From a virus (taxonomy: Duplodnaviria > Caudoviricetes): a stretch of 42,748 nucleotides of DNA. A model generated the notes under the pieces. It did no database searches. It saw nothing but the letters and a program-made list of their open reading frames with translations, and was not told the DNA's origin. Every line of letters begins with the position of its first letter. Position 1 is the stretch's first letter. The DNA lies in the IMG/VR virus record IMGVR_UViG_3300025270_001268, positions 1 to 42,748 of that record. One strand, written 5' to 3'. Below are positions 1-42,748 of this stretch, in pieces. Both the position numbers and the translations under genes were made by a program.

Positions 1-119
1 ATGGAGTTAATCACGGCCTCGTACAAGCCGAATGGCACAAGGTTGGTTCGCTCCATTTCAATCGGACCATCCTGGGCCAAGTCTAGTTCGCCGAATGGGT
101 TGTCATTATGCCTTTGCAT
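1..119 (-). CDS. 5' part of a gene running off the left window edge (MQRHNDNPFGELDLAQDGPIEM...), possibly the N-terminus of the M28-like peptidase at the right edge
   Basis: ATG at 119 with GAGGAG RBS just upstream; open frame to position 1; not in the ORF track. Confidence 0.55.
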   Translation of the reverse strand, partial: MQRHNDNPFGELDLAQDGPIEMERTNLVPFGLYEAVINS

Positions 120-522
120 TTTGTCTCCTCGTTTTGCGGTATTGGTCGTCATAGGTCATGTGGTGGTCGCCCACCTTTTCGCCGTTGGTATGTCTGCCAC
201 CTTTGTAGCTGATAACCGGGACTGGCTCCGAGTCTGGGAAGTAGTCCGACCCACAATGGACGCAAGCCAGATACGACCCGTAGTGGTCACTCTTGTGGAC
301 GAGAGCGTTGACGGCCTGGCAATGTGTGCATACGCCATCGGTTGGCATGGGAGCCACCCTAGCGCAGTAGTTTGCCGGGTTGGCCTTTTCATCCTCATAT
401 AGGTCAGCGATTCGGGCCGCTTCCCAGATAGCGTGTTGCGCTCTTAGGGCTTTGGCGTTTGGTGGATTCAACTTTGCCGCCCTAGCTTTGGCTAGTCGGT
501 TAAGTCTCCATTCAGTGGTCAT
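106..522 (-). CDS. Hypothetical early protein with Zn-ribbon motifs
   Basis: 138 aa; CTHC and CVHC pairs; purine-rich RBS (AAAGGGGG) upstream. Confidence 0.75.
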   Translation of the reverse strand: MTTEWRLNRLAKARAAKLNPPNAKALRAQHAIWEAARIADLYEDEKANPANYCARVAPMPTDGVCTHCQAVNALVHKSDHYGSYLACVHCGSDYFPDSEPVPVISYKGGRHTNGEKVGDHHMTYDDQYRKTRRQNAKA

Positions 523-548
523 TGCGGTTCCCCCTTTTAATAGAGAAT

Positions 549-583
549 TGCCGCCGTAAGTGTAGGTAAAACTTACAGCGGCA
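549..583 (-). other. Intergenic RNA hairpin
   Basis: 13-bp stem TGCCGCTGTAAGT/ACTTACGGCGGCA; the single DNA mismatch is a G-U pair on the minus strand. Confidence 0.6.
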
Positions 584-655
584 GAGCGAGGAATTAGGGC
601 GTGGCGTCCAGGCGGAGAGGCTATGGGTGATGTGACCTGAACGCCTTGCCCCTCA

Positions 656-862
656 CTAGGCCAGGACTACGGTTGCCGACGCTTTGCCGGGAGCGGTGCG
701 TCCCGGTGTTACGTTCAAATGATAGGCAATCGAGTCAACTGTGAAAGACTTATCATCCGTCCATTTCACAGTGGAGCCGACCGTCGGGATGACCTTCATG
801 GTGCGCTTGACACTGCGCCGACCGTGGTTCCCGGACTTGGGTCTGATGAACTTTACTTGCAT
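656..862 (-). CDS. Small basic hypothetical early protein
   Basis: 68 aa; strong AAGGAGG RBS; downstream of a consensus promoter. Confidence 0.8.
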   Translation of the reverse strand: MQVKFIRPKSGNHGRRSVKRTMKVIPTVGSTVKWTDDKSFTVDSIAYHLNVTPGRTAPGKASATVVLA

Positions 863-995
863 GGCTTAACCTCCTTTGTAAGATTTGGTGCCGCTGGTGG
901 CTTTTGCATCCACGTTTCCCGGTTGAGAGCCGGGTGTCCTGACTTTTCGGTCTACCTTGCGGCTGGCTTACTTCTAGACGACAGCGGTATGACTC

Positions 996-1023
996 ATTAT
1001 AGGGATGCGCAACCCTACGTCAA
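996..1023 (-). promoter_or_regulatory. Sigma70-type early promoter with a palindromic operator-like spacer
   Basis: TTGACG-16 nt-TATAAT on the minus strand; near-perfect palindrome TAGGGATGCGCAACCCTA at 1000-1017. Confidence 0.75.
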
Positions 1024-1026
1024 CCC

Positions 1027-1365
1027 CTAGAAATAGGGCAATGGTGACCCGTCCTCAAATTTATATGCCAGCGGTATCGGTGGGTAGTCGGAGCCGACGC
1101 AAAGCTCTAGTTCCCGGTGTGGGCCGATTCGCCTTGCACCGCCCTGGGCGCGGCCTGCACCTCTCCCGTGATAACCAATGCTCCGATCTTGATCGTAGTG
1201 GTTCTCAAAGAGTTCTTCGCCTTCCCCTTCAAACAGGTATGTTGCCACCGTTGCTCGACAGTGGAAGCAGACCGCTCTCCCCCGGCCTCTCCTTGTGTAC
1301 CGGGTTTTCCTTATAACGAATGGCGTATGTTCATTTGGGCCTGTTGCCCAGTTGTACTTAGGCAT
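1027..1365 (-). CDS. Hypothetical early protein
   Basis: 112 aa; AAGGAGG RBS; CFHC motif. Confidence 0.75.
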   Translation of the reverse strand: MPKYNWATGPNEHTPFVIRKTRYTRRGRGRAVCFHCRATVATYLFEGEGEELFENHYDQDRSIGYHGRGAGRAQGGARRIGPHRELELCVGSDYPPIPLAYKFEDGSPLPYF

Positions 1366-1540
1366 CTCGTTCCTCCTTTGAGTTTGCTTGTCCTAGGGTA
1401 GCAACCACAGCGGCCAACCTCAACCCCAGAGCCGGGCCAGGAGTGTGCCAGTAGCGCCGGGTAGTGCGCTGAAAGCGCCGCGCCCGGAGGGGGCCATGGC
1501 ATGTCTACGCCAGCGGTACCCCATGTAGACGAGAGCGGGG

Positions 1541-1634
1541 TTCTCAAAATTCTGCCATACTGTGACAGTGGCACCTAATGACTTAAAAAATATCATTATT
1601 TATATATACTCACAGTATGTCACAAAATTGAGAA
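1541..1634. repeat. Inverted-repeat element 1: 25-bp arms flanking a 44-bp AT-rich spacer
   Basis: Arms 1541-1565 TTCTCAAAATTCTGCCATACTGTGA and 1610-1634 TCACAGTATGTCACAAAATTGAGAA (21/25 complementary); related element at 39276-39397. Confidence 0.85.
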
Positions 1635-1646
1635 GCACCTTGGGGG

Positions 1647-1675
1647 TTGCTATTGTTAGGACAAGCTGATACATT
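1647..1675 (+). promoter_or_regulatory. Sigma70-type promoter for the replication operon
   Basis: TTGCTA-17 nt-TACATT with a TGn extended -10. Confidence 0.6.
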
Positions 1676-1717
1676 CGTATGACCGAAAGCGGTAATCCCC
1701 AAATTTTAGGAGACGAT

Positions 1718-1810
1718 ATGAAGATACTGCATTGGTTACGACGTATATTCCGTAAGGACACAGCGACTGTACCTATTGAATACATTGGAGACACAGACTA
1801 TTTTGACTAA
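1718..1810 (+). CDS. 30-aa micro-protein (MKILHWLRRIFRKDTATVPIEYIGDTDYFD)
   Basis: AGGAG RBS; first ORF after the promoter; below ORF-track cutoff. Confidence 0.5.
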   Translation: MKILHWLRRIFRKDTATVPIEYIGDTDYFD

Positions 1811-1826
1811 CATATGGGTTGGAAAG

Positions 1827-2159
1827 ATGCGCGATGACCGAGACTACCGACATCCCTCGGTTGGTCGCGAGTGCGATGAGTGCAAGGTTCCCATCGACCC
1901 GAAGACACGCCGCTGTACCTTGTGTAATCGGTACCATCCATATACCTTCCTTGACTATGACAAGGACAGGTGCGAGCATTGTGGTTCTTACAATGTATCT
2001 ATGAACGAGTTCATGGAGTGGTACTGTGACGATTGTCAACTGTGGATTGAGTCCACGAATGAGGGCAATGGTGCTACCTTTGGTGACTGCCGTGAGTGTG
2101 GCAATGGGTTTGTCAAAGACCAGAGTGAAATCGAAGATGTTTGCTATTGGTGCACATGA
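1827..2159 (+). CDS. Multi-Zn-ribbon protein
   Basis: Multiple CxxC pairs (CDEC, CTLC, CEHC, CDDC, CREC, CYWC); ATG 1827 preferred over TTG 1776. Confidence 0.75.
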   Translation: MRDDRDYRHPSVGRECDECKVPIDPKTRRCTLCNRYHPYTFLDYDKDRCEHCGSYNVSMNEFMEWYCDDCQLWIESTNEGNGATFGDCRECGNGFVKDQSEIEDVCYWCT

Positions 2160-3348
2160 CGTGGTATACTCAATTGACACGGAGGAATTGTTGGACTGGA
2201 AATCTGTCGTAGAAGAAAATTTCGTGGAATGCAGCCCGGCAGTTGCGGCCTGCCTCTCCTGCAGCGCGGCCCTACTACTAGATGACGTCAGTGTATGTCC
2301 TGCCGTTGTCTTGGTAGGGCCGCCATCAACTGCAAAGACCACAGTGCTGGACTTCTTTAGTGTAGACGGACTCACGCATAAGCTTGATGCGTTCTCTGCT
2401 AAAGCAATGATCTCGCACTTTGCCGCCGCCAGTGAATCAGAGCTCGCTAAAAAAGTAGACATGTTGCCGCAGATTAAACATAAGATTGTTTTCGTGGCTG
2501 ACCTGTCGCCCATGTTTAGCAAGCGTGTTGATGACCTGATGGAAAATATCGGTATCCTTACCCGCGTCCTTGATGGGCAGGGGTATATCTCACATAGCGG
2601 TGTACACGGTCGACGGGGCGAGCATGGGGACTATCGCTTCGGGTTCATCGCGGCTACCACCCCCATTGGTGGACAGGTATGGAGAGTAATGAGCAGTCTA
2701 GGCCCACGATTGATGTTATTTGATATGCCGGTCCACCAAGAAACTTTAGCAGAACAGCGTGATGACATGGTAGGTGTCAGCACTTATGCAGACAAGGTAT
2801 CTGCTTGTCGTGACGTTGTAAGCACAGTACTTGCTAAGATATGGAATGACAATGGTGCCAAGGTAGGCGGTCTACACTGGGATCGTGCCGCTGACCCCGA
2901 GCCGATACTAGACTACATCATTCGCCTGGCTGAGCTTGGTGTTGTACTGCGGTCAGTAGTAGCAAAGGAGAAGGTCATTACCGGGACTGAGTATGAGTAC
3001 AGCCCTGCTGTATTGGAAGGCCCGGCTCGGTATAGACAGTCACTTTACAACCTGGCTCGTGGGCATGCGTTGATTAACGGTAGACGCACTCTTGCAATGG
3101 AAGACCTTGCGTTGCCCCTGAGGATTGTCCTGTCTACTGGCCCGGTTGAGCGTCTGCGGTTGTTGCGTCACTTTATTACAGGTGGTACTATCAATAGTAC
3201 GAATCAGGCTGGTGGTATTATTGGACACGCCTGGTCTACAGCAGAGTCGGTGATGAAGCAGATGCTGCAACTTGGATTAATCAGGCATGGTAGTGAATAC
3301 TACTACCTGGATAGTAAGTACGAGTGGATAAAGGATTTACGTGTATAG
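2137..3348 (+). CDS. AAA+ ATPase, MCM-like putative replicative helicase/initiator with C-terminal winged helix
   Basis: Walker A GPPSTAKT; Walker B-like VFVADL; sensor-1-like FIAATTP; Arg-finger-like LGPRL; C-terminal helix-GLIR-YYL pattern; likely start ATG 2137. Confidence 0.65.
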   Translation: MFAIGAHDVVYSIDTEELLDWKSVVEENFVECSPAVAACLSCSAALLLDDVSVCPAVVLVGPPSTAKTTVLDFFSVDGLTHKLDAFSAKAMISHFAAASESELAKKVDMLPQIKHKIVFVADLSPMFSKRVDDLMENIGILTRVLDGQGYISHSGVHGRRGEHGDYRFGFIAATTPIGGQVWRVMSSLGPRLMLFDMPVHQETLAEQRDDMVGVSTYADKVSACRDVVSTVLAKIWNDNGAKVGGLHWDRAADPEPILDYIIRLAELGVVLRSVVAKEKVITGTEYEYSPAVLEGPARYRQSLYNLARGHALINGRRTLAMEDLALPLRIVLSTGPVERLRLLRHFITGGTINSTNQAGGIIGHAWSTAESVMKQMLQLGLIRHGSEYYYLDSKYEWIKDLRV

Positions 3349-4054
3349 TGTACAAGAGGGCTCTTTCTATTATGATGATATACTCTTGGGTGATGCGGAT
3401 GCAATTTACGTCGATAGCAAACAGAGCGATATGTTCAAATTTGTTAAACGCGGCTTGTATCCCTCCGAGTGGCCTCGCCTTGTTATTAAGCAGTTACCCG
3501 TTGGTGACTATCTCTTTGTGACCCCCGATGGCCTGACGGTGGGCATAGAGAGTAAAACTGCTGGTGACTTCCAGACGAGTAAGAATAGGCAGAGGCTACA
3601 GAGGCAGTCACGCGATCTGTTATCATCAGTAGATATTGCCATGTGGGGGCTGCTACTGCTCCCAGGTGAGGAGTGGAGTACTCCCTGCCTTACGGATCTG
3701 GTCAAATGGCAGGCGATGGGCGGCTCCATTCAGATCTTGCCTTGGGATGTATGGCAGACAGCGCAGGTTCTTGTAGAGTTGCGTATCATCATGCAACCGG
3801 GCACTCATTTAAGGAGTATCCTTAGAGGTGATGACTGGCAGAGGCCAGAGGATGTGGTGGAGTTATCCCCCTGTGCTACTGCCCTGCGTCGAATGTTCAC
3901 TGGTGTTGGTGTCAGGATAGCAATGCTACTTGACAACAAGTATGAGGGTGATATAATTAAGGCACTTAGCGCTCCTGATGACGAGTGGCGCGAGGTTAAA
4001 CGAATGAGTAAAACTATCTTAGATCAGAAGAGGAAGTTATGGAACAAGACGTAG
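3341..4054 (+). CDS. ERCC4/XPF-family structure-specific endonuclease with C-terminal HhH
   Basis: IYVDSKQ, LPVGDY...GIESKTAGDF (GDXnERKX3D variant), RLQRQ, and GVG HhH motif. Confidence 0.8.
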   Translation: MYSVQEGSFYYDDILLGDADAIYVDSKQSDMFKFVKRGLYPSEWPRLVIKQLPVGDYLFVTPDGLTVGIESKTAGDFQTSKNRQRLQRQSRDLLSSVDIAMWGLLLLPGEEWSTPCLTDLVKWQAMGGSIQILPWDVWQTAQVLVELRIIMQPGTHLRSILRGDDWQRPEDVVELSPCATALRRMFTGVGVRIAMLLDNKYEGDIIKALSAPDDEWREVKRMSKTILDQKRKLWNKT

Positions 4055-4227
4055 ACATTGCTCACATGCAGGTGAGTACCTGCCCTCAGTGTGGGGCACC
4101 CATTTATATTAAGGTGGCTAGCTCGTCAGATCTAACGCCCTGGCAACAGGATGTGCCTCCTGCACCGGAGTATTCCTGCGAATGCAAGAGCGTACAAGGG
4201 CATACATGGGTGAAGCACAATGGCTAA
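4039..4227 (+). CDS. Small Zn-binding protein
   Basis: CPQCGAP and CEC motifs; overlaps neighbours in the operon. Confidence 0.65.
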   Translation: MEQDVDIAHMQVSTCPQCGAPIYIKVASSSDLTPWQQDVPPAPEYSCECKSVQGHTWVKHNG

Positions 4228-4417
4228 TTGTGTTTGCGCCGCGTGTAAGCGTATCATGGATTGCACAGGTGAAGAGGTGTGTGTGCTGTGCGAAGTCATC
4301 TTAGAGAATGAGCGAGAGCGCACCAATCAGCTAATAGACCGGCTGATAAAGCCCAAGGATGATCCGTTCTATCGGAACCTTAAGACCCCCGATGAAGTGT
4401 GGGACACGCAACCGTAA
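4220..4417 (+). CDS. Small Cys-rich protein
   Basis: CAAC and CVLC; operon context. Confidence 0.6.
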   Translation: MANCVCAACKRIMDCTGEEVCVLCEVILENERERTNQLIDRLIKPKDDPFYRNLKTPDEVWDTQP

Positions 4418-4429
4418 CCCCGAATTTTT

Positions 4430-4474
4430 ATTCAAAAAGTATATAGCCGATTCAAAAGGTACAAAACTTTTGAA
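4430..4474. promoter_or_regulatory. AT-rich intergenic site with direct and inverted repeats
   Basis: ATTCAAAARGTA at 4430 and 4450; TTCAAAAG-8 nt-CTTTTGAA at 4451-4474. Confidence 0.45.
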
Positions 4475-4489
4475 AACTGTAGGAGAATC

Positions 4490-5365
4490 ATGCCGGACGT
4501 ATGGATGACAGAGCTTAAAGATTTCACGGACTGCCCGCAGAAGTGGTCGGCTAAGTGGAAGCGACGACTTCGTGACAAGGATCGAAAGGATGCCGCCATG
4601 CCTCTCAAGTTAGGCACGAGTATCCATTCAGGACTAGAGCACGGTATGATTTCTGGTGACTGGGATGGTGTCTTGAATGCGGCAATGGATAAAGCCTACG
4701 AGCAGGGGATTGATGATGCTGATGAGATCGAGAAGGTCTCTGCCGCTATCAACTGCATCCCTGATTGGTTAAAGGAGGTGAAGAACCCACACGCTGAGCA
4801 GGAGCTAAGACTAGAGGTCACTTCGCCCGAGCATCTGATGCTGACCCGACCATACCTGGCGGGTAAACCTGACCTGTGGTGGATCGATGACACTGGGGCG
4901 CATGTCCTGGAGCTCAAGACCACTGCTGACCATGCCAAGAACCGTCTCCGGACACTAACGGACTATGATATGCAGTTGCGTGGCTATGCAACGCTCTTGT
5001 ATATGATTTCCAGGATTGATCCGGAGTACCTTGAGGAGTGGCCTCGCGGGTTGCCTGTCAACTACCAGTACCTAGTGCTGAGTTGGCGGGGACAGGTTGG
5101 GGAGAGTGGGTGGATGGAGCTTGGCCCGGCGCAAGCTGAAGCTATCTGGGATCACATGTGTCAGCAGGTGGCCGCGATGACGGTGCTATCTACGATAGGT
5201 GTGACGCCCATGAATCGAGGCGCGATGTGCAAGTTTTGTATCTACGATCCAGTTTGCACAACTCTATTGACAGGGGGTGATATAGCCGATATAATAGACG
5301 CTAAGTATCGAGTCAGTCAACACAGACAGGAGAAGATAGAGAGTAATGACACCACAGAGGTATAA
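4490..5365 (+). CDS. PD-(D/E)XK exonuclease, Cas4/RecB-like with 4-Cys cluster
   Basis: DCP...GTSIH...GKPDL...ELKT...QLRGY...CKFCIYDPVC. Confidence 0.85.
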   Translation: MPDVWMTELKDFTDCPQKWSAKWKRRLRDKDRKDAAMPLKLGTSIHSGLEHGMISGDWDGVLNAAMDKAYEQGIDDADEIEKVSAAINCIPDWLKEVKNPHAEQELRLEVTSPEHLMLTRPYLAGKPDLWWIDDTGAHVLELKTTADHAKNRLRTLTDYDMQLRGYATLLYMISRIDPEYLEEWPRGLPVNYQYLVLSWRGQVGESGWMELGPAQAEAIWDHMCQQVAAMTVLSTIGVTPMNRGAMCKFCIYDPVCTTLLTGGDIADIIDAKYRVSQHRQEKIESNDTTEV

Positions 5366-6155
5366 CCTATACGGGCAAGGGGGTTCGGGCAAGTCATACA
5401 TTGGCACCAGTGCCATCGTTGATCACGCAACGGATGAATTGCTAGCTCCCAAAGGTCTTTGGATTCAGATAGGACAGGAGAGAAACCCTAACCTTCATGT
5501 TCCTGAGGCCAACATCAAGCGGTTCAACGTGGACGTACTTCAGCCACATGCCTGCATCACTGGGGTAATAGAGTTCCTCAAGGGCTTGCAGGTAGCGGCG
5601 GCTAAAGGTCAGGTTGCTGATGTAATCTTCTTCGATGGGTATACCGAGTTAGATATTCTCATCGGGTACGTCCATGATATGCAGCCATTGGAGAATGATA
5701 AGTGGAGCGAGTGGAGGTATCGCAAGACTATCATGACTGCAGTGACGCAGATCCTTGACTCTGCAGTGCTCGGCTGTGATATAATCACTACTGCCCGAGT
5801 GGCACAACTTAAGAAGGGGGTGACCGACAGGCGAACCGGCGAAACTACAGGTGCTGACCCTGACTTTGTCAATAGCAGGTACTTCCCACAAATGGATGGT
5901 TGGATGAGGTACAACTTACCTAGCTACCACGACTGGTGCTTCTACCTTGAGTCAGAGGACAGTATCAACGGTGCCATCCACCGGATGCACTTAGTGCAGG
6001 ACGGAGACTTCTTCATCAAGAATGGGTTGTCTCACAGGTGGAAGAAACCACTGCCTCATCACTTGGACAACGTATCGTTTGATCAGGTGAAACAGGTACT
6101 AGATCATGCAAGCAAACCAATACAAGAAAAAGAAAAAGAAGGAGTCAGTAAATGA
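5346..6155 (+). CDS. P-loop ATPase, Sak4/AAA_24-like recombination protein
   Basis: Walker A YGQGGSGKS; Walker B IFFDGYTE; nuclease-ATPase-SSB synteny. Confidence 0.75.
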   Translation: MTPQRYNLYGQGGSGKSYIGTSAIVDHATDELLAPKGLWIQIGQERNPNLHVPEANIKRFNVDVLQPHACITGVIEFLKGLQVAAAKGQVADVIFFDGYTELDILIGYVHDMQPLENDKWSEWRYRKTIMTAVTQILDSAVLGCDIITTARVAQLKKGVTDRRTGETTGADPDFVNSRYFPQMDGWMRYNLPSYHDWCFYLESEDSINGAIHRMHLVQDGDFFIKNGLSHRWKKPLPHHLDNVSFDQVKQVLDHASKPIQEKEKEGVSK

Positions 6156-6736
6156 CTACAGCCCCTAGCAGGCAAGTATTAGATCAGATCGCTGAGATGG
6201 AGAAGCAGTACGGAGTCAGTAGCTACGAAGCTCCGGTTGGTACCCATCACGTTGTCTTCGACGACAACACTGGCGTTCAGGATCAAGGCGAGACACCCCG
6301 GTTCCGAATGGAAATGAAGATCATCTGTGGCCCGCACAAGGATCAAAAGATGAACTCCTTCCAAGGGTACTTCGCTAGTAGCAATGGTGACCGCACCCGA
6401 CCGATTGAAGATCGTCGTAAAGGCGCTCGTAGCTACCTAGTCAGGCAGATTGGAGACATAGCTCGTGGTCTGACTGATAACGCAGAGGTCATGCAAGCCT
6501 GGGGTCAGCTTCCCATTGATAACAATGAGGAAGACCAGCAGACCCTACTTGCCGCGACCAATGCAATGGCAGACCTAGGTGAAGCCCTCACTGGACAACA
6601 GATCTATGTGAAGGCTAGCAACACAGACAATGGCCCCAACTTTAAGTTTGTTAAGACTGGTGACAAGTCTGCGTCGTGTGAGTGCACACACGCAGGTCAG
6701 GCACTGGACTTCTTGAACGACGAGAAGGGTAGCTAA
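6152..6736 (+). CDS. Putative ssDNA-binding protein
   Basis: Position after the Sak4-like ATPase; predicted beta-rich; acidic C-terminus. Confidence 0.5.
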   Translation: MTTAPSRQVLDQIAEMEKQYGVSSYEAPVGTHHVVFDDNTGVQDQGETPRFRMEMKIICGPHKDQKMNSFQGYFASSNGDRTRPIEDRRKGARSYLVRQIGDIARGLTDNAEVMQAWGQLPIDNNEEDQQTLLAATNAMADLGEALTGQQIYVKASNTDNGPNFKFVKTGDKSASCECTHAGQALDFLNDEKGS

Positions 6737-6737
6737 C

Positions 6738-6845
6738 ATGTGGGTGTTCGGGGTAGTAGTGCTTGTAGTGTTTATACTTCTTATAGCATCGCTACCCCGT
6801 CCACCTGACCCGCCAACACGTTGGCCTGATATTGGAGGACTGTAA
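6738..6845 (+). CDS. 35-aa single-TM membrane peptide
   Basis: MWVFGVVVLVVFILLIASLPRPPDPP...; fills the gap between two genes exactly. Confidence 0.6.
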   Translation: MWVFGVVVLVVFILLIASLPRPPDPPTRWPDIGGL

Positions 6846-7508
6846 ATGGTACGAGGATTACATTCAATAATAGTTGAATCAATTTGGGAAGACTACGCCC
6901 CAAGAATAGGAGCAATAGATGCAGTTGAAGCCACGGAGACTGAGAAGGAAGTTAAGGGTAACCCTGGCAAGATTGATCCGAAAACTTTATACGTTGGCCC
7001 CCTACTCGATGGGTGGGTAGAGTTCATGCCCGAACTGTCACGACTTGTTCGACGCAGTGATACCGACAACCCCCTGCCTGACCGTCATCGAATGAAGCGT
7101 CTAGTCATGGACATAGTTGACCCCGCGACTCATCGTCGTGCATCATCTGGTCGTGGTCAGGACATTGCAGGCTTTGGATTTGCTGCTGTTGAATTTAAAC
7201 GGGGAGACAGGTGGGTCAGACTTGGGCCAGCACTCATGCAGGCAGAGCCTGGTGCGATACTCAACAGTGTCATTGTAGAGCTTGACCCTGAGACACAAGA
7301 GCCAAGAATGGTTGAGCCTGTTCGTAGTAGTGACAGCGCGGTGGTACTATCCACACCTAAGATCAGGCGAGACCTGGTGAATAACCTGCACTACATGATG
7401 TCAGGTGATGAGTGGCGTATACAATTTGAAGCACTGGGACGCAAGCGTACTATGCTTTTCAACCTGCGCGAGAAGTCAGAGGGAAGTAGTTTAGTGGATG
7501 CGATCTAA
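6846..7508 (+). CDS. Hypothetical protein
   Basis: 220-aa ORF; GGAGG RBS; TAATG coupling to next gene. Confidence 0.8.
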   Translation: MVRGLHSIIVESIWEDYAPRIGAIDAVEATETEKEVKGNPGKIDPKTLYVGPLLDGWVEFMPELSRLVRRSDTDNPLPDRHRMKRLVMDIVDPATHRRASSGRGQDIAGFGFAAVEFKRGDRWVRLGPALMQAEPGAILNSVIVELDPETQEPRMVEPVRSSDSAVVLSTPKIRRDLVNNLHYMMSGDEWRIQFEALGRKRTMLFNLREKSEGSSLVDAI

Positions 7509-7945
7509 TGAAAATTACAACCATCGAGAGCCGGGCAAAGAAGATCGTCAAGGAGTGGAGTCCACGACTTGGACTAGAGAAGTGGGACATTGTTATTAGA
7601 GCTACTGATTCTAAGTCGCTTACAAGGGATGCTCACATGTCCAACGTTGCTGGAGCTATTGTCCCTCTTGGATGCTGTCATGCCTCAGCGGTGGACATGT
7701 CTGCTGTAATCTTATTAAACGCAGAGGCTGACTGGAGTATGAAGCTTGACGTCTGGCAGTCCTTGCCAGTTACTGTGGTGCACGAGTTGCTTCACGCATT
7801 CTTTGAGTCCACTGGTGTCAATGGTGCCATCGAAATGGTTGCCGCCAATGAGTCTCAAGACCGTGACTTCTCTCATGGTATCTGGATGGGACTTCATCCA
7901 TCGATTGAACGGATCGCTCAGGCGATGTTGCTAGGCCAGAAATGA
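7508..7945 (+). CDS. Zincin-like metallopeptidase domain protein
   Basis: HExxH motif (VVHELLH). Confidence 0.65.
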   Translation: MKITTIESRAKKIVKEWSPRLGLEKWDIVIRATDSKSLTRDAHMSNVAGAIVPLGCCHASAVDMSAVILLNAEADWSMKLDVWQSLPVTVVHELLHAFFESTGVNGAIEMVAANESQDRDFSHGIWMGLHPSIERIAQAMLLGQK

Positions 7946-10197
7946 ATATCCTAGTGCTCAACTTGACCCCTATCTGGCAGCGTGAGGAGCAGCGCCTACT
8001 TGCACTGCTTGAGGTTGCAGGGTTAACAAGGCAGGACGTTCACATAGATAACATCCTCCTTCAACATTTTCCTAAGGGGCAGAAGAAACCCTACAAGACT
8101 GAGATGGATGCGGCGCGGCCTCGCATCGAGTGGTTGATTGAACATTTTGAGATTGAGTTGATCGTACCTCTCGGTGCTGAGGCATGCCAATTCTTCCTGC
8201 CCTCTTGCAGTATAAGTAAGGATCATGGTATGATAGAGTGGGGAGAAGCCTACAATATTATGCCCATGTACTCTCCAGCGGCAAGCATGCACAATCCGTC
8301 GCTGGCAGTTGTCATGAAGTATGACTTCGATCGTCTGGGTCGATACCTCAGGGGAGAACGACCCGATCTAGTTGAGACTAACTACAGCCTGGCTCGTAGT
8401 GAGGATGCGGCGGAGACTGCCTGGTCTAGTAGTACCATTGGTTTTGACTTAGAGACAACCTCTCCGATGAGGCGCAAGTGGTTCGCGGCAGAGCAGGCAG
8501 AGATTGTCGGGTACAGTTTATCTAGCCAACCGTTGGTAGCTATTTATGTGCCCGAACAACCTCTTGATCCACAGGTAGTGTACGCTCTTGAGTCTCCCCA
8601 GGTGACAGTCGTTGCACACAACAGTAAGTTTGAGTATGCTCGCATGCTACAGCTTGGTGTGACGATGAACAACTTCAGGTGTACCAAGATCGAAGCGTAC
8701 CTGCTTCAGTATCCTGATACATCGTTGAAGACATTGACGCGACAGGTGCTTGGCATTAATCCCATCACCTATGCTGAAGTAACTCAGGGCCGTGACATGT
8801 CGGACATACCACCTGCAGAGGTGGCACCCTATGCCGCCGCTGACGCAGACAATGCTCGCCGTCTGGATGAGAGGTTCATGCCTCAGCTAGAGAAGGAGGG
8901 TCTGATCCCTCTCTTCCGTGATGTAGAAATGCCGCTGGTTCCTGTCATTGTTGACATGGAATTGAATGGTCAGCTCGTTGATGAGGCGCAGACTATAAAA
9001 ATTTACGACGAGCATGAAGCGTACCGTGAGCAGGTGGCGGCAGACCTACATAGTCAGGGGCTGCAGGTGGATAACCTCAACAGCACAGAGCAGGTGGCCC
9101 TGTCTCTGGAGAAGTTGGGTGCCCCTCTGCAGGAGAGGACGCCATCCAAGGGACACTTTGTTGTCGATGACGATAAGTTACTATCAGTCCGGGAGTGGAA
9201 CCCAGGACTCGTTGATTCTCTTCTTGATTATCGCCGGGCGGGTAAGCGCCAAAGCTATCTTCGGAATTTCCTAGAGCTACGTGGTACTGATGGACGCCTG
9301 CACCCTAGCGTCCAGCAGTGTGGTGGTTACGAAGAGGGCAAGGCTAAGGGTGGTGAGGCTCCTGCCACAGGGCGCATCAGTTACAGTGGCCCTTCTCTCC
9401 AACAGATACCTAACCGTGGTGACCCTGAGGTCATCGCCGCCATGCGTAGTTGCCTGATAGCAGAGCCAGGTAAGGTACTCCTGTGCTGTGACGCATCCCA
9501 AGAAGAGCCGCGCATCCTCAGCTATGTAGCTGGTGACGAGCGAATGCAGGCAGACTTTGACAGTGGTCATTCCATCTACGCGTTTATTGGCAAGGAATTA
9601 TATGGTCGTGACATTACTAAGCTGGGCAACCCACAAGAATGGTTCGTTAGCAAGACGTTCTTTCTTGCCTGGGTGTACGGCGCAGACTTTACTAAGCTAC
9701 TAGAGATTGACCGCTCGTTCGGTACAGGAGATTTGACCCTTGCAACAGCACGAACAGGAGCCCGCCGCCTACATCAGCGATACCCCGCTGTTGATATTTA
9801 TCGAGAGTCTATATTGGAACAAGCACGATATCAATATAGACTCAGAGATTGCCTTGGACGCTTACGAGACTTCACTAAAATGGGCAGCAGTTTTCCGGAA
9901 GATAGACAAGCTGCGATGCGAGAAGCCTTCAATTTCACCATCCAAGGGCCAGCCGCCACCATCATGAAGATTGTGCTACGCCGGGTGTGGGACAACATGC
10001 CCTCATCCTGCAAGATATGGCTGACAGTTCATGATGAGATCATACTTGAGCTGGCACCCGACGACGTTGACGAAGTAGCTGACCTCTGTTATACTTCCTT
10101 TCAAGGGATCATACCAACACCCTTGCCAGTTGGATTTAACGTAGGTACTACTTGGGGAAACGTCGAACCATATTATGTTCCATCTGCTGCAGCCTAA
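7942..10197 (+). CDS. polA: DNA polymerase family A with N-terminal degenerate uracil-DNA-glycosylase-like domain and 3'-5' exonuclease
   Basis: UDG-like IVPLGAEA...ISKDHG...PMYSPAA; Exo DLET / HNSKFE / YAAAD; TGRISYSGPSLQQIP; motif A DASQEEPR; motif B KTFFLAWVYG; motif C VHDEI. Confidence 0.92.
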   Translation: MNILVLNLTPIWQREEQRLLALLEVAGLTRQDVHIDNILLQHFPKGQKKPYKTEMDAARPRIEWLIEHFEIELIVPLGAEACQFFLPSCSISKDHGMIEWGEAYNIMPMYSPAASMHNPSLAVVMKYDFDRLGRYLRGERPDLVETNYSLARSEDAAETAWSSSTIGFDLETTSPMRRKWFAAEQAEIVGYSLSSQPLVAIYVPEQPLDPQVVYALESPQVTVVAHNSKFEYARMLQLGVTMNNFRCTKIEAYLLQYPDTSLKTLTRQVLGINPITYAEVTQGRDMSDIPPAEVAPYAAADADNARRLDERFMPQLEKEGLIPLFRDVEMPLVPVIVDMELNGQLVDEAQTIKIYDEHEAYREQVAADLHSQGLQVDNLNSTEQVALSLEKLGAPLQERTPSKGHFVVDDDKLLSVREWNPGLVDSLLDYRRAGKRQSYLRNFLELRGTDGRLHPSVQQCGGYEEGKAKGGEAPATGRISYSGPSLQQIPNRGDPEVIAAMRSCLIAEPGKVLLCCDASQEEPRILSYVAGDERMQADFDSGHSIYAFIGKELYGRDITKLGNPQEWFVSKTFFLAWVYGADFTKLLEIDRSFGTGDLTLATARTGARRLHQRYPAVDIYRESILEQARYQYRLRDCLGRLRDFTKMGSSFPEDRQAAMREAFNFTIQGPAATIMKIVLRRVWDNMPSSCKIWLTVHDEIILELAPDDVDEVADLCYTSFQGIIPTPLPVGFNVGTTWGNVEPYYVPSAAA

Positions 10198-10366
10198 GTA
10201 CCGATCGTGCGATCGATGCCATGGCTTACAATACTACGATGCAGTAGACAACTGTTGGATATGCCTACAGTGTGCGGAACGAAACTATATCTTAACGGAG
10301 GACGAACAACTTGAAAGAGAAGATGCAGATTGGACTGAACGAATTGAAGATGGAGAAGGAGAGTGA
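10175..10366 (+). CDS. Zn-ribbon protein with acidic tail
   Basis: CDRC...CLQC. Confidence 0.65.
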   Translation: MFHLLQPKYRSCDRCHGLQYYDAVDNCWICLQCAERNYILTEDEQLEREDADWTERIEDGEGE

Positions 10367-10454
10367 GGAGCCTGCGACATGTTGTGTAGACGGCAAGTGT
10401 ACGTGTGGGCCAGAGGATGAGGAGCCTGAAATAGAGGACGAGATAGAGGACTAA
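10323..10454 (+). CDS. Acidic Cys-rich micro-protein (MQIGLNELKMEKESEEPATCCVDGKCTCGPEDEEPEIEDEIED)
   Basis: Stop overlaps the next start (TAATG); below ORF-track cutoff; start could be the second Met. Confidence 0.45.
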   Translation: MQIGLNELKMEKESEEPATCCVDGKCTCGPEDEEPEIEDEIED

Positions 10455-11020
10455 TGAGAATTGCATCATTTGACATTGAGACTACAGACTTACGGGCCAA
10501 CATGGGGACGCTATTATGCGCTAGCTTTCATGAGATTGTGCCCCCAGGGTACTATAAGAATCATCACGATTCTCCAAATAAACCATATTCCTTTGTGGTT
10601 GAGGACACACATGTTGGTGACCCGAACCCAGATAAATCGCTGGCTATTAGCCTTCGCGACGAGGTCGAGAAGTACAACGCTATAGTAACCTGGAACGGTA
10701 AGATGTTTGACGTCCCGTTCCTCAATGCGAGACTGCTCTTTCACAAGGAGCGGCCTGTTCGTCCACAGTTCCACATTGATGCCATGTACTACGCAGGTAG
10801 TAGCTCCAATAGGATCGGTAGCCGAAGACTCGCCAGTGTCCAGCAGTTCCTGGGTCTAGAGAATGAGAAGACCTCTCTTGACTGGGACATATGGAAGGCG
10901 GCTACCCGTGGCGACAAGAAGGCTCTGAAGTACATTGTGAATCACTGTGAGATTGATGTGAAGGTTCTCACCGAGGCGTACTGGCGCTTGCTACCCTACA
11001 TTGCAAATATCCATCGATGA
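10454..11020 (+). CDS. DEDD 3'-5' exonuclease (RNase_H_2/YprB-like)
   Basis: FDIET, TWNGKMFDVPFL, HCEIDV. Confidence 0.85.
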   Translation: MRIASFDIETTDLRANMGTLLCASFHEIVPPGYYKNHHDSPNKPYSFVVEDTHVGDPNPDKSLAISLRDEVEKYNAIVTWNGKMFDVPFLNARLLFHKERPVRPQFHIDAMYYAGSSSNRIGSRRLASVQQFLGLENEKTSLDWDIWKAATRGDKKALKYIVNHCEIDVKVLTEAYWRLLPYIANIHR

Positions 11021-11319
11021 AATCTGTAATGACATGGCTAGTAAGCGACGACTGCCCTGTTGTATACGATGACTGGGCAGACGAGTTTATCTGGTCATGT
11101 ACTATGCGGGTGGATGGTCGATTCTCAAGTCAAAAAATTCCAGACGAGGTAGGACATGCTATTAGTCGTCACCATATTGTTCATCATGACAGTCATCCTA
11201 GTCAAGTACAAGACTGGTGCATAGGTTTTAGACAAAATGACTGGGGCACCGTAGAAACTGCGTGTAGTCATGAGGTCGAAGAGGATGATGACTTGCCTAA
11301 TGACTGGCGGATAATTTGA
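11017..11319 (+). CDS. Hypothetical protein
   Basis: 100 aa; ATGA overlap with upstream gene. Confidence 0.65.
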   Translation: MKSVMTWLVSDDCPVVYDDWADEFIWSCTMRVDGRFSSQKIPDEVGHAISRHHIVHHDSHPSQVQDWCIGFRQNDWGTVETACSHEVEEDDDLPNDWRII

Positions 11320-11374
11320 AAAGACTATTCACACTTGCAGGCTCAATAGGTTTAATACATGGGTTGGAGGATGT

Positions 11375-11836
11375 ATGCTTGCTAACTATGGGGAGATTTA
11401 TGCCAGTCCCGGTGTGGGCTTTGTACGCAATCGGGCTGAGTGTATCCATGATACTAATGACAATAGTAATCGACCGGCTGATGAGAAAGATTTAATTATG
11501 TACTACCGAAACGACAAGGGTATCGATGCACATCCAGGGGAGCTCCCTCCATTGGAGGACGAGTGGGCAGACTTAGGCCAGTCCCTCAAAAAATTAAACA
11601 AAAAAAATATCAGGGACTATAGATTGCTAGAACCAGGGTGGGCGGGTGAGCTGGAGGACGATCAGGTAGCCTACATCCGTGCTGCCCTGCATGATGACCC
11701 TGACCTGGCGTATCAGTGGGGGTTCAAGCGCTCATCCAAACGGTTCCCTGCAGATATCATACGTCGTATTGCAAAGAAGGGTGACGCTGACCACCGCACT
11801 GTGAATGTGCACCTAGTTAAAGGTCAGGCTAGCTAA
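11375..11836 (+). CDS. Hypothetical protein
   Basis: 153 aa; GGAGG RBS; last plus-strand gene. Confidence 0.7.
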   Translation: MLANYGEIYASPGVGFVRNRAECIHDTNDNSNRPADEKDLIMYYRNDKGIDAHPGELPPLEDEWADLGQSLKKLNKKNIRDYRLLEPGWAGELEDDQVAYIRAALHDDPDLAYQWGFKRSSKRFPADIIRRIAKKGDADHRTVNVHLVKGQAS

Positions 11837-14219
11837 CGTCAGCTTCCTGTAGTATCAGTCTCCACACTTCCACACCCTCTCGGACCTGACCACCACCAAC
11901 CTCAGGTTCCTTCCCTATATCTAGTACGTGAACACGTATCTCGGTCGCCACTCCGTCTTGATCTATATCATGCTCAAATGCGATCGGGTATACTTGTGTC
12001 TCCAGCGTGTCTAGCTTGCTGAGCACTGAGGCTTTAGAGACTGGCTCTGTGTTACCGTTGTTGAGCAGCAGACCATCACCCACCTCAACGTGACACTCCC
12101 AGACACGGAACCTGGCTGGCCTGATAGCTGAGTGCAGTGCCATCGCATGAAGTTTGGGGGACACGGTGTCATCAGTGGTAAAGGTGAGCTCAGGCTGCAG
12201 CAGATGGCTGATCGCGTTGCTCTCGGGTGTGGTGATGCCATTAAAGTAGAGGGTCTGCACCCGGCTCGCACTGTTGATAGTCCCCAAGGTGGTGGTGTTA
12301 GGCGCCGCCCCATCTAACCCAAACTTCACTGCTATGGTATGCTCAGCATCCGTGTCTGACACGATGAAAGTCATAGCAAGCTGTGCCTTCTGTGTCTCAG
12401 GTAGCTCAAAGCCAAACTGCGGGGGTGTGAACGTACCTGTCGTGTTAATGACCGGGCTGCTCGCAAAGGCGGGGGCCACGTTATCCGCAGGTAGTGTCCA
12501 CCTATAGCTACTGTTTACATACTCAGTGCCATCATAAAGACGACCCATTGCATACACGTAGCCATTATTGACTGCGAGATCGTTAATGTCGCCCATCTCT
12601 ACAGTCTGTATGGGGTGTAGCTTCCATTCACCAGGGGATCGCAGGCTCATCAACCAGACAGTCTTGGAGGTGCTGGTGTCCGCAGTGGGAGTGTTCACCA
12701 GCAACCAGAGCTGAGCTGGATCACCTGCCATAGCCCAAGGTCTACCACCCATTGTATCTACTTCAGGGTGGAAAAACAACCCCGACAGATCTATGTAGTT
12801 ACCCGTCGCACCCTCAATAACAAAGAAGGATTGCAGACTAGCACCCAGGTAGAGATTACCTTGCCACTCTGTACCTCGTGCGAAGTTCTCCGTGCTAGGC
12901 ATGTTTGTAAACTCAGTGGTTACATTTTTAAAAACATCTGCATTGGCTCCGTCGTTGTATGTCCGTTGGTAAATGAATAGTCCGTCCTCTTTGGCAACCA
13001 TCAGGGTGTCCCCAATGCTGTGCAAGGCGGTGATGGAGCGGTCACTGCTTCCTACGGTGTAGGCACTTGACCAGGAGGCACCACCATTTGTAGGATCGGT
13101 ACTGCTGTAGACACTGTAGTTAGTGTTGTTACCTGAGGTAGGGCCGCTCTTCCAGAATACATTCCTGCTGACTGTGAAGTAGGTGGCCTCTAGTCCAGGG
13201 TCACTGGTCGTGCTGACTGTCCAGCTTGTGCCTGTACCATAGATGAAGGCTGCGCCACCTCCAAAGGCAACGAATACATTACCATTGAACTCAATTATGT
13301 CAGTCGTTTCTTGTGTTGCATGCACATAGACTGCATTCCATACATCGTTAGTTTCGTCCCACTGCAGGACAACGCGACCACAGGCCGCATATAGGTTACT
13401 GGCACATTGAGCTGTGCCTTTCCACACTACATTGTTTGTAGGGATGATAGATATGTCATCGATAAAGAATGTATGCCCGTCTGGGTCACCTGTGGCTTCG
13501 ATCTCAATGGTGATAGCAGAGGAGCTTGCATTAGGTACAAACTCTGCAGTGACTGTCCTAGTGTAGCTACTTGCTGTGATAGCTGTGCTCTGGACTGCAG
13601 TGGTCGGACTCCCACCTGTCTCAGACACCTTTATCCTGGCACCATAAGAGCTGCCTCCTGTACGCTTGATCCAGGCAACAACCTTAAAGCCTCTGCTTCT
13701 CCAGACTGTAGGGTTGCCTAGTGTCTGCTTGAAGAGGGAGACAGCGTCACCGCCCACACTGCTGAGCACGTAGCTTCCAGACCGTGGACTGCTTGTGGAG
13801 GCAGAGAGTGTAACACCTGCGCTTGCAGTCCAGCCTGTAGTGGCACCTAGCTCAGCCCCACCATTACGGAGTAGGAAGTCAGCGGGTACTTTCTTCATGC
13901 CCAGCGTGACTGGCCCCCACCGTGCGTCACAACCATCAGCTTGACTGTAGCGGTTGGAGTCCCCCTCCATATAGTGGAGCTGTAGACCACCCGCACTCCA
14001 GTCAGACTGTGCTTTTACATGGTCGACGCGGCTATCCTTATGCGTCCATTGCAGTGGGCCTTGTGACTGCCTGGGAGGGAACGGGGCTGCCCGTAGCTCA
14101 CGCCACCGCTTGTTACCCTCGTCATCCTTAGCAAGGATGAGTTCAACTTCTGTTGTAGGGCTAGCAGTTGCGTCACTTGCCAGCTTGATATCATGGCTGC
14201 CACCTGCGATAACTGACAT
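11829..14219 (-). CDS. Tail nozzle/tubular-B-like virion protein with inserted carbohydrate-binding-like module
   Basis: 796 aa, beta-rich propeller-like repeats; LLRNGGAE...GW...FFIDDIS CBM-like segment; last gene of the virion operon. Confidence 0.55.
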   Translation of the reverse strand: MSVIAGGSHDIKLASDATASPTTEVELILAKDDEGNKRWRELRAAPFPPRQSQGPLQWTHKDSRVDHVKAQSDWSAGGLQLHYMEGDSNRYSQADGCDARWGPVTLGMKKVPADFLLRNGGAELGATTGWTASAGVTLSASTSSPRSGSYVLSSVGGDAVSLFKQTLGNPTVWRSRGFKVVAWIKRTGGSSYGARIKVSETGGSPTTAVQSTAITASSYTRTVTAEFVPNASSSAITIEIEATGDPDGHTFFIDDISIIPTNNVVWKGTAQCASNLYAACGRVVLQWDETNDVWNAVYVHATQETTDIIEFNGNVFVAFGGGAAFIYGTGTSWTVSTTSDPGLEATYFTVSRNVFWKSGPTSGNNTNYSVYSSTDPTNGGASWSSAYTVGSSDRSITALHSIGDTLMVAKEDGLFIYQRTYNDGANADVFKNVTTEFTNMPSTENFARGTEWQGNLYLGASLQSFFVIEGATGNYIDLSGLFFHPEVDTMGGRPWAMAGDPAQLWLLVNTPTADTSTSKTVWLMSLRSPGEWKLHPIQTVEMGDINDLAVNNGYVYAMGRLYDGTEYVNSSYRWTLPADNVAPAFASSPVINTTGTFTPPQFGFELPETQKAQLAMTFIVSDTDAEHTIAVKFGLDGAAPNTTTLGTINSASRVQTLYFNGITTPESNAISHLLQPELTFTTDDTVSPKLHAMALHSAIRPARFRVWECHVEVGDGLLLNNGNTEPVSKASVLSKLDTLETQVYPIAFEHDIDQDGVATEIRVHVLDIGKEPEVGGGQVREGVEVWRLILQEADVS

Positions 14220-15553
14220 TAGCGCATCGCCGGGCCGAAGCTAACTACATCACTGCTTTGACCGTGTCCACTTGCTAGAGCACCTACATCCCCTGCGAGT
14301 CTCTGCATCATCTCTTCGTATACGCGCCGCGTGCTCAAGGGGAGCTGCAGCAGTCTTCGCTCAAGCAGCGACCTTGCAGCCATCTTGGCTAGCATGAGAG
14401 ACTCGGGCAGTGTAACTTCTACTGACTCACTGTCACTGGTTGGCAGTGTAAAAGGGCCGACACACTGCATGAGCATGCGCTCTCCAGTAGGTAGTCCGGA
14501 TGGAAGGACAAGAATACCACGTTGTAAGCTGGTTGCTGATGGGAAAGAGTACGTGTGGTCAAGGACATATGTCCAATCGTTGACAGTACGGCGTACTCCA
14601 AGTTGTCGCATGTTCCCAACTGCATCACTGGTATTAACACCCTGTCCTACCATTGCCATACTGCTTGGGCCATCAGGTGCTAGAGGTATGGGCCAGGGGT
14701 ACTCAGTAATGCTGTCTCCTCCCTGCATCCAACAGTCAGAGAAGTAAGAGGTGTTAGTGTCTGCCACCACCAGGCAGGGAAACAGAGATGTATCAGACAA
14801 CGCGGATTCATACTCCACCTCAAGAAGGTTCCAGTCTCCGTCTCCAGAGTGGTAGTCTGAGTAGGTGATGGTACTTCCATTACTGATGCCTATCCGTGCA
14901 TGGTTGCTGTTGCTGCTCTTCACCCAGCAGTAGAACTTAACTGTGTGGCCTTTCATGTCCCATACGAATCGTCGCCAGGGATCAGAGAGAGTCAGTCTGC
15001 CTTCGCTACCTGAGTTTGATACCAGTCCCATACTGGTTTCACTGCCTGCGATGTTGGCGTCGTTGCGTGTCCGTGTCTGAGTGACACCAGCGCCTTCGCC
15101 ACCCCAGCCATCTACTGTGGTCGTGGTGCTCCACAGTTCAAAGTTAGCATTGTAGAGTGGGCTGCCTACTACGATTCCCCGGAAGGTGAACTCGCGAACC
15201 AGCAGGCCCATGTCATAGAGCTGGGTTAGGCTGGTGTCGATGGATTGATGTATGGCAGTTGAGCTGAATGGCAGTACCTCATACGTCCGAGCAGTTGTTA
15301 CTGCTGATAGTTCTGGTATGAAGGTGAGCGTGCCTGTACTCTGTGCACTGTCTGTGATTTGCAGGTCACGAAAGTTTGGACTGCCATCGCTGATATATAT
15401 CCAGCTACCAATGAGAGCATCGTCACGAAATTGTGACAGGTCAGGTGTGTCAACCAGTGTGGTGACTGTACCTGTCCCTGATGTACCTTCAATGAATGGC
15501 AACCCGAGCTGCTGTACTGTAAGCTGTCTGATCTGTGTTCGTGTTCTTGCCAT
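14219..15553 (-). CDS. Head-tail adaptor/tubular-A-like protein with CBM-like insert
   Basis: N-terminal MARTRTQIRQ helix; LYNANFELW...DGW segment; helical C-terminus; synteny. Confidence 0.5.
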   Translation of the reverse strand: MARTRTQIRQLTVQQLGLPFIEGTSGTGTVTTLVDTPDLSQFRDDALIGSWIYISDGSPNFRDLQITDSAQSTGTLTFIPELSAVTTARTYEVLPFSSTAIHQSIDTSLTQLYDMGLLVREFTFRGIVVGSPLYNANFELWSTTTTVDGWGGEGAGVTQTRTRNDANIAGSETSMGLVSNSGSEGRLTLSDPWRRFVWDMKGHTVKFYCWVKSSNSNHARIGISNGSTITYSDYHSGDGDWNLLEVEYESALSDTSLFPCLVVADTNTSYFSDCWMQGGDSITEYPWPIPLAPDGPSSMAMVGQGVNTSDAVGNMRQLGVRRTVNDWTYVLDHTYSFPSATSLQRGILVLPSGLPTGERMLMQCVGPFTLPTSDSESVEVTLPESLMLAKMAARSLLERRLLQLPLSTRRVYEEMMQRLAGDVGALASGHGQSSDVVSFGPAMR

Positions 15554-15558
15554 CTATC

Positions 15559-15720
15559 TCACCCTAAAAAAGTTTTAGCTGCAACTGCCATAGTCAGTGC
15601 AACCAGGACTGCTACCATGCCTTCGATTCGTGCCACTCTCCCCGTCATGTGGGGCCAGTGATTAGTTTGGAACTTCTCTAGCAGCTCCTCGATCCTTTTG
15701 ATCCTATCATTGGCGTTCAT
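15559..15720 (-). CDS. 53-aa membrane protein, holin-like candidate
   Basis: Coiled-coil N-terminus, NHWPH, C-terminal TM (MVAVLVALTMAVAA); below ORF-track cutoff. Confidence 0.55.
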   Translation of the reverse strand: MNANDRIKRIEELLEKFQTNHWPHMTGRVARIEGMVAVLVALTMAVAAKTFLG

Positions 15721-16267
15721 TATCAACTAATCCTGGGTCGTATAAATGAGCCACATTATTCTTGTCAATAATGGCGTAACCGTTGTGATAGATGTGAGCC
15801 ACGCTGTCATTGGCGTGCCATTCTGCGTTCAAGTCACCCTTGTAACTCTTAGTGAACACCATCGCATCAGGGTGGTTCCATTCCATCCGCTCATCGCGCA
15901 GCCGCCATTCTTCTGTAGCGCGGCGGTAGCAGAGGCGGTTGTGGGTCTTCTCGCGTACCACGCCTTCCACTATCTTGTGAGGCGGGGCAGCAGGGTCACG
16001 CCACATGGTCAGTGTCTCGCCGTTAATCTGGGCCATCGCTCGTAGGTTCAAGCGGCCCCTCTTGTTGTCGCAGCTAAGAACTTGTGCCTTTCCCAGGTAC
16101 TCCTTGAACCACCACTTCTCGCCGCCGATGATGATACGCATGTACCCTTTGTGCCTGTCCCACGACAATTCGATGTTGTGGACTCCAGCCGGGATTGGTG
16201 GCTGGTCTCCGATGGGTTCAGGATTTTGGTATTGTGCGTCCTCGTAGGTCTGCTGACTAGCTTGCAT
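15707..16267 (-). CDS. Hypothetical protein
   Basis: Likely start MQASQQ at 16267 with a GAAGGA RBS. Confidence 0.7.
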   Translation of the reverse strand: MQASQQTYEDAQYQNPEPIGDQPPIPAGVHNIELSWDRHKGYMRIIIGGEKWWFKEYLGKAQVLSCDNKRGRLNLRAMAQINGETLTMWRDPAAPPHKIVEGVVREKTHNRLCYRRATEEWRLRDERMEWNHPDAMVFTKSYKGDLNAEWHANDSVAHIYHNGYAIIDKNNVAHLYDPGLVDNERQ

Positions 16268-16553
16268 TGACCAGTTCCTTCTCAGGCTTCTTGCCATTCT
16301 TCTCTGGTGCCTGTACGCAAGTCTCAGTGATGGGCGTAGGCGTTGGCGGGAGCAAACGGATGTCGCCGTTCTCCATTATCTGAACCATGTCCAGGGTGAG
16401 GGACGCACCGTTCACCATCATGTCAGGGTTCTTCAAGGCACGGATGATGTTCTGTGCGTTGGCGAGGTCATCCGCCGTCTTCCCCAGGTCGGCGGTAATC
16501 TCCGCAATCATCTTGGTGTACTTCTCGGTCAAGTAAGGTGTCAGGTTAGCCAT
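16257..16553 (-). CDS. Hypothetical coiled-coil protein
   Basis: 98 aa; GGAGG RBS. Confidence 0.7.
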   Translation of the reverse strand: MANLTPYLTEKYTKMIAEITADLGKTADDLANAQNIIRALKNPDMMVNGASLTLDMVQIMENGDIRLLPPTPTPITETCVQAPEKNGKKPEKELVNAS

Positions 16554-16560
16554 ACTCCTC

Positions 16561-16920
16561 CTATGCGTCTGCTATTGAGCTTGCTATGGGGCTATCGCCT
16601 GCCGCCAGCCTCGCTTTCAAATTGGCATACGCCTGGGCGTATGGGTTGGCATTGCTGGTCGGGTCGTAAACACAGCCCATGTGGTCAATCGCCCGTGAAC
16701 GCAAGCGGTTCGACCACTCTGGGTATTCCCCAGCGGCGTTCCTTGTGCTTGCAGAATTATGGAGAACCACATCGTAGAGGCACATCCAGTGAGTCGCTAC
16801 ATCTGGGTCAGTTGTTGCGTCATATTTTTTGACTGTGACACTCTGGATTCGCGCATAGACTCCGTTAATGGTCGTGCCTATCAAACCATCTATCTGGTCT
16901 GTATTAAATGTGATTGCCAT
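16561..16920 (-). CDS. Small tail-fibre-associated protein
   Basis: Directly follows the fibre gene with TAATG coupling; NPYAQAYANLK C-terminus. Confidence 0.55.
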   Translation of the reverse strand: MAITFNTDQIDGLIGTTINGVYARIQSVTVKKYDATTDPDVATHWMCLYDVVLHNSASTRNAAGEYPEWSNRLRSRAIDHMGCVYDPTSNANPYAQAYANLKARLAAGDSPIASSIADA

Positions 16921-19900
16921 TATTTGCCCTCCATAAGAGCCAATTGGACCTTCATTGCTCCTATTTCTTCCTTAGTCTCTTGCAATTCAGTCCATAACTG
17001 CCAGGCCGCACCATTCAGAAGCTTCATATGTTGAGTGATGTCCCACATACCGCGTTCTTTTACATGAGGGTCAATCAAAGTGCCATCGTCGTTAGTCATA
17101 CGCCCTGTGAAAATTTTTGCGTCAATTAACGCTTGTTCGTTATAGGTGACGTAATCATCCCACCTACTCTGGATGATGCACCCTGGAGACACCACTGTAT
17201 CCATCGCTCTTAGCATTAACGCGTCGTCATAACTGTCAAACGTCCCAACAGTAGCAGAGGCGTTGGAGGATATGGTGCCAGCCGCTGTGAAAACCACTGA
17301 CGCTGTTCCACCTTGAGCAGCCACAAAAAGAATCTCGCCGTCCTCTAAGCAGTTAGCAGTAGAATTAGTACCGGTATCATCAAACTCGTAACCCCTCATA
17401 TGAATGACGCCGTTAGCACCCGTTCCACCCGTTGTTGGAGCATTCCTATTCATTGCCGCATAGGCTTCAACGTAGAACGATTGATTCCCGAGGCCATGAT
17501 TAAATGTCATTAAGCTCAACCCCCCACCGTTTGCATCCCGCTTTTTGAACAAGGCGTATGTATCGGCTTCAACACCACTGTAATTGCCAGAGGCTCCGAC
17601 ATCGCTGGACTTGAGGGCGAGGATTTCGTCATCGTTGGCTTCTTGGTTGATAGTTATACCTATTGACTGATTTCCATTGAGCGTATCTTCTACGAAGAAT
17701 TTTGAGTTAGAGAATCTCATGCGCTCCGAACCGCCTGCGGCCACTCCTATGTTGTTGGAATCAGCCCTGAAGAATCCAGAATCGTTATCGTTAGTAAAAG
17801 AAATTGCAGGGGTACTAGCACAACCATTAGCATGTAACGCCTGCCCACTGGCATTAACAGAAAACCGTGTTGCCAATGTTCCACCGCTGTCTAAGTTAAC
17901 GTGGAATTGCCCTGTGTTATCTGCGCCATTACGCTCTATGCCTATCACGCCCAAACGAGTGGCACCCACACCACAATCTGAGATTTTATATTCGATTGCA
18001 GGCCCAAATGTGTCTGCCGCGTTGCCCGTGCTAGTCGCAGTTAGAACGAATGGAGAATTTAATCCTGTCGTACTGCTAGTCGATCTAGTTATCGAACTAC
18101 CACCATCGGTATTTGTCAGAGCGAGGTTGCCAGTCACAGTCAATAATGACCCTGTAAAGGTCAGGTTGGCTTCAGCGCACAACTCACTGGTACACGCGCC
18201 AACCGTAACTATCTCATTAGCAGTGGCGTTGTTGATAGCCGATACTGCACCGCCAGCCGACGCCCAGGACAGCACACCGCAACTATCAGTAGTCAACGCC
18301 TGGCCGCAACTGCCGTCTGCCGCTGGAAGCGTCCATATCTGATTGGCATCTAATGCAGGAGCCGCGAACCCTACATAGTTACAGCCCTCGTAGAACCGTA
18401 GTTCTCCCTTGCTGGAGGTGTTGTGGACGCTGAGAGCCTTAATGTTATTGGCGTGTAGGTTGATGATGTTAGCGTCAGCGAAGTCAACCTTAGTCTCATT
18501 GTCCTCGCCTATCTTTACATCAGTAGCTAGGATCGAAGTCACTGTAGTCAGTGCCGCATCTAGATCGATGTCTGTTCCCGTAAGAGTGAGTCCATCACCG
18601 GCTGTGTAGGTAGTGTCGGTTATAGCAATATCACTACCATTGATAGCAAAGGTCTTGCCTGAAGCTATATCAATACCACCGTCATCAATGGTCAAGATAT
18701 CGGTACCGTCTACGTCAAAGACATACTTCCCTCGGTTAGCTGTACTAGATGCTTCAATAGTTGCGAACTTGATGTTGCAGAGAAGCTGGGCACCTGATGT
18801 ATAGTTGGCGGTGATAGTCAACCGTTCTGCTGAAGAAGACCCAAGGCTGATAGTAGGGTTACCGTTGTTCACCGCGTTGTACATAGTGACATCGCCAGCA
18901 ACTACATTAGTGGTAGCACCCGCCGCACCCAGTGAGGTTAGCCCTGCCAGGGTAGTCACATTAGCCTGAGATGCTGTCTGCAATGTTCCAGTTAGATTAC
19001 CATCTATTGGGCCAGCAAAGCCTGCTGAGGTAAGCAGTCCAGTAGCGGGATTATAGGTAAGTCCAGTATCTACTTCAGGTGCCTGAGATCCAGAGCCACC
19101 GTCAACAAAGACTGGGTAAACTGTGTCACAGTCATTAACTGTAGTTACTGTGATACAGCTTGTAGTACCTGTAATTGTACCAGTAACAGAACCTGTGAAT
19201 GAGGTAGCAGTTAAAGCGCCTGAACAAGGGTTGTAGTTAAGACCTGTGTCTGTTTCTAGACCCTTATTACCAGTTGCTGCATCAACAAAAGTGAGATAAA
19301 CAGTTTCGTCAGCAGTATTGTTAGCTGATACTGTGGTAGTAGTTCCAACTGCAGCCGTTCCAGAAGTGTTCTGGCAGCCTGCAGTATTTACTCCGGGTAA
19401 GTTAATAGACGCTGACCCGTTGAAGGATACTCCTCCAATATCTCTTGCATTAGTTAATGTAGCTGCACTTCCACTAGTATTCTGATTACCTGCTGTATTG
19501 ACACCTGGCAAGTTAATACTAGTTGATCCGTTAAAAGAGACCCCTCCAATACATCTAGCACATGTCAGAGTAGCTGCGCTACCAGTAGTATTCTGGTTCA
19601 GCGTCCCAACAGTAAAGTCTATAGTGTTATCAGCGTCTTGATAGGCAACTGTGATACCTGACTCTGTGTTGCATGATACCATAGCGCCAACAGTGTCAGA
19701 AATGTATTCAGCTAGGGTAACAGTATCAATCGTTATTGCATCGGCTTCCAAGGTGCCGTCAATATCAGCATTGCCTGAAATATCTAAGCTACCTGCATCT
19801 AATTCTCCTGTGATTGTAAGTAATCCACTAGAAGGATTATACGTTAATCCAGTGTCAACTTCAATATCTTGCGAGCTAGATGTTCCGTCTACAAAGGTAG

Positions 19901-20279
19901 GGTAGACAGTCTCATCAGCGTTATTTGCCGTCGTAGTAACAGTGGTTGCATTAGTTCCTGCTGTAACACTGGAACCGCCTATTGTAATAGCATCAGCTTC
20001 TAGGGTGCCATCAAACCATGCATTCTTGAACTGAAGACTGGCAGTTCCCAGGTCAATATCATTAGTCGTGATAGGCTGTAGGACACCATCAATTATAGCT
20101 AGTTGACCCGTGCCGCCTACACTGATGCCAAGTTGGTTAGCATCGACACGGTATAGCCCAACGTCAGTGTCAGTTGAGAATGCTATACCAGGCGCGGCTG
20201 CTGAGCCTACCGGGTGAACTGCCTGGACGGATGAAGTTTCTGCCCCTACCTCTAGATCGCCGTAACCTGCTCGTGCCAT
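16920..20279 (-). CDS. Long tail fibre / receptor-binding protein
   Basis: 1119 aa, Gly/Thr/Ser/Asn-rich; GSAAAPGIAFSTDTDVG and TLPAADG fibre motifs; internal repeats; C-terminal coiled coil. Confidence 0.85.
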   Translation of the reverse strand: MARAGYGDLEVGAETSSVQAVHPVGSAAAPGIAFSTDTDVGLYRVDANQLGISVGGTGQLAIIDGVLQPITTNDIDLGTASLQFKNAWFDGTLEADAITIGGSSVTAGTNATTVTTTANNADETVYPTFVDGTSSSQDIEVDTGLTYNPSSGLLTITGELDAGSLDISGNADIDGTLEADAITIDTVTLAEYISDTVGAMVSCNTESGITVAYQDADNTIDFTVGTLNQNTTGSAATLTCARCIGGVSFNGSTSINLPGVNTAGNQNTSGSAATLTNARDIGGVSFNGSASINLPGVNTAGCQNTSGTAAVGTTTTVSANNTADETVYLTFVDAATGNKGLETDTGLNYNPCSGALTATSFTGSVTGTITGTTSCITVTTVNDCDTVYPVFVDGGSGSQAPEVDTGLTYNPATGLLTSAGFAGPIDGNLTGTLQTASQANVTTLAGLTSLGAAGATTNVVAGDVTMYNAVNNGNPTISLGSSSAERLTITANYTSGAQLLCNIKFATIEASSTANRGKYVFDVDGTDILTIDDGGIDIASGKTFAINGSDIAITDTTYTAGDGLTLTGTDIDLDAALTTVTSILATDVKIGEDNETKVDFADANIINLHANNIKALSVHNTSSKGELRFYEGCNYVGFAAPALDANQIWTLPAADGSCGQALTTDSCGVLSWASAGGAVSAINNATANEIVTVGACTSELCAEANLTFTGSLLTVTGNLALTNTDGGSSITRSTSSTTGLNSPFVLTATSTGNAADTFGPAIEYKISDCGVGATRLGVIGIERNGADNTGQFHVNLDSGGTLATRFSVNASGQALHANGCASTPAISFTNDNDSGFFRADSNNIGVAAGGSERMRFSNSKFFVEDTLNGNQSIGITINQEANDDEILALKSSDVGASGNYSGVEADTYALFKKRDANGGGLSLMTFNHGLGNQSFYVEAYAAMNRNAPTTGGTGANGVIHMRGYEFDDTGTNSTANCLEDGEILFVAAQGGTASVVFTAAGTISSNASATVGTFDSYDDALMLRAMDTVVSPGCIIQSRWDDYVTYNEQALIDAKIFTGRMTNDDGTLIDPHVKERGMWDITQHMKLLNGAAWQLWTELQETKEEIGAMKVQLALMEGK
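19350..19598 (-). repeat. Tandem 111-bp (37-aa) repeat in the fibre gene, about 2.2 copies
   Basis: NQNTTGSAATLTCARCIGGVSFNGSTSINLPGVNTAG / NQNTSGSAATLTNARDIGGVSFNGSASINLPGVNTAG / CQNTSGTAA. Confidence 0.9.
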
Positions 20280-20955
20280 TTAACCTCCATATATAGGTGG
20301 AGCCAGCCAGCAATAGCGCATGGCTGGCCCCATTGAAGAGAGAGTAAGGTGTGCTTACGGTGCGATGATATGGTGTTACAATATGTGAACTTGGGAACTC
20401 GGCCCACATTAGATTTCCATAGACAGTTAGATCTGCAGCCGCACCAAAGTGGACTATAACTGATGCCGGGCCAATTACAACTGGTGCTATGACAGGGTTA
20501 TACTCCATCTTAGGCCAGTAGTCAGCCGCATCTCCTGAGTTAACCTCAATAGATTCTCGGTAAATCTCCAGTGATCCACCAGTTGTTTTAGCTGCAGCAA
20601 CTATGTCACTAGCACCTGCCACGTAAGCAGTACATGCACTGGATCTCAAACTATCTGTCCGTAAACTTAAGGGAGTGAATGCTGTCCCCCCAGATGATCG
20701 CCTCACCTTTCCATTGTCAACCTCAATCATATAATTGATAAGGGTTCCAGTTGTCCAGGTGCCAACCACACCTTGTCCCCATAGAGGGATGATCGTTGTA
20801 CCACTAGGTACATCTACTGATGCCATTGCTAACTGATCGTCGATGCTCGCGGTTGAAGCTACAGGGGCGTCCTCTGCACCAAATTGCAGCATGTAGGCCT
20901 GCCCCGATAAAACGTAAGCTTGCTTCCAGTCAGCGTTATTAATATCGCCAGCCAT
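20170..20955 (-). CDS. Putative virion structural protein; 3' end uncertain
   Basis: Beta-rich; GGAGG RBS; C-terminal ~65 aa run through a hairpin and overlap the fibre gene by 110 nt. Confidence 0.65.
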   Translation of the reverse strand: MAGDINNADWKQAYVLSGQAYMLQFGAEDAPVASTASIDDQLAMASVDVPSGTTIIPLWGQGVVGTWTTGTLINYMIEVDNGKVRRSSGGTAFTPLSLRTDSLRSSACTAYVAGASDIVAAAKTTGGSLEIYRESIEVNSGDAADYWPKMEYNPVIAPVVIGPASVIVHFGAAADLTVYGNLMWAEFPSSHIVTPYHRTVSTPYSLFNGASHALLLAGSTYIWRLNGTSRLRRSRGRGRNFIRPGSSPGRLSSRAWYSILN

Positions 20956-20967
20956 GGCTACCTCCGT

Positions 20968-21765
20968 TTAGCTTCTGCGTAATTGCCACATCTTGAAGAA
21001 GTCAACATCCAAGTTCTTGCTTGTAGTGTTCCTGGTCTGTACGAATATAGAAGGAGCTAAGTTAACGCTACCTGTGTTACAGTCGGTAAGCATGATTGTG
21101 TCGCCTTGTTTGCGACCATCTGCACTGTACCGATCGAAGTAGGCATTGTCTTCCATCAGAGCAACTACCATGGTTTGATAGGTGTCTGCAACTGGTGCCG
21201 CTCCACCAGCAGTTGTCGCCAGGGTTACACCTGTGGCTTCTGTACCAGCTTTAACACCCTCAGCCGCCCAGGTATCTACAGTAGCATCAGTATCGAATAC
21301 CCAGCAGCAACCATCAGGTGAACTTCCATTAAAGCTAGGTGTATCGAGTACGTTGACAATACCAGCAGAGTTATTAGCAACCGTGTTTCGGAAACCAACT
21401 TCTATTTTGACATCAGCAATAGCACTTATTCTATATCGTATTGCCATTACAGCATTATAGTCACCCTTACATTGTAGTGGTAACGACATAGCTGAGATAC
21501 CATCATTAGTGGTACCAGTGGTCAATCGTATATTGCCCCATTCATTTGCGCTTGCACTGGGTGCAAGAACTGCAGCCGCAACTGCGCTCCCAGAGCCGGT
21601 CGCTGCTGTAGTGTATACACTGCTCGTGAGGACTCCACTGAGGAAGTCGTCTTCCCACTTACAGATGTCAAAGCTGTTCATCTGTAAAAATTCAGATGTG
21701 ATTGCAGCACCCATACCGCTGCGTAGTCTTACGTCACTTAGGTCTGTAACGATTCTATCTGCCAT
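20968..21765 (-). CDS. Putative capsid decoration / lectin-fold virion protein
   Basis: 265 aa, beta-rich; WEDDFL N-terminus and LDVDFFKMWQ C-terminus; downstream of capsid. Confidence 0.55.
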   Translation of the reverse strand: MADRIVTDLSDVRLRSGMGAAITSEFLQMNSFDICKWEDDFLSGVLTSSVYTTAATGSGSAVAAAVLAPSASANEWGNIRLTTGTTNDGISAMSLPLQCKGDYNAVMAIRYRISAIADVKIEVGFRNTVANNSAGIVNVLDTPSFNGSSPDGCCWVFDTDATVDTWAAEGVKAGTEATGVTLATTAGGAAPVADTYQTMVVALMEDNAYFDRYSADGRKQGDTIMLTDCNTGSVNLAPSIFVQTRNTTSKNLDVDFFKMWQLRRS

Positions 21766-21767
21766 AG

Positions 21768-22178
21768 TTAAACCTCTTTGAATCCTTCTGGTAATCCGTG
21801 TTCTTTGATGTAATCGTCAGGTACTTCCATACGTACCTTTTCTGGTCTCTTGTAGAACCAGGCCCAACATTGGTATTGGTCTGCATCATCTTTATACCAG
21901 GGATGGTTCTTAGGCATCCCCTTAGTCATGCCAGGCTTCCAGAGCTGGATGCCATTCGATGTGCCCGCAGATACATAGCGGACATCCCAGTCTGGAACTA
22001 GTTGATACTGAGGCTCGCTTTTTAGTTCGAAGCCCAGCTTTTGATAGTGCTCTACGAACACCTTCACTTGGCTGTAGGCTGCACTCTGTAGTCTCAGCCC
22101 AGAGATCCCCGGCGTGACTTCAAACATCCCGTAGAATATCTCAAAGCCAGCCGGAGCTTTCGTATCAGTAGAAGTCAT
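21768..22178 (-). CDS. Hypothetical protein
   Basis: 136 aa; TAATG coupled. Confidence 0.7.
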   Translation of the reverse strand: MTSTDTKAPAGFEIFYGMFEVTPGISGLRLQSAAYSQVKVFVEHYQKLGFELKSEPQYQLVPDWDVRYVSAGTSNGIQLWKPGMTKGMPKNHPWYKDDADQYQCWAWFYKRPEKVRMEVPDDYIKEHGLPEGFKEV

Positions 22179-22402
22179 TAACCCTCTGCAGCCCGCTTGC
22201 CATGCTGCTGTCTTATAGACTTGATCATTCGATCTTTCTCAGCTTGACCTATTGTTTTGTCTGCTCTAATTCTAGCAATCTTGGCCGCTAGCGTACCTGG
22301 TTTTGGTTGTAATGCTCGAGCCTCACCTCGAAACTTTCTAGCTTTTTGGCGCTGCTTAATGTGCTGCTCACCTTTACCAGGCTGTTTTTTTCTCATTGCC
22401 AT
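22178..22402 (-). CDS. Small basic protein
   Basis: 74 aa, K/R-rich; TAATG coupled to capsid. Confidence 0.7.
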   Translation of the reverse strand: MAMRKKQPGKGEQHIKQRQKARKFRGEARALQPKPGTLAAKIARIRADKTIGQAEKDRMIKSIRQQHGKRAAEG

Positions 22403-23307
22403 TACATGCCTTTCATCAACACACCATGATCTTCACGGACTTCAACGAATCCGTAAATCGCATGCACCGCATAGCGCGTAGTGTCTGTGGTAATTTCGTA
22501 GTGAGAAACGGGCCTGCTTTCCTCTACGATAAGAGTAGCACAAGCTTCTTTCTGCCACATGCCATTGTCATGACCGGCAGCATTGGTTCCCTCTACATTC
22601 AGGGACATGTACCAGTCCAGACCAAGGATGTTGGTGACATAGCCCTTGTACTTGCTGTCAACATTGACATTACCCATGCTGGCCGAATATTGAGCATTGA
22701 CGAAGCGTTCAATTCCAAACAGGTTCATCTGCTCAGCAGGAGAGAACACGAAGACGCGACTATCCTCTGGAGCAAAGGCATCGTTAAGATACTGTACGCC
22801 ACGTTTGATGTCAGACTCAGTCAGCCCTACCGCAAAGGTACCCACTGCGGTACTGCTACTAAAGTCGTCAATGAGACCTGCAGCATCATCGTCAATACGG
22901 TGGGCTACTGCATAACCACTAGCTTTAGTAAGCTTTTCCATCAGACCAATATTAGAGAACAGGTCTGCTTCATACTCAAGCTCAAAAGCCTGGTAGATAT
23001 GTGTGTCTGCAATCAAGGAAATACGAGCCTTTAAACTAGCCTCATCGAAACCTAGAGTGCCTCCACTACCAGTACCAGCAGCACTAGTCATCTTATTAGC
23101 AGCTAGTGTAGCTGTGTCCTGTGTATCCTGGAAAGCGTTCACACCATGAATGAACACCCGGTCGCCTTCACTAAGATCGGACTCGTACTTGCGGTCAAAC
23201 AAGTTAACGTAAACGAAGTTAGCTTCCCGGTAGTCAGCCGTCATATGGCTGTACATCTGGGGAATTGTATCGCTCACGCGAGTCGTATCGGTATCAGTAA
23301 TTGCCAT
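22402..23307 (-). CDS. Major capsid protein (P22/T7-like HK97 fold)
   Basis: 301 aa; IPQMYS, GDRVFI, GYAVAHRID, APEDSRVFVFSP, ILGLDWYMS, IYGFVEVR patterns; follows scaffold. Confidence 0.85.
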   Translation of the reverse strand: MAITDTDTTRVSDTIPQMYSHMTADYREANFVYVNLFDRKYESDLSEGDRVFIHGVNAFQDTQDTATLAANKMTSAAGTGSGGTLGFDEASLKARISLIADTHIYQAFELEYEADLFSNIGLMEKLTKASGYAVAHRIDDDAAGLIDDFSSSTAVGTFAVGLTESDIKRGVQYLNDAFAPEDSRVFVFSPAEQMNLFGIERFVNAQYSASMGNVNVDSKYKGYVTNILGLDWYMSLNVEGTNAAGHDNGMWQKEACATLIVEESRPVSHYEITTDTTRYAVHAIYGFVEVREDHGVLMKGM

Positions 23308-23316
23308 TAGTTCTCC

Positions 23317-23979
23317 TTAGGGTAAGGCTATTTCGCCTTTTGCTACCCTGTCTTTAATTTCATCGCCATGGTCTTTCCAATATTGGCGACCATTTGGACC
23401 TCTTAGCATTCGATTCAATGCTACAGGATCGTTAATAATCGAGGCATCGGAGGAAGCTGTGCTGCCCCCTCCGTCTACCCATTGAGCACCACCACGGGCT
23501 GCCATTCTCCGGTTGACTTCGTCTTCAATCTGCCCCTCGCTTAGAACTCCGTTCGTTTCGGGAGCAAGAATCTGTCTAACCTGGGTTGCAGCACCTTCGT
23601 AGTCACCTCGTGACCAGGATTCACGGGGGCCGTTGAGACGTTCATCGTCCCACATGGTTTCCGCTTCATGCAGTTGTGCCATTATCTCGTCCAGCGCCGC
23701 ATCGCTATTAGAGTTTCTGGCCGAGAAGCCAGCCTTGGCTTTACGGTACTGATCTTCATCATCTATCAATCCATTAGCTTGGATGACGTCTAAGATCTGT
23801 TCCATACTAGCCCCGAATGCAGCCAGTTGGGCCTCCATCCGTTGTGTAGCTCCAGCCTCTTTTTGGTATTGACGCTCTCGCGTCCTGGATGCTTCTAGCT
23901 TCCGTTGCAACGACTTGTAAGCATCATTGGGGGTTTCCGCAGACTGGTTTGCGTCACCAGCCAGGTTATCCTTTGCCAT
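23317..23979 (-). CDS. Putative capsid scaffolding protein
   Basis: Helical/coiled-coil, acidic, immediately upstream of capsid; start MAKDN with GGAGG RBS. Confidence 0.65.
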   Translation of the reverse strand: MAKDNLAGDANQSAETPNDAYKSLQRKLEASRTRERQYQKEAGATQRMEAQLAAFGASMEQILDVIQANGLIDDEDQYRKAKAGFSARNSNSDAALDEIMAQLHEAETMWDDERLNGPRESWSRGDYEGAATQVRQILAPETNGVLSEGQIEDEVNRRMAARGGAQWVDGGGSTASSDASIINDPVALNRMLRGPNGRQYWKDHGDEIKDRVAKGEIALP

Positions 23980-23997
23980 ATGGCCTCCATGTCTTAT

Positions 23998-24055
23998 AAA
24001 AAAATACGCCACACCCTTTGAGGAGGATCATGACTCCGCCTCAGAGTGTAACGCA
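23998..24055 (-). terminator. Long hairpin plus U7 tract in the scaffold/capsid leader
   Basis: TGCGTTACACTCT...AGGGTGTGGCGTA stem (G-U pairs on minus strand) followed by TTTTTTT. Confidence 0.5.
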
Positions 24056-24127
24056 ATCCCGCTCCTATTCGGAGCTAGGTAGGTCAGCAGGGGGGCATTT
24101 GCATACATTCCTACTTCCCTATCTATT

Positions 24128-24156
24128 AGTATACCAGGTCTACTGCCTATTGTCAA
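24128..24156 (-). promoter_or_regulatory. Sigma70-type promoter for the scaffold/capsid/tail genes
   Basis: TTGACA-17 nt-TATACT with TGn extension. Confidence 0.8.
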
Positions 24157-27100
24157 GACCCCACTCCAGCAAGCGAAGGACTGATATCATAAGTAGTGGT
24201 AGGGGCTTCTGGTCGAGTAGGCCTGGATTGTGCAGCTAGGGTTCTCTTTGCTTCTATTAGTCTACCTGCAGGAGTTAATGCAGAGTAGTCATAGAACTCA
24301 ACAAGAAGTGCATCAATAGTTGGGTTAGCCTTTCTAAATCGATCTTGAACCTTATCAAGTATTCTTAGAAGTCTTGTAATCTGAGGATGCCTTGCTTTAA
24401 AGTGGGCTTTTGCTTCTCTAGTTCGGGCACCACGCCAATGATGAATCAGATCTGCACCCTCAGAGCTAAATCGTGTATCGGGCAAGTCCCAGAACTCACC
24501 TAGTTGTTCATTACGAGCAATTGATAGTCGCTGTAAACTAGGAGGTAACAGCTTACCTTGTGTTCTCATATCCTGGATATATTTCCAGGACGCTGCACCA
24601 TAGTTCTCGACCATAAAGTCTTCAAATACCTGCTGTCGACGCTTAAATTCATCGGAGTCAAAGTTACCATAAATATCGTGTAGGGCAGCACTACCAGTCA
24701 CTTCTTGCCTGTACCTATCATACCAGTGGTCAAAAACAAACTGGTCTGCAACAGTATTCATATCACCTAGTCGACGCTCGTTAAACGTAGCAATGACATC
24801 TGCATATGTTTCAGCGAGTTGCTGATTTGCACCTCTATTTTCAGCCTCTAGTGTCTCCCATCTTTCACGCAATTGTTTTCCCGTTATTTCGTAGTTCGCA
24901 AACTGCTCTTCTAAACCTTTTAGCTTCATTTCTAGACCGAATGGTTCACCAAACTCTGGCCCGCGCCCTTTTCTATTAAGCCTTACATGGTTGATATACT
25001 CGTCTTGACGCTTTCGTATGTATGAGCCACGACGCTCTACATCTTCACTAATTTCAACCTCTAAGTCTTGTAGAGCAGGATGTCTTTCAACTAGCTGCTT
25101 AAGTAGAAGTTTTGGAATAGTGTCACCATCTATAGGTAAGTCCTTGCTTTCCTGCTCTTGCTTCCATTTCATTAAAGCAGGATCCTCATCTATTAAGATA
25201 GCTACATTTCTAGCAGTCTTTAATCGACCATATGCAGATTGTGGGCTTGTCCGAAGACCAAAGAACTCAGCTAAACCAGCAGAGGGAGGCATGTCTTTAC
25301 TGCCCCATATGGAGTCCTGAATAGTATCAATCCAGAAAGGCATGAGTGACCTAGATATTCGGTCACCAATCTTATTGACCTCCCAGCCTCCAGTAGTATC
25401 ACGAAGAGGGTCGCCTATAAAATCCTGTCCTGTACCTATATCAATACCTATTGAGGTTATTGGAGAGGAGCCTGACCGGAACCACTTTAACAGACTGTTG
25501 TCACTGAAGTTTACCTCAAGTAAGCCTCCTGGATCGTCTACCATTTGATCCGTAATATCTTTACCCATGCGTATAAAACTATAGAAGGGTGTTCCAATAC
25601 CTACACGCATACCACCTACTTTAACTGACATAAAGTCTGCAGAGCCAGGTGTGAGTACGTCGTCATTAAGACCTGCAGATTTAATGGCCCAAGCAATTCC
25701 TGCCCCTGCGGCCAACATACCCGTTACTGACTCTAATGCCATTCCTCGACGCCACTTACTTGTTGACATCAAGTTCTTCATTACAGCGATTGAAGACCTT
25801 CTATACAGTGCCGCGTATAGTAGGAAAGCGGACTCAAAATTACGCTGCTTTGATGGTATACCCACTGCAGCAGGTTGTAAGGTACCATGAATAGCATTCA
25901 TACTAGCTGCCACATCGTTGAGAGCGTCTTCCATTTTTTGACGCTCCTTAGGAGTTGGCTCCTTTGGATTACCTAAATTATCGACAGCTCCAAAATGTTG
26001 TTTAATCATCTTCGATTGGACTTTCCACATCTCTGTCTTAGAGACATCAAGGAAGAATCCAAATCCATTCATCATACGTTCAGGTACTGTCCAGGCAAGT
26101 TCAACACTTCTTTCAAATTGCTTTATGCCAGGCTTCTTTAATCCTGGTCGGCCTCGTCCTTTAGTGAACATGCCCGGAAGGGGTAGGTCTTCAATATGGG
26201 TCGATCGAAAGAAAGCAATCCCGTATTTTTGCATCTCTCGTCTAGTTTCTTGTGTGCGCGTATACCACTCTGTGCGCACTTTGGGTGACCACATAGCTCG
26301 ACCCATATTATATGAGCCTTTGGCCCATGCAAAACGCTGGCCCATAGGCATAAAGACATTTGGTGATGCCATCATACCTATACCACCAATACCATGTAGT
26401 AGCATAACACCAAGGTCAGCACCAGTTGCAAGTACACGCATCGTATTTGCTAGAGCAGACGGTACAGTTAAAAACGCACTCGACTTTGAAAATTCATCAG
26501 AAAATAAGGCTGCAAATTCTCGACTTGCTTCAGGAGGTAATGCTGTTCCATGAAGAGGGTGTCGTTTCATTACTCCTTTTTGTACTGCTTCTCTAAGTTC
26601 TAAATTCTTCCAGTTCGTGGACATCTCTATGATCTCTTTTTGTTTCCTTGCTATTTTTTCATCAGACATCTCACGCCATTTAGGCCCAAAATGCTTTTGA
26701 GCAGACATTTGATTCCCATAGGATAGCTCTTCTCCGCTAGCCTTGTACTCCTTTATTCGTTCAAGCATCTTCATTGCTGTCGATGTCTCAGTGTGCTTAA
26801 TACCAAGTTTTGCAAACTCGTCCATAAAGCGTTCGGTAGCTACATAGTCATAGTAAGACTCAGCTTGTCTTTGTAAGGCTAGTATTGGATCAGTATTGTA
26901 TAAGTCATGTTTAATTCTACCAACACCCTGTCCCTGATCCATTTTATTTGCAATCTGCCAGTAGTAGTCATGTCGTTTCATTTGACTAGGACGCATACCC
27001 ATCTTACCTGCACCTGCTTGGAAACCAACTCTGATATCTGAGCTTTGTTCCAAGAATAGAGAAGGTACAAAGCTGGCCCTAAACTTGCCTGCAGCTTTAC

Positions 27101-30100
27101 CTAAAATAGAGTTCTTAGAGTCTACATCGAAACCTGATTTTCGTAGCATCTCAACTAAATGAGGCCCAACTTGATGGTAGTTGTCCCACCACTTTAATTG
27201 CTCGGCTGTTAATTCATAGTATCTAAAAAGATCTGTTCTGGATGTATTGAGCACAGTCGTTAAATCTTGCATTACCTCTAAGTGATTATATTTTTGACGC
27301 TCACGAATAATACGCTTATCTGTCCACGTCGCAGGATCTGCCTTTTGGAATGCTATAAATCTTTGTTCCATCTCAGCAATTGGACCCCAGACCTGACCAC
27401 TTTCGTGAATATCTACCGGGCCAACGGCTGCATTTTTAGGTGATTTTTTTACACCCTCATACCTAAAGTAATCCATATTTTCTAGGAACCCATTGTCATT
27501 AAGTTGACCTGTTCGGGGGTTAACACCAACACCACCTTTAAGTCGTATTTTTGTACCCCGACCATTACGCCGGTTAGAGCCAAATGCGTCGTGTAGCTGA
27601 TCGAGCATATGTCCAATATTACTGGACACCTCTTGGCCCTCGCCCTTAGAGAAAATATACTTCCATCGAAGCTTAGCTGCTGGTGTTGCAGCAAAAGTCT
27701 GAGGTACAAAGAACCGGGTAAACTTACGAAACTTTGATGGGAACCTATTGAAAAAACTCTCAAAAGTCTTTCGGAAACTATCCCCCGCGAATCGCATTGT
27801 CTGATCCATGCCACGAGGGAGTATTATCGTCTTACCTATAGGATGATAATTTCCTTGTTCATCACGCCACGTAAACTCATCTGTAACTCTTGACCACTCA
27901 TCTTCTGGAAGAGGTGCTGATGTTGGAGTTCCAGGCTCACCAGGGGGTGGTCGCCCATCGCCACCACGTCCACCTGGAGGTGCGTCTGCTGTTAGCGCTC
28001 CCCACCTACCTGAAGCTGTACCACCTTCTTGATTCCACAGGTCTATAATCTCGTCGCTCCATCTATAGTATGTGCTGCTTCCTTCACCTCCCATACGAAT
28101 AAGATAACCGTTATTCTCTAGTCTTTTTCTAGTGTAAGCTGTATTATACTCACCCTTGGGTGCAGTCATAGCTCTCATGCTTCTTGCGCCAGCTTGTCTG
28201 GTAGCATCACCGCCGTAGTTCATAATGGCACTTAATACTGAGGCTGCGGTTAACCCACCTGATTTACCTGACGCTGAACCTCTAATCATATGAGGTGAGA
28301 ATTGACGAGCTGACGAAACTGACCACTGACCCCAGTTCATGAGAGGTATTCTTTGGGGTAATTTATCACCTCTTGCGCGAACAAACTGGTTATCTTTAAC
28401 ATGTACAGAAGCAAGCATTTCAGCTTCTACATGCACTATATCCTCAACCTTATCCCCTACCTTCCAATAGGAGCCGTCTTTCATTATATAACCAGTAATC
28501 ATCCAGTGGTCATTCATACCCGCACGAAAAAATTCATACTTGGATGCACTTAGATTGGGTAGTTCTTTTGTACCTCGTCGTGGACTAATAATATAGCCAA
28601 TACCGCTATTCGCAAGCTCGTCTTTGGCTTCTGCAGACATTTCGTTAAAGATCTTCTTTTCTGCTCTAGCGGCTGCACTTAAACCTTTACCCTTTCCTTT
28701 AAGAGCTTTCTCCGTCATCAGACTAAGACTTTTAAAAATTGGAATAGCAAATAAACTTTCATGTTTCGGTGCGTAGGCTCCACTCCGACCTTGCTTTTTT
28801 GTTGAGATATCTCTTTTAATTAGAGCATCTTCCATCTGCTTAAAGGCTGCATTTAATTTAGATGTTTCTTGATTGTAGTCAATTTTAATTTGTATTGTCT
28901 CTTTTGCATCCGCGCCATGAACTAACTTTTTCGACTCTTCAAGCTTCAACAGATACTGGTCTTTAAGTTGAAGAACAGGCTCGTACCATGATAGGAGCAT
29001 AGCCTGTTGTTCCTCTGCATCTTTACCAATTTTTGAGTAAACATCTTTAGTTGCCTGATCTAGCTTTTTACTTGACTTACCCATCACCTCTTTTGATGTT
29101 TTAATAAGCTGCGCTTCGCCTGCTGCTGTTATCAGTTGTACAGCAAATACGGATAATGCTTCTACCATAGTAAGAGATTCTGTTATTTCGTCTTGAGCAG
29201 CCTTTGCTCCCTGTCCCTTAATCTTACTAATAAATATTGGGGGGCTGTACTCTACATTTCGGTCGATCGCTTTGTCTAGCATTTGCATCCGAAGTTCATT
29301 AAGAGCATTTTGGACTTCTATTCTGACAGGGTCAGTGTAACCTTTCCTGGAGAGTCCTGCTGTTGCTAGGTTAGTAAATACATTTAAACGATTTGGCCCC
29401 TCTGTCGGGCCTCCCAGCAACTCAAGTTTAGTCTTCATTCTTTTCGTCTTCTCGCCCACCTTCCCTTTGCCACCAAGGTAACCTGACTTTGCATCTCTTG
29501 TATGAGTTGCTAACTCTGGGTTTGGTTCGTCAATTAATTGCCAGAACTCAAGTGCTTCATCCGGATCATGTGCGGGCACAACATTAAACCGTTCGTATAA
29601 ATCATCACTTAATTGATTTATAAAGTCATCTTCTAGTAGACTAGCGACCTCACCATTTTCCTTTAAGATAGCTTCACCGGCCTCATCCGTTTGAGTTCCA
29701 AGTCTTCTAAGAAGAGTTAGTGCGTCTATATTTAGAGTGTGATTCATTAATGATATGTATATAGAGGTATTAACTATACTACTATGACCTAATACATCCT
29801 TAGCATTTACAATATTATTTGTGCCCCCTTTTGTATATACTGCATTCGCTTTAGACAGTCTAAGTACATATGTGTAGATACCATTACCAGAATAGAAGTC
29901 AATGAGACCTGGCCCAAAGTCTGCAAAGTCTAAATGATTACCCGCCTCTGCAAACATCTCATTAAGTCTTTTAACAGGAGAAAATGGATCTTTATCTCCC
30001 TTTGCAACTGCCTTGCCAGGTAACTTAAAAGCTGGTTGAAACTTCTCAGTATCCCATTTACTGTAATCTAGCTTAATGTCTCTATAATCTTTTAAGAAGG

Positions 30101-31574
30101 TAAAAGCCTCATCATCTAATAAACGCTGACTTGCTTCTTTGTCACTATGTCTAAGAATAAGCGTCTTTCTTGTCTCAGTACTGTTTATTGTATTTTCAAG
30201 TTCGTCCCACCTAAGAAGAGGAATCTCATTCGGTCTAATACCTGTATGAAATAAAAGCTTTAAAGCCCACTGAGCCATTATACCTTCTTCTCCAAATTCA
30301 GCCCAGTAGTCATTGCTAAATATCATCTGCTGCAGACCTTCACGGTTTGGTGCTTCACGTATAGAAGCTTTAAAGACCTCCTTACCCGTAACTGGGTCTA
30401 TTACTTTACGCCACGGTAGTCCTGATAGTAGATTTAAATCGCTTTCAAAGTCTGTCCCGAAAACATTTAGCATCTTTTGGTATTCTATTGGTATCGAAGC
30501 GTATAAGGATCTTACGTCATCAGTAATATCCAAATCCTTGAGAGCCGCCTCATAACTAACTTTCCAGGCAGCATCTGCCTCCTCTGCGGCAGTATCTCGT
30601 ACACCTTCTGGGCCACCTTCAAAACGTGCACCGTCATCAGGATGACCTTCAGGGCCACGACGTGGTTTATCCTGGACGAGTCGACCAAATTGGTCTCGAT
30701 GCCCCACGAACTCTCCATTTATAACAGCCTTATCAAACTCTTCAGCGACTTTTACAGCAGCAGCTACTTCTCGATCCATGTACTCCGCTTTGTTTATATA
30801 GGCTTTTTTCAGATTTCGTGCCCGCTTCATATACTCAATTGATTCACGAACTGAATGACCTTTACCTGTAAGCCTTGCCATTGTCAAAGGTACTTTACCC
30901 AGTTTAAGTGCTGCACCCAAGGGTATTAAATTAAGTGGGTCAAGAATAATCTCCATAGGTAGGTGAACACCCATAGGTACACCAAAGCCTTTCTCACGAA
31001 CAGCAGGAGTTAAGAACCCTTCTTTCCACCAAGGCTGATTTGGATTTTCTTGCTTCCACTCTCTGACGCCACGCTCAATATCTTGTTCGCCTGGTATAAT
31101 TTTAGCAAAGTTGTAAAGTAACTGTGCGGTAATTTCTTCACCTGGGAAAGATACTGCACTAACGGTCTGAGAGACACCAGGAATACCCATAGCTTTAGAC
31201 AGACCACCCATTAGGCCATTTCTAATAGACTCTCCAAAACTTTTTAGGTGACCACCAAGACTACGCTGCGCATCTGCCTTCTCTTCTGGAGGAGCATTCT
31301 CTACCTCGGCAGCATACTCTAGAAACACTGCCGTAGCGTCTTCAGGAGATAAACCATGGAACGACGGAGGTGGTATTTTAAAGTCATTTCTAGTTGCTAG
31401 ATGCTCAACAAGAAGCTCTAGCTCAACACGAGCATCGATATGCTTCTGTTTTTCATTTGCAAGCACAGGAACAGGTATTGCCCTATAGGCCTTCTGCTGG
31501 GCATCTAAGCCCATTATATCTTTAGACCAGTAGTCAGCTCCTGATTGTCCGGGCACTAATCGATCTTGAGTCAT
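24153..31574 (-). CDS. Giant polyvalent putative ejection/internal virion protein containing a tyrosine-recombinase domain, a wHTH-like segment and an LPD38-like C-terminal region
   Basis: 2473 aa in the virion operon; HTGIRPNE, YVLR and LGHSSIVNTSIY motifs; RLENNGYLIRMGGEGSSTYY; SPITSIGIDIGTGQDFIGDPL. Confidence 0.75.
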   Translation of the reverse strand: MTQDRLVPGQSGADYWSKDIMGLDAQQKAYRAIPVPVLANEKQKHIDARVELELLVEHLATRNDFKIPPPSFHGLSPEDATAVFLEYAAEVENAPPEEKADAQRSLGGHLKSFGESIRNGLMGGLSKAMGIPGVSQTVSAVSFPGEEITAQLLYNFAKIIPGEQDIERGVREWKQENPNQPWWKEGFLTPAVREKGFGVPMGVHLPMEIILDPLNLIPLGAALKLGKVPLTMARLTGKGHSVRESIEYMKRARNLKKAYINKAEYMDREVAAAVKVAEEFDKAVINGEFVGHRDQFGRLVQDKPRRGPEGHPDDGARFEGGPEGVRDTAAEEADAAWKVSYEAALKDLDITDDVRSLYASIPIEYQKMLNVFGTDFESDLNLLSGLPWRKVIDPVTGKEVFKASIREAPNREGLQQMIFSNDYWAEFGEEGIMAQWALKLLFHTGIRPNEIPLLRWDELENTINSTETRKTLILRHSDKEASQRLLDDEAFTFLKDYRDIKLDYSKWDTEKFQPAFKLPGKAVAKGDKDPFSPVKRLNEMFAEAGNHLDFADFGPGLIDFYSGNGIYTYVLRLSKANAVYTKGGTNNIVNAKDVLGHSSIVNTSIYISLMNHTLNIDALTLLRRLGTQTDEAGEAILKENGEVASLLEDDFINQLSDDLYERFNVVPAHDPDEALEFWQLIDEPNPELATHTRDAKSGYLGGKGKVGEKTKRMKTKLELLGGPTEGPNRLNVFTNLATAGLSRKGYTDPVRIEVQNALNELRMQMLDKAIDRNVEYSPPIFISKIKGQGAKAAQDEITESLTMVEALSVFAVQLITAAGEAQLIKTSKEVMGKSSKKLDQATKDVYSKIGKDAEEQQAMLLSWYEPVLQLKDQYLLKLEESKKLVHGADAKETIQIKIDYNQETSKLNAAFKQMEDALIKRDISTKKQGRSGAYAPKHESLFAIPIFKSLSLMTEKALKGKGKGLSAAARAEKKIFNEMSAEAKDELANSGIGYIISPRRGTKELPNLSASKYEFFRAGMNDHWMITGYIMKDGSYWKVGDKVEDIVHVEAEMLASVHVKDNQFVRARGDKLPQRIPLMNWGQWSVSSARQFSPHMIRGSASGKSGGLTAASVLSAIMNYGGDATRQAGARSMRAMTAPKGEYNTAYTRKRLENNGYLIRMGGEGSSTYYRWSDEIIDLWNQEGGTASGRWGALTADAPPGGRGGDGRPPPGEPGTPTSAPLPEDEWSRVTDEFTWRDEQGNYHPIGKTIILPRGMDQTMRFAGDSFRKTFESFFNRFPSKFRKFTRFFVPQTFAATPAAKLRWKYIFSKGEGQEVSSNIGHMLDQLHDAFGSNRRNGRGTKIRLKGGVGVNPRTGQLNDNGFLENMDYFRYEGVKKSPKNAAVGPVDIHESGQVWGPIAEMEQRFIAFQKADPATWTDKRIIRERQKYNHLEVMQDLTTVLNTSRTDLFRYYELTAEQLKWWDNYHQVGPHLVEMLRKSGFDVDSKNSILGKAAGKFRASFVPSLFLEQSSDIRVGFQAGAGKMGMRPSQMKRHDYYWQIANKMDQGQGVGRIKHDLYNTDPILALQRQAESYYDYVATERFMDEFAKLGIKHTETSTAMKMLERIKEYKASGEELSYGNQMSAQKHFGPKWREMSDEKIARKQKEIIEMSTNWKNLELREAVQKGVMKRHPLHGTALPPEASREFAALFSDEFSKSSAFLTVPSALANTMRVLATGADLGVMLLHGIGGIGMMASPNVFMPMGQRFAWAKGSYNMGRAMWSPKVRTEWYTRTQETRREMQKYGIAFFRSTHIEDLPLPGMFTKGRGRPGLKKPGIKQFERSVELAWTVPERMMNGFGFFLDVSKTEMWKVQSKMIKQHFGAVDNLGNPKEPTPKERQKMEDALNDVAASMNAIHGTLQPAAVGIPSKQRNFESAFLLYAALYRRSSIAVMKNLMSTSKWRRGMALESVTGMLAAGAGIAWAIKSAGLNDDVLTPGSADFMSVKVGGMRVGIGTPFYSFIRMGKDITDQMVDDPGGLLEVNFSDNSLLKWFRSGSSPITSIGIDIGTGQDFIGDPLRDTTGGWEVNKIGDRISRSLMPFWIDTIQDSIWGSKDMPPSAGLAEFFGLRTSPQSAYGRLKTARNVAILIDEDPALMKWKQEQESKDLPIDGDTIPKLLLKQLVERHPALQDLEVEISEDVERRGSYIRKRQDEYINHVRLNRKGRGPEFGEPFGLEMKLKGLEEQFANYEITGKQLRERWETLEAENRGANQQLAETYADVIATFNERRLGDMNTVADQFVFDHWYDRYRQEVTGSAALHDIYGNFDSDEFKRRQQVFEDFMVENYGAASWKYIQDMRTQGKLLPPSLQRLSIARNEQLGEFWDLPDTRFSSEGADLIHHWRGARTREAKAHFKARHPQITRLLRILDKVQDRFRKANPTIDALLVEFYDYSALTPAGRLIEAKRTLAAQSRPTRPEAPTTTYDISPSLAGVGS

Positions 31575-34500
31575 TATCGTGTCATCCCTGTAAGACGTGG
31601 TCGGTTCACTCTGCCACCACCAGGAGTGCCGCCACGAATCATAACGGCTGCTTGTTCAAGTGTGAAACCATGAGAACTAGCAAGCTCTGCAAGCATAATT
31701 TTCTGATCGCTTATAGTAGCATTTTCGAACTCCTGTCTAGAAGGAAATGTCCCAGGAGCTACCATGCGCCCAATCTGGTTATTAGGTATAATATCATCTC
31801 CCCAGTCAATATCTAAAGCACTACCTATTTGCTCAAGAATACCGTATCGAGATGCAAATAAATATGTGGAAGGGTCAGATAATGCCATTAAGGTATCCAG
31901 CTTTAATTTTTCCTTTGCAAATGCTGCCGCTTCTTTCCTTGCATTAGTGACTTCTTGGCGTGACGCTTGAGCTTCTGCTAAGTTGCCATCAGCAATAAAC
32001 TGTGCTGTCGCTCGTTCACTTTCACCTAGGCTCAAGTTATTTCTAGTTATTTGCTCAGCATTTGAAGCGAGACGGTCTTGTACATCTGCAGCACGATTGC
32101 CCATATCAATCTCCCAGGCTAATCGTTTTGCAGATAGAGTTTGCGTCCCCTCAATTGCTGGCTCTGTATCCGCTGGCATATCTAGCGCCTGCTGAATTTG
32201 ATTTGCAATAGCAACTCCATTTTGAGACAAATTCATCCGTAACCCTGAGGGTGTATACTTAGGGCCAGTTCCTAGTATAAAAAACTCTCTTAACACTTTT
32301 CGATCTGCAGATGAGTTAGCGGTATCAATAAGTTCTCTCTGTGCTCCTAGATCTTTAAGCACAACTCCTCTAGGAGGGCCAGCCTGGTAGTCTGGAGCTC
32401 TAAATACACCAGTTGCCTCAGCTTCAGCAAGAGCTTTCGTAAGACCAAATTTCTGCGCTTCGAGTGTCTCCATGTGAGCTTCGGGAGGTACACCCGGCTC
32501 ACCTTTCAGCATATTTAGATTAATATACTTACCAAAGACAGTTGAAAAGTCAAGCTCACGTTGGCGGATCTTATCTTCTTCAGTAACAGCAAGTGCTTGA
32601 CCTTCTAGACTTTTAGCAAGGGGCTCTCCACCTGTACCTTTAGTTGGGACAGTCCACTTACCAGGAGTTACTACACCAGTTGATAGTGTTGTTCCACCCT
32701 GCCATACAGGGACTACCCCCGCAGCAGATGCAGCCTCAAAGACACGCTTAGTCTCTTCCATACTAGCAGCTAATGTAATATCGCCTTCAATCTCACCTAG
32801 AGCAACACCAGCTTGCAGCTTTCTGTCTGCCTCGGCACGAGCAGTTACAGCAGCACGGTCAAGTTCATTAACAGTAATTTCAGCCGTTCTCTGTGCCTCA
32901 GCTTGATCACCCTTTTCGTTCATGATCTCAAGCTCGCCAATAACATCAGCAATATTTGACATCAAAGTGTCGTTAGTTAAACCTTCACCCTGCAAAGCAG
33001 TGACAAACTTGTCAAACATGGGGTATTGACCAGCTTTACCTGGTCGAGATACTATACCTGCTTGACTTCCTGGCCTCAACCAAGGCGCATCGGGGTCGTC
33101 TGCATAGGTTCCCGGAGTCTTACCCGAGGCCAGATCATCCGTAGAACCCGTATACAGAGAACCTCCATAATGTGGTTCGTCAGGCTCCTGACCAGTCTCA
33201 ACAACCACTTCCCCGTTTTCATCTAGCCCACCTACAAAGTTACCCTTGTCATCAAACAGCCCAGGCCCAGCATCTAATGGACTATCAGGATCTCCTTCTA
33301 CCCATGTCCAACCGTCTGGAAGTCCACCATTAGCTGCTGTATCTTTAGGTGTAAATGCATTCTTGGGAGATGGTACCCAAGCCTTGGGCGGCTTCTTGTT
33401 TCCTGGAACGGCTAGCCATTGGTATCCGTGTTCTGGTTGCCAACCTGGCTGATATGCATCAGCCCCAGTAAGTTTCTTACCATTTTCATCCCATGGTATA
33501 TAGTAGCTATCTTGCATAGCTCTTTTGAGAAGAGCTATATCATTCTCAGTCATACCATAGGTATTCATATGGTATGATTTTTCATTAAAACCACCTGCTA
33601 TTGGGTATCTAACATTAACTAATATTGCACCCTTAGCAACACCTGTAGCACCAGGCGTTCCTGCTTCAACTACCTCGCCATCTTTTTCCCAGTGACTAAA
33701 CTCAGGTGTTATATCAGGTTGGCCCCAAAGCTTACCTTCCTCTCCTTGCCACTCTACATAATCATCGTAGGAACCTTTATTTGGAAACCAAAGTCCTGGA
33801 TTATCTGGATCCTCGAAAGGCGCGTTCTCTGCTATTTGTGTAGGATTCCAACCTCTTGACCGAGCCAAAGCTTCGTATTTTTCTGGATCGTAAGTCCCAC
33901 CAGCAAAACCATGAAAATCTCCAGTTTGGCCGCCAAATGGCAGACCCGCTAGACGCTCTTTCTCTACGCGCTCTGCCTCCTCTTTCGCTGCCTGGCGAGA
34001 CCGATTCAAGGCCTCTTGTTGTTCTCGTGCTATTCTGTCCGCATCGGACTCGCCAGTAGGCCCAGACGGAAGGATTTGTTCCATCTCTGCTTGCTTTGCA
34101 GCGAAATCCGTGGTACTTACCAGTTTGGGCTGTGTACGTGAAATCTCCCGACCATTGTAATAGGTTCGACCAGTCTTCGGGTCTGAGTACAGACCTTCTT
34201 CCATTGTGCCACCCCAAGCTTCTGGCTCCTGTTGAGCTTGGTAGTCTAATTGTTGCTGTCGCATTTTCGCTTCAACAGCCGCTGCATCGTACGCTACTTC
34301 ACGACCCTGTAAACCGGGCATATTACGACTTGCCATTGCAGCTCTTTGTGCGTCAAATGAACCTGCATCAAAAAGACTCTTCTCACCGTAGTACTTGCCA
34401 CCTACATAGCCACCAGCAGTACTACCTGTCGTCGAACCTAGACCCGCTTGTACTCTAAAAAGGTCAGACTGAGTACCACCTTCCCCGACTCCTGCTATCT

Positions 34501-35152
34501 CTGCTGACTGTGCTTGAGCTTCATCGTATGCAATCTGAGATCCGTCACCAGTTGTCCATAGTTGCTCATCCTCACTCCACGTTCGCTCACCAGTTGCAGT
34601 TTTATGAAACTCTGTATGGGGATTCAGAATTGAGGCCATTTGGTCAGCATCGGCTGGGCCTAGACCATAAAGTTGCAATAATTGAGATATCTGTTGGTGA
34701 CGAGCATCAAGAGGTTCTTCAAGTGGAGGAATGGGAACTGACGCTGCCCCAGGAGATATTGCGCCTCCTTGACCTTGAGGACTTCCAGGAAGAGCACCCG
34801 TAGGAGCTGCTGGCTGAACAGGTTGAGCAGGTTGAGCTGGTTGTGCAGGCTGCATACCTGGCGCACCTTGATCTGATTGTTCCTGCGCACTTTCAAGTAA
34901 ACCGAGAATACCACCTTGCCCCTCAGAGAAGGTGTGTAGTTGAGTCAAGAGGTCTTCTCGGGTTATCTGCCCAGTCGTATACTGGGTAAATAGCTCTTCA
35001 AGCTTACCTGGATCAGGAACACCCGGCGCTGTTGGCCCTGGGCCTGGCCCCATCTTGGGCATAGATGGCATTGGGCCACCAGGATTTACAGTACCTGAGT
35101 CAGGCATGCCTCCTGGTGTCCGGGGATCTGTTCTCATTCCTGGAAGTACCAT
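31574..35152 (-). CDS. Large putative internal virion/ejection protein
   Basis: 1192 aa; Pro/Gly/Gln-rich N-terminus (QPA repeats), helical C-terminus; TAATG coupled to the giant gene. Confidence 0.6.
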   Translation of the reverse strand: MVLPGMRTDPRTPGGMPDSGTVNPGGPMPSMPKMGPGPGPTAPGVPDPGKLEELFTQYTTGQITREDLLTQLHTFSEGQGGILGLLESAQEQSDQGAPGMQPAQPAQPAQPVQPAAPTGALPGSPQGQGGAISPGAASVPIPPLEEPLDARHQQISQLLQLYGLGPADADQMASILNPHTEFHKTATGERTWSEDEQLWTTGDGSQIAYDEAQAQSAEIAGVGEGGTQSDLFRVQAGLGSTTGSTAGGYVGGKYYGEKSLFDAGSFDAQRAAMASRNMPGLQGREVAYDAAAVEAKMRQQQLDYQAQQEPEAWGGTMEEGLYSDPKTGRTYYNGREISRTQPKLVSTTDFAAKQAEMEQILPSGPTGESDADRIAREQQEALNRSRQAAKEEAERVEKERLAGLPFGGQTGDFHGFAGGTYDPEKYEALARSRGWNPTQIAENAPFEDPDNPGLWFPNKGSYDDYVEWQGEEGKLWGQPDITPEFSHWEKDGEVVEAGTPGATGVAKGAILVNVRYPIAGGFNEKSYHMNTYGMTENDIALLKRAMQDSYYIPWDENGKKLTGADAYQPGWQPEHGYQWLAVPGNKKPPKAWVPSPKNAFTPKDTAANGGLPDGWTWVEGDPDSPLDAGPGLFDDKGNFVGGLDENGEVVVETGQEPDEPHYGGSLYTGSTDDLASGKTPGTYADDPDAPWLRPGSQAGIVSRPGKAGQYPMFDKFVTALQGEGLTNDTLMSNIADVIGELEIMNEKGDQAEAQRTAEITVNELDRAAVTARAEADRKLQAGVALGEIEGDITLAASMEETKRVFEAASAAGVVPVWQGGTTLSTGVVTPGKWTVPTKGTGGEPLAKSLEGQALAVTEEDKIRQRELDFSTVFGKYINLNMLKGEPGVPPEAHMETLEAQKFGLTKALAEAEATGVFRAPDYQAGPPRGVVLKDLGAQRELIDTANSSADRKVLREFFILGTGPKYTPSGLRMNLSQNGVAIANQIQQALDMPADTEPAIEGTQTLSAKRLAWEIDMGNRAADVQDRLASNAEQITRNNLSLGESERATAQFIADGNLAEAQASRQEVTNARKEAAAFAKEKLKLDTLMALSDPSTYLFASRYGILEQIGSALDIDWGDDIIPNNQIGRMVAPGTFPSRQEFENATISDQKIMLAELASSHGFTLEQAAVMIRGGTPGGGRVNRPRLTGMTR

Positions 35153-35153
35153 G

Positions 35154-35396
35154 TTACTGCCTCCGTACCTTGGCGTTTGCGAGCATAGTATCTAAGAGTG
35201 CATTATCGGTACTATTGGCAGCCTCTGTATAGGGAAGCAACTTCTCATTACCCCCTTCCACAGCCTTTTGAATCTCACCAGGTGTCATTAGTACCTGATC
35301 TGGGCCAGTAAATAAAATGAGTTTTAGCTTCTTAGTTGCAGCAGTAACCTTCTGAGTCGCTGCCTTTACCGCTAAGCGTGTAACATCCTCTTTCAT
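35154..35396 (-). CDS. Hypothetical protein
   Basis: 80 aa; TAATG coupled. Confidence 0.7.
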   Translation of the reverse strand: MKEDVTRLAVKAATQKVTAATKKLKLILFTGPDQVLMTPGEIQKAVEGGNEKLLPYTEAANSTDNALLDTMLANAKVRRQ

Positions 35397-35488
35397 TAGT
35401 AACCTTTCTTTTTCTTTTTCTTTGCAGCCGCAGCCGCAGCTTTCCCTGCTGGCGTGTATGGATACTTTTTCTTTCCTACTTTAGGCAT
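35396..35488 (-). CDS. 30-aa very basic peptide (MPKVGKKKYPYTPAGKAAAAAAKKKKKKGY)
   Basis: TAATG overlaps on both sides. Confidence 0.7.
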   Translation of the reverse strand: MPKVGKKKYPYTPAGKAAAAAAKKKKKKGY

Positions 35489-35544
35489 TACTTACCCCCG
35501 CTAGAGCCGGGACAAGGTTTAATATGTGGTTTCTTATTTGCCAT
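35488..35544 (-). CDS. 18-aa peptide (MANKKPHIKPCPGSSGGK)
   Basis: AGGAGG RBS; stop overlaps the next start. Confidence 0.5.
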   Translation of the reverse strand: MANKKPHIKPCPGSSGGK

Positions 35545-35554
35545 GATTCCTCCT

Positions 35555-37288
35555 TTATAATGCGCCTATAGCGGCGTTTTGTCCTTCCATGGCCCCCGCT
35601 TCTTGGGGAGATGGAGTGCCAACACCCGTAAGACTTTCAACGCCACGCTCACGGCCACCTGCAATTTGAGCAGTAGCTTGACTGCTCGCGGCAGCAACAT
35701 TAGCATTTTGAGCATTTGCCTGTACCTCCGCCATAACTGATTGTAGAAGCGCACCACTTGCTACTAACTGAGCAACAGCGGCTTCAGCCACTAATTGAGC
35801 TTCCTCATCATCGATATTCTCAATGATACCGCCCATATATCGTTCCATGAATGTTCGCCGACTAATAAGAGGTAGCCCATCAGCTCGTTCACGACGTAGT
35901 GCCAACCCTGCAAGCATCCGACGATCATTCTCTACCGGGTCAATAGCTTCAAATTGCACTCTAAAAGTAAATGCTTTCCAGTCATTACCACTGACCATTC
36001 GGTCTTGATTCTCAGTACCACCGTGTACATTCATACGCATACCAAGAGCCGCCATCTGCCTAGCCATTCCATTAAGCAGATCTCCACCCATGATGTCTAA
36101 TGCACGTCGTACAGGCGAAATAACCTTCAATGCCTGTCCGAGTAACAGTGCTTGGTGAATACCAGCGTCTACACCAGAGGGTCTCTCAGTTAACGACGGC
36201 GAGACCTTCCTCTGAATATTCGCCGTAATAACTTCCAGAAACCGAAGCATCGCCTCATTCGGAGGCTGTTGTTCCATCCACTCGGGTTTCTCACCGGGAT
36301 TGTATTTAATAACACTTCCTGCTGAGACCATAAACTGGCGACGTACTCTTCTAGGGTCATCGGTGGTAAGGAGTCTTGGATATGCACTAAATAGCCACTG
36401 ATGCGCCCACGCAGTCTTGATACGAATCTCTTCTTCAAGCTCACCTACTACTGAATCAAGTATACCCTCAGACAAATGCGAGGGCTCCCCATCATGGTTG
36501 GCGCGTCCTAATCCACTATAACTAAAGACATAAGGCAGAACACCGTAAGGATTTGGTTGATCAATGATTCTAATCCCATCTGCTTCCACCACATATTGAC
36601 CAGGGTCAGTTTGTTTACCATCTTTGAAACTTGGGCCAGACCAGAACTCAAGCCATTTTACTGGATCAGAGGCCTTGCGCTTCTTCCCACCACGTCGTAC
36701 AATAGGATCATGCCAATGATCAGCATAATGCATCTGCATATCAAGAACCGTCCGGGTCTGACTTTCCAAGACATAGGCTGGCGTTCTCTTACTGCCTGGA
36801 GCCGGGAAGATACTGAGAGGGTCGACCGCTTTAACGAGCCACGGAAACATACCTGTATCGGGATCCTCATCACCCCCAGGCGGAAGCATATACTCTGGAT
36901 CGATGAGAAACTTAATGCATCCAGCCCCGCGAAGAAGAAAGTCATGGACTACCTGCTGGATGGGATCGATCAGAGCACTAGCGCTGACTTCATGAAGTAT
37001 CCCGGCTGCCCACATCTGAGCCAATTCCTTGAATTGAAGAGCTGACTGACTTTTACCTGTAGTCTGGTAGGTTATAATAGGCTCATCAGTCCTGATCTGG
37101 TCACGCAGGTTATCAACCATTAAAGAGGGTGTACTACTCTCATGGATCTCCATTCCCTCAGGAACCTGCATCAAACTACCTACGTCATGACGGTACATCT
37201 TATCTGAGCGTGACCGCTTATTAGTAGTTGCAGCATAATAGCTGATCATCATACTTTCAAGTTCAGCTAGATCTTCAGGTGCTTTCAT
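35555..37288 (-). CDS. Portal protein
   Basis: 577 aa directly after the large terminase; VKAVDPLSIFP, NPYGVLPYV patterns. Confidence 0.8.
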   Translation of the reverse strand: MKAPEDLAELESMMISYYAATTNKRSRSDKMYRHDVGSLMQVPEGMEIHESSTPSLMVDNLRDQIRTDEPIITYQTTGKSQSALQFKELAQMWAAGILHEVSASALIDPIQQVVHDFLLRGAGCIKFLIDPEYMLPPGGDEDPDTGMFPWLVKAVDPLSIFPAPGSKRTPAYVLESQTRTVLDMQMHYADHWHDPIVRRGGKKRKASDPVKWLEFWSGPSFKDGKQTDPGQYVVEADGIRIIDQPNPYGVLPYVFSYSGLGRANHDGEPSHLSEGILDSVVGELEEEIRIKTAWAHQWLFSAYPRLLTTDDPRRVRRQFMVSAGSVIKYNPGEKPEWMEQQPPNEAMLRFLEVITANIQRKVSPSLTERPSGVDAGIHQALLLGQALKVISPVRRALDIMGGDLLNGMARQMAALGMRMNVHGGTENQDRMVSGNDWKAFTFRVQFEAIDPVENDRRMLAGLALRRERADGLPLISRRTFMERYMGGIIENIDDEEAQLVAEAAVAQLVASGALLQSVMAEVQANAQNANVAAASSQATAQIAGGRERGVESLTGVGTPSPQEAGAMEGQNAAIGAL

Positions 37289-38787
37289 TACTGCCTCAAC
37301 ATAAGAGCTTCAAAAGGATCACCCCGCAGACTATCATCCATACCACCAAGATAGTTACTTACAGAGCTAGTCCCCCACTCATCTTCTAGTTCTTCATAGT
37401 CCTCAGCTTCTGGCCTACTTGTACCGTAGTAGAACAAGCCCCAATAACCAAGTGCGCTACATGCATGGTTATTCGCCGGTTCGGGCTTACCATTCTTCAT
37501 CTTCCAGATACGCACACCCTCAACAGGGGACTTACCCCGGCCCATCTCAGCAATGGTTCCGACGCAATGCCGATCTACTTGAAGCCGGGGTCGTCCCGTC
37601 AGGGGGGATATAGTTAAGAAGGAGCGAAGTCTCTCAACGACATCTTCAACACGACGCTTCTTCATATTAAACCGAATATCTGTATCATCCATCCACCGTT
37701 TCGCTGTAGGCGGGTCACCATCATGATGCTGACTACCTGCAATATCCATTACATGCTTGCCACGACCTACATTTGCCCATTGAACCCGCATCCGTGCCTC
37801 ATTAATGATCTCCTCATGAGACCACTTATTCGCATAGATCTCATCAATTACCCGTACTGTGCCATCAACGACCTGTATAAATAGTACCGCATAGACAAAA
37901 TGACCAGGATCAATTGCCATATGAACTGGTAGGTCAGGTCGAAAAGAGAAGTCACCAACATGAAGCTTTGCATCAAATTCAGGCAAGACGGCATCAGTGG
38001 GTGCAGTTATGACACCGCCATGCCGCCGCATAAAGCGGTCATACGACATGCTGCCTTCCAACTGGACTATCGCAGGGTCTTCACGACCTCCTGGATAGAC
38101 TGACGGATTAGCCCAGGAAGGGAGATGGTAACTCCGAATATCTCGATCATTATCATGGTCACCCATGTTGACAAGCTCATCAAACCATCCTGCATTCAAT
38201 TCCGGACTTCCACTAAACCAGCCCCAGCTATGAGGATACAGACGTGCTAGGCGTCCATAGCAGCGCTCCCAGATCTCCTCACCCCACAGAGAGACCTCAC
38301 AGCCTATAATGCCTGTTGGCTCCTCACGACCTATCTTCTGAGCATCATATCCAGAAATGGTACGGAAGATTTGGTTATATCGCTTAGTTTGGAGAACACA
38401 AGGCTGATCATATCGGGCTGGTGCGCTAGTACGATCACTATTGAGATCTCCAAGAGAACGAAGCCAAGGTAGCAGCATATCATCCATTTCCAGGGATCCA
38501 AACTCACGGCGAGCTGTTTCAAAATCATGACCTACTACCCAATATAAATTACCAAATCCAGTGTTCAGAAGGCTGGCTGCCATCGCGTCATGCTGACTAC
38601 GAGCTACACCATATAGAGAGCCCATAAAGGACTTGCTGCTACCTTCTCCACCACAAAGAATCTTTATACGAGCATCGTCATAAAATATTTCTATCTGCTC
38701 AGGAGACAATGTGACACCAAGGTGTTTTACTACCTCACGCGCTGTATCCTGCCAGGCCGGGACTTGGATGCCGTCAATCAATGGCAA
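37288..38787 (-). CDS. terL: Terminase large subunit
   Basis: Walker A GGEGSSKS; GSPE coupling motif; PSWANP; RNase H-like AIDPG and VIDEIY. Confidence 0.88.
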   Translation of the reverse strand: MPLIDGIQVPAWQDTAREVVKHLGVTLSPEQIEIFYDDARIKILCGGEGSSKSFMGSLYGVARSQHDAMAASLLNTGFGNLYWVVGHDFETARREFGSLEMDDMLLPWLRSLGDLNSDRTSAPARYDQPCVLQTKRYNQIFRTISGYDAQKIGREEPTGIIGCEVSLWGEEIWERCYGRLARLYPHSWGWFSGSPELNAGWFDELVNMGDHDNDRDIRSYHLPSWANPSVYPGGREDPAIVQLEGSMSYDRFMRRHGGVITAPTDAVLPEFDAKLHVGDFSFRPDLPVHMAIDPGHFVYAVLFIQVVDGTVRVIDEIYANKWSHEEIINEARMRVQWANVGRGKHVMDIAGSQHHDGDPPTAKRWMDDTDIRFNMKKRRVEDVVERLRSFLTISPLTGRPRLQVDRHCVGTIAEMGRGKSPVEGVRIWKMKNGKPEPANNHACSALGYWGLFYYGTSRPEAEDYEELEDEWGTSSVSNYLGGMDDSLRGDPFEALMLRQ

Positions 38788-39175
38788 CTACATTTCCCTC
38801 TGTGATATCTTCTTCAATAACTGTAACAGCCGATGTTGCTTCTGCCGCCTCATTAACCTTAATACGGAAAGCAGCCTCAATTTGCATAGCAGGTGGTGTG
38901 TCGTCTTCGCCGTCATGCAATGTGAACCCCATCTTTGCAGGTAGCTCTAAAAGACGTAATAGCACCTTTGTGTCTCCCAAAGCTGCTTGCTGGATCGCTA
39001 ATTCGATTAATGAGTCGTAGTTCTCAGCGAGTTGCAGTAATCCCGACCGTACAGCACCCTGTAGCTGCTTGGCTAATGATTTAGCCTCAGCAATCTGTGC
39101 TTTAAGCTCAGGGGGTCTGCCAGCTCGTGCGCGTCTACCACCATGGCCGTTATAGTTGGCGTTATCTGCACTCAC
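38774..39175 (-). CDS. Putative terminase small subunit
   Basis: GGRRARAGRP motif, helical, upstream of terL; GTG 39175 inferred as start because a promoter overlaps the longer ORF. Confidence 0.65.
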   Translation of the reverse strand: MSADNANYNGHGGRRARAGRPPELKAQIAEAKSLAKQLQGAVRSGLLQLAENYDSLIELAIQQAALGDTKVLLRLLELPAKMGFTLHDGEDDTPPAMQIEAAFRIKVNEAAEATSAVTVIEEDITEGNVVAID

Positions 39176-39181
39176 AACTCT

Positions 39182-39211
39182 ATTATACCACATATAGCCT
39201 TGTCTATGCAA
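39182..39211 (-). promoter_or_regulatory. Sigma70-type promoter of the packaging/virion operon
   Basis: TTGCAT-18 nt-TATAAT with TGn extension. Confidence 0.7.
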
Positions 39212-39275
39212 CCACAATGGCTAACATCAGCTATGAAGGGTCTATAGTAATACTTACTATCATGATACTACATAC

Positions 39276-39397
39276 CTCTCAATTTTCTGCCATACTGTGA
39301 GGGGAGCGATATACCTATATATATAAAAATAATAATGTTTTTTAAGTGAATACTGGCTAGCGCTCTCTGTGTACACAGTATGTCATAATATTGGGAG
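39276..39397. repeat. Inverted-repeat element 2: 25-bp arms flanking a 72-bp spacer with an AT-rich core
   Basis: Arms CTCTCAATTTTCTGCCATACTGTGA (39276-39300) and ACACAGTATGTCATAATATTGGGAG (39373-39397); homologous to 1541-1634. Confidence 0.85.
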
Positions 39398-39673
39398 TTT
39401 CGCACATATGTTCTACAACCAGCCCGCAGTTAATCAAGGCGCCGAATTCGTTACTTAATGCTCAAAATGCTCTGTTTGACGCCAGATCAGCCGCGAAATA
39501 GCCCAAATTGGCGACTATTGGCCCCAAATTTACGATTTTAAGGGCAAAAACAGTGCCAAAACAGCCCAAATTCAAAAAAATATGGAGGGATACTTACGCG
39601 CGATGTAGAAGGTCGGAGTGCGAACGGTTGAACCACCTGGCCAAGCATCTCTCGGGGCTTCGCATCTGAATGC

Positions 39674-39708
39674 AAAAGAGCGGCCAACTTGTGACCGCTC
39701 TCTTTTTT
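39674..39708 (-). terminator. Intrinsic terminator ending the early operon, possibly bidirectional
   Basis: AGAGCGGTCA-loop-TGGCCGCTCT stem flanked by A/T tracts on both sides. Confidence 0.7.
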
Positions 39709-39755
39709 ATCTAGGCTCCGCTAGTGGTTACCTACCCCCACCCCCATTGATTGGC

Positions 39756-40103
39756 TTAGTGGATACTTGCACCAACCATCGGGGCTTCCCCTTCGTGGAG
39801 TAGACCGTAGCATTGGCACCCCGTCCACAACTGCCCATCAGGTGTCCTCGCACCTACATCGGGATGGCCGCACCGCACATAGACTCCATCCAATATCCAA
39901 GCTTGGTTGGTGTAGTCATACCCATTCTCAACCTTGGGATGATTCATTGACACATGGCCTTCCAATGTTGCCAGTGTCCCTTGGATTACATCACCACACA
40001 TCAGGCATGGCCGCGCCATCTTCTTCTTCTCTGTCCCGGTGTAGAAGATGGGCTTTGGCCGATGGGCTTTGACTATCTGGGCATCCGTTAACTCTCTAGC
40101 CAT
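39756..40103 (-). CDS. C2H2-type Zn-finger hypothetical protein
   Basis: CLMC...HVSMNH; start MARELT with GGAGG RBS and TAATG coupling. Confidence 0.7.
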   Translation of the reverse strand: MARELTDAQIVKAHRPKPIFYTGTEKKKMARPCLMCGDVIQGTLATLEGHVSMNHPKVENGYDYTNQAWILDGVYVRCGHPDVGARTPDGQLWTGCQCYGLLHEGEAPMVGASIH

Positions 40104-40222
40104 TAGTTGCTTCCTCCGAATATCTCGATTGCGCCAACCACGGCGAACACTCCCACAACCCATACCGCCACCACTAGATGTAGGGCCACCACTACCCACC
40201 AGGCTTTAACTTCGTCAAACAT
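40103..40222 (-). CDS. 39-aa membrane peptide
   Basis: AGGAG RBS; long hydrophobic stretch. Confidence 0.6.
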   Translation of the reverse strand: MFDEVKAWWVVVALHLVVAVWVVGVFAVVGAIEIFGGSN

Positions 40223-40350
40223 ACGCGCTCTCCTAAAATAGAATGAAGCCAGGCTATCACGCCCGGCCTCAAACTGTCTACCCATTACACTGCCCGATTA
40301 GGGGCAGTAGTAAGAGTGACCAACCCATCAACACAACCCATCGCACTACA

Positions 40351-40641
40351 TCACCCTTGTCCCTCGCTGTTGGTTCGGACTATCTCTCGCCATTGCACCA
40401 TGTCGAAAGCCGCCGCCAATAGGTCGCAATATATCCCCGTAATCCCTGGCTCGTCATTGTTGTCCTTGCCGGGGCTTACCCATTCGCGGATTGCATCGGC
40501 CTGGTCGCCCAGAGTGTCGCAACTCTGAACGATAGACATTAGCCGCTCGTAGCAATGAGGCTCAGTGGTCAACCAAACATTGACGCACCATGTCTCATAA
40601 TTGGGCCATCCTTTATAGCCGCGCTCGTCATTAGTAATCAT
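40351..40641 (-). CDS. Conserved phage hypothetical protein (GWxNYETW type)
   Basis: YKGWPNYETWCVNVWL motif; start MITND with GGAG RBS. Confidence 0.75.
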   Translation of the reverse strand: MITNDERGYKGWPNYETWCVNVWLTTEPHCYERLMSIVQSCDTLGDQADAIREWVSPGKDNNDEPGITGIYCDLLAAAFDMVQWREIVRTNSEGQG

Positions 40642-40897
40642 GCTCTGTCTCCCATGTTGTCCAGTAGCAGTCAAACTCGGGCCATTCTTGCTCTTCGTCC
40701 CATCGCCGCTGTTGTTCCTTGAATGCTTCCCTGAATCCCTCCGGTTCGTGTTCCTCGCAGTAGTGGTCGTCGCCAAACACATACCCGGTCTTGAAGCCTA
40801 CCGCGTCGCAGGTCTTACAAACACGGGCCAGGTCGTCAAGTTTGACCCGGCCTTTGTCGGTGACTTCATACGGTATCGGCTGGTCTAGTCTAGCCAT
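40631..40897 (-). CDS. Small Zn-binding acidic protein
   Basis: CKTC...CEEH; AGGAGG RBS before MARLDQ. Confidence 0.7.
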   Translation of the reverse strand: MARLDQPIPYEVTDKGRVKLDDLARVCKTCDAVGFKTGYVFGDDHYCEEHEPEGFREAFKEQQRRWDEEQEWPEFDCYWTTWETEHDY

Positions 40898-40979
40898 GTT
40901 CGCCCTCCTAAAATGCAAGATGGCCGCACCGTAGCACGACCACCTTTCCCATGTCTAGTTGTCTGGCTCCCGGTTTTAA

Positions 40980-41522
40980 TCAGTTCCGGTGTTCCTCCTC
41001 GTCCCAGGCAACGTACACCCGGTGGGCCTTCGCCGCTCGCCGCCCATTGATTCGACTTAGAAACTCCGTCACCTTCTCGCTGATTGTTATGCCCATGTCC
41101 TGGTAGGGGTCGGACTGGACCGAATCCAGTACGTCCCGGGCCATCTGGGCATTTTCGGCGGCGATCTCCTTGTAGTCGCTAGCGGCGGAGCCTGTCAGCT
41201 TGGCGGTACTCTCCAACCCTGCCGACGCGAGTGCCATCAACAGCTTGTCGATTTCGTCCTTGAGCCAGCCCATTTGGATGCCTTCAATGTTCCCGGCGTA
41301 TATCTCAACGTCTAGATGGGCGCTGAGTAGCAGTTCATCTTTGTCCCAGTTGGTCGCCGTTGTCTCGACGAATGTGCCAGTGGGCGAGAAGCCGCACTCC
41401 GGACACCCGGCCTCGTCGGTCACGCTAGTGTGGTCACCAGCCATCTGTATTGGCCAGCGGTAACGACATTGCAGACAAACGCGGTTCGTGTCGCCCTGGA
41501 AGTTCTCCCAACTTGCTGTCAT
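40980..41522 (-). CDS. Zn-ribbon hypothetical protein
   Basis: CLQC...CPECG; AGGAGG RBS before MTASW. Confidence 0.7.
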   Translation of the reverse strand: MTASWENFQGDTNRVCLQCRYRWPIQMAGDHTSVTDEAGCPECGFSPTGTFVETTATNWDKDELLLSAHLDVEIYAGNIEGIQMGWLKDEIDKLLMALASAGLESTAKLTGSAASDYKEIAAENAQMARDVLDSVQSDPYQDMGITISEKVTEFLSRINGRRAAKAHRVYVAWDEEEHRN

Positions 41523-41596
41523 ATGTCCTCCTTCATCTAAGCTTGAGCCAGAGTATAAACAGTCCAATAGCTATCCAGCTAATAGGTAACGTCAGT

Positions 41597-42748
41597 TCAC
41601 CAGCTTGAGTACCCATACTCCCGTAGGAGAGGGTCAATAGGCACATCCCTTTGCAAGCCGTCTTGCCAGGCCAACAACTCCGGGAGAAACGTAGGAAAGA
41701 ACGTGTCCATAAACTCTTTAGTCTCTGGTGAGTCCCAATCCACATCCGCAAGCGAGCGGTAATCGCCTGCGTAATCGTCCCAGACTGCGCCCGGTATCGT
41801 TGTCTCGATGTAGCGTATGGGTGACAGCGACGGCGATCTAAAACTTTTGGAAGTACCCATGCCTTGTGAGGATAGGTAATTACCAACCCAGGCGCGTTCC
41901 AGCGGTGCTTGATGTACCACTGGTGTAACCGCTGGTGCAAGCTCCAACAGCCATTCGCGTCCGTGTAAGGAGTACTGGTCTTTGCCCTGATGCCGTCCAA
42001 CCGTGGTGGAGGGCTTCGGCGGCACATGATTGAATTGCGTTTCACTGTACTTGCTCCAAAACGCATAGAGCCTGTTCAACTGTTCCTCTGTCTCCTGGGG
42101 CTTCCAGAACGCATTGGTGGTGTGTTCGTTGTAGTAACCGATGCCCATGTTGACGCAAGCGGTTCCGAGTTTCTCCAGATAGCCAATGTCGGAAAAGCTA
42201 CCATGCCCTATGGTGAATTGAGATTCCAATGCCGATAGCCAATCCTTATCCTTGTAATCGTAGGTCACCACATCGGTTCCCCTACGGTCAAAGCCGATTA
42301 TCCAGTTGTACGCCCTGGGGGCTTGGAAGTAAGCGGCGGTGGATTCTCCGTCTTCCTCGCAGTCGGTGAATAGTAGGTCAGCCCATGACCCACATCCAAG
42401 AGCGAGAGCGCACCCTAGACGGTCGTCCACCACCGGGCCACCAAGCTTCGCGGCCTTCTCTGCTACCCATTCCTCCGACAATACCTCCAACTCGTCTTTA
42501 GGTATGGTCGTCGGCGCAACTGGCTCGTTGTCCTGTGGAAACCAGTAGCCAGTGTTCTTGAATCTGTATGGGCCAAAGTTGGGTACAGTCGGAAGCGGTA
42601 GGTTACATCCGTACCGCTCGACCCAGGCCGCGTTTTTGCTGTCACTGGGGATAGTGGGAACTACAAAATCAGTGTGGGCCACAATTAGAATCTTCTTGCC
42701 GTTGTCCTGGTGGACTAGCAAGTCGCCTGATCGTGGCTCATACACATC
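41597..42748 (-). CDS. M28/M42-clan zinc peptidase-like protein, probably 5'-truncated at the window edge
   Basis: AHTD, DDRLG, CEEDG, FDRRG, YYNEHT metal-ligand motifs; frame open to the window end. Confidence 0.8.
   Translation of the reverse strand, partial: DVYEPRSGDLLVHQDNGKKILIVAHTDFVVPTIPSDSKNAAWVERYGCNLPLPTVPNFGPYRFKNTGYWFPQDNEPVAPTTIPKDELEVLSEEWVAEKAAKLGGPVVDDRLGCALALGCGSWADLLFTDCEEDGESTAAYFQAPRAYNWIIGFDRRGTDVVTYDYKDKDWLSALESQFTIGHGSFSDIGYLEKLGTACVNMGIGYYNEHTTNAFWKPQETEEQLNRLYAFWSKYSETQFNHVPPKPSTTVGRHQGKDQYSLHGREWLLELAPAVTPVVHQAPLERAWVGNYLSSQGMGTSKSFRSPSLSPIRYIETTIPGAVWDDYAGDYRSLADVDWDSPETKEFMDTFFPTFLPELLAWQDGLQRDVPIDPLLREYGYSSW

Follow-up and report, generated by a model that had tools for sequence, protein, structure and literature searches.

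Why should a tailed phage keep, at two boundaries of its gene map, an AT-rich core enclosed by a pair of inverted 25-bp arms? The question is raised by an uncultured phage genome (the window, by which I mean the whole stretch analysed, a single record of 42,748 bp that is not a closed circle). The original prediction took the two elements for paired protein-binding sites, either targets of a recombinase domain embedded in a phage protein or twin opposed origins of replication. Both elements lie where it placed them, at 1541-1634 and 39276-39397.

Two elements on one phage map

The gene set is that of a tailed phage (PolA, exonucleases, a Sak4-like protein, terminase, major capsid protein and tail fibre), and the runs that hold the window stretch are marine, seawater or aquatic metagenomes in 20 cases out of 20. 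Among cultured phages nothing matches the AAA+ protein and the terminase is matched only at about 25%. A search of species genomes by terminase alignment for integrated relatives gave 0 of 87 candidates. A contig 99.8-99.9% identical to the window (L034) closes the gap between the window's two ends with a further 1,088 bases, and the full map comes to about 43.8 kb. Because the window lacks those 1,088 bp, the elements are 5,979 bp apart on that map and not, as first supposed, at the borders of an early region of ~4.9 kb. As to other genes, PolA (7942-10197) has an N-terminal domain of the uracil-DNA-glycosylase superfamily, the tail fibre gene contains two tandem 111-bp copies (19351-19572), and no primase gene was recognised in the window.

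Read in the direct sense, the left arms of the two elements are identical at 22/25 positions and the right arms at 20/25, as had been claimed, while the inverted cross-matches between elements are 22/25 and 19/25. Within each element the arms are complementary at 21/25 and 20/25. The motif common to all four, TGNCATACTGTG, has exactly four perfect matches in the window, and its matches with two mismatches number five, fewer than expected by chance; the motif scan of the window found no other arm copies. A generic scan of the window (arms of at least 20/25, spacer of 30-100 nt) returned only these two elements, and 40 order-2 Markov simulations returned one element in total. In an unbiased search for repeated non-coding 24-mers the arms were the top family in the window.

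The two AT-richest 30-bp segments of the genome fall within the cores (29/30 and 27/30), and every TATATATA run of the genome is located inside them. The cores are related, as proposed: that of element 2 runs opposite to its homologue in element 1. An even core length, from 42 to 72 bp, is found in 14 of 14 elements (window, L036-L046 and G001), a count that covers about 9-10 lineages which are not independent; TA slippage may account for some of this regularity.

Table 1. Features of the window that bear on the two elements
Feature	Position	Strand	Remarks
Element 1, arm type a	1541..1565	+	central 6-mer TCTGCC at 1551-1556
Element 1, AT-rich core	1566..1609		44 bp
Element 1, arm type b	1610..1634	-	central 6-mer TGTGAC (outer-to-inner reading) at 1619-1624
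Element 2, arm type a	39276..39300	+	6-mer TCTGCC at 39286-39291, same as element 1
Element 2, AT-rich core	39301..39372		72 bp
Element 2, arm type b	39373..39397	-	6-mer TATGAC (outer-to-inner reading) at 39382-39387
Early region, part one	39398..42748	-	continues via the 1,088 missing bp into 1-1540
Early region, part two	1..1540	-	transcription directed away from element 1
Replication-operon promoter	1647..1675	+	sigma-70-like, TTGCTA-17-TACATT; consensus match only
AAA+ protein	2026..3348	+	MCM-like motifs by eye; weak C-terminal winged-helix match; start codon uncertain
Giant protein	24153..31574	-	2,473 aa, 0 cysteines; between portal and scaffold/capsid genes
Tyrosine-recombinase catalytic domain	29700..30362	-	in giant protein, about aa 405-625
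Putative small terminase gene	38774..39217	-	first of packaging/structural operon; inferred from position
Sigma-70-like promoter	39182..39211	-	TTGCAT-18-TATAAT; 64 bp from element 2; consensus match only

Element 1 separates the divergent early and replication operons, and element 2 sits where the early operon ends, ahead of the putative small terminase gene. Sigma-70-like promoters lie outward of both, in agreement with the claim that each element stands just upstream of an operon's promoter. Further sigma-70 promoters lie inside the replication region (3930-3957, plus strand) and the early region (1023-996, minus strand), at 12/12 and 11/12. A direct match of 19/24 (GCAACCACA..., at 1401-1424 and 39208-39231) is common to the promoter regions of the early operon and the terminase. 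The first part of the early region holds about 350 bp of non-coding DNA with CCCAAATT repeats, a terminator-like hairpin, small genes and a peptidase. Three CCCAAATT-type repeats, at 39502, 39523 and 39565, lie in the conserved non-coding stretch beside element 2 (39398-39755), which is a candidate packaging or end signal; one more follows element 1, at 1698.

Arms, cores and relatives

The terminase led to 14 metagenome loci: three of the same phage, eight at 90-96% identity and three at about 50%. All eight close relatives have window-type arms at element 2 (in L039 a single arm, at the start of the contig), and one of them, L041, also carries element 1. In all eight the cores vary while the arms persist. 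Seven of them are complete; the five more distant among these keep 17-23 of the 25 arm positions and only 5-7 of the downstream flank. Across relatives the core changes freely in sequence within its 42-72 bp, retaining a loose directional motif. The core of L038 is reversed with respect to element 2 of the window (local score 52 reversed, 36 in the same sense), and in a co-occurring strain, found among loose contig ends and joints, the arm of element 1 is kept beside a different core, which by eye runs in the opposite sense.

The clade with a terminase about 50% identical (L010, which is G001, with L042, L044 and L045) has the same layout, its arms largely keeping the outer 17 positions and replacing the inner 8. 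In G001 the arms were again the top family of the 24-mer search, once its terminal overlap is discounted. Both of its elements are at the same gene boundaries as those of the window, about 5.7 kb apart, with early genes largely different from the window's; its core orientation was left unused, since the local alignment scores are too weak. The gap between elements is nearly constant (5,979, 5,984 and about 5,701 bp), and the large terminase follows element 2 after about 0.5-0.6 kb in all 12 relatives with that element. The arms, then, persist where cores and downstream flanks are replaced, and the distant clade retains the arrangement with arms of altered sequence, which supports the reading as paired protein-binding sites. 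Window-type arms were not found in 22 viral loci at 31-47% terminase identity. Two pattern scans were set aside: viral contigs with two inner arm halves 45-75 bp apart gave eight matches, none related by tblastn and all taken as chance, and a second arm pattern gave three, of which one was already known (L066, the contig of L009) and two were unrelated coding sequence.

The arms have an anatomy of their own. The best dyad inside the near-clade arms has its axis between positions 13 and 14, which makes positions 11-16 a 6-bp centre, and its score was reached by 26 of 2000 column shuffles. The arms of G001 have no such dyad, the best score there being reached by 1517 of 2000 shuffles. When the window is scored with a half-site matrix made from four relatives, its four arms come out on top (18.6-21.6, the next at 9.6).

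There are two arm types, a and b, told apart by the central 6-mer. Across the two elements of the window the 6-mers agree like with like, 6/6 for a and 5/6 for b, and in both L041 and G001 the agreement is 6/6 for each type. Within one element, a and b agree at only 4/6, in every element of these three genomes, which are the ones that have both elements; the window and L041 are close kin. In the window and L041 the order of the matching arm pairs is direct; in G001 it is inverted. Within an element the mismatches concentrate at positions 8-12 and 15 of the arm. The arms of one element disagree at position 12 in each of the 13 elements compared, which are not independent, span perhaps six lineages and by themselves give no significance.

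The sister clade offers a looser resemblance. Its terminase is 43-47% identical, the recombinase domain is present in G002-G004, and the helicase of G002 is of the AAA_25/RepA type. The unbiased 24-mer search found no arm family in G002, G003 or G004. By eye there is a family of the form TTCATGAA-N6-TTCAGTA, and a matrix made from two loci finds, in 8 of 13 loci, dyads scoring at least 15 whose spacer is strictly 6 bp, far above other spacers, a count that includes the two loci that built the matrix and a family that was found after the fact. In four of four long loci two clusters of these dyads flank a segment of 240-460 bp between divergent operons, with a TA run in three of the four. Their geometry is as in the window and their sequence is different. 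The TTCATGAA half-site also occurs in tandem arrays with a 14-bp period (L012:5983-6081; L014:107-190). G005, one GC-rich genome whose repeat list is crowded by a terminal overlap and which served as a negative control, has no recombinase, and among its top repeats there is no AT-core element.

A recombinase domain in a giant protein

What might bind such arms? The giant protein of Table 1 is long and free of cysteine, and a cysteine-free protein between portal and capsid genes fits an ejection protein of the podovirus kind. From its position, size and composition I infer that it is one; a profile search gave no match for its C-terminal part or for the ejection role. Within it, residues R447, Y569-x-x-R572, H597 and Y606 make up, in order, the catalytic set of a tyrosine recombinase. 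The R, R, H and Y are found in five aligned homologues, in G001 by eye, the alignment having misplaced it. The score to PF00589 is 18.6 bits, below the curated cut-off of 27.1 (relatives score 19.5-26 bits). The domain also matches phrog_216 weakly, XerD and IntI4 at E 4e-5 and Phage_integrase clusters at 0.96. A structure model of pLDDT 50 has its best fold matches in XerH and XerA, none at E 0.001. Ahead of the catalytic domain, in a stretch that is variable among homologues, no Pfam or PHROG match to a core-binding (SAM-like) domain was found.

The domain is widespread. Eleven of the 12 giant proteins examined have it, nine by profile (window, P0003, P0004, L041, L039, G001, G002, G004, G008) and two by weak profile with motifs by eye (G003, G006); that of G005 lacks it. 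Among the best 150 cluster representatives are 11 proteins of more than 2,000 aa, in nearly all of which the domain occupies a like position, and a search for longer proteins with the recombinase stretch gave no match. On the co-occurrence check suggested with the original prediction, G002-G004 count against the recombinase reading: they carry the domain, the unbiased repeat search gave no arm family in them, and their dyads came to light later, by eye. The giant protein of L041 (15763-19017) is about 30% identical to the window's and its terminase 95%, so giant genes appear to be swapped or to evolve fast as a module.

I propose that the arms are sites of this recombinase domain, likely for closing or resolving genome copies. 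The proposal is tentative, with a probability of about 0.4. Each 25-bp arm would likely be a core recombination site, its central 6 bp the strand-exchange region, and the giant protein is predicted to enter the cell together with the DNA. The difference between a and b would stop the two arms of one element from recombining together, and exchange would join a to a or b to b, on different copies of one element. The likeliest use would be to circularise incoming DNA that is terminally redundant, or to join or resolve sister genomes. The reversed cores of some relatives might then come from rare mis-pairing of a with b.

The case for a recombinase target has grown stronger through the like-with-like 6-mers, the dyad of the near clade and the 6-bp spacing of the sister-clade dyads; the arms of G001, with no dyad, count against it. 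Homology in the central region is a standard requirement of tyrosine recombination. Exchange between like copies would explain why neither the orientation of cores nor the relative polarity of the two elements is conserved, and why there are no new junctions, for closure by like copies leaves none behind. It is less likely that the early region is routinely flipped or excised, since the polarity of the two elements is direct in the window and L041 and inverted in G001, and since no such product is among the listed joints. Against the proposal, no element-to-element or strand-change joint is among those listed for contigs of eight runs, though contigs drop rare variants. Single contigs also span the window's arrangement, at element 1 in X1, X7 and X15 and at element 2 in X1, X4 and X7. 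A freely flipping core or early region is disfavoured by the single arrangement in all of this strain's assemblies and bridging contigs.

The proposal has its costs. The arms agree at 19-23/25 between the window and L041 and at 22/25 with L039, despite recombinase domains only 30-38% identical to the window's, although the helix-YxxR stretch is common to the domains of that clade. The arms track the terminase genes (77-95%) more closely than the recombinase domain, which counts against a recombinase site. Isolated catalytic domains show topoisomerase-like nicking behaviour, and, with no core-binding domain detected, the phage domain could be a non-specific nickase of that kind. Since a1 and a2 form a direct repeat in the window, deletion of the early region would be possible and must somehow be blocked; the model leaves this block unexplained.

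There is a well-known precedent for the geometry. In E. coli, dif is a 6-bp central region flanked by two half-sites of partial dyad symmetry, and the description in PMC5357621 extends this form to other Xer sites, the single-recombinase systems XerH/difH and XerA/dif among them. The best matches of the phage domain are XerD in sequence and, as modelled, XerH and XerA in fold. The likeness ends there: dif sites are 28 bp long, while the phage arms are 24-25 bp, enclose an AT core as inverted pairs of a and b, twice per genome, and by eye share no evident sequence with dif. Unlike Xer, the phage enzyme is a domain in a protein of 2,473 aa encoded in the structural operon, its core-binding domain undetected. 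As to the job proposed, joining like sites on redundant ends or resolving multimers, the nearest system is Cre-loxP of phage P1. Cre is a stand-alone enzyme made after infection, and circularises terminally redundant P1 DNA at one 34-bp site; the phage considered here has two types among its four arms, each shorter than loxP, and its enzyme is predicted to travel in the virion.

Other uses for paired arms

The most serious rival is that the elements are replication origins, the adjacent AAA+/winged-helix protein, a candidate initiator or helicase, binding the arms and the AT-rich core, with its TA runs, being the place of unwinding. This I consider unlikely, though several observations favour it. 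In archaeal ORB origins, HSV oriS and the SaPI ori, inverted initiator boxes surround an AT-rich spacer, and element 1 shares with them the boxes, the TA-run spacer and a neighbouring AAA+ gene. The replication operon follows element 1, no DNA of the genome is richer in AT than the cores, and these keep a loose directional motif. Two elements so arranged occur in just those two clades whose genomes encode the AAA+ protein (window and G001), and are absent from G002-G004. The Atlas neighbours of that protein include a cluster in which 18% of members carry PF27228 MTBMA_p00010, which I take to be the family of an archaeal plasmid Rep. In an unrelated virus, L079, an inverted repeat of 18/22 with an AT-rich spacer lies at the end of the AAA+ homologue. 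Core orientation would be irrelevant to a bidirectional origin.

Other results do not fit an origin. Why should a second copy stand at the terminase gene, distant from the replication genes? The two copies set the elements apart from the initiator-box origins named above and from lambda ori (PMC5043065), a further comparison. The like-with-like matching of the 6-mers is likewise unexplained. In the GC-skew check suggested with the original prediction, skew goes with the direction of the genes, and no change accompanies element 2. No such element was found at three of four independent, unrelated loci with an AAA+ homologue (L069, L078, L080-82), a weak negative because the same scan missed element 1 of G001. 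The AAA+ structure model reaches a pLDDT of only 31, and comparison with solved initiators gave no match. Of the twin opposed origins first imagined, the co-occurrence with the AAA+ protein stands; the opposed orientation is not fixed, with the core of L038 reversed and element polarity differing between clades. If the elements were origins after all, they would be the first defined for this group of AAA+ proteins. Two AAA+ homologues have surroundings of their own: that of L079 has AAAGTGA(C/A)A direct repeats before it as well as the long inverted repeat at its end (L079:1800-1960 and 3271-3412), and one 37% identical (L069:2943-8264) is in a small element of a Zixibacteria genome, by eye between two serine recombinases.

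Next comes the possibility, an improbable one, that the arms are signals for packaging or ejection, bound by the small terminase or a virion protein, no recombination being involved. Lambda cosB has inverted terminase sites around an AT-rich bend, and T5 has an injection-stop signal. The place of element 2 about half a kilobase ahead of the large terminase in 12 of 12 relatives speaks for such a signal, as do arms that track terminase identity and a gap between elements (about 5.7-6.0 kb) that stays near constant though the early genes of G001 differ. The same can be said of a 262-bp terminal overlap in G001 (C1:1-262 and 44291-44552), which begins a few bases from element 2; it may be a true terminal repeat or an assembly overlap, and its three mismatches count against the former. 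Contig starts upstream of element 2 are spread over 159-1859 bp. A long terminal repeat of the T5 or SPO1 type should double read depth over the bracketed region. The coverage check gave early/unique contig depths of 0.90, 1.13 and 0.93 in three runs, which speaks against such a repeat, though strain variation could mask a rise.

It is quite improbable that the elements are operators for an activator or repressor of the replication and packaging promoters. Each does lie directly upstream of a sigma-70-like -35 box, 3-12 bp away for element 1. For element 2, the distance to the terminase promoter varies from 5 to about 64 bp over 13 loci, with no fixed helical phase; a replacement of 38 bp by 6 bp was observed in three runs, and no regulator gene was recognised in the window.

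Less probable again is that each element is one folded site, its arms pairing as a stem with unpaired centre and variable loop. All four strands do fold with arms paired (z of -3.1 to -5.2), as would any inverted repeat, and the mismatches gather at arm positions 8-12 and 15. There are two precedents. The integron attC site, with its unpaired central spacer and variable terminal structure as described in PMC2727003, resembles the elements in its paired outer and inner boxes, its non-complementary centre and a loop variable in length and sequence. The phage elements share the unpaired centre and the variable terminal structure, but they have no extrahelical bases, the arms aligning without gaps, no cassette array, and an arm sequence that is strongly conserved. 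The attP of CTX-phi consists, according to PMC4246890, of two inverted dif-like sites 90 bp apart, and is alike in its inverted sites, unlike central regions and short spacer (42-72 bp here). It differs, on the same description, in belonging to a single-stranded genome with one attP integrated by host XerCD, whereas this phage has a double-stranded genome, two elements and its own recombinase domain. The tailed double-stranded DNA gene set and arms unlike dif by eye set the window apart from phages with a CTX-phi-type attP (IMEX). A double-stranded genome argues against folded sites in general, and in G001 the arms match better from one element to the other (21-22/25) than they pair inside an element (16 and 19/25). 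An Rfam search gave one match, AT-driven and far under the gathering score.

Chance repeats or relics of small transposons are scarcely credible: a size of 92-122 bp and terminal inverted arms do recall miniature transposons, but the copies number just two and keep their places in two clades that are 50% apart, with conserved arms, unconserved cores and, by eye, no target-site duplication. Hairpin telomeres were rejected by reasoning, as the palindromes stop after 25 bp and the flanks are unique.

To return to the arms as sites of the giant protein's recombinase domain, what appears new is not the geometry of the sites, which is of a known kind, but their pairing, their placement and their link to a recombinase of virion type. 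It is somewhat unlikely that an Xer-like recombinase injected from the virion within a giant ejection protein circularises or rearranges the genome at the a/b arms before phage genes are expressed. A literature search, with most subscription papers outside its coverage, found nothing on a tyrosine recombinase as a phage ejection or virion protein or on an injected circularising recombinase. The polyvalent proteins of phages are alike in being giant, multi-domain and proposed to act on incoming DNA; the main text of Iyer et al. 2017 (PMC5512222), whose supplements may list such a domain, has no instance of 'integrase' or 'recombinase'.

If the proposal is true, the arms are the missing target of a recombinase domain that is kept across an uncultured marine phage family. 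A virion-delivered recombinase could then be tested with defined substrates, two arm types in three natural sequence variants. It would be a compact recombinase with naturally heterospecific sites, and it would give a phage a novel way to protect or reorganise its DNA at entry.
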